The notes below the pieces were generated by a model that saw nothing but the letters and a program-made list of their open reading frames with translations, was not told where the DNA came from and ran no database searches. A DNA stretch of 64,000 nt from an uncultured Bacteroidota bacterium (lineage in GTDB: Bacteria; Bacteroidota; Bacteroidia; 2-12-FULL-35-15): positions 67,929 to 131,928 of the forward strand of contig CAINDA010000065.1 in NCBI GenBank assembly GCA_903847205.1. The letters are read 5' to 3'. The position numbers and the translations under genes are program-made. Below, one piece after another: positions 1 to 64,000 of this stretch. Each line of letters opens with the position of its first letter. The first letter of the stretch is position 1.

Positions 1-1
1 T

Positions 2-577
2 GAAGATGCTTTGTTATTGGTGTCAAAACGTGCAATTGCAATGCAGAAAGCCTGTGAATTGAATCCTTCAACAATGGCAGCTATTTTAAATTTAGATGAT
101 AAAATTACGGAAGCTATCTGTGCCGAGGTTTCTAAAACAGGCGAAATAGTTGTTACTGCAAATTATAACTGTCCAGGCCAATTGGTGATTTCCGGAACCA
201 TAAATGGGATAAACACTGCCTGCGAAAAATTAAAAGCTGCCGGTGCTAAACGCGCATTAATACTGCCTGTCGGAGGTGCTTTTCATTCCCCGATGATGGA
301 ACCTGCGCGCATTGAACTGCAGGATGCTATCAATGCAACAATTTTTAACCAGCCTATTTGTCCTGTATATCAAAATGTCACGGCAAATGCTGTTTCAAAC
401 CCATCCGAAATTCAAAAGAATTTAATTGCACAGCTTACCGCTCCTGTCAGATGGACACAAACTATTCAACAGATGATTGCTGACGGTGCTTCTTCATTTA
501 CAGAGCTTGGACCGGGAAAGGTACTTCAGGGCCTTGTGAAGAAAATAAATCCTGCAATGGAAGCGGCAAGTGTGTGA
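2..577 (+). CDS. fabD: ACP S-malonyltransferase (malonyl-CoA:ACP transacylase), 5'-truncated by window edge
   Basis: The frame is open from position 2 and reads EDALLLVSKRAIAMQKA... It contains the motifs GQLVISG and GAFHSPMM and the C-terminal TELGPGKVLQGL typical of FabD. The N-terminal active-site region lies outside the window. Confidence 0.8.
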   Translation, partial: EDALLLVSKRAIAMQKACELNPSTMAAILNLDDKITEAICAEVSKTGEIVVTANYNCPGQLVISGTINGINTACEKLKAAGAKRALILPVGGAFHSPMMEPARIELQDAINATIFNQPICPVYQNVTANAVSNPSEIQKNLIAQLTAPVRWTQTIQQMIADGASSFTELGPGKVLQGLVKKINPAMEAASV

Positions 578-603
578 ATGATTTGACAATTCTGTTTTAT
601 AAA

Positions 604-640
604 GAAGGATAAATTACAATTTATCCTTCTCTTTGCCGTT
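604..640 (+). terminator. Putative intrinsic terminator after fabD
   Basis: An 11-bp perfect stem GAAGGATAAAT / ATTTATCCTTC (604-614 / 619-629) with loop TACA is followed by a T-rich tract CTTTGCCGTTTT. Confidence 0.4.
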
Positions 641-1301
641 TTACTTAAAAAAGACAATGAAAAAAATATTTTTAGCTGCACTTATTATTTCATCTGCTTT
701 TAACTGCAGCGCCCAATTCCTTAACAGCATTGGGATCACAGTAGGCGTGTCGGCAGCAAATCAGAAATTTTATTTTTACGATCCTCAGGCAGTATCCAAG
801 AAAAATTATATTTTCGGATATAACGGGAGCATATTCGCTGAATTTTTCAGCGGCGATTATGCCCGCTGGGTTTCAGAAATACAATATGATCAAAAGGGCT
901 CATTAGATAAACAGCCCGAAAAAAATTACGGAAACAAACTTCAATACATTTCTTGGAATAATTATTTAAAACTGCGGTATGAAATGTTTAATATTATCCC
1001 ATACATTTTAGTCGGACCGAAACTGGAGTACGATTTATCACAGGGCACTTCATCGCCGGTAATAACTGCAAAATTCCGCCCGCTCCATGTAAGCGCTGCA
1101 TTCGGCGGAGGTATTGAATTTATAAGCTATTCCAATATCAAATTTTTTGTTGAGGGATTTTATAATCCTGATTTAGCAATGTATGCCTACAAACAAACAG
1201 CACTAGGGATACAAAATAAGAATATTGAACTCAGGGTCGGCTTGAAGTATCAGTTCGACAGTAGAAAAGAGACGTGCAATACCCCGACTTATGTGGAATA
1301 A
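633..1301 (+). CDS. Outer-membrane beta-barrel family protein (hypothetical)
   Basis: N-terminal signal peptide MKKIFLAALIISSAFNCSAQ. The 222-aa sequence has the alternating amphipathic pattern with aromatic/Gly residues typical of small OM beta-barrels. Confidence 0.45.
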   Translation: MPFYLKKTMKKIFLAALIISSAFNCSAQFLNSIGITVGVSAANQKFYFYDPQAVSKKNYIFGYNGSIFAEFFSGDYARWVSEIQYDQKGSLDKQPEKNYGNKLQYISWNNYLKLRYEMFNIIPYILVGPKLEYDLSQGTSSPVITAKFRPLHVSAAFGGGIEFISYSNIKFFVEGFYNPDLAMYAYKQTALGIQNKNIELRVGLKYQFDSRKETCNTPTYVE

Positions 1302-1305
1302 AAAA

Positions 1306-1332
1306 CTCTCAATTCAATTTATGAATTGAGAG
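1306..1332. terminator. Bidirectional hairpin between convergent genes
   Basis: An 11-bp perfect inverted repeat CTCTCAATTCA / TGAATTGAGAG with a 5-nt loop lies between the stop of 633..1301 (+) and the stop of 1357..1779 (-). There is an A-run upstream on +, which reads as a T-run on -. Confidence 0.5.
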
Positions 1333-1356
1333 TCTACCTTAATATTTCTCCTTAAT

Positions 1357-1779
1357 TTATTTTGACAAAACTGCAGTTACAGTATCATAATGAGTTGATG
1401 TTGTTCTCACGAAGTACGTCATATTAATTTGATTGGCGCTTGCCAGAACACCGTTATTGCAGGAAACACTAAAGCCTTGTATTGTCTGAGCTGGAATTGT
1501 GAAATTACTTCCGCTTGGTGTTCCGTAAATTTTTTTATTTAATCCCCATAAATAAGCAATGAGAATGTGTGTTGCATCCGATGAATCCGATATAGTGCAA
1601 TTATAGGTTGCCGCGCCATTATCCTTGCTGTTTTCAGATACATGCCAATTTCCCAGGAATTTATCACGAGGGTCTGAACTTGTTGGTGTAGCTGCAGGGT
1701 CATCCTGCTTGGCACATGAGGCTAAAAATAAAGTTGCGAATAAAATTGCTGCAATAGATAGTTCAGCTGCCTTTCTCAT
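1357..1779 (-). CDS. Hypothetical lipoprotein
   Basis: Signal peptide with a lipobox-like LASCAKQ. The 140-aa protein is Ser/Thr/Asn-rich with no recognisable catalytic motif. Confidence 0.45.
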   Translation of the reverse strand: MRKAAELSIAAILFATLFLASCAKQDDPAATPTSSDPRDKFLGNWHVSENSKDNGAATYNCTISDSSDATHILIAYLWGLNKKIYGTPSGSNFTIPAQTIQGFSVSCNNGVLASANQINMTYFVRTTSTHYDTVTAVLSK

Positions 1780-1818
1780 GGGATTAAAATTTTATGATTG
1801 ATTATAAAAAATGTTCGG

Positions 1819-3861
1819 TTAAAATAAATTATTCAATAAGCTGTCATCAACTAAATTTGGCAGTGTTACTTTTAAGTCAGGCTTGCGGGCCATTTCCCGC
1901 TTAATTGCAAATATCGCTCCATTATTGCGGGCCCAGCTTCTGCGGGCAATTCCGTTGTTCACATCCCAAAATAACATTGATTTTAATCTTCGGTCACTGT
2001 CAGCAGTACCGTCCAGCACCATACCAAAACCGCCGTTGATTACTTCGCCCCAGCCTACTCCTCCGCCGTTGTGCAGAGATACCCAGGTAGCTCCGCGGAA
2101 GCAGTCGCCTGCAAAATTCTGAACGGCCATATCGGCTGTATAGCTGGAACCATCATATATATTGGATGTTTCGCGGTAAGGAGAATCAGTGCCTGATACA
2201 TCATGGTGATCACGGCCAAGAACAATGGGAGCGGAAATTTTTCCTGCTTTAACCGCCTTGTTAAAAGCTTCTGCAATTTTTATCCGTCCTTCTGCATCAG
2301 CATATAAAATGCGGGCTTGCGAGCCTACTACCATTTTATTCTGCTGTGCTGCTTTTATCCAGCGGATGTTATCATCCAGCTGCTGCTTGATTTCATCGGG
2401 TGCAGTTTTACGTATTTTTTCAAGAACCTGAGCTGCAATTTTATCTGCGGCTTCCAGATCCTTCGGGTCGCAGGAAGTGCATACCCAGCGAAAAGGGCCG
2501 AAGCCGTAGTCAAAACACATAGGGCCAAGAATGTCTTGTACGTAGGATGGGTACTTGTATGTATTAGACCTGACAGGTTTCGAAAACCTGTCAGGTCTTT
2601 CCTCGGCAAAAATAGCAGCATTAGCTCTGCCCGCTTCTAACAGAAATGCATTACCATAATCAAAGAAATACATTCCTTTTTTAGTAAGCTGATTTATGGC
2701 ATTAACATGGCGCTGCAAAGTTTTCTGAACTTCTATTTTAAATTGTTCAGGATTTTCTGCCATCATTTTATTCGCATCTTCAAGCGAAATCCCCGCTGGA
2801 TAATAGCCTCCAGACCATGGATTGTGCAGTGATGTCTGGTCGGAACCTAAATCTATTTTTACATTTTCAGCAGCAAGTTTTTCCCAGAGGTCAACCACAT
2901 TGCCATGATAAGCCAATGATACAACCTCTTTTGAGAGGCGGGCTTTTTCAATCCGTACAATTAATTTATCCAGATTGTTATATATTTCATCCACCCAGCC
3001 CTGCGAATGGCGTATTTTAATTGCTTTAAGATTCACTTCTGCAATTACTCCTACAGCACCAGCGATAACTGCAGCCTTTGGCTGAGCGCCGCTCATCCCT
3101 CCCAAACCTGCACTCACAAATACTTTCCCGGCTAAGCCTTCTTTACCGCCTCCTGCAAATTTTCTGCCCGCATTCAGCAGCGTAATGGTTGTACCGTGAA
3201 CAATGCCCTGCGGACCGATGTACATAAATGAACCTGCGGTCATCTGCCCGTACTGCGTTACTCCGAGCGCATTAAATTTTTCTAAATCATCCGGTTTGCT
3301 GTAATTCGGTATCATCATTCCGTTTGTAATAACAACCCGGGGCGCATCTTTATGCGATGGAAATAAACCCATAGGATGCCCGGAATATAAGGCCAGTGTC
3401 TGTTCATCCGTCATCTCGGCCAGATATTTCATCGTTAATAAATACTGAGCCCAGTTCTGGAAAACTGAGCCGTTGCCGCCATATGTAATTAACTCATGAG
3501 GGTGCTGTGCTACTGCATTATCTAAATTATTCTGCAGCATCAGCATTATTGCTGCCGCCTGTTTCGACCGGTGCGGATAATCATTGATGGGTCGGGAATG
3601 AATGGCATAATCTGGTCGGAAGCGGTACATGTATATACGGCCGAATTTTTTTAATTCAGCTGCAAATTCTTTTGCCAAAACAACGTGATGTTTTTTATCG
3701 AAATAACGAAGCGCATTGCGGACAGCCAATTTTTTTTCCTCCGTTTTTAAAATATCTTTTCGCTTGGGTGCATGATTTAATACCGGGTCAAATGGCTTTA
3801 CAGGCGGTAATTCAGAAGGAATGCCTTTTAAAATTTGTTTTTTGAATTCTTTGTTCGTCAT
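1819..3861 (-). CDS. hutU: Urocanate hydratase (urocanase), long 680-aa form
   Basis: Conserved urocanase blocks are present: GGMSGAQPKA (NAD-binding), MCFDYGFGPFRWV, YIGPQGIVHGT and SLHNGGGVGWGEV. The six internal ORFs on both strands are antisense or out-of-frame artefacts. Confidence 0.85.
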   Translation of the reverse strand: MTNKEFKKQILKGIPSELPPVKPFDPVLNHAPKRKDILKTEEKKLAVRNALRYFDKKHHVVLAKEFAAELKKFGRIYMYRFRPDYAIHSRPINDYPHRSKQAAAIMLMLQNNLDNAVAQHPHELITYGGNGSVFQNWAQYLLTMKYLAEMTDEQTLALYSGHPMGLFPSHKDAPRVVITNGMMIPNYSKPDDLEKFNALGVTQYGQMTAGSFMYIGPQGIVHGTTITLLNAGRKFAGGGKEGLAGKVFVSAGLGGMSGAQPKAAVIAGAVGVIAEVNLKAIKIRHSQGWVDEIYNNLDKLIVRIEKARLSKEVVSLAYHGNVVDLWEKLAAENVKIDLGSDQTSLHNPWSGGYYPAGISLEDANKMMAENPEQFKIEVQKTLQRHVNAINQLTKKGMYFFDYGNAFLLEAGRANAAIFAEERPDRFSKPVRSNTYKYPSYVQDILGPMCFDYGFGPFRWVCTSCDPKDLEAADKIAAQVLEKIRKTAPDEIKQQLDDNIRWIKAAQQNKMVVGSQARILYADAEGRIKIAEAFNKAVKAGKISAPIVLGRDHHDVSGTDSPYRETSNIYDGSSYTADMAVQNFAGDCFRGATWVSLHNGGGVGWGEVINGGFGMVLDGTADSDRRLKSMLFWDVNNGIARRSWARNNGAIFAIKREMARKPDLKVTLPNLVDDSLLNNLF
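2566..2598. repeat. 33-bp palindromic element, copy A (in-frame inside hutU)
   Basis: AGACCTGACAGG-TTTCGAAAA-CCTGTCAGGTCT has 12-bp perfect inverted arms and a 9-nt spacer. It matches 30 of 33 positions of the copy at 31921-31953. On the hutU strand it encodes RPDRFSKPVRS in frame. Confidence 0.6.
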
Positions 3862-4012
3862 TTAATGGTTTATTAGTCGTTGAACATTGCTGGTAATCTT
3901 AATTTTGAAAATAGCGGAAGAATGCACCTGAAATTAAAAGCATCCCTCTCCCTGCAATGACTGAAAAATCCAGTGATTATTTTATTCCCGGTACTACATT
4001 GGTAAATCATTT

Positions 4013-4092
4013 CATCAGTACATAATCACATCGGCACATAAGTATATCAGTACATCACCACATCACCACATCAGCACATCCTCACATCATTT
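4013..4092. repeat. Degenerate octamer tandem repeat (CATCAGCA-like) x ~10
   Basis: The tract reads catcagta cataatca catcggca cataagta tatcagta catcacca catcacca catcagca catcctca catcattt. It lies between the hutU start and the 3' end of the small Cys-rich ORF. Confidence 0.4.
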
Positions 4093-4266
4093 TTTCTTAT
4101 CAATTCGCCCTTTAACTTTATTGAACCAATAAGGACAATGTTTGCAGCCATTCTGGCAGCAGTAACCCCGTTTGAGAAGATATTTTTCTGTAAATACAAT
4201 ATAGCCTTCCGGACTATAATAAAAATCGTCAGGCTCTAAATCTTTCCTTTGTGAAAATCCTTCCAT
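4087..4266 (-). CDS. Small cysteine-rich conserved hypothetical protein (59 aa, missed by the 60-aa ORF cutoff)
   Basis: Hand translation gives MEGFSQRKDLEPDDFYYSPEGYIVFTEKYLLKRGYCCQNGCKHCPYWFNKVKGRIDKKK with a CCxxGCxHC metal-binding-like motif. From memory it resembles a short DUF-type family common in Bacteroidota. Confidence 0.45.
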   Translation of the reverse strand: MEGFSQRKDLEPDDFYYSPEGYIVFTEKYLLKRGYCCQNGCKHCPYWFNKVKGRIDKKK

Positions 4267-4295
4267 TGGCTTGCAAAATTAAGTAATTTTACTGA

Positions 4296-5246
4296 ATGCC
4301 ATTTGAATCCGAAATTATTCCGCTGCAGGCTGTAAATGATGCTGTAACAAAGGCCCACGGCATTCGTTTGTTTGTGCTTCGTACGGATTTAAATCATCCC
4401 GATTTCAGCGGCAACAAGCTTTTTAAACTTAAATACAATCTGCTTGAAGCCCAAAAGCTGGGAAAAAAAACACTTCTTACTTTCGGCGGTGCATTTTCAA
4501 ATCACATTGCAGCAAGTGCCGCTGCAGGGAAAAAATATGGATTTAAAACCATTGGAATTATCCGGGGAGAAGAATACCCAGAGTTAAATCCAACACTGCA
4601 GTTTGCTAAACGCTGCAGGATGCGTCTGCATTATGTTTCACGTTCTCTATACCGCAATAAAACTGAGCTTTACGAATATGTCGAGCAGCAGTTTTCTGCG
4701 GAAAATTATTATCTGATTCCGGAAGGCGGTTCAAATGAGTTTGGTGTAACAGGCTGTAAAGAAATTACTGAACACATCAATATGGATTTTGATTATGTGT
4801 GCACCCCTTGCGGTACAGGCGCTACAATGGCCGGTATAGTTATGTCATTGAAGCAAAATCAAAATGCTGTCGGGTTCCAGATTTTAAAGGCCAAAGGTTA
4901 TATTCAAAAAGAAGTATCTCAATGGATAAATAAATTTGGTGAAAGCAGTGCAGCAGATTTAGATGATTCAGAAATGTTTTCTCCGGCAGGCAATTGGAAC
5001 ATCAATGAAAATTACCATTTCGGAGGATATGCAAAAGTAAACAAGGAGCTGGCAGTATTCATTAAGCAGTTTGAACTTGAGAACAATATACCGCTTGATT
5101 TCATATACACAGGAAAAATGATGTTCGGCATTTATGACTTAATAGGGAAAGGCTTTTTTAAAAAAGGTCGGACAATCATAGCAATCCATACAGGCGGTCT
5201 GCAGGGTAATTCAGGGTTTAGTTTTCGCAGCCTTATTCATGAATGA
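4296..5246 (+). CDS. PLP-dependent 1-aminocyclopropane-1-carboxylate deaminase / D-cysteine desulfhydrase family enzyme
   Basis: SGNKLFKLKYNL carries the PLP-lysine motif of the ACC-deaminase family (GGNKxRKLE-like). Downstream are GGAFSNHIAASAAAG and HTGGLQG. Length is 316 aa. Confidence 0.7.
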   Translation: MPFESEIIPLQAVNDAVTKAHGIRLFVLRTDLNHPDFSGNKLFKLKYNLLEAQKLGKKTLLTFGGAFSNHIAASAAAGKKYGFKTIGIIRGEEYPELNPTLQFAKRCRMRLHYVSRSLYRNKTELYEYVEQQFSAENYYLIPEGGSNEFGVTGCKEITEHINMDFDYVCTPCGTGATMAGIVMSLKQNQNAVGFQILKAKGYIQKEVSQWINKFGESSAADLDDSEMFSPAGNWNINENYHFGGYAKVNKELAVFIKQFELENNIPLDFIYTGKMMFGIYDLIGKGFFKKGRTIIAIHTGGLQGNSGFSFRSLIHE

Positions 5247-5304
5247 TTACCAAATAGTGAGGTGCCGCATTATTCATTTCGTTTTTTAGTATTACTTTTG
5301 ATTT

Positions 5305-5829
5305 ATGTCAAGATACATTAAAATCGCTTTATTTGTCTCAATTTTTAGTCTCTCATCTTATAGCGGGAATAATGAGCCTGTTACTGCAGCCCAGCGGTAC
5401 GTGCGCAATTTTAAAAACGATGCGGTAAAGGAAATGCAGCTGTACAACATTCCGGCAAGTATCATATTGGCGCAGGGAATGCTCGAAAGCGGTTACGGAA
5501 CAAGTGATTTAGCTGTTTATGCAAATAATCATTTCGGTATCAAATGCCATGACGAATGGGAGGGGCCTATCTTTATTAAAACTGACGATCAAAATAATGA
5601 GTGCTTCAGAAAATATACTTCTGTTCTTGATTCTTACACCGATCACTCTTTATTTTTAAAATCCCGTGCACGTTATGCTGAGTTGTTCGAGCTCAATCAT
5701 ACTGATTATAAAGGATGGGCAAAAGGCTTGAAAGAGGCCGGCTATGCTACAGATCCAAAATATGTGCAGCACCTGCTGGAAATAATTGAAACGTATCAAT
5801 TATTTAAATATGATCTTTTTCCTCAATAG
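5305..5829 (+). CDS. Glucosaminidase-domain protein (peptidoglycan N-acetylglucosaminidase, FlgJ-like)
   Basis: ASIILAQGMLESGYGTSDLAVYANNHFGIKC is the mannosyl-glycoprotein endo-beta-N-acetylglucosaminidase signature. The N-terminus is hydrophobic. Confidence 0.65.
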   Translation: MSRYIKIALFVSIFSLSSYSGNNEPVTAAQRYVRNFKNDAVKEMQLYNIPASIILAQGMLESGYGTSDLAVYANNHFGIKCHDEWEGPIFIKTDDQNNECFRKYTSVLDSYTDHSLFLKSRARYAELFELNHTDYKGWAKGLKEAGYATDPKYVQHLLEIIETYQLFKYDLFPQ

Positions 5830-5847
5830 TCAAAGAAGGCTGCTGTC

Positions 5848-7185
5848 TCAATGAAAAAACATATATGAAATAAAAATAGCGGCAATGACACCAGCCAGAT
5901 CCGCTATTAAACCTGCAGTAATTGCATACCTAGTTTTCTTTATCCCTACGGAGCCGAAATACAATGCAACAATGTAAAAAGTGGTATCTGCAGAACCCTG
6001 AAACACGCATGACAAGTGGCCTACAAACGAATTAGGTCCGTAAACATCCATTGCATTAATCATCATTCCCCTGGAACCGCTGCCGCTTAAGGGTTTCATC
6101 AATGCAGTCGGCAGAGCGCCGACAAAATCAGTATTGAAGCCTAAGAATCCAACTATCCATCCGATGCCGTTAACAAAATAATCCATTGCGCCGGAAGCCC
6201 TGAAAACAGCTATCCCCACTAACATTGCGACGAGATATGGAATTATTTTAATTGTTGTTTCAAATCCGGTTTTTGCTCCTTCAATAAAAGAATCATAAAC
6301 ATTTACTTTTTTGCGGACCGCCCCTATGATAAAAGCTGTAATAATTGAAAACAAAATTACGTTGGCGCTTACTTTTGAAATTACCGCAATCTGCTCATGC
6401 CGCAATGTGCTGAAGTACCAGATAAGACAGCCGACTAAAGCGCTTATACCCAATATCCATGTTAGGACAACACGGTTAAATAAATTTATTTTCTGCCAGA
6501 AGGCAACAGTTAAAAGCCCTATTAACGTTGAGAAATAAGTGGCAAGTAAAATCGGAATAAAAACATCAGAAGGGTCCGTTGCATGCTGTATGGCTCTCTG
6601 GGCAATGATTGTAATCGGTATCAGCGTAAAGCCGGAAGTGTTAAGAACCAAAAACATAATCTGAGCATTGGAGGCTGTTTCTTTATCAGGATTTAATTCC
6701 TGCATACTGCTCATTGCCTTTAATCCAATAGGTGTTGCGGCATTTCCAAGTCCTAACATATTGGCAGAAAAATTCATTAATATCTGTCCGTTGGCGGGAT
6801 GATTTTTGGGGATCCCAGGAAAGAGCCTGCTGAAAAACGGACCTACTATCCGTGATAAAAAATTTATTGCGCCGGCCTTTTCGCCGATGTTCATAAGCCC
6901 AAGCCACAGAGTCATCACGCCGGTCAGAGGCAGTGAAATATCCATCACCGCCATTTTTGATGAATCAAATGTGGCATCAATGATAGTTTTAAAAACTTCG
7001 GTATCGCCGGTAACCATCAGCTTTATAAGAGCGACGGCAAAGGCAATAATAAAAAATGCAATCCAGATATAATTCAGCACTTTGTTTAATTTTATTTCAG
7101 CCCGTAAAAAAAATAGCTTAATTAATAAACTGTTTAAATTATCAGCGAGCCCTTTTTTAATTGGCAGGCTTTGCAATTTTAACAA
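5848..7185 (-). CDS. Nucleoside-recognition (Gate) domain membrane protein, SpmA/SpmB-like fusion
   Basis: The 445-aa polytopic membrane protein has two glycine-rich Gate-like modules (GLMNIGEKAG... and GSGSRGMMINAMD...). Three overlapping short ORFs in this region are spurious. Confidence 0.5.
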   Translation of the reverse strand: MLKLQSLPIKKGLADNLNSLLIKLFFLRAEIKLNKVLNYIWIAFFIIAFAVALIKLMVTGDTEVFKTIIDATFDSSKMAVMDISLPLTGVMTLWLGLMNIGEKAGAINFLSRIVGPFFSRLFPGIPKNHPANGQILMNFSANMLGLGNAATPIGLKAMSSMQELNPDKETASNAQIMFLVLNTSGFTLIPITIIAQRAIQHATDPSDVFIPILLATYFSTLIGLLTVAFWQKINLFNRVVLTWILGISALVGCLIWYFSTLRHEQIAVISKVSANVILFSIITAFIIGAVRKKVNVYDSFIEGAKTGFETTIKIIPYLVAMLVGIAVFRASGAMDYFVNGIGWIVGFLGFNTDFVGALPTALMKPLSGSGSRGMMINAMDVYGPNSFVGHLSCVFQGSADTTFYIVALYFGSVGIKKTRYAITAGLIADLAGVIAAIFISYMFFH

Positions 7186-7325
7186 ACAGACTATTTTGGC
7201 GAATGTAACGAATTAATAATTTTCGGAATAATTTTATCCTATTAAATATTAACAAAATGCGTAGAAAATATTATTAAAAAGCGCTTTTTCAATTCGGTTT
7301 TATTTCTACTTTTGAATCGTCTTAA

Positions 7326-8654
<1,329 letters not shown>

Positions 8655-8881
8655 ATCACGTGTTTACTGGAGTGTTCCCTTATTGTTAAACCCTTTGGAT
8701 GTAGTAGTGTTCAGATTTGATTTCTAAATTAAATTGTAATTTTAAATTCTCTTCAGCCATTATTAAAATAGAACCAATATAAATAGAATTTCCACATGCA
8801 ATTTTTTGTCAGATTGTTTTTTAGTTTGATAAAAACCCTTTACCTTGCGGGAAAATAGAACAAAATTAATTCCTATACAAA

Positions 8882-10216
8882 ATGGATACATTAAAAGATA
8901 AATTTGCAGCAAAAGCAGGCCCGATGAACGCGGCTGTAAAAGCACTGATCAAAGAAAAAGGTGATTTTAAATTAGGTGAATATACCGTAGCTCAGGTATA
9001 TCAAGGAATGAAGAGCATGATTGGTATGGTTACTGAAACATCAAAGCTTGATCCTGAAGAAGGAATCCGTTTTAGAGGTTTCTCAATACCCGAATTGCGT
9101 GAAAAACTTCCAAAGGCACCTGGCGGTACTGAACCGTTGCCGGAAGGTATTTTTTATCTGATGCTTCTGGGTGAACTTCCTACTCAGGAAGAGGTATTAA
9201 ATTTAGGCAATACCTGGGCCAGAAGAGCAATTGTTCCAAAACATGTATTTGATGTATTGGATGAATTGCCTGCTTCTACTCATCCAATGACTCAGTTTGT
9301 AATTGCCATTATGTCTATGCAGACAGAATCATTATTTGCAGCAGCCTACAAAAAGGGAATCAATAAAAAAGATTATTGGGATTATGTTTATGAAGATTCA
9401 ATGAATCTTATCGCACGTTTACCGCGTGTTGCGGCTTATATCTACCGCAGAAAATATAAAAACGGCGTTCACATTGAACCGGATCCAAAATTAGACTGGG
9501 CTGCAAATCTTGCACACATGCTGGGTTACGAAGAGTTTGATATGAAACGTTTGATGCGTTTGTATATGACAATTCACGTAGATCATGAAGGAGGCAACGT
9601 TTCAGCACACGCTACACATCTTGTGGGCTCTGCATTGAGCGACCCTTATTTTGCTTTTGCTGCAGGTATGACAGGATTGGCAGGCCCTTTGCATGGATTA
9701 GCAAATCAGGAAGTATTGAGCTGGATTATTGAATTACGCAATGAGTTAGGCGGCGGACTTCCTACTGAAAAACAGATTGAAGATTATATTAAAAAAACAC
9801 TTGCCGATGGCAAAGTTGTTCCAGGATACGGACACGCGGTGCTTCGTAAAACAGATCCGCGCTTTACTGCTCAGCAGGATTTTTACAACCGTTATATCAA
9901 GCCAAAAGGCAAGGATGATCTTTGCGAAATAGTGCAAATGGTTTATAAAGTTGCTCCGCCGATTCTTGAAAATACAGGGAAAATTAAAAATCCATGGCCG
10001 AATGTAGATGCTCATTCAGGTGTATTATTGAATCATTTCGGTATGGTAGAACACGATTTTTATACAGTATTATTCGGTGTGTCCCGTTCATTAGGGGTGC
10101 TTGCCTCATTAATCTGGGACAGAGCTCTCGGTCATCCGATTGAACGTCCGGGTTCAATTACCACAGAGGGTATAAAAAAGAAAATTGCTATTGCAGAAAC
10201 AAAAGCAAAAATCTAA
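8882..10216 (+). CDS. gltA: Citrate synthase (eukaryote-like type common in Bacteroidota)
   Basis: VVPGYGHAVLRKTDPR contains the catalytic His. The 444-aa protein also has HEGGNVSAHATHLVGSALSDPY and GLAGPLHGLANQEV. Confidence 0.9.
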   Translation: MDTLKDKFAAKAGPMNAAVKALIKEKGDFKLGEYTVAQVYQGMKSMIGMVTETSKLDPEEGIRFRGFSIPELREKLPKAPGGTEPLPEGIFYLMLLGELPTQEEVLNLGNTWARRAIVPKHVFDVLDELPASTHPMTQFVIAIMSMQTESLFAAAYKKGINKKDYWDYVYEDSMNLIARLPRVAAYIYRRKYKNGVHIEPDPKLDWAANLAHMLGYEEFDMKRLMRLYMTIHVDHEGGNVSAHATHLVGSALSDPYFAFAAGMTGLAGPLHGLANQEVLSWIIELRNELGGGLPTEKQIEDYIKKTLADGKVVPGYGHAVLRKTDPRFTAQQDFYNRYIKPKGKDDLCEIVQMVYKVAPPILENTGKIKNPWPNVDAHSGVLLNHFGMVEHDFYTVLFGVSRSLGVLASLIWDRALGHPIERPGSITTEGIKKKIAIAETKAKI

Positions 10217-10224
10217 AACAAAAT

Positions 10225-10258
10225 AAGGCTTCGAAATTATTTCGGAGCCTTTCTTTTT
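10225..10258 (+). terminator. Intrinsic terminator after gltA
   Basis: Stem AAGGCTTCG / CGGAGCCTT (one G-U wobble) with loop AAATTATTT is followed by TCTTTTTAT. Confidence 0.55.
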
Positions 10259-10505
10259 ATCTGCTGTTTTTTAGAAATATCGTTAAATTTTCATTGTTAG
10301 TTTAATGCTTCCTTTTGGAAATCATTACCATTTTGCTTATTTTTATTCGATTGTTAAATTTATTTATAATTTGTTGTATAAATAATTTTAGTAAGTTTAC
10401 TTTTATTTGAAAAAAAAGAGATTGATTTTTATGGAATTAACCCGGAAATACATATAAATCCTATTAACAGCCTTGACGTTTTTTTAAGGCATTAAAAAAA
10501 ATAGT

Positions 10506-11084
10506 ATGGAAAGCTCATTCAGCGACATTATTTTGTCAGGAAAAAAACCCGAAGAAATTTTAAGGGTAAATCTTCATTTTGGTAATTTTAGCAAACTGCC
10601 TGAAGAACTTTGGGAATATGAAAATATCGAATTTCTTGAACTATCAGAAAATAATTTAACCTCTCTTCCTGATAATTTTGCAGTGTTTAAAAACCTGAAA
10701 ACTATTTCACTTCACAAAAACAATCTGGTAGAACTGTTTGATGGTTTTTCGAACCTTAAGAATTTAGAACATCTTGATTTAGGCGGTAATTTTAATTTAG
10801 ATATTCAAAAAGTAACAAAGCAGATTGCAAAACTTCCGAAGCTGAAAGAGCTTGTTCTCAGCCACTGCAGTTTAAGGTCGGTGGATCAAAGTTTATTTAA
10901 AATAGAACACCTTAAAATTTTATACCTAAACAGTAATAAAATCACTGACCTTCCGGTTTTTGATTTGGATAATGACTTCTTCAGTAAATTTCAAAAAATT
11001 GATTTATCTGTGAATGATTTTTTACCAGAAAAAAAGATTGAATTGCGTGATAAGCTGGGTAAAGCGGAACAGTTATTCGTATAG
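10506..11084 (+). CDS. Leucine-rich repeat protein
   Basis: Repeated LxxLxLxxNxL units (LEFLELSENNLTSLP, LKTISLHKNNLVEL, LEHLDLGGN, LKILYLNSNKITDLP). The 192-aa protein has no signal peptide. Confidence 0.7.
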   Translation: MESSFSDIILSGKKPEEILRVNLHFGNFSKLPEELWEYENIEFLELSENNLTSLPDNFAVFKNLKTISLHKNNLVELFDGFSNLKNLEHLDLGGNFNLDIQKVTKQIAKLPKLKELVLSHCSLRSVDQSLFKIEHLKILYLNSNKITDLPVFDLDNDFFSKFQKIDLSVNDFLPEKKIELRDKLGKAEQLFV

Positions 11085-11535
11085 GTGTTTTTGAAAAATT
11101 GAATATAGGGAAGGGAAGAACAATCGGAGCGATATTTGCGGTTCAAACGATATGATTCTTTTTTTTTTGCAAAAAATATTAAAACGATTTTTTTATTTTT
11201 TTTATCGGCTGCTGTTTTCCGTAGAATAGAAATTCTTCTTTTAATACCCTTTTACATCACATCTACCTTATTATTAAAATTTTTCATTTCCTCTTCGCAT
11301 CGGAATAGTCTGTCCTTTCACAATAATTTTATGATCTTTAATTGATGTGATTTTTCTAATCTAACAGCCCGCTCATCATGTTTCTCGTTGAAGCATGTAC
11401 AACATACTTTTCCTTCAACTATGAATAGCAGCATAATCAAGCATTGTTTCTATCAAAAAAATATTTTTGGATCCAAACTAACTAAAAATGTGTAGACCTA
11501 ATTGGAAATTAAGCTGTTTACACCTTGATCTTTAC

Positions 11536-11718
11536 TCAAATAAAATGTTTTTTTGCTTTTAAAACGGCTTGTAAAAATCTCGAAGGTTCAACCGGCCTTA
11601 AAATAAAATCACAGACTTCGTGATCGTAAGCATCAATAGCAAATTCTTTTTTGGAAGCCATTACAATAACCTGTTGTTCTGGCTGAGTAAGGGTTTTGAG
11701 AAACTCTATACCTGTCAT
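11536..11718 (-). pseudogene. Orphan fragment of a response-regulator receiver domain (C-terminal half only)
   Basis: MTGIEFLKTLTQPEQQVIVMASKKEFAIDAYDHEVCDFILRPVEPSRFLQAVLKAKK matches the alpha3-beta5 region of CheY-like receivers (MPxMDGxELL...VIMLTA...A...GAxDYLxKP). An in-frame stop lies five codons upstream of the Met. There is no phospho-acceptor Asp region and no output domain. It sits in a 1.2-kb low-coding region. Confidence 0.35.
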
Positions 11719-12282
11719 GCCCGCCGTGGAATGCTAAAAAAACAAATCAATTTTTTCTTCAATTAATAATATTAGAAGCCTCGGACACTGAGCTGCATTT
11801 TAATGTGAAATGCAAAAATTTAGTTTTAGAAACTTACTTTTCAATCAAGTTTAATTTATGTTCATTGTAGTCGACTATAATACAGTTCATTTTTTACTTT
11901 TTAATTTGAGTATCAAAAGGTGTTTTCAAATGTGCAGTTTTATAAATTCTGAACGTCGGTGAGGAAAAATATGGCGGCAAAGAACACAGCATATTGACTT
12001 ATTAAGTATATAAAAAACATTCACCGCTAATATTTAAACATAAAAGGAATAGGGAAGGTTTAATTTTGTAAAATTCGGTTAAAAAAAGAATTCAAGCCAG
12101 CCTGACAAAAATTAAAATTTATAAAACAAAAAATCAGGCTTTCAATATAAATTCCAAAGCAATGGAGACGGGTTAAAGGGAGATTTTATATATAATAATC
12201 GGTATGAACTGAATAATGCATCCCGATTATTTATTTAAAGGATTAATCTGCGGTTTTGTTTTAGCTAAGAATTAAAAAAAAG

Positions 12283-12633
12283 TTAGAGGACAATAATTTT
12301 TCTACTATAAAATTTTTCGCCGTCCGAAAGTTTCACAAAATAAATACCTTTTGGTGAGTTTGAAATATCAATTATTGGTTGTTTGTCATTAATTTTTGAA
12401 TACAATTTTTCTCGAAGATTATTGTAAATTTCAATAGTCTGAGGCTTGCTTTCAGCTATATTCTGACGGATGGAAAAAACGCCGTTTTCAGGATTAGGAA
12501 AAATCTCCATAGAGTTTTCATTCTCTAAAACCTGGCTGATGCCTGTCGGCAGGGTTACACTTGCATCATCAATCCATAAAACACTGCCCGCTTTGGATTT
12601 TTGTCGAGTGATGATGAACTGTACAATATCCAT
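12283..12633 (-). pseudogene. Remnant carrying a T9SS C-terminal sorting domain
   Basis: The C-terminus EIFPNPENGVFSIRQ...IEIYNN...GIYFVKLSDGEKFYSRKIIVL is a Por/T9SS CTD. At 116 aa it is too short for a cargo protein. The upstream minus strand has protein-like sequence in another frame (VATGSSNWQQASINLTYLSSVTPDT) interrupted by stops, which suggests frameshift decay. Confidence 0.35.
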
Positions 12634-13114
12634 AATGTGTCAGGGGTTACAGAGCTTAAATAAGTTAAATTAATGGACGCCTGCTGCCAGTTTGAAGAAC
12701 CGGTTGCGACATTTGTTTTAAACACTCTGCCGGCAATCGGAAAGCCTTATTTCACTTGTTCCACATGGCATTCGGCAGTATCATTTCCATGAGGTTTATA
12801 TTGTTAATAAAAACTGAAATGGGTTATTTTTTGAGTGCAGGGGATGCCCGGTTTATATATTACGGTTGTTTCATTTTCATTACCATTAAATAAAATACCC
12901 AATGTATCAGAATATACATGGCCGATAAATGGAATTCCCAGTTTTTATAATAACCCCATGAAGTCTGGGTATATACTTTTGTTTCAATGCGGGCTGAGTA
13001 GGTGCCGGAATGTACTGTATCAGTGCATCTGGTAACTGATATAGGGCTGCTCCCGAGATAAGAATAATTAAAAAAATTATACTTTAAAATGGCAAGCTGT
13101 TTTTTTAACAGATT

Positions 13115-14008
13115 TTAATGTTTGGAAATAAAATCACCAACGGCTTTCAAGTAATTCTCAAAACCCATTGTGGTTTCAATAGTGCTGTGTCCAGCATCTG
13201 GTATGCGGTGCCCTTCTTTGAAAGAGCCTTGGTAATTATTATAAATAACAGCACCATGTGTATTAATATTTAAAAAAGCATCAGCCTCGCCGTGAATCCA
13301 AAAGAAAGGCTGCTGAATTTTTTTTATTTCTTCAGCATTATCCAATTTCAGAGTGGTAAAAAAATCGCCTGGCATTGCAAGGCCTGAAGCATCTTGTATC
13401 ATTACTTCTGCAGAAGCGAAAGGAGCTTCCAGCATAAGCTTAGCTGGTTTCATACTATAATTTTCAGCACTTAATTTTGTTGCAGGAGCAGAGCCCATGC
13501 TGAAGCCATACATCATCAGCCTGCTGTTTGACAGTCCTTTACTGCTGAGCCATTTTAATGCAGCATCAGCATCGGCATACAAGCCGTTTTCTGTGGGTTT
13601 GCCGTCCGACATACCGTACCCGCGGTAATCTATCATCATAACGCCGTAATGATTTTTGCTTTTTGTGTTTGCAAGCAGTTTAGCACGCGGCCAGTAAAAG
13701 TCCATGTGGTCCCGGTTTCCATGGCAGTACATAATAACTGTGTCGGTTGCAATGCGGCTGATATTTCCGATATAAATTGCATAAATGCTCACTGCAGCTG
13801 CATCTTCAGGTCCTTGAGAAGCAAGTGTGAAAATATGAATTAAACTGTCAGGGATCTGGTACGACATATCCAACCTGAAATTAACATCGCCAGTATAATT
13901 ATCTAATTTATATTCGGTGAGTTTACTGTTTTCATATAGATTATTATCTAAATTAAAACAACTCGAAAGACTGATTAAAACGGCAGTTATAAGAATATAA
14001 TTTTTCAT
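13115..14008 (-). CDS. Alpha/beta hydrolase (secreted or lipoprotein)
   Basis: Signal peptide MKNYILITAVLISLSSC. GFSMGS is the nucleophile elbow (GxSxG). A downstream HG..D.F block fits a serine hydrolase fold. Confidence 0.65.
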   Translation of the reverse strand: MKNYILITAVLISLSSCFNLDNNLYENSKLTEYKLDNYTGDVNFRLDMSYQIPDSLIHIFTLASQGPEDAAAVSIYAIYIGNISRIATDTVIMYCHGNRDHMDFYWPRAKLLANTKSKNHYGVMMIDYRGYGMSDGKPTENGLYADADAALKWLSSKGLSNSRLMMYGFSMGSAPATKLSAENYSMKPAKLMLEAPFASAEVMIQDASGLAMPGDFFTTLKLDNAEEIKKIQQPFFWIHGEADAFLNINTHGAVIYNNYQGSFKEGHRIPDAGHSTIETTMGFENYLKAVGDFISKH

Positions 14009-14012
14009 GAGT

Positions 14013-14693
14013 TTAAAATTTGCGGGTTAAACCGAAATAAACACCCAAAGCACCATGGCTTTTGAAAGGCGTTTGGTAATCAACTACCAGATTTTGATTT
14101 GATAAATTTGGGGCAATCACTTTAGTTTCTATAATAAAATTCCATTTTTTTAAAGTAAAGTTATGACCTGCTTCCGGCATAAATATCCAATGATTAGGCT
14201 GTATAATATCAAATGCTCGCTTCTGCGAGAGCTCAAACCAATTATCAATGCCGATGTAAAAAAAGTTTTTGCGCTTTCCGTATTCCCAAAATGCATTTAC
14301 AGTGAGCTGCGGATAAAGTTTGTGAGCATCCTTATTCCGGTAGATAATATTTAATGCAGGCGTGATTGTTAATGCCGGTAAATAAGTATGCTGCCTGCAC
14401 AGCTGTTTAGCTGCGCCGAGTTCCATCTGTAAATTTGCGAATAAAGCGGATGTAATATTAACGGAGCCAAAACCGGTTAACGAGCTGTCGATTCCATAGC
14501 CGTAGTTAGCAGTTAAAAACGGAACTGGAATAACAGAATTTCCATAGGTGATAAGAGGGCCTCCTAATGAAATATTTGCTGACTGCTGATTTTTATTCAA
14601 TGGTTTTACAAAACGTGCAGGAGAGCATGAATAAGAATTAATTATTAAAATACAAGCAGATATGCAGATTAAAAAAAAGAGATTTATTTTCAT
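14013..14693 (-). CDS. Putative outer-membrane beta-barrel protein (hypothetical)
   Basis: It has a signal peptide and a C-terminal ...GLTRKF ending in Phe, which looks like a beta-signal. The 226-aa protein is Gly/aromatic-rich with an alternating pattern. Confidence 0.4.
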   Translation of the reverse strand: MKINLFFLICISACILIINSYSCSPARFVKPLNKNQQSANISLGGPLITYGNSVIPVPFLTANYGYGIDSSLTGFGSVNITSALFANLQMELGAAKQLCRQHTYLPALTITPALNIIYRNKDAHKLYPQLTVNAFWEYGKRKNFFYIGIDNWFELSQKRAFDIIQPNHWIFMPEAGHNFTLKKWNFIIETKVIAPNLSNQNLVVDYQTPFKSHGALGVYFGLTRKF

Positions 14694-14828
14694 TTTGTTA
14701 AAATTGTTTCTGGATTAATCGGAGCACCGGTTCGATTGTTCACCCTATCAGCCGTAATTTTAAGATGCTCTTTAAAATTGCAGCAAATATAATTCTATTT
14801 ATATAAAACATTTACCTTTGCTTCTTAT

Positions 14829-15047
14829 ATGAGAGATGTTTTTTATACCATATTAGTAGTCTGGATTATTTCGCGGGTGTTCAGCAGCATTAGTGCTTAT
14901 GGCAGCAAAAAAGAAAATAATTCAGCCGATTCAAAACCAAAGAGTAAACGTACAGATGGCCAAACCTCTGTTGATTATATTCCTCCTGTAAAAAAGAAAA
15001 TAAGCGATGATGAGGGAGAATATGTTGATTACGAGGATGTGAAATAA
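14829..15047 (+). CDS. Small membrane protein (one N-terminal TM helix, acidic C-terminus)
   Basis: The 72-aa protein starts FYTILVVWIISRVF (TM) and ends DDEGEYVDYEDVK. It resembles small DUF-type proteins of Bacteroidota. Coding status is uncertain. Confidence 0.3.
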   Translation: MRDVFYTILVVWIISRVFSSISAYGSKKENNSADSKPKSKRTDGQTSVDYIPPVKKKISDDEGEYVDYEDVK

Positions 15048-15075
15048 ATTTTAGAAATTTAAATTTGAAAAGCAG

Positions 15076-16032
15076 TTAATTTCCTTTTGCTATTTGATCA
15101 TAAATTCCCAGCATCTCAGCCTGTTCTTCAATAGTTTTAAATTCAGAAACATCACCGATTAAAAATTGCTTTGTCTGTAGCAGCAGCCCTGGTTTAAATT
15201 GAGTATCCAAAGCGTTATCAAGTTCGACTTTATTGACAGCAACAGAACCTTTCAATTGAATCTGGAGTTCTTCAAGAGGACGCAAAATTAACCGCGATTT
15301 TTTAGTAAGAATTTCAACACTCCATCTGCCCGGAGCATCCCAGTTAGCCTGATAAGAGAATAATAAATCATCCTTTGTTCTGCCAGCACCGGTAAACACA
15401 GATTTATTATGCCAGGAAAGACCACCCGATGCAAAACAGCTGATTTCAGAAGGCTTCCCGCCTAAATAAAAAGCTAAGTCAATCACATGAGTAGAATTGG
15501 CAAGCAGCCAATTTTCTTTTATTCCCGGCTTTTTATCTAATGGTTCAATAATATGAGCCCATTCAGTAAACTCAAAATTAAAAGATTTTACACCGCCGTC
15601 CTGCTCAATAATTTCTTTTGCTTTTAAAACAGATGCATAAAACCTGCGGTTGTAGGCCAGAAGTACCCTTGCCTTTTGCTGTTTAACAATTTGAGCAAGC
15701 TCATTAATTTCCTGATTATTCAGCCCGGCAGGCTTTTCAATCAATATATTTTTAAACCCTTTATTAACTAACTGAATTGCAGTGTAGGCAAGATCTTCCA
15801 TTCCAACCGCAATAATTGCAGCATCAAATGTAATCTTGTTCTCAAGCAGAAATTTTTCCGTGCCGCCGGTAATTATTTTACAGCTGGTTTTTTCTTCAAA
15901 ATTTGCTGCAGAATTTTCTCCTCTGCCAATAACTGTAACATCACATTGTAAGGCTTTCAGCACCTTGTAATAATCAACAGCCATTATGCCTGCACCGATT
16001 AATAATACTTTTTTATTTAGGTTATCGAACAT
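15076..16032 (-). CDS. Gfo/Idh/MocA family NAD(P)-dependent oxidoreductase (WbpB-like sugar dehydrogenase candidate)
   Basis: The N-terminal Rossmann motif reads KVLLIGAGIMAVDY. Length is 318 aa. It overlaps the next gene by 16 nt, consistent with an operon. Confidence 0.7.
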   Translation of the reverse strand: MFDNLNKKVLLIGAGIMAVDYYKVLKALQCDVTVIGRGENSAANFEEKTSCKIITGGTEKFLLENKITFDAAIIAVGMEDLAYTAIQLVNKGFKNILIEKPAGLNNQEINELAQIVKQQKARVLLAYNRRFYASVLKAKEIIEQDGGVKSFNFEFTEWAHIIEPLDKKPGIKENWLLANSTHVIDLAFYLGGKPSEISCFASGGLSWHNKSVFTGAGRTKDDLLFSYQANWDAPGRWSVEILTKKSRLILRPLEELQIQLKGSVAVNKVELDNALDTQFKPGLLLQTKQFLIGDVSEFKTIEEQAEMLGIYDQIAKGN

Positions 16033-16988
16033 TCGTCAATAGAATTATCATTGTTTTCTTTTCGTAAAAATGAGATCAAATTATTTAAAAATAATAAATG
16101 AAGTTCAGCAGATTCTTTATAGGCGGTGAGACTGCAGTTTCCTGTTCTTAAAATTTCATCTGCTGCTATATTTGTTAATTGGCTCTGAAAAGGCATATTA
16201 AATGTTTGTTCTTCAAGGGCCCAATTATTATCAAGTCTGCTTATCCAAACTTTTGCTTCAGGCCCCTCTTCAATACTGTATCTTACAGCTGCGGTATTTA
16301 TATTTATCCTCAAAGAAGGCGTTTTATCCGGAAAAGAAGCGATGAGAAATGTATGTCCGCCTGTCTTTCCCGTTATGGTGCCTGTGAATTCAATATAACC
16401 CGGACGTTTGCTTTCAATAACTGTTTTATCAATTAAATCATTTGATAATACAATGTTATCTGATTTTGTTAAAAATGCAAACAAATCAAGTAAATGAATA
16501 CCGTTGCAGCTCAATCCCCATGAATTTCCAGAAGCATTGAATTCAACATTTCCGGAAAGTTCCTTTTGTAAATTCTGATAAAAAGGAATCATTCTGCGCG
16601 GGCAGTTTACCCAGGCTTTAATTTTTTTTTCAGTCAGCAATTTTTCAACCGCTTGATAATCGTCCGATTTAACAAATAAGAATTTTTCTAAAATTAAATT
16701 CTTAACATTTGAGTTTGCTGTTAACTGCTCAACCACGCGCCTCCGCACTTTAGAATTAGTAGCAACAATAGCAATATCAATTTGTTTTTCAAGCGCAGAA
16801 ATATCCGTATGAAAAGAAATTTTTCCAGTAAAATTGCTGCCAACCTCTTTAAAACGGGCCTCAGCAACTGCTAATGACTCGGCAGAAGAATCAACTACCT
16901 GAATGCAAACCGGATGTTTCATTGAAGCCAGTGCCTGCAAATGCCTGCTTCCTAATTGCCCTGCTCCTATTATTGCTATGTTTTTCAT
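16017..16988 (-). CDS. Gfo/Idh/MocA family NAD(P)-dependent oxidoreductase
   Basis: MKNIAIIGAGQLGSRHLQAL Rossmann N-terminus in a 323-aa protein. It is a paralog-like partner of the downstream gene. Confidence 0.7.
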   Translation of the reverse strand: MKNIAIIGAGQLGSRHLQALASMKHPVCIQVVDSSAESLAVAEARFKEVGSNFTGKISFHTDISALEKQIDIAIVATNSKVRRRVVEQLTANSNVKNLILEKFLFVKSDDYQAVEKLLTEKKIKAWVNCPRRMIPFYQNLQKELSGNVEFNASGNSWGLSCNGIHLLDLFAFLTKSDNIVLSNDLIDKTVIESKRPGYIEFTGTITGKTGGHTFLIASFPDKTPSLRININTAAVRYSIEEGPEAKVWISRLDNNWALEEQTFNMPFQSQLTNIAADEILRTGNCSLTAYKESAELHLLFLNNLISFLRKENNDNSIDECSIT

Positions 16989-17084
16989 TTATAAAAAGCC
17001 TGAAATATTTTTATCCTAAGCTACCTTTATCATAAAATTAGTAAAAAAGGCGTTTTACTTGATTCATTTTTCAACTATTTCAGC

Positions 17085-17310
17085 CAAATCTAATCTTTTT
17101 CATCCAAATATGTTTTTGTTTCATCCAAAACAAATTTTTTTCAGCCTATGCAAAACATTTTCAGCTTGTACAAACCTTTTTCAGCCTATGCAAACCTTTT
17201 TCAACTCATGCAAACCTTTTTCAGCTTGTGCAAACCTTTTTCGACATATGCAAAACTTTTTCGGCCAGTGCAAACCTTTTTCAGCCTAATATGTTTTGTT
17301 TCAGCCTAAT
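17085..17310. repeat. Tandem array of ~10-11 copies of a 20-bp unit (consensus CAAACCTTTTTCAGCCTATG)
   Basis: Units are contiguous with no spacers. Each has a conserved 12-nt core CAAACCTTTTTC and a variable 8-nt tail (agcctatg, aactcatg, agcttgtg, gacatatg, ggccagtg, agcctaat). The array sits in the divergent intergenic region between the Gfo/Idh/MocA operon (-) and the FG-GAP T9SS gene (+). Confidence 0.7.
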
Positions 17311-17441
17311 CGATTCGATTCGGCTAAAACCTATTATATCACAATTATACCATTATATTCTTTTAATCATGTTTTTAATCGTTTTTTTTGTATACTATTG
17401 TCGCTAATTAAGTTTCAATTTTAAATTAAAGAAATAAGGTC

Positions 17442-19907
17442 ATGAAAAAAACTAACATCCTCACAATTTTTCTTTTTGTCGTATTGGCCTTTAATTCAAA
17501 TGGACAACCGGTTATTACTTCATTTACCCCTGCATCCGGTGCAGTCGGCACTTCAGTAACAATTATCGGAAGCAATTTCAGTGCAGTGCCCGCCAATAAT
17601 ATTGTTTATTTTGGTGCAGTAAAGGCTGTTGTAAATACTGCATCAGTCTCTAGTCTAAATGTTACTGTTCCTGTTGATGCATCATACCAGTTTATTACAG
17701 TTACCACGAATAATCTTACGGCCTATTCGTTTCAGCCATTTAATGTGACATTCCAGTGTTTCGGGGCAATAGATTCCAGCTCCTTTTCAGGACATATAGA
17801 TTATACCACAGGAACCGATCCCCGCAGGATTTCAATAGGCGATTTGGACGGAGACGGGAAGTCTGATCTGGCTGTTGCGAACCATATCGGCCAAACCATT
17901 TCAGTATTTAAAAGCACTAGTACAAGCGGAACTATTTCATTTTCACCAAAAGTGGATTACACACCGGGAGGAGCCCCATCATGCGTTACTATCGGCGATT
18001 TAGACGGCGACGGAAAGCCCGAACTTGTTACAGCGAATAATAATAGTAATGATAACGTTTCAGTATTCAAAAACACAAGTACAATCGGTGCTGTTTCCTT
18101 TGCCGCACGTGTTGATTTTATAGCTGGGACTTATCCTTATTTAGTTTCAATTGGAGATTTGGACGGGGATGGGAAACCGGATCTTGCTGTAGTGAATTAT
18201 TCAAACAATACTGTTTCAATATTAAGAAATACAACTTCAGGCGGGATAATTTCATTTGCAGCAAAAGTTGATTACATAACTGGCAGCAGCCCTAACAGTA
18301 TTTCAATTGGTGATTTGGATGGAGATGGAAAACCTGATTTGTCGATAGCAAATCGTTCCTCCAACACAGTTTCTGTCTTAAAAAACTTAAGCACAAACGG
18401 AACAATTTCATTTGCCCCTAAAGTGGACTATATTACCGGCACATCTCCCTGCGGCGCTTCTATAGCTGATTTGGATGGAGATGGAAAGTTTGATCTAATA
18501 ATACCAAATTTGGGTTCTAACACTCTTTCTATATTTAGAAATACAAGTATAAGCGGAACTATTTCCTTCGCTTCGAAGGTGGATTTTAGCGGCGGAGCCG
18601 GTTCAAGCAATATTTCGACCGGTGATTTAAATGGCGACGGAAAGCCTGATATTGCTGTGACAAATTACAATGCCAATAGCATTTCTATATTTAAAAATAC
18701 GAGTACAATCGGGGCCATTTCTTTTTCTCCAAAAACTGACTTTCCGGCCTCTGGCTCCGCAAACCCTGCCTGTGTTTCTATCGGCGATTTAGACGGTGAC
18801 GGGAAACCCGACCTAGCTGTGGCGAGTGAAGGAGCAAGCAGTTCAGGAACTTCTATTTCAATTTTAAAGAATCAGGTAACATGCGCTTCTTCTTCTCCCG
18901 CCGATGCACGTTTTACATCATCGCAACCAGGCTGTACCGGCCAGTTAGAAAACTTTTACAGCGTTATGGCCGGAGTATCTGGTATAACTCATTCATGGAG
19001 TTTTGGTTCAGGAGCGGCCCCGGCCTCATCTGCTTTGGAAAATCCAACCGGAATAGTTTATTCAATAATGGGAGCTAAAATTGTTACACACATTGTTACC
19101 GCAGGCTCTAACTCCGATACAGTTATTAATATAATAACAATCAACCCTTCCCCGGCTGCATCCTTTATTTCCTCAGCCCCCGCATGTAGCGGTAATATTG
19201 TTAATTTCAGCAATTCAGGGAGCACGGGACCAGGGGTAACTTATTCCTGGGATTTTGGCTCTGGGGCATCTCCAAATACTTCTACATCTCTAAATCCAAA
19301 TGGAATAATTTATAATACTGCAGGAACAAAAACAGTTTCTTTATCCATAAGCAATGAATTTGAATGTGTTACTTCCACAACACAAACCATCACTATAAAT
19401 CCTTTACCATTAATAAGTTTATTTCCTTTTACAGCAGTTTGTATGCAGGCTGTACCATTTGCATTAACTGGCGGCCTGCCCACCGGAGGAACATATTCCG
19501 GAACAGCTGTTGATAGTTTGGGTGTATTTCATCCAGGAAGCGCAAATGCAATTCAGACAATTTTTTATACCATAACTAATTCATTTAACTGTTCTAATAT
19601 GCTATCTCAAAACATTACTGTTCATGACTGCACCGGAATTGACGAAAATAATGTCCTGCCGGAAATTACCATTTACCCTAACCCGGCAAATGGAATATTT
19701 AATATTGCAGTAAAAAATTCAGGCTCAAATGAGCTGCAGATTGGCATATTTGATATGCAGGGAAAGGAAGTATTCAATACTTTATATAAAAACACCGGAG
19801 CTGATTTCAATAAACAAATAAGCTTAGAGACTTTGGCAAAAGGCATTTACTATGTTAAACTAAATACAAGATTGAATTCTCAGATTCAAAAATTAATTAT
19901 TCAATAG
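17442..19907 (+). CDS. T9SS-secreted FG-GAP repeat / PKD-domain surface protein
   Basis: It has a signal peptide and an IPT-like N-terminus. There are at least nine FG-GAP repeats of the form ISIGDLDGDGKPDLAVAN, then PKD-like modules. The C-terminus is a T9SS sorting domain (ITIYPNPANGIFNIAV...GIYYVKLNT...KLIIQ). Confidence 0.75.
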   Translation: MKKTNILTIFLFVVLAFNSNGQPVITSFTPASGAVGTSVTIIGSNFSAVPANNIVYFGAVKAVVNTASVSSLNVTVPVDASYQFITVTTNNLTAYSFQPFNVTFQCFGAIDSSSFSGHIDYTTGTDPRRISIGDLDGDGKSDLAVANHIGQTISVFKSTSTSGTISFSPKVDYTPGGAPSCVTIGDLDGDGKPELVTANNNSNDNVSVFKNTSTIGAVSFAARVDFIAGTYPYLVSIGDLDGDGKPDLAVVNYSNNTVSILRNTTSGGIISFAAKVDYITGSSPNSISIGDLDGDGKPDLSIANRSSNTVSVLKNLSTNGTISFAPKVDYITGTSPCGASIADLDGDGKFDLIIPNLGSNTLSIFRNTSISGTISFASKVDFSGGAGSSNISTGDLNGDGKPDIAVTNYNANSISIFKNTSTIGAISFSPKTDFPASGSANPACVSIGDLDGDGKPDLAVASEGASSSGTSISILKNQVTCASSSPADARFTSSQPGCTGQLENFYSVMAGVSGITHSWSFGSGAAPASSALENPTGIVYSIMGAKIVTHIVTAGSNSDTVINIITINPSPAASFISSAPACSGNIVNFSNSGSTGPGVTYSWDFGSGASPNTSTSLNPNGIIYNTAGTKTVSLSISNEFECVTSTTQTITINPLPLISLFPFTAVCMQAVPFALTGGLPTGGTYSGTAVDSLGVFHPGSANAIQTIFYTITNSFNCSNMLSQNITVHDCTGIDENNVLPEITIYPNPANGIFNIAVKNSGSNELQIGIFDMQGKEVFNTLYKNTGADFNKQISLETLAKGIYYVKLNTRLNSQIQKLIIQ

Positions 19908-20011
19908 TAGAAAAGGATATAAGAAAAAGAACCATTTTTTTCAATTAAAACAGTTCATTTTTTCAGGCTTCATTTTATCAATCCTTACCTGATTTTTATC
20001 TGCAATTATAA

Positions 20012-20051
20012 TTTTAATCAGGGTTTAAGCCCGATCAAGCCCTGATTAAAA
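20012..20051. terminator. Hairpin downstream of the T9SS cargo gene
   Basis: A 12-bp perfect inverted repeat TTTTAATCAGGG / CCCTGATTAAAA has a 16-nt loop containing a GGG...CCC inner stem. It lies ~100 nt after the stop with only a weak T-tract. Confidence 0.35.
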
Positions 20052-20296
20052 TTCCGACCTCATTTTTTCGCCCCGGAAGCTTTGAAACCCAATCGGAGAT
20101 ATGCTTAAAACAGCGGATAAAATTTATTCTGTTATAAAAACTGTTTGAATATATTTCTCCAAAAAATTGTTAATTGAATAATATCGGAACAAAAAAAAGA
20201 CTAATTTCACAGTCCTTGATGACTCAATGCAATAATTCTGAAAAAGTATTGGAAAATTGACTGAGCATCTCTATAGAACACAAATAAAATTTCAAT

Positions 20297-21118
20297 TTGA
20301 TTATGAAAGAAAATAATACCTGGGCGGTTTTACTTTGCGGCGGTTATGGAAGCCGGATGGGGGCCCTAACTAAAACAATTCCAAAACCCCTTATTAAAAT
20401 CCATAACCAGCCGATACTCTGGTATATATTAATGACGCTGCATAAACACGGGATTAAAAATTTAATATTTCCATTAGGTTATAAGGGTGCAATGCTGGAA
20501 AAATACATTAAAAAAAATTTTAAGGATAAAGATTTTAAAATGCATTTTATTGATACAGGTGTTGATTCGACAATTGCAAAACGGCTTGGTAAAATTTCAA
20601 GTGTTATTCCCGAAAATGCCGACTTTCTGTTACTCAACAGCGATACTATTTTTGATTTTGATATTAATGCCATGCTCAGATTACACAGAAGCAAAAAGGC
20701 ATTAATTACCCTCTCTTCTGTTGAAATAATATCTGCATGGGGATTAATACATACTCGAAAAGGGGCGCTTGCCGCTTTTTCAAGAGAAAGAAAAGTGCAT
20801 TACCTAGCTTCAAAAGAAGATGCCGAACTCAAAGGGTATATTTATTCTGGGATTGGATTTATTAATAAAAACGCCTTGAAATATATTGATTTAGAAACCT
20901 GCTACGATTTTGAGCAGGATTTATATTCGAAAATAATAAAAATGAAACGTGCTGCTCATTTCGAAATTGACGGAAGCTGGTTTGCTATTGATACTCCAAA
21001 GGATATTGAAATAATTCATCAGCTGATCGGCGATAAAAGCAACAGGGGCGTAAAAGTTCAGGCAATCAAAAAAAAATTAAGCGTAGCCAGTCCCGCTGTA
21101 AAAAAAAATAAAAAATAA
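20297..21118 (+). CDS. Sugar-1-phosphate nucleotidyltransferase, glucose-1-phosphate cytidylyltransferase (RfbF)-like
   Basis: WAVLLCGGYGSRMG...KPLIKIHNQPILWYILMTLHKHGIKNLIFPLGYKGAMLEKYI parallels the RfbF blocks GGxGTRL...KPKPMVEIGGKPILWHIMK..HGIKDFII.CGYKG. The Lys-rich C-terminal tail is unusual. Confidence 0.65.
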   Translation: MIMKENNTWAVLLCGGYGSRMGALTKTIPKPLIKIHNQPILWYILMTLHKHGIKNLIFPLGYKGAMLEKYIKKNFKDKDFKMHFIDTGVDSTIAKRLGKISSVIPENADFLLLNSDTIFDFDINAMLRLHRSKKALITLSSVEIISAWGLIHTRKGALAAFSRERKVHYLASKEDAELKGYIYSGIGFINKNALKYIDLETCYDFEQDLYSKIIKMKRAAHFEIDGSWFAIDTPKDIEIIHQLIGDKSNRGVKVQAIKKKLSVASPAVKKNKK

Positions 21119-21182
21119 AACCGGCCTTTTTTTATTTTCATTTGAACAAAAAAAAATTAAACTTTGAAAGACATTTCTTGCA

Positions 21183-22313
21183 ATGGATGCTAAAAAATCA
21201 CTTATTTCACGCTACTTATATGAATCGCCATATGTTAAAGACATACAAAAATTCAAAGAAGACATTATTCACAAAAGAGTTATTCCACATCAGGTGGAAG
21301 TACAGCCCGGGCCTTTAGGTAAAAATATATGCTGGCTTAACTGTCCTTATTGTTATGGAAAATCCGCAATAAACTCAACCGAGCGCCTTTCCATCGAAAG
21401 ATATATTGAAGTTTTAAAAAATATTACTGATGGCGGCTGCAAGAAATTTATTTTTGCAGGATGGGCCACCGATCCGCTGTATTATAAACATATTGATGAT
21501 TTGGTTCAGACCGTTGTTGAACGCGACAGCGTTATCGGTTTTAACACACGTGCTATTGACGTAAGCGATAGATTAGTAGAGCTTGTATCGACCCCGTCAC
21601 TGGCCAAGACCAGCTATATGAGTATCAGCGTAAATGCTGGTAATAATGAGAATTACAATAAAGTTAATGCTGCCAGAGGCAAAGCTAAACTGTATGACAG
21701 AGTGCTCAAAAACGTCACCAGCATTGTTACTCATAAGAAAAAAAATAATGCATCGCTCGATATAAGTGTTTCTTATCTGATAAATCAATATACGAACTCA
21801 AAAGAAGAGATAATAAAATTTATTACTGATTTTAAAAATGCAGGCGCTGACCTTATTCGCTTTTCATGCCCGCAGATTCCAAGAGGAGATGTTCCAGGTG
21901 AAAACCCTTTCATACCAACACAAATTGAATATCAGGATTATATTAATGAGTTGACACAGATTATTGAAAGCTTCAGCGATGAAAGCTGCAAAGTAATTGT
22001 TGTGAAGAGTGACGATAAATTTATACAAGCCCGCACAACACCCTGTTTCGCCAGATTTATTTATCCTACCATCGGCTATGATGGCTGGCTGTACCACTGT
22101 TCTCAGTCATCAGGCTCTAACTTCCGCAGTCAGGCTTTGGGAAATCTTGCAACAGATAATTTCTGGGATCTTTTATACGATTATGATGCAAATAATTTAG
22201 ATAATTATTTTTCCTCCTGCTCAAAAAAGATGGAAAACAATAATTGCAGGTGCGATAGAAAAGAACATACCGTTAACAGCCTGATCAAGGACAACGGCTT
22301 TTTTAATAAATAG
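21183..22313 (+). CDS. Radical SAM enzyme of unknown specificity (no cobalamin-binding domain)
   Basis: The CX3CX2C motif is at residues 50-57 (NICWLNCPYCYG). The protein is 376 aa. Additional C-terminal cysteines (YHCSQ..., SCSKKMENNNCRCDRKEH) may bind an auxiliary cluster. It sits inside a nucleotide-sugar operon. Confidence 0.65.
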   Translation: MDAKKSLISRYLYESPYVKDIQKFKEDIIHKRVIPHQVEVQPGPLGKNICWLNCPYCYGKSAINSTERLSIERYIEVLKNITDGGCKKFIFAGWATDPLYYKHIDDLVQTVVERDSVIGFNTRAIDVSDRLVELVSTPSLAKTSYMSISVNAGNNENYNKVNAARGKAKLYDRVLKNVTSIVTHKKKNNASLDISVSYLINQYTNSKEEIIKFITDFKNAGADLIRFSCPQIPRGDVPGENPFIPTQIEYQDYINELTQIIESFSDESCKVIVVKSDDKFIQARTTPCFARFIYPTIGYDGWLYHCSQSSGSNFRSQALGNLATDNFWDLLYDYDANNLDNYFSSCSKKMENNNCRCDRKEHTVNSLIKDNGFFNK

Positions 22314-22348
22314 AGTTTTTCATTTATGAAACAGCAAAATTTTCATCG

Positions 22349-23284
22349 ATGAAAGGCATAGGAGAACAAGGTAATTCATTAAAAGTAGCAATACTCGGAG
22401 CCGGCGGAATCGGCAAAGTGCATGCTCGAATTTTTCATTCGCTGGGTGCAGAGATATATGCAATTTTGGGCAGCAGTACCAAAACAGCATCTGAATCTTC
22501 AAATGATTTAAAACAATCCTTCGGATTTAAACCTAAAGCTTTTGCAAATATTGAGGAGCTTTTGGCAGAGCCTATTGATGCAGTATGCATATGTACACCG
22601 CCTCATTTACATGTTGAACATACCTTAGCTGCTTTTAATAAAGGATTTGCAGTTTTCTGCGAAAAGCCGCTTTTCTGGAATGATAAAATGTCTAAAACTG
22701 ACATGCTGTTAAAACTCGATCAACTAAAATCTCACCCCAGCCGGCGTTTTATGATGAACGCTCCTAATGCATTTTTCTTAGAGGGACTTAATAACAGGAT
22801 AAATGAACCAGGTAAAATTAAATCCTTTAAATTTAGTTTTCATACAAATGGAAATTACAAAGGCAGAGAAATAGGAGTTGATTTACTTACTCATGGATTA
22901 TCGCTGATATATAAACTTTTTGGTCTGCGAAACCTAAGTTTATTTAAGTCCCAGACGGCTGATAACAAATATTCCTGTTCTTTCAGATTCGGCAATTGCA
23001 AAGTAGAATTTGATTTTATGGAAGATCTCAATGGATCTAAATTATTTTTGATTGATATTGACGGACATGTTTTTACCCGCGGACAGGAAGGTTTTGGGGC
23101 TGAGTATAATGTATTTCTTCTTGACTCAAGAACAAATGAAAAAATAAAAATAACTGACCCTTTTCAGCAATCCATTAGTAATTTTTTAGATTATTGTAAA
23201 AGCGGGTCACCCATTGGTCACGATAAATTTGAGGAGGCTGAAGTTATTATGAAAATTATGATTCAAAATTTATTAGTTAGTTGA
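22349..23284 (+). CDS. Gfo/Idh/MocA family oxidoreductase
   Basis: VAILGAGGIGKVHARIFHSLGAEIYAILG Rossmann N-terminus in a 311-aa protein. Confidence 0.65.
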   Translation: MKGIGEQGNSLKVAILGAGGIGKVHARIFHSLGAEIYAILGSSTKTASESSNDLKQSFGFKPKAFANIEELLAEPIDAVCICTPPHLHVEHTLAAFNKGFAVFCEKPLFWNDKMSKTDMLLKLDQLKSHPSRRFMMNAPNAFFLEGLNNRINEPGKIKSFKFSFHTNGNYKGREIGVDLLTHGLSLIYKLFGLRNLSLFKSQTADNKYSCSFRFGNCKVEFDFMEDLNGSKLFLIDIDGHVFTRGQEGFGAEYNVFLLDSRTNEKIKITDPFQQSISNFLDYCKSGSPIGHDKFEEAEVIMKIMIQNLLVS

Positions 23285-23361
23285 AGCAGGGCTTTGTAAA
23301 ATAAAAACAAAAATTTCAAAAACAAAATACACTGGAAATACGAATTAATTAATCTCTTTAA

Positions 23362-24405
23362 ATGAATATACTTATAACTGGCAACCTTGGTTATGTAGGA
23401 CCTAACCTGATTAAATATTTAAAAAAGAATTATCCTGCTGATAAACTTTTCGGTTTTGATATCGGATACTTTAGCAACTGTGTTACAACTCCCTTCAGAA
23501 TGCCTGAAACAATGCTGGAAGCGCAGTACTTTGGCGATGTAAGAAATTTTTCGGAGCACCTGCTCAAAGGGATAGATGCTGTAATTCACTTAGCTGCTAT
23601 TTCAAATGACCCGATGAGCAGCCAGTTTGAAGAAATCACTTATGCCATTAACCACAAAGCAAGTATTGATATTGCAAAAAAAGCAAAGAATGCAGGTGTA
23701 AAAAGTTTTGTATTCGCTTCTAGCTGCAGTGTATATGGCTTTGCAGCCGATGGCGCACGTGTTGAATCATCTGACCTTAATCCGCTAACAGCTTATGCAA
23801 AATCTAAAGTCCTTACAGAAGAGGATTTACAGCCTTTAGCGGATGATAACTTTAAAGTTACCTGCCTGCGTTTTGCCACAGCCTGCGGTATGAGTGACCG
23901 TTTACGTTTAGATCTTGTACTCAATGATTTTGCTGCATCAGCAATTGCAAATAAAAAAATCTCTATACTCAGCGACGGCACGCCATGGCGTCCGCTCATC
24001 AATACGCTTGATATGGCAAGAGCAATGGGCTGGTCTGTAAATAGAGAAACCTCGAAAGGAGGAAATTTTTTACTTATGAATGTAGGCAGCAACGTTTGGA
24101 ACTACCAGGTAAAAGAAATTGCAGGATTTGTAAAAGAGCAATTTCCTGAGGTAGAAATTAGCATCAATCCAAATGCGCAGCCTGATAAACGGTCATACCG
24201 TGTGAATTTCGATTTCTTTAATTCTTTAGCGCCTGATTTTACTCCTAAAATCACTATACAGCAGAGCATTGCTGATTTACTTAATGGATTAAATGCAATT
24301 AAGTTTAATGATGCAGATTTCAGGCAGTCGAATTTAATCCGCCTCAATATGATCAACAGTCTGAAAACAAATAATTTTATTGACGATAATATTAATTGGG
24401 TATAA
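23362..24405 (+). CDS. Extended-SDR NAD-dependent sugar epimerase/dehydratase (candidate NDP-hexose 4,6-dehydratase)
   Basis: MNILITGNLGYVGPNLIKYL glycine-rich N-terminus. It also has IHLAAISND, FASSCSVYG and a YAKSK catalytic YxxxK. Length is 347 aa. Confidence 0.65.
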   Translation: MNILITGNLGYVGPNLIKYLKKNYPADKLFGFDIGYFSNCVTTPFRMPETMLEAQYFGDVRNFSEHLLKGIDAVIHLAAISNDPMSSQFEEITYAINHKASIDIAKKAKNAGVKSFVFASSCSVYGFAADGARVESSDLNPLTAYAKSKVLTEEDLQPLADDNFKVTCLRFATACGMSDRLRLDLVLNDFAASAIANKKISILSDGTPWRPLINTLDMARAMGWSVNRETSKGGNFLLMNVGSNVWNYQVKEIAGFVKEQFPEVEISINPNAQPDKRSYRVNFDFFNSLAPDFTPKITIQQSIADLLNGLNAIKFNDADFRQSNLIRLNMINSLKTNNFIDDNINWV

Positions 24406-24408
24406 TCT

Positions 24409-24960
24409 ATGGACTTTATTAAAACACCCTTTGCTGGTTTATTCTTAATTCAGGCAAAACCAATTAAAGATGACAGAGGTTTGTTTGGCAGGACATTTTG
24501 TAAAAAAGAATTTGCTGAAATTAATTTCACAAAAGATTTTGTTCAATTTAACCATTCATTGACTTTAAAAAAAGGTACCGTCAGAGGGCTGCATTTTCAA
24601 CTTCCGCCCTATTCCGAAACAAAATTAATCAGATGTGTTCAAGGAAAAATTTATGATACGGCAGTTGATTTAAGAAAAAATTCGCCCACATTTTTGCAGC
24701 ATTTCGACACAGAGCTTAGTGCTGAAAGCATGATGTCTATATTAATTCCAGAAGGTTTTGCTCACGGCTATCAAACACTGGAAGACAATTCTGCTTTTAT
24801 CTATCACCATACACAATTTTATACACCAGGCTCCGAATCAGGGATAAGGTATGACGATCCTTTACTGAAAATAAAGTGGCCTCTGCCGATTGTAAATGTA
24901 AGTGAAAAAGACAAAAGCCAAAACTTATTAGAAACTAATTTTAAAGGAATAGAACTATGA
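24409..24960 (+). CDS. dTDP/CDP-4-dehydro-6-deoxyhexose 3,5-epimerase (RmlC-like cupin)
   Basis: GLFLIQAKPIKDDRGLFGRTF, RGLHFQ, KLIRCVQGKIYDTAVDLRKNSPTF and EGFAHGYQTL are RmlC-family blocks. Length is 183 aa. Confidence 0.7.
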   Translation: MDFIKTPFAGLFLIQAKPIKDDRGLFGRTFCKKEFAEINFTKDFVQFNHSLTLKKGTVRGLHFQLPPYSETKLIRCVQGKIYDTAVDLRKNSPTFLQHFDTELSAESMMSILIPEGFAHGYQTLEDNSAFIYHHTQFYTPGSESGIRYDDPLLKIKWPLPIVNVSEKDKSQNLLETNFKGIEL

Positions 24961-26183
24961 ACTGCAGGTTTTGTAAAAATGAGTTGAAACATGTTTTTAT
25001 TGATTTAGGAAATTCTCCTCCATCAAATTCTTTCTTAACGCCCGCTCAATTAAATGTGCCGGAAAGCTTTTTCCCTTTAAAAATTTTCGTCTGCGAAAAA
25101 TGTTTTTTAGTACAGGTAGATGAATATAAAAAAGCTGCCGAAATTTTTGACAGTGAGTATGCCTATTTTTCTTCCGTTTCAAGGAGCTGGCTTGAACACT
25201 CAAAAAAATATACCGAAAAAATGATCTCCGAATTCGGGATTAATTACCAATCACAGGTAATTGAAATTGCTTCAAATGATGGCTATCTGCTTCAATATTT
25301 TAAAGAAAAAGGAATACCTGTTTTGGGAATAGAACCAACAGAATCAACGGCAAACGCAGCCAAAGCAAAAGGGATTGAATCAATAGGAGAATTTTTTGGT
25401 GAGCGATTAGCAAGCCAGCTCAGCAATGAAGGCAGAAAAGCCGATTTACTTTTAGGAAATAATGTATTAGCGCATGTTCCGGACATTAATGATTTTGTTA
25501 AAGGCTTACAAATTGCTTTAAAAGCGGATGGAATAATTACAATGGAATTTCCTCATTTGCTTCAATTAGTTAAGAACAATCAGTTCGATACAATTTACCA
25601 CGAACATTTTTCGTATTTATCTTTTACAACGGTGAAAAGAATTTTTGAAAAACATAATCTTGAAATGTTCCATGTAGAAGAACTGCCTACACACGGCGGT
25701 TCATTAAGAATTTTTGCCAAACAGAAAACATCCGCTTTAAACCCTGTAAGAAGCACTGTAAATGCATTGCTTGTAAAAGAAGATCAGGCTGGAATAAATG
25801 GTCTGGAATTTTATAAAGGTTTTGATAAGAATGCCGCAAAAGTTAAACTTGATTTTCTTGAGTTTTTGATACATGCTAAAAAGGAAGGCAAAAAAATTGC
25901 AGCTTACGGCGCAGCAGCAAAAGGTAGCACCATGTTAAACTTCTGCGGAATTAAAAATGACTGGATAGAATATGTAGTTGACGGCGCAGCCAGCAAGCAG
26001 GGAAAATATATGCCTGCCAGCCACATACCAATTGTTAATGAAGTAAAAATAAAAGAACACAAACCCGACTATATAATTATTCTGCCCTGGAATATTAAGG
26101 AAGAAATAATGAATCAATTAAGTTATGTAAAAGGATGGGGATGCATCTTTGTAACTGTCATACCTGATTTGCAGAAATTTTAA
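24957..26183 (+). CDS. NDP-hexose C-methyltransferase (TylC3/EryBIII-like)
   Basis: An N-terminal Cys4 zinc ribbon (CRFCKN...CEKCFLVQ) precedes a class I SAM-MTase core (VIEIASNDGYLL, LGIEP). The C-terminus has the C-methyltransferase domain signature (IAAYGAAAKGSTMLNF...YIIILPWNIKEEI). Length is 408 aa. Confidence 0.7.
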   Translation: MNCRFCKNELKHVFIDLGNSPPSNSFLTPAQLNVPESFFPLKIFVCEKCFLVQVDEYKKAAEIFDSEYAYFSSVSRSWLEHSKKYTEKMISEFGINYQSQVIEIASNDGYLLQYFKEKGIPVLGIEPTESTANAAKAKGIESIGEFFGERLASQLSNEGRKADLLLGNNVLAHVPDINDFVKGLQIALKADGIITMEFPHLLQLVKNNQFDTIYHEHFSYLSFTTVKRIFEKHNLEMFHVEELPTHGGSLRIFAKQKTSALNPVRSTVNALLVKEDQAGINGLEFYKGFDKNAAKVKLDFLEFLIHAKKEGKKIAAYGAAAKGSTMLNFCGIKNDWIEYVVDGAASKQGKYMPASHIPIVNEVKIKEHKPDYIIILPWNIKEEIMNQLSYVKGWGCIFVTVIPDLQKF

Positions 26184-26333
26184 AAAAAAAATTGTACAAG
26201 ATATATGGTTTTGCATAGAACCTTGTTCAGCTTAAATAAGCAAGTTTATAACACATTAGTAATTAGATGATAATTATCTTTTCAGAAATTCAAGTACTAT
26301 TTAATAATTTTCATTATTAATCTATTTAATTAT

Positions 26334-27314
26334 ATGAGCAAAAAAAACAAATCCACACCAATAGAAGAAGAAGCTGCCGCATTTGACAAAAGAATGACCG
26401 AAAGAAGCAGTGCCGGCTTCATTCCTGATTTAAGGGATGCTGTAAAATGCGATTATTTTTATAAAAGTTTTTTCCGTGACCCTTATTTTATGAAATTGTA
26501 CCAGGGGCAGATGACTGATTTGTTCGTCAACGGCCTTGAAAAACATAAAGGAAAAAAATTAACAATTTTAGATGTGGGATGCGGGCCAGGGCTGAGTACC
26601 CTGGAAATAGCAAGAAACGGGCACAATGTTACCGCAATTGACATTTCAGAAAAATCTATTGAACTCGCAAAAAAAGCGCTTGCCAATAATCGATACAAGA
26701 AAAATTTCGGCTTGTTAAATTATCAGGTATTACCTTTTGAAGAAGTGAAGGGAAAATTTGACGCAATTATATTTTCTGGTGCACTGCATCATTTTCCAAA
26801 CCTCAAGGATGTGGTAAAAAAATCCGTAACCCTTCTTAATAAAGATGGCATTTTACTTTGCTATGAACCTTGGCATGAAAAATGGCGAAAACAAGATGCC
26901 GCTCAAGTGGCACTGTTCAGAATGATTTTGTCCATCACAGGATTTTGGTATGAAAAAAATCTTTTTAAAAACACCAAAAATAAGCCGAAAATGTTTGATG
27001 AATATGTTGATGATATTCACCTTGAATATGTTTCGGAGAAAGATAAAAATGAACCTGACGGACAGTCTCCAAATGATAATGCTGCCAGCGGGGATGAAAT
27101 TATAAAATGCCTGAATAAATATTTTGTTCAGAAAGAATTAAAATCTGGATTTTCTTTTATTTACAGATTCTTGGGAGGCATGAGAGGGTCAGATGAAATC
27201 TTGCACCGCCTGGCCGATTTGTTCACAGTTTATGATCAATATGCTGTTGAAAATGGATGGATGAATTCAAATGCATTTTTTTACATCGGAACAAAAAACA
27301 ATATTCAGAAATAA
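26334..27314 (+). CDS. Class I SAM-dependent methyltransferase
   Basis: ILDVGCGPGLSTLEIARNGHNVTAIDISEKSIELAKK is SAM-binding motif I. Length is 326 aa. Confidence 0.65.
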   Translation: MSKKNKSTPIEEEAAAFDKRMTERSSAGFIPDLRDAVKCDYFYKSFFRDPYFMKLYQGQMTDLFVNGLEKHKGKKLTILDVGCGPGLSTLEIARNGHNVTAIDISEKSIELAKKALANNRYKKNFGLLNYQVLPFEEVKGKFDAIIFSGALHHFPNLKDVVKKSVTLLNKDGILLCYEPWHEKWRKQDAAQVALFRMILSITGFWYEKNLFKNTKNKPKMFDEYVDDIHLEYVSEKDKNEPDGQSPNDNAASGDEIIKCLNKYFVQKELKSGFSFIYRFLGGMRGSDEILHRLADLFTVYDQYAVENGWMNSNAFFYIGTKNNIQK

Positions 27315-28218
27315 AATAATTCCGATCGTTTCATCTTACCTATTTTACAGAAATTTTAAAATAATAATTTTGAAAATACTAGTTACCGGAACGTCAGGAT
27401 TTGTAGGCAGATATGTTTTAAGTGAATTGTTAAAATATCAGCATTCTATTGTGATTGCAGCTGCAGATATTTCAAAACAAAATTTTCCAAAACAAAATGA
27501 TACCGTTGAAATAAAAGAATTCAATTTAGATTTTGTGAATAGCTACGGAAATCTGATGGACTATTTTAATAATCCGGATATGCTTATTCACATTGCATGG
27601 AAAGGCCTTCCGAATTTTAACGCACAGATACATGAAGAGCAATTAACTAGTCACTGTGATTTCATAAAAAAATTAGTTAAGAACGGCATAAAAAAAATTA
27701 CTGTTACCGGAACCTGTTTAGAATATGGATTACAGGAAGGCTGCCTGATGGAAACAATGGATATTAAACCAAGCCTAACCTACCCTATTGCAAAAGCCGA
27801 ACTATGCAATTTTATTAGTAATTTACAAGAGCTTCATGATTTTGAATTTAACTGGCTTCGATTATTTTATATGTATGGCGAAGGCCAAAATCCAAAATCA
27901 ATTCTTTCGCAGTTAGAAAATGCAATTAAAAACAATGACAAAATTTTTAATATGTCCAAAGGAGATCAGCAAAGAGATTATCTCCCAATAGAAAAAGTTG
28001 CTGAATATATTGTAAAAACGGCTTTGCAGAACAAGATTAAAGGTATTGTAAATTGCTGTTCAGGAAAACCAATAACAATCCTTAAATTAGTTCAGGATTA
28101 TTTAGATGAACATAAAGCAGATATAAAATTAAATTTAGGTTATTTCCCTTATCCCGATTATGAACCATTTGCCTTTTACGGTGATGCAAAAAAATTAAAT
28201 GCATCAATAGGTAATTAA
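27271..28218 (+). CDS. NAD-dependent epimerase/dehydratase family protein (candidate 4-ketoreductase)
   Basis: Rossmann start LKILVTGTSGFVGRYVL. The true start is probably the in-frame TTG at 27370, which would avoid a 44-nt overlap with the upstream gene. A YPIAKAE YxxxK-like motif is present. Confidence 0.6.
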   Translation: MHFFTSEQKTIFRNKIIPIVSSYLFYRNFKIIILKILVTGTSGFVGRYVLSELLKYQHSIVIAAADISKQNFPKQNDTVEIKEFNLDFVNSYGNLMDYFNNPDMLIHIAWKGLPNFNAQIHEEQLTSHCDFIKKLVKNGIKKITVTGTCLEYGLQEGCLMETMDIKPSLTYPIAKAELCNFISNLQELHDFEFNWLRLFYMYGEGQNPKSILSQLENAIKNNDKIFNMSKGDQQRDYLPIEKVAEYIVKTALQNKIKGIVNCCSGKPITILKLVQDYLDEHKADIKLNLGYFPYPDYEPFAFYGDAKKLNASIGN

Positions 28219-28229
28219 ATTAAACAAAA

Positions 28230-29306
28230 ATGGAAGACGAATTAAAAGCCTTATCAAAAGGAAACAAAGTTATTTTCAAGCAAAATTCTGTTCCTCTTTT
28301 TCAAAATAAAGTTTACCGTACAAAAGAGGAAGCACTCAATGCCCCTACAGGCGAAGTACAGCTTGCTGAATCTGCACAAACAGGTTTTATTTTTAATAAA
28401 ACATTTGATAACAGTTTGATGGACTATGATGCCGACTATCATAATGAACAATCGAATTCGCCGATATTTAAAGAACATCTGCAATATGTTTTTGATCTTA
28501 TTAAGAGATATGATCTTACTGGCAAAAAAGTAGTAGAAATAGGATGCGGGAAAGCTCACTTTTTTAATCTTATGAAAGAAAACGGAGTTAACTGCATTGG
28601 GTTTGATCCTGCCTATGAAGGCAATGACACAGCCATTATAAAAGATTATTTCAGTGACAAATATGACATTAACGGCGATTTAATTATACTCAGGCATACA
28701 CTTGAACACATAGAAAATCCACATTTATTTATTTCCGACATCGCAAAAGCAAACAAGTACAGAGGATATATTTTTATTGAAGTGCCTACTTTTGACTGGA
28801 TAAATAAAAAACAGGCTTTTTGGGATGTTTTTTATGAACATTGTAATTATTTTACTGAAACAAGCCTGGGCTCTATGTTTAATAAAGCTGAAACAGGGAG
28901 CTTTTTCGGGGGACAGTATATTTACTGCTATTCAGCCCTGAAAGAATTAAAAACTACTATTGAAAAGAAATCTGAAGGCTCAATTGAAAATATATCATTC
29001 GATTCAAGCGTTTTAAAATGGGGGAAATTTCTTGACGAGAAAAAAAATATCGCAGTGTGGGGTGCAGGTGCAAAAGGCTCAACTTTTTTAAATTTACTGG
29101 ATCAGAAAAAAGAAAAAATAAAATTTGTTATTGATATTAATCCCGAAAAGCAAAACAAATTTATTGCCCGCACATGTCATCCAATATATTCTCCAAAAGC
29201 GCTTGAAGGCAGCGGTATTGAAAACATTTTAATAATGAATGAAAATTATATTGACGAAATAAAAGCTGCAGTAAATAATCCAAACATTAATTTTTATTGT
29301 TTATAG
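28230..29306 (+). CDS. SAM-dependent methyltransferase with C-methyltransferase C-terminal domain (second C-MT-like gene, lacks zinc ribbon)
   Basis: SAM motif VVEIGCGKAHFFNLMKENGVNCIGFDP. The C-terminus IAVWGAGAKGSTFLNLL...FVIDINPEKQNKF aligns with the C-terminus of the 24957 gene product (IAAYGAAAKGSTMLNF...). Confidence 0.55.
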   Translation: MEDELKALSKGNKVIFKQNSVPLFQNKVYRTKEEALNAPTGEVQLAESAQTGFIFNKTFDNSLMDYDADYHNEQSNSPIFKEHLQYVFDLIKRYDLTGKKVVEIGCGKAHFFNLMKENGVNCIGFDPAYEGNDTAIIKDYFSDKYDINGDLIILRHTLEHIENPHLFISDIAKANKYRGYIFIEVPTFDWINKKQAFWDVFYEHCNYFTETSLGSMFNKAETGSFFGGQYIYCYSALKELKTTIEKKSEGSIENISFDSSVLKWGKFLDEKKNIAVWGAGAKGSTFLNLLDQKKEKIKFVIDINPEKQNKFIARTCHPIYSPKALEGSGIENILIMNENYIDEIKAAVNNPNINFYCL

Positions 29307-29310
29307 ATTC

Positions 29311-30348
29311 ATGCTGAAAAAAATAACACTGATAACAATATCAAGAAACCGGCATCCCTATCTCGAGAGAATTATTGATTATTATGCGAACAGCGCCATT
29401 CAAGTGCTTATTGCAGATGACAGTAAAGAAAAATATTCAAAAGTCCTGCCTCCCAATACTGCGTATTACCAATATTCAGGAGTGCCTTATTTATTCAGGT
29501 TTGATGATATAATTCAAAAAGTAAAAACTCCTTACGTTGTATTTTGTGCCGATGACGATTTCATTGTTCCTGAAGGAATTTCAAAATGCGTTTCATTCTT
29601 AGATACTAATCCCGATTATAACTCTGCTCACGGGCAATATGTTTTTTTTTATCACAGCAAAAATAAACTGTTTTACACACCAGGTTATTTAGTTACAGTT
29701 GGGTGTGATATTAATGAAGATACAGCAATGGGCCGGACTGAAAGGTATAAAAAACTCCCTATTCAATTATGCTATTGTGTTCACAGAACAGAAAATTTGA
29801 AGCTGACATTTAACACTTTAAAAAATTCTGTAAATAATTTAGGCCTGTTTGAAACTATAATAGGTATGAAAACTTTAATTGAGGGGAAACATAAAGTATT
29901 ACCTGTTTTTTATTCTGCGCGGCAAAGTTTATACAGCTCCGCAGGCAGCGGCGCCAGCATTGATGTTTGCGCTTCAAAGGATGAATATAAAAATGAATAT
30001 AATTCCTATCTTGTTGAAATGGCTTCCCTGCTCTCAAAAAAAGATAATATCCCTTTTGATGAAGCATTTGCTTTTTTTAAACAATTGATGGTTGAATTTG
30101 TTGATTATAGATATATTTCAAAACCATCTTCAAAAAAAATGATGATGAAGTTTATAAAAAAAACAATTCCTTTTGGCCTGCGTAAAGGAGCACGTCATTA
30201 TTTATTACTTCTTCAGGAACAAAACAAGAAAAAGAATAATATTCAATTATCTCAAAAAATAAATAGTTTTCCTTTTATCACAGGCAGTCCTGAAAATAAA
30301 GAACTTCAAAAAATAGAGAACTGTATTTTAAAATATAATGTAAAGTAA
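29311..30348 (+). CDS. Putative GT-A fold glycosyltransferase (GT2-like)
   Basis: The N-terminus ITLITISRNRHPYLERIIDYY...VLIADDS resembles GT2 (IPTYNR...DDGS). FCADDDF is a possible DxD motif. Length is 345 aa. The match is weak. Confidence 0.4.
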   Translation: MLKKITLITISRNRHPYLERIIDYYANSAIQVLIADDSKEKYSKVLPPNTAYYQYSGVPYLFRFDDIIQKVKTPYVVFCADDDFIVPEGISKCVSFLDTNPDYNSAHGQYVFFYHSKNKLFYTPGYLVTVGCDINEDTAMGRTERYKKLPIQLCYCVHRTENLKLTFNTLKNSVNNLGLFETIIGMKTLIEGKHKVLPVFYSARQSLYSSAGSGASIDVCASKDEYKNEYNSYLVEMASLLSKKDNIPFDEAFAFFKQLMVEFVDYRYISKPSSKKMMMKFIKKTIPFGLRKGARHYLLLLQEQNKKKNNIQLSQKINSFPFITGSPENKELQKIENCILKYNVK

Positions 30349-30395
30349 ATTCTTTAATTTCGGGTTCATAACAACCTCTAAAATCAAGCATCTAA

Positions 30396-31877
30396 TTGGG
30401 AATTATAGAAAAGCAGGCAACCAAAAACTTAATATACTCTTATCTTGGAGCAGGGCTTGGTTTTGTTACTTTAATGTGGTCGTCGCATTTATTAAGTCCG
30501 GATGAAAACGGATTAACGCGCATTTTACTTTCAATCACAGCTCTCTTTTCTCAATTTGCAAGTTTAGGATTCAATGCAGTAACCTCTCGTTTTTTTCCTT
30601 ATTTTAGAAATAAAGAAAAAGGCCATCATGGCTACCTGTATTATGGCATCATCACCACTTTAGCCGGATTTACGCTATGTTACATTACATTCTATTTTTT
30701 CAAAGATCAAATAATTGCCGATAATCAACAAAAATCAAAGTTATTTGCCGACTATCTTTTTTACTTAATGCCTCTTACCTTCTTCACTTTATTTTTTGGT
30801 TTATTCGATTACTATTTAAGAGCCTGTTATAGATCAGTTATCGGCTCCTCTTCAAAAGATTTAACCCAGCGCATTTTAATTCTGGCAGTCCTATTTTTAT
30901 ATTTTTTAAAAATAATCAACTTTAACATTTTTGTTTTTTTATATGTTGCAGCAACTTGTATTCCTACTTTAATTCTTCTCTATTATATTGTAAAACTTGG
31001 CGAATGGCATGTAAAACCTGTTAGAGGATTTGTGAGCAAAGAGCTTAGAAAAGAAATGATAAACCTTAGTTTATATGCAATAATAATAGGTAGTTCCGGA
31101 ATTTTAATGTCGAGTATTGATGTAATAATGGTGAATCAAAAATTGGGCCTCAAACAAACTGGTATTTACGGCATTGCGTTTTATTTCGGCAGCATCATAA
31201 TTATTCCATCACGCTCATTACTGCGGATTGCGATGGGGATTGTTGCTGATGCATTTAAAAAAAATGATCTGGAAGAAATCAGCCGTTTGTATAAAAAATC
31301 CTGCAACAGCCAGCTGACAATCGGTTTATTACTTTTTATCGGAATATGGTGTAATATAAATAACATTATGGCTTTATTGCCTCCGGAATATGCAGGAGGT
31401 AAAAACGTAATACTGTTTATCAGTTTAGGCAATTTAATAGATATGGGAACCGGCTTTAATTACATCATAATGATGACTTCAAAACATTACAGGTTTGATG
31501 GAATATTTATGATCATTATTTTATTTTTAACAATATTTTTAAACTATCTTTTGATTCCCATCTACGGAATCACAGGATCAGCAATAGCAACAGCAACAAC
31601 CATTGCAGCTTATAATATTATGAGATGGCTGTTTTTACTTTTCAAATTTAAAATGCAGCCTTACGATTTAAATAATGTAAAAATTATTGTTATCGCCGCG
31701 ATAGCTTTTTTACCCGGGTATTTTATGCCGTACTTAAATTTTCTGGTGATTGATATAGCCGTGAGAAGCGGGATTGTAGGAGGATTATTTATTCTCTTAC
31801 TTTTAAAAACGGAAGCAGCCCCCGAAATAAATATCAAAATCAGAAAAAACCTGAAACGATTTTCAATTCATATTTAG
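30396..31877 (+). CDS. Wzx-like oligosaccharide flippase (MOP superfamily polysaccharide biosynthesis protein)
   Basis: A 493-aa protein with ~12-14 TM helices. GLTRILLSITALFSQFASLGFNAVTSRFFPYF is a Wzx-type N-terminal block. The predicted start is TTG. It is a clear paralog of the gene at 59764..61233. Confidence 0.65.
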   Translation: MGIIEKQATKNLIYSYLGAGLGFVTLMWSSHLLSPDENGLTRILLSITALFSQFASLGFNAVTSRFFPYFRNKEKGHHGYLYYGIITTLAGFTLCYITFYFFKDQIIADNQQKSKLFADYLFYLMPLTFFTLFFGLFDYYLRACYRSVIGSSSKDLTQRILILAVLFLYFLKIINFNIFVFLYVAATCIPTLILLYYIVKLGEWHVKPVRGFVSKELRKEMINLSLYAIIIGSSGILMSSIDVIMVNQKLGLKQTGIYGIAFYFGSIIIIPSRSLLRIAMGIVADAFKKNDLEEISRLYKKSCNSQLTIGLLLFIGIWCNINNIMALLPPEYAGGKNVILFISLGNLIDMGTGFNYIIMMTSKHYRFDGIFMIIILFLTIFLNYLLIPIYGITGSAIATATTIAAYNIMRWLFLLFKFKMQPYDLNNVKIIVIAAIAFLPGYFMPYLNFLVIDIAVRSGIVGGLFILLLLKTEAAPEINIKIRKNLKRFSIHI

Positions 31878-31920
31878 GATTTCCCTAACAGCAATATAGC
31901 TTCCTTCCTTTGATGAAAAA

Positions 31921-31953
31921 AGACCTGACAGGTTTTAAAAACCTATCAGGTCT
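31921..31953. repeat. 33-bp palindromic element, copy B (intergenic, likely bidirectional terminator)
   Basis: AGACCTGACAGG-TTTTAAAAA-CCTATCAGGTCT has the same arms and spacer length as the copy at 2566-2598. It lies between the convergent flippase (+) and YfhO-like (-) genes and is flanked by A and T runs. Confidence 0.6.
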
Positions 31954-32040
31954 AAATTAAAAAGCAGCATAAAATGCGAGGCCGAATCTATTAAATCATT
32001 ACACAAAAATCAAGATATAATACATCGAAACGCCTGTGTA

Positions 32041-34563
32041 CTATTGTTCTTTTTTTCTAAATGAAAGAAAAATCGAAGCCCCTGCAGCCAAAAACAATAA
32101 AATACAAGAGGCCAGTGAAATTTTTTCTCCAAGGAAATATTTTTTGGGCTCAAATTTGAATTCAATCTGATGCTTCCCTGCCGGAATGCGCATTGCACGC
32201 AATACATAGTCGGCTCCAAAGTGAGGTTTTGCAACACCGTCAATGTAAGCATCCCAGCCTTTATTATAGTAGATTTCAGAAAAAACTGCCAGTTGCTCAG
32301 TACCCGCATTTGATTCGTATTTAAGGTCATTAGGTTTACATTCCAGTAGTTTAATGGAAGCAGAACCGTCTGGTTTTGGAGAGAAGCCATCCAGTTCATT
32401 GTGGTATCGTTCATCAACAACTGCAGTATTTCCAGGGTTTACCTCTCCTATTGTTTTAATTTCTTCGTCCGCATTTTTAACAACTTTCACTTCCTTAACA
32501 AACCAGGCATTTCCCAGTGCATAACGGTTCTGCAGAGGAGATGCATCCGGATTGTAAATAATATAACGTGCGTTCAGCATATTCAATACCCCCTGCTTTG
32601 CAAAAACAGCCCGTAACGACGAATCATTTGGGTTTGATTTCAGTGTTGTCATTATATCCTGAATACTATTTTGAATATGCATATCTATCAAATCCTGGTA
32701 CCGTCTCAATTTTGCTGCATGGTAGCCGCCAATTGATTTATGATAATACGATGTACCTGATTCATTAAAAGTATTTACAGCAATATTCAACACACGGTAA
32801 TCCGGATCTTTGTCCTCTAAAATTTCCTGACTGGCTTTTGTTAAAGGAAAAGGAACAGCTGCCTCTTGTTTTGTTTTAAAATTTTTATCATTTACATATC
32901 CTTTATCAATCTGAACTAAATCAACAAAAATTAACAATCCTAAAACTACAGTCAAAATAGTTTTATTAATTATTGATTTAAAAAACAGCCAGATCGCGCC
33001 AGCGGCAAGCGTTATAAAAATAAAACTTCGCAATGCATCTGATTTAAATAATGTAATACGGGCAATTTCAACATTGTCAATAAATTTTTGAGCAATTACT
33101 GCACCGTTGCTCTTTAAAATCTGATTGTACATTTTATCATACTCGCCGTCGCCGAAAAATGTGGTTAAGCCCGGCATAATGTAATAAATCAATGACAAGC
33201 CGCCAGTTATTGCGAATGAAATAAAGAAAGCATTTTGAACACTTATTTCCTTTTTGATAAAAGCAATTTTGATTTTATGTTTAAAAAAATCAGGGTTCTT
33301 TAATATTTTATTTATTGCCAATATCGCCAAAAGCGGAATTGTAAATTCTGCCACTACCAATATCATAGAAACTGCTCTGAATTTATTATAAGCAGGAAAG
33401 TGATCTAAAAAAAATTCTGTCAAAGGCATAAAATTTTTGCCCCACGACATCATCAGCGAAAACAGCGTACCAGTTAACAGCACCCATTTCATCCGCCCCT
33501 CAACAATAAATAATCCGAAAACAAATAAAAATATAATAATGGCTCCTGCGTAAGGCGACATAGTAAACGGCTGATCGCCCCAATATTGCGACATGCCTCC
33601 GATACTTTCACGCATATCAGGATCAACATTTTTCAAGGCGCTTTTATTTTCACCTACACTTATTGATGAAGACCGCCCTTTAAAACCCGGAATCATCAGT
33701 GTCATCGTTTCAGAAACACCCATGCTCCATTGTGTTGCATAATCTTTATCCAAACCAGACGTTTTATTTCCTTTATCAGACGACAATTCAGAAGCACCTC
33801 GTATTGTTACTGAAGCGTAATCAGCAGTGTTCCATAAATTACTGATATTGCATCCAATAGCCAAAACACCCGCAATGGCGAATATGCCGATACTTTTTAA
33901 AATTGCTTTATACTCTTTTTGTTTAATGCGCGCCACCCATTCAAATGCTATATAAATACCTAAAAACAAAAACAAATAATAAGTTATCTGAACGTGATTC
34001 CAATATAATTCCATTCCTAAAAAAAGCGCTGTAAGCGCGCCTCCAAGCAGATATTTACCTCTGTTAACAAGTATAACCCCCGCAAATACCAATGGCATGT
34101 ATGCAATAGCAAATGCTTTTGTAATATGCCCGGCATCAATTATTATAAAGAAATATGCAGAAAATGCAAACGCCACGGCCCCGAGAATACTAAGCCATGG
34201 ATCAATCTTAAGCACAAGCAGCAGAATAAAGAAACCTAATAAATAAGAAAAAACAATATTGGCCGGAAAAGGAAGCCACAATGTAGAAACGCCGCGAAAA
34301 TACAACAGCAGATTATCCGGATGCCGAATTGATATTTGATATGCAGGCATACCCCCGAACATTGAATTTGTCCATAAAGGTTCTTCATGATACTGATCTC
34401 TGAAATCATTTGATTCTTTTGCCATTCCGGCGCTTGAAACCATATCGCTCTGTATAATTACTTTCCCTTTTAATACAGGTGTAAAATATCCTAGAGTCAA
34501 AACAATAAAAATTACTATTGCTGCAATAATCGGAACAAGTGCTTTAAGATTGATATTTTTCAT
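32041..34563 (-). CDS. Large polytopic membrane protein, YfhO-like (putative glycan/lipid glycosyltransferase family)
   Basis: 840 aa with ~14 TM helices in the N-terminal two-thirds and a soluble C-terminal domain plus a final TM. The overall architecture and N-terminus (MKNINLKALVPIIAAIV...) resemble the YfhO family. No motif-level confirmation. Confidence 0.45.
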   Translation of the reverse strand: MKNINLKALVPIIAAIVIFIVLTLGYFTPVLKGKVIIQSDMVSSAGMAKESNDFRDQYHEEPLWTNSMFGGMPAYQISIRHPDNLLLYFRGVSTLWLPFPANIVFSYLLGFFILLLVLKIDPWLSILGAVAFAFSAYFFIIIDAGHITKAFAIAYMPLVFAGVILVNRGKYLLGGALTALFLGMELYWNHVQITYYLFLFLGIYIAFEWVARIKQKEYKAILKSIGIFAIAGVLAIGCNISNLWNTADYASVTIRGASELSSDKGNKTSGLDKDYATQWSMGVSETMTLMIPGFKGRSSSISVGENKSALKNVDPDMRESIGGMSQYWGDQPFTMSPYAGAIIIFLFVFGLFIVEGRMKWVLLTGTLFSLMMSWGKNFMPLTEFFLDHFPAYNKFRAVSMILVVAEFTIPLLAILAINKILKNPDFFKHKIKIAFIKKEISVQNAFFISFAITGGLSLIYYIMPGLTTFFGDGEYDKMYNQILKSNGAVIAQKFIDNVEIARITLFKSDALRSFIFITLAAGAIWLFFKSIINKTILTVVLGLLIFVDLVQIDKGYVNDKNFKTKQEAAVPFPLTKASQEILEDKDPDYRVLNIAVNTFNESGTSYYHKSIGGYHAAKLRRYQDLIDMHIQNSIQDIMTTLKSNPNDSSLRAVFAKQGVLNMLNARYIIYNPDASPLQNRYALGNAWFVKEVKVVKNADEEIKTIGEVNPGNTAVVDERYHNELDGFSPKPDGSASIKLLECKPNDLKYESNAGTEQLAVFSEIYYNKGWDAYIDGVAKPHFGADYVLRAMRIPAGKHQIEFKFEPKKYFLGEKISLASCILLFLAAGASIFLSFRKKEQ

Positions 34564-34805
34564 TTTTTATTGATTTTGTTTTAATGTATTTAAATGTAAG
34601 ATCTGATTTAATTTAAAATATAATTTTAAGAGTCATTGCGTTTTTTTAACAGGCGCAAATATAAACTAAAATGACTTAAATATATAATTGATTCAGCGAT
34701 ATGTTCCAGTTAAAAAGTAATAAAAACCGCATTTCTTTGACCCTGCCGGAGATATATTGAATCAACATTATTTATGTACTTTTACTAATTCAAAAATATT
34801 CAAAC

Positions 34806-35621
34806 ATGAAAAACTTAATTAATCCGGCATATTTAACCGAAGAAAAAATAAAAGAAATTCGCCTTCAGTTCCAAAATGCTGCACCTTGTAAACATGTTGC
34901 TTTAGATAATTTTTTGGACACCGCCGCCGCGAATACGCTTTACGAAAATTTCCCAAAACTGGAAACTCTGAATGTAAAACGGAAAAGCATCAACGAAAAT
35001 AAATCGGAAGAATACCATTTAGACAGGTATCATCCTCAGTTTAATGAGCTGCGCGATTTTTTAAATTCACCCGAAATGTATGAGTGGATAAGTAAAGTTA
35101 CAGGCATAGAAGGATTAAGCTCTACTTATGATTCATTGGGATCAGGCGTTCACCAGGGCGGACCAGGCAGTTTTGTGGATATTCACGTTGATGTGAATAT
35201 GAACACTGCTGAAAAATTACATCGTAGAATTAACCTGCTCATCTACCTGAATAAAAACTGGAAAGATGAATACGGCGGGGCTTTGGAGTTTTGGGACAAA
35301 GACGTAAAAAACTGCATTTCCAAAGTTATGCCTTATTTTAACCAGGCTGCAATTATGGTTACTGATGAAACATCGTACCACGGTTATTCAAAAATCAATA
35401 TCCCTGAAGGTGAAAGCCGCAAATCATTCTACTGCTATTATTATACGCCCGCAGGCAGCGATTTTGTTTACCGCGATTCCCGCTTTAAAAGCCGTCCCGA
35501 TGAAAGTATGACAAAAACAGCAATTACAGAAGTAAAAGAAACTTTAAAAATAAATGCAAAAAAACTTCTGAAATTTTTAGGTGTTAAATCTTTAGATTTT
35601 CAGGATAAGAATAAAAAATAA
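34806..35621 (+). CDS. 2OG-Fe(II) oxygenase superfamily protein
   Basis: HVDVN gives the HxD motif and SYHGYS the distal His. The block RRINLLIYLNKNWKDEYGGALEFWD is typical of prolyl-4-hydroxylase/PhyH-like enzymes. Length is 271 aa. Confidence 0.6.
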   Translation: MKNLINPAYLTEEKIKEIRLQFQNAAPCKHVALDNFLDTAAANTLYENFPKLETLNVKRKSINENKSEEYHLDRYHPQFNELRDFLNSPEMYEWISKVTGIEGLSSTYDSLGSGVHQGGPGSFVDIHVDVNMNTAEKLHRRINLLIYLNKNWKDEYGGALEFWDKDVKNCISKVMPYFNQAAIMVTDETSYHGYSKINIPEGESRKSFYCYYYTPAGSDFVYRDSRFKSRPDESMTKTAITEVKETLKINAKKLLKFLGVKSLDFQDKNKK

Positions 35622-35654
35622 TTCACCCCTCTTTCCTTCAGGGATAGATTCATT

Positions 35655-36455
35655 ATGGCGGACGATCTAAAAAATAAAGTAATCTGGATAACAGGTGCAT
35701 CCTCCGGTATCGGTGAAGCGCTGGCGTATGCATGCATAAACGAAGGTGCAAGGCTGGTTTTATCTGCACGCAGAGAAGATGAACTAAAACGGGTTGCTGC
35801 AAACTGCAAAACAGATCCGAAAAATATTCTTATTCTTCCGCTCGATCTTGAACACACCGAAAACATTGAAGAAAAGGTAAAAGAAGTAATTCTGAAATTT
35901 GGGAGAATTGATATCCTGATAAATAACGGGGGCATGGGACAGCGCGGAAAGGCACTGAATACAAGCACGGAGGTTGACAGAAGAATAATGGAGATAAATT
36001 TTTTCGGCACTATTAATCTTTCAAAAGCGGTTTCCCGGATTATGCAGAATCAAAAATCCGGCAAGATAGTAGTAATTTCAAGTATTATGGGAAAATACGG
36101 GCTTCCGCTTTATTCAAGTTATGCAGCCTCGAAACATGCCCTACACGGCTATTTTGAATCACTCCGACAGGAACTGTATGGTGATAATGTGCAGGTATTA
36201 ATTGTAAGCCCCGGGTTTATTAATACTGATATAAGTTTAAAATTACTTACTGAAAACGGCGGACAATACGGTGTTAAAAGCGACGCGCAGGAAAAAGGGA
36301 TGTCTGCAGAGGATTGCGCAAAAGGAATTCTGAAGGCCGTTAAAGGAGGCCGTAACCATAAGTATGTAGGCGGGTATGAATTATTTTCGGTATTTGTAAA
36401 ACAGTATTTCCCGAAAATGTTTTATAAGCTTATGAGAAAAATGACAAAAGAATAA
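35655..36455 (+). CDS. Short-chain dehydrogenase/reductase (classical SDR)
   Basis: VIWITGASSGIGEALA is the TGxxxGxG motif, NNGG is present, and YSSYAASKHAL gives YxxxK. Length is 266 aa. Confidence 0.8.
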   Translation: MADDLKNKVIWITGASSGIGEALAYACINEGARLVLSARREDELKRVAANCKTDPKNILILPLDLEHTENIEEKVKEVILKFGRIDILINNGGMGQRGKALNTSTEVDRRIMEINFFGTINLSKAVSRIMQNQKSGKIVVISSIMGKYGLPLYSSYAASKHALHGYFESLRQELYGDNVQVLIVSPGFINTDISLKLLTENGGQYGVKSDAQEKGMSAEDCAKGILKAVKGGRNHKYVGGYELFSVFVKQYFPKMFYKLMRKMTKE

Positions 36456-36571
36456 GTTTGCATAAAAAAATTATACGGCCTTTTATTCGGTTCAATTTCT
36501 GAGGTAACTTCTGGTAAAAGGACGGAGAGCCTGCTACAAACAGAAAGCCGGCCGATTATTAAATTTGGGGG

Positions 36572-37267
36572 TTATTGGCAATTACAATTATTGGTACATG
36601 TTTGCCAAACTTTTTGTAAAGCATCTGCTAAACCATCTTTTAATTGCTTTTCTGTTGTTACGGTATTTGCTCCCGCTTCTTTATAACACCCATGGGCTAA
36701 CAAATATTTATATTTGGCATAATTGGCACAGTTCTCTGCCCATGCAAGATGCTGTTCAATTGCCAAGTCCTTGTATTTTTTTACAACAGGATCGGATGTA
36801 CTGTTGTTTTCGCAGTCGGCGAAAGTTGTTGCTGCAGCATTTTCGCTTACATTGTTTTTACTTTCATTTCCAAGTGCTATTCCAGTATTTTTTACTTCAT
36901 CTTTTTTAAATTCAAGGTTCTGTCCGTTTAAGAAAATATTTAAATGTTTTGTATCCTCTTTAAGTGAAAAAAAGTCGGGCGCAGTATAGGATCCAAGTGG
37001 CGTACTTAATTTTAATGTATATAAGTCGATGGGAAGGGTTAGTGTTTTTGCTTCTTTCGGATCAAATATATATTGATTCTCGTTAAAATATATTTTAACA
37101 GCCGCATCCCCCTCCCATATTGCCTGAAAAGTAATGCCGGCAGTAACTGGAGATTTTTTTGATTGATCTGAATTGGCAATTGTATTCTGTTTCACATTCT
37201 GTGAAGATAAAATGGATGTCGTAAAATTTAAAGTGATAAATGTGATAAAAAAGAATTTAGCTTTCAT
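36572..37267 (-). CDS. Hypothetical secreted protein
   Basis: Signal peptide MKAKFFFITFITLNFTTSILSSQN with a Cys-rich C-terminus. The overlapping + strand ORFs are low-complexity artefacts. Confidence 0.5.
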   Translation of the reverse strand: MKAKFFFITFITLNFTTSILSSQNVKQNTIANSDQSKKSPVTAGITFQAIWEGDAAVKIYFNENQYIFDPKEAKTLTLPIDLYTLKLSTPLGSYTAPDFFSLKEDTKHLNIFLNGQNLEFKKDEVKNTGIALGNESKNNVSENAAATTFADCENNSTSDPVVKKYKDLAIEQHLAWAENCANYAKYKYLLAHGCYKEAGANTVTTEKQLKDGLADALQKVWQTCTNNCNCQ

Positions 37268-37702
37268 TGAATTGAAATGGCTGAAATATTTAAGGTTTAG
37301 TGAACAAGTATCCTGTTAACATTAAAATAATATCTTTTTTGAAATATATATCCAAAGGGAAACGGCATTTATTTTAATTTTTTTGCAGAGCGAATTAATT
37401 TAAATTCAAATGGTTGTTTCTTGATAAAAACTGAAAATATGATTAATATCATGAAATGTCGTGTAAAGTTAAATCAAAAAATTATTGGTTTGAAGGTTTT
37501 CGACAGATATTTATAACGGGCAGATAAATCCTATAAAATCTGGATTATTGGGCAATAAATCCTTTAATGAATAATTGCAGCTTATTATTTATCTGCTGAA
37601 GCTTTTATGTTTTCTGAAATATTTTTTATGATATATGTTGTAAAATCAAAGGAAAGGGAAAAGAATACTTTGGGTGGAGTAGTGGCAATTTTATAATAAA
37701 AA

Positions 37703-40700
37703 TTAAATTTTAATTCCGATTAGAGTTACGTCATCTATCTGCTCCAAATTACCTTTCCAGGAATGAAAAGAAGATGCCAGTAATGCTTTTTGCTCCGGCA
37801 TTTCCTTTGTCGAATTTATTTTTAATAATTCCTTTAATTGTTTATGCATAAATTTTTTGCCTTTATCTCCTCCGAATTGATCTGCATAACCATCGGTAAT
37901 TAAATAATATGAGGTATCTCCGATGTATTCCAATACGCGAGTAGTAAATGGTTTGCTCATTTCCTGTTTACCAACTGGCTGCTTGTCGCCCTTGATTTCA
38001 AGCATTTCTCCATTTGAGAAATACCATAAAGGATTATTTGCACCGCTCCACTGAATTTGTTTTGAGATTTTATTAATTGACAATAAAGAAATATCCATTC
38101 CGTCTTTTACATTCTCGCCGCTTTTTTCAAATGTTTCAATTACCAAACTCCTGGTTTTATCAAGAATTTCACCTGTATTTCTTAAACCAAATTCTTTAAC
38201 TGCCCTGTTGAGTGCATTACTGCATACAACACTAATCATAGCGCCGGGAACACCATGGCCCGTACAGTCCGCTGCAGCAATAAAAATCTGATCTTCAAAT
38301 TTCTCGAGCCAGTAAAAGTCTCCTGCAACAATATCCTTAGGTTTATAGAGTACAAAACTATTCGGGAAATATTGTTTTATCATTTCAAAGGATGGCAAAA
38401 TGGCATTCTGAAGGCGTTTCGCATACGTTATTGAATCAGTGATTTCTTTATTTTTTTCCTCTACCAATTCTTTTTGATGCTTCAGTTCAAATGTGCGTTC
38501 AGTTACTTTAAATTCCAATACTTTTTTCTCCGAAATTAATTTCCTTTCGCGGTATCTTATAAAAAAATAAACTGCGCTGATTCCGAAAATAATCATCAAT
38601 GAATAAAACCATTTTGTTTTCCAAAATGGGGGTTGAATTATCACTTTTACGCTGCATCCTCTATTATTCCAATGTCCTTCATTATTAGCACCTTTTACAC
38701 GAAAAATATACTCGCCCGGATCGAGGTTTGTATAAACCGTTTCATTTTTAGCACCCGAGAAAACCCAGTCTTTATCAAAGCCTTCAAGCATATAAGCAAA
38801 TTGATTTTTTTCTGGAAAAATAAAATTTAATGCAGCAAAGGAAAAAGATATTGAGTTTTGATCATAATTAAGATCAATTTCTTTTTTAAGTATTAAAGAG
38901 CTGTCTAATGATGCTTCCTTACCAAATAATTTAAATCCTGTAAGTGCAATTTTCGGAGGTGTTTTGTTTTCAATAATATCTTCAGGAGAAAAAGTATAAT
39001 ATCCATCCCCGCCGATATATAATTTTTTATCAAATTTCGATTTTATTGCAGCAGATCCTGCAGCGCCCTCAAAGGGTAGTCCATCCTGCGTTTTAAATAT
39101 TTTCAGTATTCCTTTTGGATATAATGAATCATTATTTTTACCGCCAAGATAAGATGGAGGAGTATAAAATGTCATGCTGGATGCGGTACACAGCCACATC
39201 GAGCCGTCATCATTAAATAGAATGGGGCCGACATTATTATCAGGTAAACCATCATTATCGGTCAGGTGCCAGAATTTCACCTTTTGTAAATCCCTTTTGA
39301 GAGATTTTAAATTCAGAGCATTTAAACCTCCTCCGAAAGTACCAACCCATAGTATTCCGGTTGTTGGATCAATTTCAATATGAAATATTGAATTATAACT
39401 CAAACTATTCGCGTCATTGTTTTTATATATAAAACGGGTAAATTTTTTTGTTTCAGGATCAAAAGTATTTATACCTCCACCCATTGTTCCGACCCAAAGA
39501 AGTTTATTCCAGCGATCCCATTTCATATCCATTATTCTATTATCATTAAGTGAAGCAGGATCATTGCTCTTTTCCTTTGTCCACCTAAAAACAGAATACT
39601 TTTCAGTATGCGTGTCAAATTTTACCAGTCCGCCTCCTAGCGTACCAAGCCATAAAATTCCATTTTCACCTTTCAGGATATTTGCCTGCCTGTGTATTTT
39701 CGCTATTTCGGGTTTATCTTTTTCTTCATTTTCTCTGAAATAACGTTTTACTACTTTCCATGTTCTAGTATCAAATTTTATAAGACCGTTTTCTGTACCA
39801 ATCCACATGATATCATTTTCATCTTCTGAAAAATTATAAACAAGTCCCAGATCGGCTTCCTTGTTGAGAATATGCCTTGTTATTCCAGTTGTTCTGTCTA
39901 TAACAGTTGCTCCTGAACCATAATAGCCGATCCATAGATTATTGTTTTTACTTTCATAAAATGTAAAAACGGCATTTGATAAAATTGGATCATCCTGTTT
40001 TTCTATATGAGTAATTGATTTAGTTTTAACAGGCATTTTGTACATAACCTCCAGAGATGCATTTTTACCCACTATCCATATACTGCCTTTCGAATCTTCA
40101 AAAAAAGTCTGGTAAGAACCGCCTCCATCGTTTGCTGAAATTGGGTTTTCAGGGTCGTGAATAAAATGCTGAGCAGTTTCGTGAATTCTGTCAAAAATGT
40201 CGCATCCTTTATTTGTTTTCAAAAGCAGGTTTCCGTTTTTCATCACCAATAAGCCTGAAGGATCTGATAATAGGGATTCAGGGTCTTTCGGATTGTGATA
40301 AAATGTTTTACATTTTTGAGTTTTCAAATTGTAAAAAATTAATTCCTTATTTGTTATGCAGACTAATTCGGTATCAGAAATTTGTTTTGCTTTCCAAACA
40401 GAATAAGAGGAACTAAATTTGTAGGGGATATTATACCTTTTTATTTTTCCGGTTTCAGGATCAAACAAATCAATGGACTGTCCTACATTCCCAAAATAAC
40501 TTAACCAAAATTTACCATCTTTAGTTATATCCAGTAATACAGGAGCGTTTGTTAATATGGAAGTACTGTCGTTATCCTTATGCGTATAATTAATAAATGA
40601 TTCAGTAGAAGGATCGAATACACATAAGCCCCCGCCATAGGTGGCCATCCAGATTCTTCCTTTTTTATCTTCGGAAAGCCCCCAGTTAATTCTTGTTGAA

Positions 40701-41107
40701 CCAAGTGTGTTTACCGGATTTTTATATTGTTTGAATTTTTCATTGATGGGATCATACTTGTATATTCCTATACCGTCGAATCCAACCCACAGTGTTCCAT
40801 TTTTTGTAACCAGCAGAGTCCGCACAGCATCGGTTTCAAATGTATTTGTATCCGACTGTAAATGTTTAAATGCTTTAAATATTTTGCCGTCATATCGGTA
40901 CAAACCATTATTGGTGCCAATCCAAATGAAGCCTGAAGAATCTTCTGCAACAGCAGATATATCATAATCCTTAAAATTTATTTCTTTTCCCGGGTGATAA
41001 AATACGAATGATTCAGGATCTTGTATCGGATCAGGATTTTGCGAATGGCATAAAAAAGAAATGAAAAGTAAAAAAAACAGACTGCAGGCAGCAAAAAAAT
41101 TATTCAT
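37703..41107 (-). CDS. Periplasmic beta-propeller/Y_Y_Y sensor fused to a PP2C-type (SpoIIE) serine phosphatase
   Basis: A signal peptide precedes many two-component-regulator propeller repeats (WIGTNNGLYRYD, LWVGFDGIGIYKYD, LWIGYYGSGATVID...). Then come a Y_Y_Y block (GEYIFRVKGANNEGHWN), a TM helix (WFYSLMIIFGISAVYFFIRY), a coiled coil and a PP2C core (VAGDFYWLE...AADCTGHGVPGAMIS...DGMDISLL...ITDGYADQF). Length is 1134 aa. Confidence 0.75.
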   Translation of the reverse strand: MNNFFAACSLFFLLFISFLCHSQNPDPIQDPESFVFYHPGKEINFKDYDISAVAEDSSGFIWIGTNNGLYRYDGKIFKAFKHLQSDTNTFETDAVRTLLVTKNGTLWVGFDGIGIYKYDPINEKFKQYKNPVNTLGSTRINWGLSEDKKGRIWMATYGGGLCVFDPSTESFINYTHKDNDSTSILTNAPVLLDITKDGKFWLSYFGNVGQSIDLFDPETGKIKRYNIPYKFSSSYSVWKAKQISDTELVCITNKELIFYNLKTQKCKTFYHNPKDPESLLSDPSGLLVMKNGNLLLKTNKGCDIFDRIHETAQHFIHDPENPISANDGGGSYQTFFEDSKGSIWIVGKNASLEVMYKMPVKTKSITHIEKQDDPILSNAVFTFYESKNNNLWIGYYGSGATVIDRTTGITRHILNKEADLGLVYNFSEDENDIMWIGTENGLIKFDTRTWKVVKRYFRENEEKDKPEIAKIHRQANILKGENGILWLGTLGGGLVKFDTHTEKYSVFRWTKEKSNDPASLNDNRIMDMKWDRWNKLLWVGTMGGGINTFDPETKKFTRFIYKNNDANSLSYNSIFHIEIDPTTGILWVGTFGGGLNALNLKSLKRDLQKVKFWHLTDNDGLPDNNVGPILFNDDGSMWLCTASSMTFYTPPSYLGGKNNDSLYPKGILKIFKTQDGLPFEGAAGSAAIKSKFDKKLYIGGDGYYTFSPEDIIENKTPPKIALTGFKLFGKEASLDSSLILKKEIDLNYDQNSISFSFAALNFIFPEKNQFAYMLEGFDKDWVFSGAKNETVYTNLDPGEYIFRVKGANNEGHWNNRGCSVKVIIQPPFWKTKWFYSLMIIFGISAVYFFIRYRERKLISEKKVLEFKVTERTFELKHQKELVEEKNKEITDSITYAKRLQNAILPSFEMIKQYFPNSFVLYKPKDIVAGDFYWLEKFEDQIFIAAADCTGHGVPGAMISVVCSNALNRAVKEFGLRNTGEILDKTRSLVIETFEKSGENVKDGMDISLLSINKISKQIQWSGANNPLWYFSNGEMLEIKGDKQPVGKQEMSKPFTTRVLEYIGDTSYYLITDGYADQFGGDKGKKFMHKQLKELLKINSTKEMPEQKALLASSFHSWKGNLEQIDDVTLIGIKI

Positions 41108-41184
41108 AATGCACTAATAAAATCTGTTTTTACAACAGCCAAAACCTTTACAGATTAGGTTGTTTGAAAGAATTGCATTTAAAT

Positions 41185-44004
41185 TTACTTGCTCAAATAC
41201 AAATTTCGCTCTGAATAAATTGTATGAAAAAATTCATCTGTTAAATCGTCAATAAAATAAATTGCTTCACCGGTTGACTTCATTTCGGGGCCGAGCTCTT
41301 TAATTACTTCAGGAAATTTATTGTAGGAAAACACCGGGATTTTAATTGCATACCCTATTTTGCGCGGATTGAATTTAAAGTCTTTCACTTTCTTTTCGCC
41401 GAGCATAACTTTGGCGGCATAGTTTACATACGGCTCGTCATAAGCTTTTGCAATAAACGGCACTGTGCGTGATGCGCGCGGGTTGGCTTCAATAATATAT
41501 ACTACTTCATTTTTTATTGCAAACTGTATATTCAATAAACCGACAGTATGCAGAGCCAATGCGATGGTTTTTGTATGCTGTTCAATCTGTTTAAGCACGT
41601 TTTCGCTCAAATCAAAAGGAGGAAGCACAGCGTATGAATCGCCAGAATGAATTCCTGCAGGCTCTATGTGCTCCATGATGCCTATAATATAAACATCTTC
41701 GCCGTCGCATATAGAGTCAGATTCCGCTTCTATGGCTCCTTCTATGAAATTATCAAGCAGTACTTGGTTGCCAGGATGATCTTTTAATAAATTTACAACA
41801 TGCTGTTCTAACTCAGCTTCATTGATAACAATTTTCATATTCTGTCCGCCAAGCACATACGAAGGACGCACTAGCAGAGGGAAGCCGAGTGTTTTTGAAA
41901 GTTCAACGGCCTGTTCACCGTCTTCAATTACGCCGAATTTCGGGTAAGGGATATTATTTTCTTTTAAAAGTTTTGAAAAGCTTCCTCTGTCTTCGGCTAA
42001 ATCCAGTGACTTATAATCTGTACCGATAATTTTGATGCCGTATCGTTCGAGCTTTTCAGCAAGCTTTAAGGCTGTTTGTCCGCCAAGCTGAACAATAACA
42101 CCAACAGGCTTTTCATTCAAAATAATATCATAAATATGTTCCCAGAAAACAGGCTCGAAATATAATTTATCAGCAACATTAAAGTCGGTGGAAACCGTTT
42201 CGGGGTTGCAGTTTATCATTATAGTTTCGTAGCCGCATTCTTTAGCGGCAATCACTCCGTGAACGCAGCTGTAATCAAATTCAATTCCCTGCCCGATGCG
42301 GTTTGGACCGCTGCCAAGTACAATTACTTTTTTATTATCCGAAGCAATGGATTCATTTTCATCTTCAAATGTGCTGTAGTAGTAGGGTGTTTTAGCTTCA
42401 AATTCTGCGGCACAGGTATCTACTAATTTATAAACACGTTTTATTTTTAATTCCTGTCTGCGGTTAAACACTTCACTTTCCAAGCATTTCAGAAGATGTG
42501 CAATCTGTCTGTCAGCATATCCTTTTTGTTTGGCTTCATAAAATAAATCGCGCGGAAGCTGAGGCAGCGTATATTTCGAAATCTCGCCTTCCAGCAGAAT
42601 CAATTCTTCAATCTGGTTTAAAAACCAGGGATCAATGTGGGTGAGCTTTTGAATTGTTTTGATGGAGATGCCTAATTTAATTGCATCGTAAATATGGAAA
42701 AGCCTGTTCCAGCTGGGGCGTTCGAGGCTTTTTAATAATTCATTCTGGTTGGTTACTTCTCTTCCGTCGGCGCCTAAACCATTGCGTTTAATTTCCAAAG
42801 ACTGACATGCTTTTTGCAACGCCTCCTGAAAGGACCGCCCAATGCCCATTACCTCGCCGACTGATTTCATTTGAAAACCTAATTCGCGGTTAGCGCCTTT
42901 AAATTTATCGAAATTCCAGCGCGGAATTTTTACAATAACATAATCCAATGTAGGCTCAAAAAAAGCAGATGTTGATTTAGTTATTTGATTCTCTAATTCA
43001 TCCAGGTTAAAGCCTATTGCAAGCTTTGCAGCGATTTTTGCAATAGGATAGCCGGTTGCTTTGCTTGCCAATGCTGATGAACGGGATACGCGAGGATTAA
43101 TTTCAATAGCAATTATTTCTTCCGAGTCATCGGGATTAACCGCAAACTGTACGTTGCAGCCGCCTGCAAAATTTCCGATGCTGCGCATCATTTTAATTGA
43201 CAATGTGCGCATCTTCTGAAAAGTACTGTCAGATAAAGTCATTGCAGGAGCAACAGTAATGCTGTCGCCGGTATGGACGCCCATCGGGTCAAAATTTTCA
43301 ATAGAGCAGATAATTACAACATTATCATTGTTGTCCCGAAGTAATTCAAGCTCATATTCTTTCCAGCCCAGCACCGCTTTATCAATAAGTACTTCATGAA
43401 TAGGTGATGTATGCAGGCCGCGGTCAAGCGCTTTATCAAAATCTTCTTTATGATAAACAACGGCACCCCCGCTGCCTCCAAGGGTAAATGAAGGGCGGAT
43501 TACCAATGGGAAACCGAAATCCTGTGCAATTTCTTTTCCTTCTAAAAAGGAACGGCAGATTTTTGAAGGCGCCATTCCTACACCTATAGATTCCATGCAT
43601 TGGCGGAATTTTTCACGGTCTTCTGTAATTTCAATCGCGTGTATATCAACACCGATCATGCGGATGCCGTATTTTTTCCAAATGCCCATTTCATCGCATT
43701 TCATTGCAAGATTGAGGGCAGTCTGCCCCCCAACACTGGGCAGTACGGCATCAATATGTTTATTTTCTTCTAATATTTTGATTATAGATTTAGCTTCCAG
43801 CGGCAAAAGGTAAATGTTTTCAGCAGTAACCTTGTCCGTCATAATAGTTGCCGGATTAGAGTTAATAAGCGTTACAGTGATTCCTTCTTCTCTTAAAGAG
43901 CGTGCAGCCTGCGATCCAGAATAGTCGAACTCGCAAGCCTGTCCGATCACAATTGGACCGCTGCCGATGATTAAAACTGACTTTATGGAATGATCTCTTG
44001 GCAT
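41185..44004 (-). CDS. carB: Carbamoyl-phosphate synthase large subunit (939-aa form lacking the C-terminal MGS-like domain)
   Basis: Duplicated ATP-grasp halves. The N-terminus MPRDHSIKSVLIIGSGPIVIGQACEFDYSGSQA and the second-half repeat VIVLGSGPNRIGQGIEFDYSCVHG are CarB hallmarks. Confidence 0.9.
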   Translation of the reverse strand: MPRDHSIKSVLIIGSGPIVIGQACEFDYSGSQAARSLREEGITVTLINSNPATIMTDKVTAENIYLLPLEAKSIIKILEENKHIDAVLPSVGGQTALNLAMKCDEMGIWKKYGIRMIGVDIHAIEITEDREKFRQCMESIGVGMAPSKICRSFLEGKEIAQDFGFPLVIRPSFTLGGSGGAVVYHKEDFDKALDRGLHTSPIHEVLIDKAVLGWKEYELELLRDNNDNVVIICSIENFDPMGVHTGDSITVAPAMTLSDSTFQKMRTLSIKMMRSIGNFAGGCNVQFAVNPDDSEEIIAIEINPRVSRSSALASKATGYPIAKIAAKLAIGFNLDELENQITKSTSAFFEPTLDYVIVKIPRWNFDKFKGANRELGFQMKSVGEVMGIGRSFQEALQKACQSLEIKRNGLGADGREVTNQNELLKSLERPSWNRLFHIYDAIKLGISIKTIQKLTHIDPWFLNQIEELILLEGEISKYTLPQLPRDLFYEAKQKGYADRQIAHLLKCLESEVFNRRQELKIKRVYKLVDTCAAEFEAKTPYYYSTFEDENESIASDNKKVIVLGSGPNRIGQGIEFDYSCVHGVIAAKECGYETIMINCNPETVSTDFNVADKLYFEPVFWEHIYDIILNEKPVGVIVQLGGQTALKLAEKLERYGIKIIGTDYKSLDLAEDRGSFSKLLKENNIPYPKFGVIEDGEQAVELSKTLGFPLLVRPSYVLGGQNMKIVINEAELEQHVVNLLKDHPGNQVLLDNFIEGAIEAESDSICDGEDVYIIGIMEHIEPAGIHSGDSYAVLPPFDLSENVLKQIEQHTKTIALALHTVGLLNIQFAIKNEVVYIIEANPRASRTVPFIAKAYDEPYVNYAAKVMLGEKKVKDFKFNPRKIGYAIKIPVFSYNKFPEVIKELGPEMKSTGEAIYFIDDLTDEFFHTIYSERNLYLSK

Positions 44005-44104
44005 AATTTAGATGTGCTGATTTAAAGAGTTGATAATTTAAAAATGATAACGAAAGTACTTATAAATGCCTTCTTTGCTTTAAAAAATCTATTAACAAGT
44101 TTTC

Positions 44105-44136
44105 AAAAAAAATGCCCCGCAGGTGCGGAGCATTTT
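44105..44136 (-). terminator. Intrinsic terminator of rpmH
   Basis: On the minus strand a 9-bp stem TGCTCCGCA / TGCGGGGCA (one mismatch) with a CC loop is followed by eight T residues. It lies 40-70 nt downstream of the rpmH stop. Confidence 0.6.
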
Positions 44137-44174
44137 CAAATTTTTGAATTAATAAATTTTCAAATTTTATTTTT

Positions 44175-44330
44175 TTATTTATGAGTTTTTTCGTCAGAAA
44201 CAGTTAATTTTTTTCTTCCTTTAGCTCTGCGGGAAGCCAATACTCTGCGGCCATTTGCAGATGCCATTCTCTCACGGAAACCGTGTTTGTTTTTTCTCTT
44301 TTTTACCGATGGTTGGAATGTACGTAACAT
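44175..44330 (-). CDS. rpmH: 50S ribosomal protein L34 (51 aa; below the ORF-track length cutoff)
   Basis: Hand translation gives [51 protein letters not shown]. This matches the L34 consensus MKRTFQPS.RKR.N.HGFRARMAT..GR.VLA.RRAKGRK.L. Confidence 0.85.
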
Positions 44331-44819
44331 TTTACTTTATTTTATGTCCCTCTGATGAAGAACTATTTATATTCTGTTTTCTTGATTTAAGGACTGCAAA
44401 GATATAACTTTTTTCTTTCCTGCAACTTTTTTCTTAGAATCAGGCTGATTTAGTTTTGATTTGGAGAGAAAAAGAGCCTGTTTGCCAATAAAAATAACCC
44501 GTTCCCAAAGGGAAAGAAGCATTGAGAGCTTTGAACCAAGGGGGAAGAAAGAGGCTTATTGGCAAAAAGAAGTGGTTAGCAAGAGTCCACTGTCCTGCGG
44601 GTAAATATTCTTAATTTAAGATCCAACCTCCTTATGGGCACAGGGACTGATTGATAATTATTTTTTTGATTGAAACAGAAAAGATGATAGGTCGATTTCC
44701 TCCAAAATATTCTAAAATTCAGTAGATTTGTGCTTAATAACATTCATAAAATTCAGCCTGTTTCATACGGCAATTTTAACAAAGGATAAAATTAAACCGA
44801 ATAATAGTTAGAAATTTTA

Positions 44820-46004
44820 ATGATTTTAGAAATCCCAAAGCCGGCATTAACAATGTATAAACAAACAGTTGATTTTATTAAATCACAATTCCCATCTCAG
44901 GATTCGATTCAGCTGCATGAGCCTGTTTTTAATGGTAATGAAAAAAATTATCTGATAGACTGTGTTGATTCAACCTTTGTTTCATCAGTTGGAAAATATG
45001 TGGATAATTTTGAAAAACAGTTGGCTGCTTATACAGGTGCAAAGTATGCTGTTGCCTGCGTAAACGGCACTGCAGCCCTTCACATGGCAATGATTACCGC
45101 AGGAGTTCAAAGGAATGATATTGTAATTACTCAGCCTTTAAGTTTTATTGCAACATGCAATGCCATTGCCTACATTGGTGCATCGCATTTATTTGTGGAT
45201 GTTGATAAGGATACAATGGGTTTAAGCCCGGAAAAACTAAAAACTTATTTGACTGAAAATGCTGTAAAAAAATCAGACGGTTTTGCCTATCATAAGTCAA
45301 CCGGACAAAAAATCGCAGCCTGCATACCCATGCATACATTCGGTCATCCCTGCCGTATTGATGAACTTGCCGTTATCTGCAATGAATATAATATTGCACT
45401 GATTGAAGATGCAGCTGAATCTATAGGCAGTTATTATAAAAATAAACATACAGGCACTTTCGGACTTTTAGGAACATTTAGTTTTAACGGCAATAAAACC
45501 ATTACCTGCGGCGGGGGAGGAGCTATTGTTACCAATAATGAAGCATTGGCAAAAAGAGCTAAATATTTAACCACCCAGGCTAAAGTGCCTCATCGCTGGG
45601 AATTTGTGCATGATGAAATTGGATATAATTACCGGATGCCTAATATTAACGCGGCATTGGCCTGTGCCCAGCTGGAGCAGCTGAATCCTTTTCTTGAAAA
45701 TAAACGCAGTCTGGCGAAGCTCTATTCCGAATTTTTTAAAGGAACCGGGATGCAATTTATGGAAGAGCCGTCTGATTCAAAATCAAACTATTGGCTTTGT
45801 TCAATATTGCTGCCTGATAAAAAAACACGTGACGAGTTTTTACAATACAGCAATGATAACGGGGTAATGACCCGTCCTGTGTGGAGATTAATGAATAAAC
45901 TTGTGATGTTTAAAGATGCCATCTGCGGTAATTTAGATAATGCACAGATGCTGGAAGACAGGCTGGTGAATATACCGAGCAGTGTGAGGATGCAAATAAA
46001 ATGA
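44820..46004 (+). CDS. DegT/DnrJ/EryC1/StrS family PLP-dependent sugar aminotransferase (LegC/PseC-like)
   Basis: LHEPVFNGNEKNYLIDCVDSTFVSS...AVACVNGTAALHMAMI...FSFNGNKTITCGGGGAIVTN carries the conserved Lys (FNGNK). The start may instead be Met12 at 44853. Confidence 0.8.
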   Translation: MILEIPKPALTMYKQTVDFIKSQFPSQDSIQLHEPVFNGNEKNYLIDCVDSTFVSSVGKYVDNFEKQLAAYTGAKYAVACVNGTAALHMAMITAGVQRNDIVITQPLSFIATCNAIAYIGASHLFVDVDKDTMGLSPEKLKTYLTENAVKKSDGFAYHKSTGQKIAACIPMHTFGHPCRIDELAVICNEYNIALIEDAAESIGSYYKNKHTGTFGLLGTFSFNGNKTITCGGGGAIVTNNEALAKRAKYLTTQAKVPHRWEFVHDEIGYNYRMPNINAALACAQLEQLNPFLENKRSLAKLYSEFFKGTGMQFMEEPSDSKSNYWLCSILLPDKKTRDEFLQYSNDNGVMTRPVWRLMNKLVMFKDAICGNLDNAQMLEDRLVNIPSSVRMQIK

Positions 46005-46636
46005 GAGTGCTTGTAATCAGCGATATTCATGGAAATTTACCTGCTTTAGAATACGTTCTTAAGGAGGAGCAATCTGCTGATTTGGTTATTTCATTGGGTG
46101 ATGTTGTAAATTACGGACCTTGGAGTAATGAATGTGTTGATTTAATGGATTCATTAAAAAGTAAAGTTTTGATTTTAGGAAATCACGAAGAGGCATTTCT
46201 TGATGGGCTGTATCAGGGAAGTAATTTAACAGCAAAAGCCTTTTTTGAAATATGTTACCCAAGCTTTAATCGAAAAGACCAAGTCAGTAAGTACATAAAA
46301 ATGTATTCTTTCAAAGATGCAGTTTTTACTCATACATTAAACAATAGCTATATTTTCAATGACTCAGAAATTCAAATTGAGAAAGATACTTTTATCGGCC
46401 ATTCGCACCGGATATTTTTAAAAGATGTAAACGGTTATAGATTGGTAAACGTTGGCAGTGTAGGACAAAACCGTATAAATATCGATGAGCTCAATTATGT
46501 AATCTGGGATACTGAAAATAATTCTGTCGAATTAATGAGAAAAGAATTTAATGTCGATCAGCTTATTCAAGAAATGAAAATTAAAAACTATCCCGAAATA
46601 TGCCTCAATTATATTTTATCTAAACGCATTAAATAA
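46001..46636 (+). CDS. Metallophosphoesterase (calcineurin-like, YfcE-type)
   Basis: MRVLVISDIHGNLPALEYV (DxHG), SLGDVVNYGP (GD motif), GNHE and GHSH form the motif series. Length is 211 aa. Confidence 0.65.
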   Translation: MRVLVISDIHGNLPALEYVLKEEQSADLVISLGDVVNYGPWSNECVDLMDSLKSKVLILGNHEEAFLDGLYQGSNLTAKAFFEICYPSFNRKDQVSKYIKMYSFKDAVFTHTLNNSYIFNDSEIQIEKDTFIGHSHRIFLKDVNGYRLVNVGSVGQNRINIDELNYVIWDTENNSVELMRKEFNVDQLIQEMKIKNYPEICLNYILSKRIK

Positions 46637-46638
46637 TA

Positions 46639-47631
46639 ATGGGAAACAAAATAAATATAGCCATTACGGGAACAGGCAGTTTAATTGGTCAGGCGGTTAT
46701 TAAGTCAATACAGCGTTCTAATCTAAAAGATAAAATTAGTATAGTCGGCTTTGATTATTTTAAAGAAACAGTTGGTTCGTTTTGGTCAGATAAAAATTAT
46801 TTTCTGCCTGATATTTTAAGACCTGGTATCAGCGAGGAAAAATGGATAAACGTAATTATAAATGCAATTCTTGAAAACAACATTAAACTATTATTTGCCG
46901 GAGTTGATTTTGAACTCCCTCTTTTTGCTAAATATAAAACTGTTATAGAGGAAAAAACAGGTGTTATAATAATGGTAAGTTCTGCAGCCGTTATTGAAAT
47001 TGCAGACGATAAATATTTAACTTACGAATTCTTAAAGAAACATGACCTTTCGCATCCAAAATCTTTTTTACCTGGCGAAGCAGATTTTAATACATTAAAA
47101 TATCCTCTGATTATAAAACCCAGAAAAGGAGCAAGAAGCAAGGGTGTTTATAAAGTAAAAGATAAAGATCATCTCTTAAGCGTTATTGACTCAATTAAAG
47201 ATCCGATTATTCAGGAATGTATAGGTATTGACGAAGAAGAATATACCTGCGGAACAATATATTTGAATGGCGAACTAAAAAAAATAATTGTTTTAAAAAG
47301 GAGTTTAAAAGAAGGAAATACGTTTATCTCTCATTACAAAAATGATTTTCCGGAGATTATTACGACCTATTTAAAAGAAGTTTCGAATTACTTAAAACCT
47401 TTTGGGGCTTGTAATTTTCAGTTAAGACTTGATTCAGAAGGCCTGCCTAAAATATTTGAGATTAATTCTCGTCACTCGGGTACAACCTACATTCGTTCAT
47501 TGTTCGGTTTTAAGGAAGTTGAATATATTATCAATTATCTTTTATTTAATATTGAAATGGAATTTGAAATGAGAGAAGGAACTGTGGTGAGATATTTCGA
47601 CGAATTTTTTGTTCAATCTAATAAAAAATGA
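46639..47631 (+). CDS. ATP-grasp domain enzyme (ligase) within the nonulosonic-acid cluster
   Basis: PLIIKPRKGARSKGVYKVKDKD is the B-loop and FEINSRHSGT the Mg/ATP site. Length is 330 aa. Confidence 0.6.
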   Translation: MGNKINIAITGTGSLIGQAVIKSIQRSNLKDKISIVGFDYFKETVGSFWSDKNYFLPDILRPGISEEKWINVIINAILENNIKLLFAGVDFELPLFAKYKTVIEEKTGVIIMVSSAAVIEIADDKYLTYEFLKKHDLSHPKSFLPGEADFNTLKYPLIIKPRKGARSKGVYKVKDKDHLLSVIDSIKDPIIQECIGIDEEEYTCGTIYLNGELKKIIVLKRSLKEGNTFISHYKNDFPEIITTYLKEVSNYLKPFGACNFQLRLDSEGLPKIFEINSRHSGTTYIRSLFGFKEVEYIINYLLFNIEMEFEMREGTVVRYFDEFFVQSNKK

Positions 47632-48485
47632 AAATTTTAATTACCGGCGTTAACGGTTTTGCAGGGAAGGTGCTGTATAAATATTTGTCCCAGCAGCATG
47701 AAGCTGCAGGGATATATAACAGCGGTAAGGCAATGTTTGGTAATTGTTTTAAAGTTGATTTAACAAAAGAAGCCGAAACAATTCAGGTTATTGGAAAGGC
47801 AGGCGGAGGTTCTATTGATGCTATTGTGCATTTGGCTTCACAGACAGCAAATACAGGCAATGTTAATGATCTTTCGGTGCTATTCAATAATGCAGCTATT
47901 TCAAAGAATATTGCTTTAGCAGCCAGAGAATATGCCGTTAAGCAATTTGTTAATTTATCAAGCTCCTCTGTCTATCCCAATATTGACGGTGTATTCCATG
48001 AAAATTCCAGTATAAACCCAGCGTTGAATTCTGACGGCATTTATGGGTTATCAAAATATAACAGCGAAGTGATTTTAGATTATTTTTTGTCTAAAACAGA
48101 AATTGAAATAACACATTTAAGAACCGCAATGATAATCGGCGAAGAAATGGAAAGTACACGTTTAATTCCCGTTATTGAAAATGAAATAGTAGAACATAAT
48201 ACAGTTACATTATTTGGAAAAGGTGAGCGCTTATTGAACTTAATCAGGGTGGAAAAGCTGGCTGAATATGTATCTTTTTTTTTAAGCCATCCATCTCATA
48301 ATATTGTTAATATAGCAGAAGAGTGCTTATCAGTATTTGATTTAGCTAAAAGGATAATTGTTCAAAAAGGGAATGCTGAAACTAAAATTATCTTGAAAGA
48401 AGAAGGAAACAGAAGTAAATTTATTTTGGATATACAAAAGTTGAAAAAAATAATGGCAAATAGCGTGAATCATGGAGAAAAATAA
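47628..48485 (+). CDS. NAD-dependent epimerase/dehydratase family protein
   Basis: MKILITGVNGFAGKVLYKYL Rossmann N-terminus and YGLSKYNSE YxxxK. Length is 285 aa with a 4-nt overlap with the ATP-grasp gene. Confidence 0.6.
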   Translation: MKILITGVNGFAGKVLYKYLSQQHEAAGIYNSGKAMFGNCFKVDLTKEAETIQVIGKAGGGSIDAIVHLASQTANTGNVNDLSVLFNNAAISKNIALAAREYAVKQFVNLSSSSVYPNIDGVFHENSSINPALNSDGIYGLSKYNSEVILDYFLSKTEIEITHLRTAMIIGEEMESTRLIPVIENEIVEHNTVTLFGKGERLLNLIRVEKLAEYVSFFLSHPSHNIVNIAEECLSVFDLAKRIIVQKGNAETKIILKEEGNRSKFILDIQKLKKIMANSVNHGEK

Positions 48486-48641
48486 TAATCTGTAAGTTAG
48501 GCAAAAAAGGTTAAATAAGGGACAGTTTTTGAATAGGCACATGATTTATAGTTTAGTTATTTGTTGATATAATTTATCCTTATACCTTTGATTCGATGAA
48601 TATTTTAATTCACCTGCTTCAATGTCGAAACAATTACCGTT

Positions 48642-50132
48642 ATGAAAAATTTCAAAAAAAAGTTTCAACTTTTATTCATTATATTTTTTATCAATACCTT
48701 TTTGACTTTTACAAAATGTGATGCCCAAAATAATGTCGGTATTGGTACGACTACACCTGCACCATCTGCTTTATTAGATATAGATGCAAGTCCAGCAAAT
48801 GATAAAGGAATACTTATTCCAAGGATGAATACAGGGCAGATGAATGCTATTGTCTCCCCAGCAAATGGGTTATTAATTTATAATACGGATTGTAATGTGT
48901 TCGATTATTGGAACGGCTCAGCTTGGATCCCTTTTCCTTTCTCTGGCATAGGCCCTCCACAGCCTAGCACGATTACTGGCATGAGCCCTGTTTGTTTAGC
49001 TCAAAACGGAGTTGTTTATTCTGTTATCAATGTGAGCGGTGTAACGTACTCATGGACCTATTCTGGTACAGGCTTCACCTGCTCTTCAGGATGCACAAGC
49101 AATACCATAACAGCCGCCTTTTCTGCTTCAGCAACTTCCGGTATTCTCACCGTTACACCAAGCAGTGCCTGTGCTGTTGGCACACCCCAAACCTTTAATA
49201 TTACTGTGAATGGCCTTCCTACTGCTGCCAACGCAGGAGCTGATATAAATCCGGCATGCAGTGTAAGCAATACTACGTTAGCCGGAAATCCACCAATAAT
49301 TGGTACAGGTTCATGGTCGGTAGTATCTGGTACGGCCTCCATCACTACCCCAGGTTCTCCTTCATCTGGGGTCACAGGATTGGCAGTGCCTGGCATAGCT
49401 ACCTTGCGGTGGACAATTTCCAATGCTCCCTGCACCTCGTCAACTGATGATGTTGTTATTACAACTACCTCATGCGGATCCACTTGCGGCTTACAAACAT
49501 TTGCATCAGCTAATTTAAATGTTGGTGTCATGGTAACCAGCGATGGTTCACATACTGCACAGCAGCAAACCAATAACGGTGTTGTCGAAAAATACTGTTA
49601 TAACAACGTGACTGCCAATTGTGCCATTTACGGCGGTTTTTATGAATGGCCAGAAGCAATGAGCTACTCTGCTTCTATTAACTGCGATCCTTGCGGAAGC
49701 AGCGGTGTTCAGGGGATATGTCCTTCAGGTTTGCATATACCGACCGATTTAGAATTTAGCCGCTATGAATATTGCTTAGAAAATACTATTGCGCCGACTG
49801 GAAACACAACTTTGTCAGATTTTCAGACTTTAACAAGCTGGCGCGGCACTAATTCAACAGCAGGACCGGGGGCGAAAATGAAAGTAACAAACAGTAACTC
49901 TCCCGCATGGGATGGCACCAATGCCAGCGGTTTCTCGGCACTTCCCGGAGGATTTCGAACGAGCTCAAATGGTGCGTTCTCAACTATGGGCTTATACTCG
50001 CTCTTCTGGAGTGCATCGGAGAATAGTGGTATTGATGCTTGGGCTCGTCGTCAAACTACAGGCAGCGGGCAGTCCGATCGGGGGCTGGGAACAAAAACAG
50101 GTGGTTTTCAGGTTCGTTGTCTGTACGATTGA
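48642..50132 (+). CDS. Secreted protein with C-terminal Fibrobacter succinogenes major paralogous (FISUMP) domain
   Basis: It has a signal peptide and a central Ig/PKD-like Thr/Ser-rich region. The C-terminus FSALPGGFRTSSNGAFSTMGLYSLFWSASENSGIDAWARRQ...GGFQVRCLYD has the YWSS...A..R....SVRC-type signature of the Fib_succ_major domain. The 171-aa antisense ORF 49058..49573 is spurious. Confidence 0.6.
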   Translation: MKNFKKKFQLLFIIFFINTFLTFTKCDAQNNVGIGTTTPAPSALLDIDASPANDKGILIPRMNTGQMNAIVSPANGLLIYNTDCNVFDYWNGSAWIPFPFSGIGPPQPSTITGMSPVCLAQNGVVYSVINVSGVTYSWTYSGTGFTCSSGCTSNTITAAFSASATSGILTVTPSSACAVGTPQTFNITVNGLPTAANAGADINPACSVSNTTLAGNPPIIGTGSWSVVSGTASITTPGSPSSGVTGLAVPGIATLRWTISNAPCTSSTDDVVITTTSCGSTCGLQTFASANLNVGVMVTSDGSHTAQQQTNNGVVEKYCYNNVTANCAIYGGFYEWPEAMSYSASINCDPCGSSGVQGICPSGLHIPTDLEFSRYEYCLENTIAPTGNTTLSDFQTLTSWRGTNSTAGPGAKMKVTNSNSPAWDGTNASGFSALPGGFRTSSNGAFSTMGLYSLFWSASENSGIDAWARRQTTGSGQSDRGLGTKTGGFQVRCLYD

Positions 50133-50214
50133 TTAGTTAACAATTTGCCTCAAAATTGAGGTTTGTAATTCTTGAAATTATCTATCCTAGATTTGAATTG
50201 ATATTTAATCAAAA

Positions 50215-50757
50215 ATGTTTAAGCACCTAAAATTCATTCTGTTTTATCCTAAAATAGGACCAGATATGTACTTAACACATTGGCTTTTGTTTTTTAAACC
50301 TTTTCGTATGTGGTTTCAAAAATATAAAATTGGGAGCATTGGGTCCAACTCTGAAATAAGGCCTTATTGCACAATTATAGGAACCCAAAATGTAGTTATC
50401 GGAAATAATGTTATTATTCCCAATGGGACGACGTTATGTAATTTACCTGGAGATAAAAAATCATTTATTTATATTGAGGATGATGTGCTGCTTGGACCTA
50501 ATGTGGCTATTTACAGCAGTACACATAATTTTCAGAATATAGAAATTCCTATAAAAAATCAAGGTTACAAAACTGCCGAAACACGTTTAAAAAAAGGATG
50601 CTGGGTGGGAATTAATTCTGTGATATTACCGGGTGTTACAATTGGAAAAAATAGCGTTGTAGGTGCTAATTCTGTAGTAAATATAGATGTGCCGGATTTT
50701 GCCGTTGTCGCCGGTGCTCCAGCCAAAATAATAAAATATATCAATGATCCTAAATAG
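50215..50757 (+). CDS. Hexapeptide-repeat (left-handed beta-helix) sugar acetyltransferase (LegH/PseH/WbpD-like role plausible)
   Basis: Consecutive [LIV]GxxxxI hexads: IGNNVIIPNGTTL, VLLGPNVAIYSS, CWVGINSVILPGVTIGKNSVVGANSVV. The true start may be an internal Met. Confidence 0.7.
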   Translation: MFKHLKFILFYPKIGPDMYLTHWLLFFKPFRMWFQKYKIGSIGSNSEIRPYCTIIGTQNVVIGNNVIIPNGTTLCNLPGDKKSFIYIEDDVLLGPNVAIYSSTHNFQNIEIPIKNQGYKTAETRLKKGCWVGINSVILPGVTIGKNSVVGANSVVNIDVPDFAVVAGAPAKIIKYINDPK

Positions 50758-51778
50758 AAACAAAGTATTTATAATAGCCGAAGCAGGCGTTAATCATAAC
50801 GGAAGCATGGATATGGCTGTAAAGTTGATTGACGCAGCAATTAATGCAAAGGTTGATGCAGTAAAATTTCAGACCTTTATTGCCGAAAATGTAATTTCAA
50901 AATACGCTGAAAAAGCCGACTATCAGAAGGAATCCACTGGTGAAAACGAAAGTCAGCTGGATATGGTTAAGAAACTTCAATTGAGTTTCAAAAATTTTAC
51001 TGAATTAAAAATGTATTGCGATTCAAAAGGAATAATGTTTCTTTCTACTCCGTTTGATATGGCCAGTGTTGATTTCTTAGCCACATTAAAAATGGGATTG
51101 TGGAAAATTCCCTCCGGCGAAATTACTAATATGCCCTATCTGCAAAAAATTGGGAGTTTTAATGAGGAAGTTATTTTCTCTACGGGTATGTCAACTTTAG
51201 GCGATATAGAAAATGCATTAAAAATATTAATTGATGCTGGTACATCAAAAGAAAAAATTACAGTACTGCATTGCAATACAGAATATCCTACCCCGATGAT
51301 TGATGTAAATTTAAAGGCGATGTTAACCATTAAAGGAGCATTTGATATTAACATAGGTTATTCTGATCATACCTTAGGAATTGAAGTGGCCATCGCAGCA
51401 GCGGCTTTAGGAGCAAATGTTATTGAAAAACATTTTACATTGGACAAGTCACTTCCTGGACCGGATCACAAAGCATCATTAGAACCTCAGGAATTAAAAG
51501 CGATGACGGCAGCAATAAGAAATACTGAACTGGCTTTAGGAAGCAGAGTAAAATTGCCGACATCTTCAGAAAAAAAGAATATTAACATAGCCCGCAAAAG
51601 TATTCATTTAGCAAAAAATATCACAAAAGGGGCAGTTATTACAACTGATGATTTAATTATTAAACGTCCTGGAAATGGGATAAGTCCGATGTTTTTAAAT
51701 GAAATTATAGGCTGCGTTGTAAAGCATGATCTCACCGAGGACAGCATTTTAAATTTCAAAGATATAGAATGGAAATAG
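50744..51778 (+). CDS. Nonulosonic acid synthase (NeuB/LegI/PseI family, with C-terminal SAF domain)
   Basis: VFIIAEAGVNHNGSMDMAVKLIDAA is the NeuB N-terminal signature. It also has KFQTF, YSDHTLG and a SAF-domain C-terminus. Length is 344 aa. Confidence 0.8.
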   Translation: MILNRNKVFIIAEAGVNHNGSMDMAVKLIDAAINAKVDAVKFQTFIAENVISKYAEKADYQKESTGENESQLDMVKKLQLSFKNFTELKMYCDSKGIMFLSTPFDMASVDFLATLKMGLWKIPSGEITNMPYLQKIGSFNEEVIFSTGMSTLGDIENALKILIDAGTSKEKITVLHCNTEYPTPMIDVNLKAMLTIKGAFDINIGYSDHTLGIEVAIAAAALGANVIEKHFTLDKSLPGPDHKASLEPQELKAMTAAIRNTELALGSRVKLPTSSEKKNINIARKSIHLAKNITKGAVITTDDLIIKRPGNGISPMFLNEIIGCVVKHDLTEDSILNFKDIEWK

Positions 51779-52878
51779 CAATTTTAACCAGTTCGCGCGC
51801 CGATTTTGGTTTTTACAAGCCCTTGCTAAATCGTTTAAATAAACAAAAATCGATTAAAGCAAAACTGGTTGTTTTTGGAACTCATCTTTCTAAAAAACAT
51901 GGTTATACCATTGATGATATAAGAAACTCCGGTTATAAAATATTTTCAGAAATAGATGTTATCCCTGCGGGTGACAAGCCTCAAGATATTTCTAAATTAA
52001 TAGGTAAAGCGCATTTGAAATTTGGCGAATTTTGGAAACAAAATAAATTTGATTTGATTTTATGTCTTGGCGATAGATATGAAATGTTTGGGGCTGTGTC
52101 TGCATCTGTGCCTTTTAATATACATGTTGTTCATATCAGCGGCGGTGAAGAAACTTTAGGAGCGATTGATAATATCTACAGGCATTCACTTTCTTTAATC
52201 GCAAAATATCATTTTACCAATACTAAAAAAAATGCAGAGAGAGTGAAGCAGATTAAAAATTCGTCAAAAAATATTTATCATACTGGTTCAATGGCAGTTG
52301 ATAATATCAATGCTACTGAATTATATAATGCCAAAAATTTCCAAAAAAAATTTAATTTTAATATTGCTGAACCCTTTATACTCTTTACGTTTCATCCTGA
52401 AACTGTAAACTATGCAAACAATGAATCTTATTCTTCAATTATTAAAGAAACACTGCTCAGTTTAAATACAAATGTGCTTGTAACAATGCCTAACGCAGAT
52501 ACAATGGGTGATGTGATCAGAAAACAATTACACGAAGCAGCCACAGAAAATAAAAGGATTCACCTTTTTGAATCATTGGGTTCTAAGGGCTATTACACTG
52601 CTTTAAAAAATTGTGATTTTGTATTAGGAAATTCATCAAGCGGCATTGTTGAAGCGGCATCATTTGGTAAATATGTAATTGACTTGGGCAGTCGTCAGCA
52701 GGGAAGGGAAACCGGGAAAAATGTAATTCAATGCAAAATAAATAAAGATAAAATTCTCATAGCAGTTAAACAATTAAGAGTTTTACCTAAATTTAGTACT
52801 AAAAATATTTATGGTGATGGAGATGCGAGCGGTAAAATTTTCGCTCTGTTAAAAAAAATTGAAGCTGGACTAATCTAA
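51769..52878 (+). CDS. UDP/GDP-N-acetylhexosamine 2-epimerase, hydrolysing (NeuC/LegG family)
   Basis: MEIAILTSSRADFGFYKPLL, GDRYEMFGAV and HISGGE are NeuC blocks. Length is 369 aa. Confidence 0.8.
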   Translation: MEIAILTSSRADFGFYKPLLNRLNKQKSIKAKLVVFGTHLSKKHGYTIDDIRNSGYKIFSEIDVIPAGDKPQDISKLIGKAHLKFGEFWKQNKFDLILCLGDRYEMFGAVSASVPFNIHVVHISGGEETLGAIDNIYRHSLSLIAKYHFTNTKKNAERVKQIKNSSKNIYHTGSMAVDNINATELYNAKNFQKKFNFNIAEPFILFTFHPETVNYANNESYSSIIKETLLSLNTNVLVTMPNADTMGDVIRKQLHEAATENKRIHLFESLGSKGYYTALKNCDFVLGNSSSGIVEAASFGKYVIDLGSRQQGRETGKNVIQCKINKDKILIAVKQLRVLPKFSTKNIYGDGDASGKIFALLKKIEAGLI

Positions 52879-52887
52879 ATTTTATTC

Positions 52888-53940
52888 ATGACAGATTTTA
52901 ATAAATACATATTTCCTGAAACGGGTACAGCCCGCGAAGCACTGCAGTTAATTAATAAAATAGGCATTCCCAATATGGCTGTTTTTATTGTTAATGAAAA
53001 TCAGCAGTTAGTTGGATCATTGACTGACGGCGATATCCGGCGCGGTTTATTGAACGGGATTACTATTGATGCTCTGGTAGGTAAATTTATGAATCCTTCA
53101 AGCAAAAGTTTTGAAGACGGCGGAAACAATTTTGAAAAAGTAAATAAATATAAGGCTGCCGGAATACGTTTTATTCCTGTGATTGATGAAAATAAAAAAA
53201 TTGTAAGGGTTGTCGATCTCGAGAAGCTGCGTTCTATAATTCCTGCAGATGCGGTATTGATGGCCGGAGGGAAGGGAGAAAGGCTGAAACCATATACTGA
53301 TACTACTCCTAAACCAATGCTGAAAATTGGCGATAAGCCTATTATTGTGAGGAACCTTGAACGGCTTGCGAATTATGGTATAAGCAATTTTCATATTTCA
53401 GTGCGTCACATGGCCGATCAGATTGAAAATGGCATTAAAGAATATAAAATTGATAATAGTTTATTAAATTTTGTAAAAGAAGAAAAACCCCTTGGGACAA
53501 TTGGTTCCGTTAAGTTAATCAAAACATTTATATATGATACAATCCTGCTGATGAACGCGGATTTGCTTACTAATATTGATTTTCAAGATTTTTACAAAAA
53601 ATTTCTCGAATCGGGAGCCGACATGCAGGTGGCTACTATTCCCTATAACATTGATGTTCCTTACGCCATAATGGATATAAGCGATAAAAATGAAGTACTG
53701 TCTTTTAGCGAAAAGCCCCGTTATACATATTATTCGAATGCAGGAATTTATGTATTCAAAAAAGAATTAGTGAGTTTGATTCCTGATAATGATGTGTTTG
53801 ATGCTACTCATTTTATGGAAGCAGTAATCGCCTCCAAGAAAAAATTAACATCCTATCCAATTTTAGGATATTGGCTGGATATAGGCCGTATAGAGGATTT
53901 TTACAAAGCACAGGAGGATGTTAAACATATTTATTTCTGA
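52888..53940 (+). CDS. CBS-pair + sugar-phosphate nucleotidyltransferase (PtmE-like)
   Basis: The N-terminal ~110 aa contain two CBS motifs. Then comes an NTP-transferase core AVLMAGGKGERLKPYTDTTPKPMLKIGDKPII. This matches the architecture of C. jejuni PtmE in the legionaminic acid pathway. Confidence 0.6.
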   Translation: MTDFNKYIFPETGTAREALQLINKIGIPNMAVFIVNENQQLVGSLTDGDIRRGLLNGITIDALVGKFMNPSSKSFEDGGNNFEKVNKYKAAGIRFIPVIDENKKIVRVVDLEKLRSIIPADAVLMAGGKGERLKPYTDTTPKPMLKIGDKPIIVRNLERLANYGISNFHISVRHMADQIENGIKEYKIDNSLLNFVKEEKPLGTIGSVKLIKTFIYDTILLMNADLLTNIDFQDFYKKFLESGADMQVATIPYNIDVPYAIMDISDKNEVLSFSEKPRYTYYSNAGIYVFKKELVSLIPDNDVFDATHFMEAVIASKKKLTSYPILGYWLDIGRIEDFYKAQEDVKHIYF

Positions 53941-54623
53941 TGAAAATTTTATATATCATACCTGCACGCGGGGGGAGTAAGGGACTTCCTGGCAAAAACA
54001 TTCGTGTATTAAATGGTAAACCGTTGATTGCTCATAGCATTGCAGCAGCTCAAAATTCGCATCATCATGGAACTATCCTCGTTAGCACGGATGATGAAAA
54101 AATAGCGGCTATTTCAAAAGAATACGGTGCTGAAGTTCCCTTTCTGCGCCCTGCTCAATTGGCCTCTGATACAGCTTCTTCAATTGATGTGCTTTTTCAT
54201 GCACTGGTTTTTTACAGTGCTCAAAACATAACATTTGATAGTATTGTTTTGTTACAGCCGACATCACCGCTGCGGACTTCCAAAGATATTGATGCGGCAA
54301 TTGAATTAATGATTAAAAAAAATGCAGAAGCAATTGTATCAGTATGCGAAGCCGAACATCACCCGCTTTGGGCAAATACATTACCTGAAGATGGCTGTAT
54401 GAAAGATTTTATCCGTGAAGAAATAAAAGGATTAAACCGGCAGCAGCTGCCAAAATATTATCGGTTGAACGGAGCAGTTTATATTTCCACCATTTCTGCA
54501 TTAAATAAGTACAAAGATTTTTTACATGAAAAAACGTTTGCTTATGTTATGCCTGCAGAACGTTCAGTAGATATTGACCACGAAATAGATTTCAAATTAG
54601 CAGAGCTTCTGCTGAAGGAATAA
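53940..54623 (+). CDS. CMP-nonulosonic acid synthetase (acylneuraminate cytidylyltransferase family, NeuA/LegF-like)
   Basis: MKILYIIPARGGSKGLPGKNIRVLNGKPLIAHSI is the CMP-sugar synthetase P-loop-like signature. Length is 227 aa. Confidence 0.8.
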   Translation: MKILYIIPARGGSKGLPGKNIRVLNGKPLIAHSIAAAQNSHHHGTILVSTDDEKIAAISKEYGAEVPFLRPAQLASDTASSIDVLFHALVFYSAQNITFDSIVLLQPTSPLRTSKDIDAAIELMIKKNAEAIVSVCEAEHHPLWANTLPEDGCMKDFIREEIKGLNRQQLPKYYRLNGAVYISTISALNKYKDFLHEKTFAYVMPAERSVDIDHEIDFKLAELLLKE

Positions 54624-54641
54624 TTATTGTTGAAACAATCC

Positions 54642-55517
54642 TTATTTTAATTTAATCCGCTCAAACGCATCAATAAAGGAAATCTCACTGGCATTATATA
54701 TTTTGCAATTAAGTTTTGCTGCATAATGGTTTAAAATAAAGTAAGCAGAGAATGTCCTGCTCCAGATATCAAAAAATTCATGTGCTTTTTGTGTTCCTTT
54801 ATCAGGATAAGCTTTTAGAAAGGGGACAAATTTTATTTCCTTTTCATTTTCAAAAAAGTGAGCCACTTTTGTGTAAAGAATATTTTCGTCGCTCATGTGC
54901 AGATTCTCATGCCAGGTATGATCAGCACCGACTAAATAAATTTCTTTATACTTCATATTTATCCCTAAAAACAGTGCAGCTATAGTAACATTTAAACTTT
55001 GAGGCATTGCCAGGTCACTTTTGTAAAACCGTTCTGCAAGGCTCGGGAACCCTTTAAATACTGTATAGTTGAAAGGAGTCAAAATTATGCTGCTGTTTTT
55101 TTTTTGTAATTCAATAAAAATAGGCTGATTCATTGCGCGTTTCGGCACCATTAAATTCAAAGGCCAATTTGTTTTTTCTTGAAGGCTTTTGAAAGTTGCT
55201 GCAATAGCCTCATTCGTCCCTTTCCAAAAGAAAGGATCAAGTATAACATAATATTTTGGTTTTAGTGTTTCAAACTCCGGTGTTAAAGCAAAAGTATTTA
55301 CGCAGATAAGCGGATACTGTTTAAATAATTCAGGATGTTTTTCAAGGGAAGCTTTAAGTGAGGGACCATTCGCCAATACAATGCATCTTTCGCTTTTTGC
55401 CTTTGGAAGATGAAGCCCGAATTTGGACTGTACAAGGATTTTTAAAACAGACAGAAAAGTATTTACGCTTTGCGATATAAAATTCACTAAATTTTTATAG
55501 GCTGCTTCCGCTGTCAT
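54642..55517 (-). CDS. DUF115 / MptE-like (motility-accessory-factor-like) protein, candidate nonulosonic-acid glycosyltransferase
   Basis: CIVLANGPSLK is the glycine-rich GNGPSL-type motif of the DUF115/Maf family. YLVGADHTW appears later. Length is 291 aa. It is convergent with the CMP-sugar synthetase gene. Confidence 0.4.
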   Translation of the reverse strand: MTAEAAYKNLVNFISQSVNTFLSVLKILVQSKFGLHLPKAKSERCIVLANGPSLKASLEKHPELFKQYPLICVNTFALTPEFETLKPKYYVILDPFFWKGTNEAIAATFKSLQEKTNWPLNLMVPKRAMNQPIFIELQKKNSSIILTPFNYTVFKGFPSLAERFYKSDLAMPQSLNVTIAALFLGINMKYKEIYLVGADHTWHENLHMSDENILYTKVAHFFENEKEIKFVPFLKAYPDKGTQKAHEFFDIWSRTFSAYFILNHYAAKLNCKIYNASEISFIDAFERIKLK

Positions 55518-55689
55518 TTGGTTTAAATATTTTTACAAATGTAATTATAATCATTAAAAACTGATTTCCAATTTACCCAATAATAAATCAGCCCTTCTCC
55601 AGCCATGCCGCAATAGTAATTTCAAATACTGAAGATTGTTATTTTTTGCTAATTTTGACATCTGCTTATTCAAATTAAAAAGATTATTA

Positions 55690-56385
55690 ATGAAAAGTAA
55701 ATTACCAAGACCGATCGTCGATTTAGCTAAAAAAGTGGTTATCCCCATTTTAAGAAACCGCTGGAAAAAAAATCCTATTGTAGCTGAATGGGTTAAGAAA
55801 GGCTATATTGATGATAAGGAAATAGATTTTATTGTGTTGAATTGGCATAAATGGAATGCACCGACTCCGCCTCCTCATAAAATAAAACAACTTACTGTTG
55901 CTGAATTCGGCAAAAAATATAAATGCAGAATATTGGTTGAAACCGGCACTTTCCGAGGAGATATGATGGAAGCTCAGAAAAATAATTTTGATAAATTATA
56001 TTCCGTTGAACTAAGCATTGAATACTGGGAAAAAGCAAAACAGCGTTTTAAAAGTGATTCACGGATTAATTTAATTCAGGGCGACAGCGGTGAAGTGCTT
56101 CCGAAACTTGTTCCGACACTGGAACAGCCTGCATTATTTTGGTTAGACGGTCATTACTGCGGGAGCTCAACTGCTTTGAGTGCTGTGGAGTGCCCTATTT
56201 ATGCAGAAATTGATGCGGTTTTTAAAAATAATAAGGGACACGTAATGCTTATTGATGATGCCCGTTTATTTATAGGAGAGCATGATTACCCGACAATTCC
56301 TGAGTTAACTCAATATGTTAAAAAAATAAATCCGGATTATTCCGTTACTGTTGTTGACGACATGATTAGAGTTGTGAAATCTTAG
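55690..56385 (+). CDS. Class I SAM-dependent methyltransferase, TylF/MycF/CmcI-like (sugar O-methyltransferase candidate)
   Basis: ILVETGTFRGDMMEA is the SAM motif and LFWLDGHY a metal/active-site-like block. The ORF track starts at 55636, but Met19 (55690, MKSKLPRP) is a more plausible start. Confidence 0.5.
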   Translation: MKSKLPRPIVDLAKKVVIPILRNRWKKNPIVAEWVKKGYIDDKEIDFIVLNWHKWNAPTPPPHKIKQLTVAEFGKKYKCRILVETGTFRGDMMEAQKNNFDKLYSVELSIEYWEKAKQRFKSDSRINLIQGDSGEVLPKLVPTLEQPALFWLDGHYCGSSTALSAVECPIYAEIDAVFKNNKGHVMLIDDARLFIGEHDYPTIPELTQYVKKINPDYSVTVVDDMIRVVKS

Positions 56386-56404
56386 CAAATTTAATGAAGA
56401 CAAA

Positions 56405-57136
56405 ATGATCAACGTAGAACGTATCACAAAAAAAATATTTCAAAATTTCGGACTGCTTATTCGTAAGTACAATGCCGCTACCAGTGAAGAACTCAGACGC
56501 ATTAAACTTTTGGAGCATTACAACATTGATTTGGTTTTTGATATCGGTGCAAACAAAGGCCAATATGCTACCGGTATCATTGATGCCGGTTATGCCCATA
56601 AAATAGTTTCATTTGAGCCTTTATCTTCTGTTTACAAAATAATTGAAGCTGAAAGCAAAAAGTATGAAAATTGGACTGTTGCACCGCGCTGCGCTATCGG
56701 CAGTAAAAAGGAAGAAATTGAAATTAATATTTCTGCAAATTCGGTAAGCAGTACTTTGCTGAATATGCTGGATTCACACTATCAAGGCGCCCCCGACTCA
56801 AAAATTATCGGTAAAGAAAAAGTACAGGTATATCCATTAGATGAAATAGGACTGGAATACAGCAAATCCGCAAAAAATATTTTTTTTAAAATTGATGTGC
56901 AAGGGTTTGAGCAGGAGGTGTTGAAAGGGGCGCAGACAATGATTGCTAGCGCAAAAGGAATTGAAATGGAAATTTCATTGCTGCCATTATATGAAAATCA
57001 AAATTGGTTATTGCCGCAGGTCTTGGAATATATGGAACAAACCGGATTTCAACTAAACAGTATTGCGCCGGCATTTACTGATAATAAAACGGGTGTGGTG
57101 CTGCAATGCAACGGCATATTTTTTAGAAAAAAATAA
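56405..57136 (+). CDS. FkbM family methyltransferase
   Basis: LVFDIGANKGQYATGII and FKIDVQGFEQEVLKGA are the two FkbM-domain signatures. Length is 243 aa. Confidence 0.8.
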   Translation: MINVERITKKIFQNFGLLIRKYNAATSEELRRIKLLEHYNIDLVFDIGANKGQYATGIIDAGYAHKIVSFEPLSSVYKIIEAESKKYENWTVAPRCAIGSKKEEIEINISANSVSSTLLNMLDSHYQGAPDSKIIGKEKVQVYPLDEIGLEYSKSAKNIFFKIDVQGFEQEVLKGAQTMIASAKGIEMEISLLPLYENQNWLLPQVLEYMEQTGFQLNSIAPAFTDNKTGVVLQCNGIFFRKK

Positions 57137-57167
57137 AAGTTTACAATTTTAATGAATAAAAAAATGC

Positions 57168-57198
57168 AGCTGATCGGCTGCATTTTTTATTGATTTAA
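57168..57198. terminator. Bidirectional terminator between convergent genes
   Basis: AAAAAAATGCAGC-TGATCG-GCTGCATTTTTT has a 7-bp stem flanked by an A-run and a T-run. It lies between 56405..57136 (+) and 57218..58297 (-). Confidence 0.55.
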
Positions 57199-57217
57199 TA
57201 AAGTTTGAATTTAAAAA

Positions 57218-58297
57218 TCAAATACAATTTTTAACAGAAATTGTTTTACTCATCGTATTATAAATATCTACAAACGTATCCTGCAGGTTCCATTTATATT
57301 TCCATTCAGGATAATCATTTTGAAATTTTGAAACATCACTGATGTACCATATATGATCACCGCTGCGTGCCTGCTCGCTGTAGCTGTGGTTTAATTTTTT
57401 GCCGCTGATATCTTCGCACATTTTTATTGCTTCAATCATCGAACAGTTAGCAAACCGCCCGCCGCCGGCATTGTAGGCAGCACCTTTTTTGGGATTTTGA
57501 TAAAAATTCCAAAACATATCTACCAAGTCGGAGCTGTGGATATTATCACGCACCTGCTTTCCTTTGTAGCCGAATATGGTATAATGATCTCCGGAAAGCG
57601 TGCATTTCATTAAGTAAGATAAAAAACCATGAAGCTGTGCCCCGCTGTGGTTTGGGCCCGTTAAGCATCCGCCGCGGAATACACCTACATTCATATCAAA
57701 ATATTTTCCATACTCCTGAGCCATCACATCGGCAGCTACTTTTGAAGCGCCGAATACAGAATGTTTGGTATGATCAATACTCATTTGCTCATCAATGCCG
57801 TTTTTAAAATACGGATGAGATTCATCAATTTCCCAGCGTGTTTCTTTTTCTATCAACGGCAGAAAATTAGGATTATCGCCATATACTTTATTGGTAGAAG
57901 TAAAAATAAAAACAGCTTCCTTGCAATATTTGCGGGTCAGTTCAAGCATGTGCATGGTGCCTAAAGCGTTCACGCCGAAGTCTGTGATTGGCTCTTTAGC
58001 TGCCCAGTCATGACTGGGTTGTGCGGCAGTATGTACAATCAGTTTAATATCACTTCCGTATTGATTGAATATTTTTTCGAGTTCAATTAGGTTTCGGATA
58101 TCAATTGAATAATGTTCGTAGTTAGAAACAGTTTCTTTTATTCTGGTTACATTCCAATTGGTGGATGCGGCTGTTCCGAAAAAATAACTTCTCATATCAT
58201 TATCGATACCGATTATTTTATCAAATTTTTTCGAAAAAAAGGAAACAGCTTCACTGCCGATTAATCCTCCAGAGCCTGTTATTAATGCTATATTCAT
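57218..58297 (-). CDS. Extended SDR NDP-sugar epimerase, CDP-paratose/tyvelose 2-epimerase-like
   Basis: [21 protein letters not shown] glycine-rich N-terminus. [38 protein letters not shown] gives YxxxK plus the post-motif block typical of the CDP-tyvelose epimerase subfamily. Length is 359 aa. Confidence 0.6.
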
Positions 58298-58395
58298 GAT
58301 AATTACAAATAATGTTTTGGGTTAGTAAAAGTAACTTTTTTTTACTGTTTTCTGAAAATAAATTTTCAAATCAAACAGGTGCTCCTCATTCACGA

Positions 58396-59541
58396 TTATT
58401 GAGCCCATGACGCAATTGTGTCATAGCTCTGCCTTACAAGGTTATTTAAAGTTTTCGATATTTTTACTGCATTTTGTTTTTTGATATTTATTTCATCACG
58501 GTTTAAAGAAGAAAATATTGTTTGGATCTCCTCCTTTAGATTGGGGCTGTCTTCCGCAAACCAGCCTGCATCCTGCAGTAAAAACCAGTTGTCGCTTTCT
58601 TTGTTTCCGCAGAAAATAATGGATGCTCCGCAGCAGATACTGCTTACTGCTTTTGAAGGCACGGCAACATGAGTCCATGAATTTACAAGTGTTACAAGAT
58701 GCACATCAATATGATGCAGTTCGTTCCGGGGCACGCTGTTTAGTATAGTTACCGAAGGATTATTTTTTGCGTATTGTTTCAGCTCTTCCGCTTTAATTCC
58801 GTAAACAGCCAGTACCATATGGTGTTTATCAGGGTTCAGCTGATCGATTACAGTTTTAATAAAATCTCCGGAATGGGGATTTCCGCAATTACCGCAGTAT
58901 CCAAGGTATATCTTATCAATATGGACTTTCCATGCAGGAGTTTTTTCAATTTTATTTTGATCTAAAAAAACACCGCAGGGTAAAATAACATGTTCTATCT
59001 GCCGTCCGTATTTTTTATCTAAAAGTTTTTTTTGATGAGGTCCAAGAGCTATTATTTTATCGGGAGCATTTTTATAAGTCTGTTTAAGAGCGTATCTATA
59101 TAAAAAATTGTTTTCGCTTAATTCGCCAGTAGCAGCAAACCCTTCCGGGAATAAATCCATGCTCCATAAAATCCATTCAATTTTTTTACGGCCTAATATT
59201 TTTGATGCCCACATCGGCAGCAGGGGAGGACTTGTCATTACTATAATCGGTCCGTGATTTAATTTAGCGGCCTTCCGGATTAAATTGTAACCATCCAATA
59301 AACTGCTCAGATAGCGGAGTATTTTATTATTCCCTTCATAAATCGTTTTGATTGGATACGTTTTGCCAACCGGTTCACGTTTGGTCCCGCCTCCTTCATA
59401 ACTGCGGCTGATGTGAACAACTGCCACTTCTAATTTATGATGTTCAATTAAATAATTTGCGAGGTCCCAGGCATTTTCACCTGTAATGTTAATATTGGGA
59501 GGGTAATGACGGTTGACTATAGTTAATTTTTTTGTCTGCAT
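58396..59541 (-). CDS. GT-B fold glycosyltransferase (GT4/GT1 family)
   Basis: The N-terminus TIVNRHYPPNINITGENAWDLANYL resembles GT4 WcaI-like proteins (YxP.....G). Length is 381 aa. Confidence 0.65.
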   Translation of the reverse strand: MQTKKLTIVNRHYPPNINITGENAWDLANYLIEHHKLEVAVVHISRSYEGGGTKREPVGKTYPIKTIYEGNNKILRYLSSLLDGYNLIRKAAKLNHGPIIVMTSPPLLPMWASKILGRKKIEWILWSMDLFPEGFAATGELSENNFLYRYALKQTYKNAPDKIIALGPHQKKLLDKKYGRQIEHVILPCGVFLDQNKIEKTPAWKVHIDKIYLGYCGNCGNPHSGDFIKTVIDQLNPDKHHMVLAVYGIKAEELKQYAKNNPSVTILNSVPRNELHHIDVHLVTLVNSWTHVAVPSKAVSSICCGASIIFCGNKESDNWFLLQDAGWFAEDSPNLKEEIQTIFSSLNRDEINIKKQNAVKISKTLNNLVRQSYDTIASWAQ

Positions 59542-59763
59542 ATATAACTACCGAAGCAATTTATTAAAGGAACCGAAAGATGGATTATAAGTATAATTTT
59601 TAAAACCTGTTTGTTATGATTTGCAGCAACGGTAAGGTTTTTTAATCCTTACAAAGTTAATTAAATTTTTTAATTTCTGTTTCTATGCTACCTTTGGAAA
59701 AATGATTTTTAATTGAAATATTTGAATCATCATTTCGTTATAATCCTCAAATAAAAAAACAAA

Positions 59764-61233
59764 TTGGGATCAATAAAAAGGCAGGGAATACAAAACGCTG
59801 TTATCACTTACTCAGGTGTGATGATTGGTTTTGTGAGTCTGTTGTTTATACAGCCGAATTTACTTAAACCCGAAGAGCTTGGATTGACGCGCATTTTAAT
59901 TGCTGCTGCAAGTCTGATCGCAACTATTTTACCATTGGGTGTGAGCAGTGTCACAACCAGATATTTTCCTTTCTTTCGTAATGAAGAGAAAAAACATCAC
60001 GGCTATTTTGGTTTTATGCTCCTCTTTCCCCTGCTGGGGACTGTTATTTGCGGTATTTTAGTTTACTGTTTCAAAAATGTAATCATCAATCAATACATTG
60101 AACAGTCATTTTTATTCACCCGCTTTTTTGATCTGCTTTTGCCCTTTGCCTTTATAATAGGGCTTAATATGGCATTGAATGCCTACTGCGCTTCCCTTTT
60201 TAAAACCGCAGTAATAAGTTTTTTTGAAGGGATTTTCTGCCGTGTTCTTTTTATTTTCCTGATTGTAATCTATTATTTCAGATGGATAGATCTTACCATG
60301 TTTATCAATTTGTTTGTCACCATTTATGCATTACAGGCTGTGTCAATGATAATTTATATTTATTCAGAGGATAAACCTTCGTTAAAAATCGATACTGGTT
60401 TTCTGAAATCTATTGGGCTTAGAAACCTCATAAAATATGGTTTAATACTAACGGTGACAAATTTCTCTTCCCTGAGTTTGAAGCACCTCGATGCAATTAT
60501 GATTGGTAAATATATGAACCTTGATTATGTCGGCATTTTTACTGTTGCTGCATATATTGCACTTGTGATTGAGATACCGCTTACTTCGCTGGAGCGGATT
60601 ACACACACTAAAGTCGCTCAGGCATGGGCGAATAAGGATACAGAGAGTATCAAAAAAATATATAATCAATCAGTAAAATATTTAATGCTGGCAGGCGGGT
60701 TGCTGTTAGTCGGTATTATTGCAAATGTTCATGAACTGCTGGGGCTGCTGCCTGAGGCATATCACAAGGGTGCTGTGGTTATTGTGATTACCTGCATCGG
60801 CGGGTTTTTAAATATTGCGACAGGTGTAAATACTTCAATACTTTTTGCTTCCGAAAAATACGTTTACGGCGCTTATTTATTGATCTTTTTAATGATAGCG
60901 GCCATTATTTTGAACATTATTTTAATACCAAAGTACGGCATTGAAGGGGCTGCATTTGCAACCGCTCTGTCGTCTGTAATTTATAATGCTTTGAAGTATT
61001 TTATTATTTTGAAAAATTTTAAAATGCAGCCTTATGATATGTCGAGTGTGAAAATACTTCTTGTGATTGCGGCAGCATTTTTTGTAAGCTATTTGCTGCC
61101 TTCAATGAATAACACTGCTGCATCTATTGTGTTTAAAACAGTTGTAATTACAAGTGTTTACGGAAGCCTTACAATTCTTTTAAAAATTGTGCCGGAGTTT
61201 CATCAGTACATTTCATTCAGCAGAAAAAAATGA
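59764..61233 (+). CDS. Wzx-like oligosaccharide flippase, paralog of 30396..31877
   Basis: A 489-aa polytopic protein with a TTG start. The N-terminal block GLTRILIAAASLIATILPLGVSSVTTRYFPFFRNEEKKHHGY and the C-terminal FKMQPYDMSSVKILLVIAAAF align residue-by-residue with the other flippase gene. Confidence 0.65.
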   Translation: MGSIKRQGIQNAVITYSGVMIGFVSLLFIQPNLLKPEELGLTRILIAAASLIATILPLGVSSVTTRYFPFFRNEEKKHHGYFGFMLLFPLLGTVICGILVYCFKNVIINQYIEQSFLFTRFFDLLLPFAFIIGLNMALNAYCASLFKTAVISFFEGIFCRVLFIFLIVIYYFRWIDLTMFINLFVTIYALQAVSMIIYIYSEDKPSLKIDTGFLKSIGLRNLIKYGLILTVTNFSSLSLKHLDAIMIGKYMNLDYVGIFTVAAYIALVIEIPLTSLERITHTKVAQAWANKDTESIKKIYNQSVKYLMLAGGLLLVGIIANVHELLGLLPEAYHKGAVVIVITCIGGFLNIATGVNTSILFASEKYVYGAYLLIFLMIAAIILNIILIPKYGIEGAAFATALSSVIYNALKYFIILKNFKMQPYDMSSVKILLVIAAAFFVSYLLPSMNNTAASIVFKTVVITSVYGSLTILLKIVPEFHQYISFSRKK

Positions 61234-61282
61234 GTCGGAAGTCTGTTCTAAAAAAATGTAATTTTTTTTGTATCGAAAAGAG

Positions 61283-61330
61283 GAAAATAGCCACAGAGTC
61301 ACAGAGACACGGAGAACACGGAGTAACACG
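61283..61330. repeat. Degenerate octamer micro-repeat (CACRGAGW) x ~5
   Basis: The tract reads ccacagagt cacagaga cacggaga acacggagta acacgaag. It lies just downstream of the flippase paralog. Confidence 0.3.
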
Positions 61331-61372
61331 AAGAAGAAACCATCTCAGCTCTTCAATTAGGTTCGAATAGAA

Positions 61373-62479
61373 CTACAATGCAACAAAGTTAATTGTTACC
61401 GTTCCATAAAAAGGGTTTGTGAGTTTATTTTCCATTACATAAGGCAGATTGCTATAACCTCTGTAAAAATCACCTTCATCAATATTAAATTTTGAATTAA
61501 TCCTGTAACCGGCTTGTAATGAAAGCCAGATAGATTTATGAATTGAACATTCGTAAGTAAGCCTAACTCTTAATTCAGATCTTCTAAGTTCTAATTTGCT
61601 GTATGCCGGCAATGGATTAGAATTCATTAAATTTCCTAAATAATAGGAATTTCCTTCCAACAAAAATCCTCCTGAAATAATATTTTTGGCATTAGCATTG
61701 AAACGGACTGCAGCCCGTGATGGAAGCAGTGATTCAATTCCCCATTTACTATTTTGGAATGTGCAGTTATATAGAAGCACCGGCACAATACTCTGCTCCC
61801 CGCCTCTATATGTGCGGCTTAATCCGATGGCAGTCTGAAGCCTGGAATGAGGCTTCCATCCAAACAATACTGCAGTCGAAAATTTAATAGTTGAGAGAGG
61901 CTGCAATTTTGAAAGGCTGTAATCTCCGCTCAATGTGAAATTATTTTGATTTAATAAAAAGAATTTTTCATTAAGCGGCTTGAAAATAGTGAAATTGCCA
62001 TCCATGCTGCGCAGTCCGTTATCATTAAGCGTTTTCGGAAAAGGACTTAATCCATCTGGCGATGTGAAACTGTATTTATTGTCTAAATAGCTGAAACCAA
62101 CTAATACCATCCACTTGGCTTTTGAAATTATCGGGAGGTTCACTGCAAACCTAAATCCTTGATTAAAATTTATTGTGTTTTTCTGCGGGCTTCCGAAAGA
62201 GGGGTTTATAGGAGTTTGGGCAGTGGCTATATTGGACGATAAGATATTAGATGATTGAAAATCATATCCTGCTGAAATTACTTTAAAAGGTGTGCTTCCC
62301 AAAACTTTTAAGTTACAATATGTTTTTCCGTCAGCATCAATTACATAGTATTTGTTGACTTCTATTTTGCTGGTTGTATCTTTCTGTGCAGAAACAAAAT
62401 TTGAAATGCAGACAGATATGATTAGCAAAAATATTTTATTCCTTTTTATAAAATCATTTAGACTTATTTTTTTTCTCAT
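61373..62479 (-). CDS. Hypothetical secreted / outer-membrane protein
   Basis: Signal peptide MRKKISLNDFIKRNKIFLLIISVCISNFVSAQ. The 368-aa sequence is Gly/Asn/Ser/aromatic-rich and beta-strand-like. Confidence 0.4.
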   Translation of the reverse strand: MRKKISLNDFIKRNKIFLLIISVCISNFVSAQKDTTSKIEVNKYYVIDADGKTYCNLKVLGSTPFKVISAGYDFQSSNILSSNIATAQTPINPSFGSPQKNTINFNQGFRFAVNLPIISKAKWMVLVGFSYLDNKYSFTSPDGLSPFPKTLNDNGLRSMDGNFTIFKPLNEKFFLLNQNNFTLSGDYSLSKLQPLSTIKFSTAVLFGWKPHSRLQTAIGLSRTYRGGEQSIVPVLLYNCTFQNSKWGIESLLPSRAAVRFNANAKNIISGGFLLEGNSYYLGNLMNSNPLPAYSKLELRRSELRVRLTYECSIHKSIWLSLQAGYRINSKFNIDEGDFYRGYSNLPYVMENKLTNPFYGTVTINFVAL

Positions 62480-62600
62480 TTCAGATTTTAATTCATTTTT
62501 AAAACAACAGTAGATTTTATATGAAGCAGCTATATCATTTAAAAGTCATTTCAACCCCTGCCCGCGGATGTTTAAATGACAAGTTGAAATATTCTAAAAT

Positions 62601-62628
62601 AAAAAAAGTACAGTTTTCTTAACTGTAC
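62601..62628 (-). terminator. Intrinsic terminator of the TPR gene
   Basis: On the minus strand an 8-bp stem GTACAGTT / AACTGTAC with loop AAGAA is followed by seven T residues. Confidence 0.55.
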
Positions 62629-62649
62629 TTTCTCTTTTTAAGTAAATTT

Positions 62650-63414
62650 TTAATTCAATTTTTTAAGAAGAGCTTCGCAGTCAGTTTTTGCTTTTTTGTC
62701 GTCTTCATTCGAAGGTGTAATTTCCAAAGCTTTTTGAGCCCAAAGTTTAGCTTCCACTTTTTTCCCCATGTCGGAATAGGTCTGAGCAAGTTCAAATTGG
62801 TGGTTCATATATTTAGGTTCAATACCTATGGCTGTGATAAAGGCTTTTACGGCATCATCATAAGTACCGCCCGGAGGCACTCCTCCGAAAAATGAATTAA
62901 TCATAATTTTTTCAACACCGTTAAAACCTGCAATTGTTCGGTTCCAGCGGCCAAGTATATGGTATGCACCGGCTAATCTGGGGTTGAGTGCAATTGCCCT
63001 GTCAACCTGTGTTTTAATTAATTTTGCATTCGCTACTTTTTGCTTTGAACTGGCATTTTCGTTGATGCGTCCTAAAGCCATTGCATAAGCAAAATGGGCA
63101 TCGGCACTTGCCTCATTTAATTTAATTGCTTTTTTAGCAAGGTACTCTGCCGTTTGGTAATACTTCATTTTTTCAGCATCGGCAACATAAAAAAAGCCGT
63201 ATTTAGAATAGCAGTAACTTGCGCCCTGCACATAATTTACGTTATTTGAATCTGTTTTTAATAAGGCTTGAAACGCAGGAAATGCATCTTTATATCTGAA
63301 TTCAAGTTTAGCCTTTAAAGCTTTTGCATATTGTTCATCATTGGTTTGAGAAATTGCCGAAAGACTGGCAATGACCGCAAAAACTGCAGTAAATAGTGTT
63401 TTCATCTTTTTCAT
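62650..63414 (-). CDS. Tetratricopeptide-repeat (TPR) protein, secreted
   Basis: Signal peptide MKKMKTLFTAVFAVIASLSAISQ followed by several TPR-like 34-mers (W..AL...P.N..). Length is 254 aa. Confidence 0.7.
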   Translation of the reverse strand: MKKMKTLFTAVFAVIASLSAISQTNDEQYAKALKAKLEFRYKDAFPAFQALLKTDSNNVNYVQGASYCYSKYGFFYVADAEKMKYYQTAEYLAKKAIKLNEASADAHFAYAMALGRINENASSKQKVANAKLIKTQVDRAIALNPRLAGAYHILGRWNRTIAGFNGVEKIMINSFFGGVPPGGTYDDAVKAFITAIGIEPKYMNHQFELAQTYSDMGKKVEAKLWAQKALEITPSNEDDKKAKTDCEALLKKLN

Positions 63415-63628
63415 TTTTTATTAATATTCTGGTTTGTAAATTTCATGAATTCTCGGCTTATGCAATTTGAGATTGCAAAGTAGCAGTAATTTTTTTATCC
63501 ATTGTAAAGAATTTTTAATTTCTTTTACAATGCTGTTCTGAACGATTTTTCACGATCGTAAATTTATTAATTTTTATTGGCGGTAAAGAGAGGGGAGCAG
63601 GTTGTGCGATTTATATTTAATCAAAAAA

Positions 63629-63991
63629 TTAGTTATTCGGATAGCCTGAATTCACCCATTTTACAATGGCAGTAATGTCGCAGTCGGTTAGTTTATTATT
63701 CTTAGGCATAGGAGAAAAGCCGGTAGATTGCTTTAAACATCCTATTAATCTGTTATTTATAGCAGTTGCAGCAACTCCGCTGTAAGAAGTTAAATCATAA
63801 CCTCCCCCTTTATTACTTGCTGAATGACATCCTGTGCACCATGTATTTATTATTCCGCTGATTCTGCCGCTGTATGTATAACTTGAGGTATCGCAGGTGC
63901 CGCCGCAATTAGACGTGTTTTGGGCGCCCATCTGAATCCATATTTTTATGTAATTGATGTCTTTCAGATCTAATTTTTTTTTAATGGGCAT
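63629..63991 (-). CDS. Putative c-type cytochrome domain protein (CxxCH), possibly N-terminally truncated by the window edge
   Basis: WCTGCHS carries a CxxCH heme-binding motif. The frame stays open to the window end, so the true start may lie beyond position 64000. Confidence 0.35.
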   Translation of the reverse strand: MPIKKKLDLKDINYIKIWIQMGAQNTSNCGGTCDTSSYTYSGRISGIINTWCTGCHSASNKGGGYDLTSYSGVAATAINNRLIGCLKQSTGFSPMPKNNKLTDCDITAIVKWVNSGYPNN

Positions 63992-64000
63992 TGATGCAAA

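Follow-up and report, generated by a model that had tools for sequence, protein, structure and literature searches.

Which enzyme transfers the nonulosonic acid (NulO) made by a bacterial biosynthetic operon, and onto what acceptor, is the question raised by a locus in an uncultured Bacteroidota bacterium. Hardly any enzymes are known that join legionaminic or pseudaminic acids to glycans; the B. subtilis legionaminic acid transferase is still unidentified (PMC7439481), and the NulO transferases that have been described sit in other families than the one considered here (i.e., TagB-like enzymes in Tannerella and the GT118 enzyme KpsS1 in Acinetobacter). Within the window (the whole stretch of 64,000 nucleotides that was analysed), a single gene of the DUF115 family, located at 54642-55517 on the minus strand, had been put forward by a sequence-only reading as a Maf-like candidate transferase for the nonulosonic acid. 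We report here on the gene context, family membership, and predicted fold of this protein, and on how these bear on its possible function.

Gene context and synteny

The core NulO operon is encoded on the plus strand and comprises a hexapeptide acetyltransferase (50215-50757), a NeuB/LegI-type synthase (50744-51778; TIGR03569, 490.7 bits, above the cut-off), a NeuC/LegG-type hydrolysing 2-epimerase (51769-52878; TIGR03568, 377.4 bits, above the cut-off), and a PtmE-type protein that combines CBS and nucleotidyltransferase domains (52888-53940). Sugar-modification genes for a DegT-type aminotransferase, a metallophosphoesterase, an ATP-grasp enzyme, and a short SDR are located upstream on the same strand (44820-48485). 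A CMP-nonulosonate synthetase of the acylneuraminate cytidylyltransferase family, which would make the presumed donor, follows at 53940-54623 on the plus strand (PF02348, CTP_transf_3, E 1.4e-24); among NCBIfam models it is closest to PseF (TIGR03584), at 168 bits and thus under the cut-off of that model. The DUF115 gene is convergent with this synthetase gene across a spacer of 18 bp, an adjacency that the sequence-only reading had described correctly. On its other side are two divergently oriented methyltransferase genes (Methyltransf_24-like and FkbM family; 55636-57136, plus strand), a pair that is kept in closer relatives, followed by genes for an NAD-dependent epimerase/dehydratase (57218-58297, minus strand), a GT-B, GT4-like glycosyltransferase (58396-59541, minus strand), which is the only other glycosyltransferase nearby, and a Wzx-like flippase (MatE / Polysacc_synt_3; 59764-61233, plus strand), homologues of which recur beside DUF115 homologues.

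The DUF115 open reading frame encodes 291 aa and begins with an ATG, a start that is supported by conservation of the N-terminus in 46 homologues; with 373 homologues of a uniform length of about 290 aa, as well as thousands of profile matches, it is not a chance open reading frame. Neither a signal peptide nor a transmembrane segment was found in the protein (top 19-residue Kyte-Doolittle mean of 1.33); a location in the cytoplasm would put CMP-sugars within its reach. A promoter and terminator scan around the gene gave counts at the level of shuffled sequence, using a sigma-70 consensus that is perhaps inappropriate for Bacteroidota promoters.

Linkage between this gene and NulO biosynthesis was assessed across 34 non-redundant related loci, each flanked by 10 kb or more. 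Homologues of NeuB, the CMP-synthetase, or NeuC were found near the DUF115 gene in 20 loci, or in 23 if DegT and PtmE types are also counted; these numbers, initially obtained by tblastn with the window proteins, changed little when family HMMs were rebuilt from the matches, and they represent a lower bound, since a Pfam-annotated cytidylyltransferase in one related locus (L011) was missed. Among ten genome loci, nine carry a cytidylyltransferase gene adjoining the DUF115 homologue, either convergent with it or as the next gene downstream in the same orientation, and linkage to NulO genes and a CMP-sugar synthetase recurs across the family down to approximately 33% identity, which supports the proposal that the protein is a candidate NulO transferase. 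A Wzx-like flippase gene was found in 13 of the 34 loci, and some glycan-assembly gene (Wzx flippase, acetyl- or methyltransferase, or YfhO-like protein) in 33. In 11 informative loci, no NulO biosynthesis gene was detected within 10 kb; these loci bear DUF115-acetyltransferase-Wzx or YfhO-like-DUF115-methyltransferase modules instead, suggesting that some members may use a donor other than a nonulosonic acid, CMP-Kdo being one possibility.

Family membership, fold, and putative donor site

Assignment to the DUF115/MptE-like family by the sequence-only reading was confirmed by a significant match to PF01973, the model for the superfamily that also takes in Maf_flag10, over residues 28-203 (42.8 bits, gathering cut-off 34.6, E 6.2e-11); a Pfam scan at E<=1 gave nothing else, and no NCBIfam model matched the protein. 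A search with the family profile recovered 904 cluster representatives at E<=1e-30, and 3753 when the limit was relaxed to E<=1e-3, delineating a large and uniform family of approximately 290-aa proteins that are found mostly in Bacteroidota, with cultured carriers such as Solitalea lacus and Arcticibacter sp. MXS-1; the best 150 representatives are mostly 280-320 aa long, with a few shorter and apparently partial ones, and we found no characterised member. While all of 36 diverse relatives matched PF01973 at E<=1 (some under the cut-off, e.g., at 23.8 and 25.3 bits), two of the 36 also matched the GT42 model PF06002 (best E 2.9e-6); the window protein itself gave no PF06002 match at E<=1.

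Three conserved segments stand out. Residues 45-55 (55353-55385, minus strand) form the motif CIVLANGPSLK, in which N50-G51-P52-S53 is invariant in alignments of 47 and of 36 sequences and which is paired in the alignment with the N-terminal A-G-N-G-P-S-L of Cst-II; in the AlphaFold2 (AF2) model, a strand (44-48) and a helix (53-60) flank this N-G-P-S loop, which we infer to bind the nucleotide (CMP). Residues 197-203 (G-A-D-H-T-W-H; 54909-54929, minus strand) include G197 and D199, which align with Cst-II G152 and D154 at the end of a core beta-strand; D199 and H200 are nearly invariant. Finally, residues 219-222 (A-H-F-F; 54852-54863, minus strand) include H220-F221, invariant down to 29% identity. 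The residues that are invariant in the family are N50, G51, P52, S53, N74, N176, G197, H220, F221, N275, and D283. The GNGPSL-type motif had been read from the sequence as characteristic of MptE-like/DUF115 proteins; it is indeed present in a protein of this family, but it is common to GT42 sialyltransferases as well. As PF01973 also spans MptE kinases, neither the motif nor the family match alone can separate a transferase from a kinase, and this discrimination therefore relies on gene context, fold ranking, and the alignment with Cst-II.

The AF2 model (pLDDT 91.4, pTM 0.88) shows a single-domain sialyltransferase-like fold, with Maf (5MU5), MptE (8SD5), and Cst-I (2P56) as best fold matches; the aligned length is 212 residues with Maf versus 157 with MptE, and the match to MptE, an archaeal kinase, is nearly as good as that to Cst-I. 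The structural relationship to Maf that the sequence-only reading had anticipated was thus recovered, but not the GT-B-like fold that it implied, as the Maf catalytic domain is of a modified GT-A, sialyltransferase-like type (bioRxiv 10.1101/2020.06.03.131540). A sequence search of the PDB with the single protein yielded only noise, and a family profile was hence needed to reach Cst-II, which was the sole match among solved structures (E 0.017). Profile alignment by hhalign paired residues 44-204 with Cst-II residues 2-158 (93.8% probability, E 1.8e-7), and the Cst-II donor-binding core (G-N-G-P-S, N31, N51, Q128-S132, and G152-D154) has aligned counterparts in the DUF115 protein. These alignments end at residue 204, ahead of the catalytic histidine, which follows a flexible lid in GT42 enzymes (His188 in Cst-II, His202 in Cst-I; PMC4202792). 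H220 borders the only low-confidence loop of the AF2 model (220-225), in the region that corresponds to the Cst-II lid, and is a candidate general base.

A proposed CMP-nonulosonate transferase and its alternatives

Fold, donor-site alignment, and synteny together suggest CMP-nonulosonate transfer as the functional class of this protein. On balance, we favour the reading that it is a cytoplasmic enzyme, soluble or peripherally membrane-associated, that adds a nonulosonic acid as a cap to a lipid-linked glycan ahead of flipping. The protein would thus represent the sialyltransferase-like (modified GT-A) catalytic module alone, i.e., what is the central domain in Maf and the entire enzyme in GT42. 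The adjacent operon would produce a legionaminic-acid-type nonulosonic acid, to be activated with CMP by the convergently encoded cytidylyltransferase; the CMP-sugar would then be held by the N-G-P-S loop, N74, D94, the P-Q-S-x-N segment, and G197/D199, all of them positions with aligned counterparts in the donor-site scaffold of Cst-II. A lipid-linked oligosaccharide on the inner side of the membrane would provide the accepting hydroxyl, and the transfer would probably be metal-independent and inverting; its likely general base is H220, an invariant residue within a flexible stretch that resembles a lid. The methyltransferases and the GT4 enzyme may finish the unit, which the Wzx-like flippase would export and which would be joined to protein or lipid outside the cytoplasm; a surface glycan is the most likely target of attachment in this non-flagellated Bacteroidota bacterium.

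A first set of alternatives accepts that the protein is a transferase and changes its acceptor or donor. Direct O-glycosylation of protein, as by Maf, would place the nonulosonic acid onto Ser/Thr in the cytoplasm, for instance on an operon-encoded secreted protein, and signal-peptide or T9SS-type proteins are indeed encoded inside NulO operons (at 48642-50132 in the window, with PKD and CHU_C domains in L002, and with Laminin_G_3 and Por_Secre_tail domains in L011), as are large open reading frames with signal-peptide-like N-termini at the same place in L001, L003, L007, L015, and L017. These operon-embedded proteins are, however, non-homologous between loci and missing from more distant NulO-linked loci, and, because substrates of Sec/T9SS pass through the inner membrane in unfolded form, glycosylation beforehand in the cytoplasm is less likely. 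Even though Maf is the best structural match, the DUF115 protein lacks the N- and C-terminal Maf domains, the only parts proposed to handle flagellin (PMC11339370), and the recurrence of a Wzx-like flippase gene beside DUF115 genes points to a lipid-linked intermediate; we thus regard direct protein glycosylation as decidedly unlikely. Use of another CMP-ulosonic acid such as Kdo, or a broad donor tolerance such that adjacency to NulO genes does not define the donor, is likewise unlikely, albeit consistent with the 11 loci that lack detectable NulO genes and with reports that Maf enzymes take Neu5Ac and Kdo instead of their native sugar (bioRxiv 10.1101/2020.06.03.131540; PMC11339370). The scan of those 11 loci covered 10 kb flanks, and NulO genes may lie elsewhere in their genomes; the DUF115 gene abuts the CMP-NulO synthetase gene in the window and in closer relatives; six loci (L001, L002, L003, L005, L008, and L009) have a cytidylyltransferase homologue directly downstream on the same strand, followed in L002 by oxidoreductase genes.

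Two further alternatives would assign the transfer elsewhere or deny it. That the GT4-like protein or a TagB-like enzyme encoded elsewhere transfers the nonulosonic acid, with the DUF115 protein as an accessory or a degenerate paralogue, appears very improbable, despite the conserved synteny of the GT4-like gene in closer relatives and the fact that the only genetically studied Bacteroidota system uses a TagB/GT-B-like NulO transferase rather than a DUF115 protein (PMC5420450). The best 50 Foldseek matches of the GT4-like protein (AF2 pLDDT 91.3) are nearly all NDP-sugar GT-B transferases, with GlgM, MshA, and sucrose-phosphate synthase foremost and BshA and WaaG lower; sialyltransferases and TagB/TagF enzymes were absent from these 50. 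Homologues of the GT4-like protein carry the names GT4 or WbuB. We rejected this neighbour as the NulO transferase because of its fold, which by elimination favours the DUF115 protein. No TagB-type (glycerophosphotransferase) Pfam match was found among approximately 50 window open reading frames scanned, and invariance of the putative active-site residues in the DUF115 family argues against degeneration. The Pfam family is named after MptE, and the protein might be no glycosyltransferase but a pyrophosphokinase of that kind, or some other nucleotide-dependent small-molecule enzyme acting on a sugar intermediate. We judge this most improbable: MptE aligned over the shorter stretch and had no sequence-level match even at E<=10, whereas Cst-II was found, and folate or pterin genes were undetected in every context examined while glycan genes were near-universal. 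To our knowledge, the described legionaminic and pseudaminic acid pathways (Schoenhofen et al.) have no need for such a kinase.

If CMP-nonulosonate transfer is indeed the function, these proteins would make up a family of compact and soluble enzymes of one domain, whose diverged members number in the hundreds and are linked to NulO operons of various kinds, providing glycobiologists with candidate catalysts for bacterial sialic-acid mimics; the Maf catalytic module would then exist alone, outside flagellar biology. It is possible, albeit doubtful, that stand-alone DUF115 proteins of about 290 aa are, more broadly, glycan-directed legionaminyl/pseudaminyl (ulosonic-acid) transferases that form a large family so far overlooked, the free-living module behind Maf. 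In Bacteroidota, they would take the place of the Tannerella TagB-like enzyme and, together with the Wzx-like flippase and a YfhO-like GT-C membrane protein whose gene is recurrently linked to theirs, would serve to decorate O-glycoproteins or T9SS-anchoring glycans. Such a family would supply missing natural legionaminyltransferases for chemoenzymatic synthesis. Current genome labels for these proteins are "hypothetical" or, misleadingly, "MptE-like diphosphokinase", and a correct name could be propagated; the family also gives a way into the question of how surface glycans are built in environmental Bacteroidota.

Comparison with known systems

Maf flagellin transferases (e.g., Magnetospirillum magneticum 5MU5, C. 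botulinum CbMaf, and C. jejuni Maf4) consist of an N-terminal Rossmann-like, a central, and a C-terminal helical domain (PMC11339370). The DUF115 protein shares with them the central modified GT-A catalytic domain and the genomic linkage to CMP-NulO biosynthesis, but it is 291 aa long versus about 600 and has neither the Rossmann-like domain nor the C-terminal helical FliS/flagellin-like domain. Judged by spacing (23-25 residues from Ser to Asp, as in Maf), the conserved D94 and D199 and the conserved S174/N176 segment are plausible equivalents of MmMaf E324 and D415 and of CbMaf S334, residues shown to be critical in Maf. No flagellar families were seen among the approximately 50 window open reading frames scanned; the neighbours are instead a flippase, methyltransferases, and a GT4 enzyme, and the acceptor is therefore probably a glycan rather than flagellin. 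The description of this protein as Maf-like thus holds for its catalytic domain, but with the flanking Maf domains absent and no flagellar genes seen nearby, it is not a motility accessory factor.

Unlike MptE, the archaeal 6-hydroxymethyl-7,8-dihydropterin pyrophosphokinase, the DUF115 protein is found in a context of glycan assembly rather than pterin synthesis, and its C-terminal 90 residues (lid, helix, and strand) have no counterpart in the MptE match; the literature yielded nothing usable on catalytic residues of the MptE kinase. The TagB-like NulO transferases of Tannerella come from the same phylum and from a similar locus, with wzx, NulO biosynthesis genes, a transferase gene beside these, and adjoining methyltransferase genes, and they have in common with the DUF115 protein the proposed role of glycan capping by a nonulosonic acid. 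These pseudaminic and legionaminic acid transferases are TagB/GT-B-like proteins of 442-445 aa with D/E-D/E-G and HP motifs (PMC5420450), with a fold that is not related to that of the DUF115 protein; the latter has no GT-B/TagB domain by AF2 fold or by Pfam at E<=1, so that the likeness is functional only and the protein, if its function is the same, would be a non-homologous replacement. KpsS1 of Acinetobacter baumannii likewise transfers a bacterial nonulosonic acid to a glycan but differs in family, fold, and mechanism, being a retaining pseudaminyltransferase for capsule that is related to the KpsS/KpsC/WbbB Kdo transferases (PMC12887879).

A further comparison is with the GT42 enzymes Cst-I and Cst-II of Campylobacter jejuni (2P56, 1RO7, and 2X62). 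The DUF115 protein differs from them in lacking a PF06002 match, in an identity of only approximately 24% over the aligned core, and in an additional N-terminal amphipathic helix. Cst-II Tyr156 and Tyr162, which we take to be phosphate contacts, are not conserved; the DUF115 family has H200, W202, and H220 instead. Size is similar, as is the single-domain modified GT-A architecture, the G-N-G-P-S-L (N-terminal), C-x-N, x-D/N-P, and G-x-D motifs are aligned with those of Cst-II, and the strand bearing G-x-D leads into a flexible segment that resembles a lid. Cst-I and Cst-II use a CMP-nonulosonate donor and a lipid-linked oligosaccharide (LOS) acceptor, which is the mode of action that we propose for the DUF115 protein.

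The DUF115 gene and its surroundings

The open reading frame at 54642-55517 (-), which a sequence-only reading had proposed as a DUF115/Maf-like transferase for nonulosonic acid (NulO), starts with ATG, spans 291 codons and is a real, conserved gene. Its product has 373 homologues of uniform length (~290 aa), and a profile of 47 homologues retrieved 3753 cluster representatives at E<=1e-3, and 904 at E<=1e-30, among 1.84 billion, the top 150 matches being mostly near full length (~280-320 aa). The motif CIVLANGPSLK lies, as had been read, at residues 45-55 (window 55353-55385), and the suggested PF01973 (MptE-like/DUF115) search was positive (42.8 bits against a gathering cut-off of 34.6, E 6.2e-11, residues 28-203). 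The family, of which the window holds a single member, is mostly found in Bacteroidota (with one Desulfuromonadaceae MAG), includes the cultured Solitalea lacus and Arcticibacter sp. MXS-1, and is annotated only as 'hypothetical', 'DUF115' or 'MptE-like diphosphokinase'. Many diverged members fall under the PF01973 cut-off (e.g., 23.8 and 25.3 bits) and have no precomputed domain, so that databases list them simply as hypothetical proteins. The name '6-hydroxymethylpterin diphosphokinase MptE-like', assigned automatically to others, probably misleads where this ~290-aa subfamily is concerned.

The convergent CMP-sugar synthetase that had been noted on the 3' side is a CTP_transf_3 cytidylyltransferase (53940-54623 (+)), for which PseF, a pseudaminic-acid enzyme, is the best NCBIfam match, under the model cut-off. 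The stop codons of the two genes converge across an 18-bp spacer (54624-54641, TTATTGTTGAAACAATCC) with an inverted repeat, ATTGTT/AACAAT, that could form a minimal shared hairpin; a terminator scan did not flag this spacer. The cytidylyltransferase ends a plus-strand block that comprises, in order, a DegT-type aminotransferase, a metallophosphoesterase, an ATP-grasp enzyme and a short SDR, a secreted PKD/Fib_succ_major protein (48642-50132), a hexapeptide acetyltransferase, a NeuB-type synthase (TIGR03569, 490.7 bits) and a NeuC-type hydrolysing 2-epimerase (TIGR03568, 377.4 bits), both above cut-off, and a CBS + nucleotidyltransferase protein. The pairing of a NeuC-type epimerase with a CBS-nucleotidyltransferase marks the Campylobacter GDP-linked legionaminic acid route, reportedly set out by Schoenhofen et al. 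in 2009, and we therefore infer a 'legionaminic-acid-type' product for this operon.

Past the DUF115 gene come two methyltransferase genes that diverge from it, then genes for an SDR epimerase/dehydratase, a 381-aa glycosyltransferase (58396-59541) and a Wzx-like flippase. The first methyltransferase (55636-56385 (+)) is a mechanical ORF of 249 aa from TTG 55636; the identical gene called on the related locus L013 encodes 231 aa, which would match an in-frame ATG at 55690 and give a divergent intergenic region of ~170 bp instead of 118 bp. The 381-aa protein itself has no Pfam match, but Glyco_trans_4_4 or the names GT4/WbuB are found among its homologues, and its confident model (pLDDT 91.3) matches mostly NDP-sugar GT-B enzymes (GlgM, MshA, sucrose-phosphate synthase, BshA and WaaG), with neither a sialyltransferase nor TagB/TagF among the top 50 matches; the DUF115 protein is thus the only sialyltransferase-like protein near the NulO genes.

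Another sugar locus lies apart from the first, at 20297-31877 (+). Its products are a nucleotidyltransferase, a radical SAM enzyme, a GFO oxidoreductase, two SDR epimerases/dehydratases, an RmlC-type 3,5-epimerase, two C-methyltransferase-type proteins and a further methyltransferase, along with a weak GT2 and the second Wzx-like flippase of the window, and suggest a branched or C-methylated deoxysugar glycan. The two sugar loci are flanked by genes for a T9SS cargo protein with TIG, FG-GAP repeats, PKD and Por_Secre_tail (17442-19907 (+)) and for a 1134-aa Reg_prop/Y_Y_Y/SpoIIE-phosphatase regulator (37703-41107 (-)).

Relationship to Maf and to GT42 sialyltransferases

An AlphaFold2 model of the DUF115 protein (47-sequence alignment; mean pLDDT 91.4, pTM 0.88, with pLDDT <50 only at residues 220-225) upheld the proposed relation to the Maf (motility accessory factor) fold, with Maf 5MU5 as the best match (score 14.4, 212 residues aligned), followed by the archaeal kinase MptE 8SD5 (11.2, 157), the Campylobacter GT42 sialyltransferase Cst-I 2P56 (11.0, 170), SteA (9.5, 165) and four animal GT29 sialyltransferases (7.9-8.2, 153-165). 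A comparison with 'Maf/GT-B-like folds' had been suggested; the Maf catalytic domain, however, is not GT-B but a modified GT-A fold akin to those of GT42 and GT29 (bioRxiv 10.1101/2020.06.03.131540, 10.1101/2022.03.25.485807). 'Maf-like' is apt for the central catalytic module only: Maf has three domains, of which the outer two are suspected of handling flagellin (PMC11339370), whereas the DUF115 protein consists of the central module alone, after an N-terminal amphipathic helix (residues 3-30, hydrophobic moment 0.45), and is hence not a Maf proper. Following the module, the model predicts a lid-like hairpin region, a long helix and a strand; a search of the protein for a signal peptide or membrane span found neither, and no flagellar families were found among ~50 window ORFs scanned against Pfam.

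When the family profile was compared with all PDB sequences (E<=10), Cst-II, also a Campylobacter GT42 sialyltransferase, was the one protein matched (E 0.017). Alignment of the family with the Cst-II sequence by hhalign gave 93.8% probability (E 1.8e-7) over residues 44-204 versus Cst-II 2-158, with residues 160-181 and 219-259 of the Cst-II query, both outside the aligned part, being approximate. This alignment pairs A-N-G-P-S-L with G-N-G-P-S-L, and N74, D94, Q173 and G197/D199 with N31, N51, Q128 and G152/D154 of Cst-II, respectively. Across 36 sequences, down to 29% identity, N50, G51, P52, S53, N74, P87, W118, N176, G197, H220, F221, N275 and D283 are invariant and D199, H200 and W202 nearly so. 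All 36 are hit by PF01973, two of them by the GT42 model PF06002 as well (best E 2.9e-6), which by these models places the family between DUF115 and GT42 in sequence space; the DUF115 protein itself does not qualify as a GT42 member by family model. The alignment stops before the catalytic His188 of Cst-II, for which the invariant H220, 21 residues past the G-x-D strand (34 in Cst-II), is a candidate equivalent; H220 borders the sole disordered loop of the model, much as His188 closes a lid that orders upon CMP binding (PMC4202792). Mutagenesis of Maf has shown that MmMaf E324, MmMaf D415 and CbMaf S334 matter, and we infer, by spacing rather than alignment, that these may correspond to D94, D199 and the S174/N176 segment.

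Genomic neighbours of DUF115 homologues

Ten genome loci were taken from GTDB representatives (DUF115 homologues 57-73% identical). In nine of them the homologue diverges from the same methyltransferases as in the window, and in nine a cytidylyltransferase adjoins it, the tenth contig ending there. This neighbour takes two forms. One is convergent and 68% identical, which is the arrangement of the window; the other, a ~36%-identical paralogue seen in L001, L002, L003, L005, L008 and L009 (~10880-11750), shares the strand of the DUF115 homologue and directly follows it. At the one locus annotated further (L002, 10797-14367), this cytidylyltransferase precedes GFO/IDH/MocA and SDR oxidoreductase genes and a membrane acyltransferase gene, a set that resembles ptmB/ptmF/ptmA of the Campylobacter legionaminic acid locus.

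Addition of 80 metagenome loci gave 76 non-redundant loci, 34 of which had >=10 kb of flank. Among these 34, at least 20 carry NeuB, CMP-synthetase or NeuC homologues (at least 23 carry NulO genes once DegT and PtmE types are counted), at least 13 a Wzx-like flippase, at least 18 a ~225-aa hexapeptide acetyltransferase, usually directly downstream of DUF115, and at least 33 some glycan-assembly gene; these counts are lower bounds because detection missed a Pfam-annotated cytidylyltransferase in L011. About half of the diverged loci have a NulO synthase within 10 kb, which, given how little of a genome a NulO cluster takes up, seems far more than chance would give. Twelve non-redundant loci, among them L042, L045 and L048 (10001-13000) and L011, L019, L021 and L026, have the acetyltransferase gene directly downstream of DUF115. 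A Wzx-like flippase gene often comes next, completing a compact DUF115-acetyltransferase-flippase module that is absent in that form from the window.

No NulO genes were detected within 10 kb in 11 of the 34 loci, most of which show one of two recurring arrangements, either a compact GT2 / DUF115 - acetyltransferase - Wzx module (L045) or DUF115 set between an 820-aa YfhO-like membrane protein, directly upstream, and a methyltransferase, downstream (L085). These genomes may encode NulO genes elsewhere, or the donor may be another CMP-ulosonic acid, for instance Kdo, a sugar that Maf enzymes are able to accept (bioRxiv 10.1101/2020.06.03.131540). The window also encodes an 840-aa YfhO-like polytopic membrane protein (32041-34563 (-)), homologues of which lie within 10 kb of DUF115 in 12 related loci (L085 7362-9821; also, e.g., L075, L087, L091, L070, L042 and L021), with 37-40% full-length identity in nine, a 65% partial match in L021 and ~25% in two more; in five loci the gene is ~35-180 bp upstream on the same strand. 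This protein may be an extracytoplasmic (GT-C-type) partner in the DUF115 glycan pathway.

Secreted proteins are also encoded inside NulO operons, including the window protein at 48642-50132 (+) (signal peptide, PKD_6 and Fib_succ_major; GC 0.47 versus ~0.33 in neighbours), a PKD + CHU_C (T9SS signal) protein in L002 (16048-18774 (-)) and a Laminin_G_3 + Por_Secre_tail protein in L011 (11487-12656 (+)); the same slot holds large ORFs (813-1130 aa) with signal-peptide-like N-termini in L001, L003, L007, L015 and L017. These proteins share no mutual homology, are absent from distant NulO-linked loci, and could be acceptor proteins or hitch-hikers.

Proposed role and comparison with known systems

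That the DUF115 protein is a CMP-ulosonate-dependent glycosyltransferase is, in our assessment, likely. In the fuller explanation that we favor, the CMP-activated legionaminic-acid-type sugar of the adjacent operon would be bound at the N-G-P-S/N74/D94/G-A-D site and transferred in the cytoplasm onto a hydroxyl group of an oligosaccharide carried on undecaprenyl; once finished by the methyltransferases and the GT4 enzyme, the glycan unit would be flipped by the Wzx-like protein. We hold this whole sequence to be somewhat more probable than otherwise, with confidence not higher mainly because of the 11 loci without nearby NulO genes.

Neither the PF01973 family nor NulO transfer by its members is categorically new, as both are known through Maf; what is new is the stand-alone catalytic module as a large, mostly Bacteroidota family linked to glycan rather than flagellar genes. 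Full-text literature searches found no description of the short stand-alone forms, and recent papers describe glycan-directed legionaminyltransferases as essentially unknown (PMC11356810, PMC7439481). While not surprising to a specialist, the finding is directly testable and useful to glycobiologists and annotators.

With regard to the destination of the glycan, LPS or another polymer is possible, and a protein O-glycan is reasonable by analogy with a Tannerella cluster of like make-up, in which wzx, pse or leg genes and a NulO transferase occur with two methyltransferases beside the transferase (PMC6120980, PMC5420450). The window locus likewise combines wzx, NulO genes, a candidate transferase and two adjoining methyltransferases; however, the Tannerella NulO transferase is TagB/GT-B-like, unlike the DUF115 protein, which would thus be a non-homologous replacement if the roles match.
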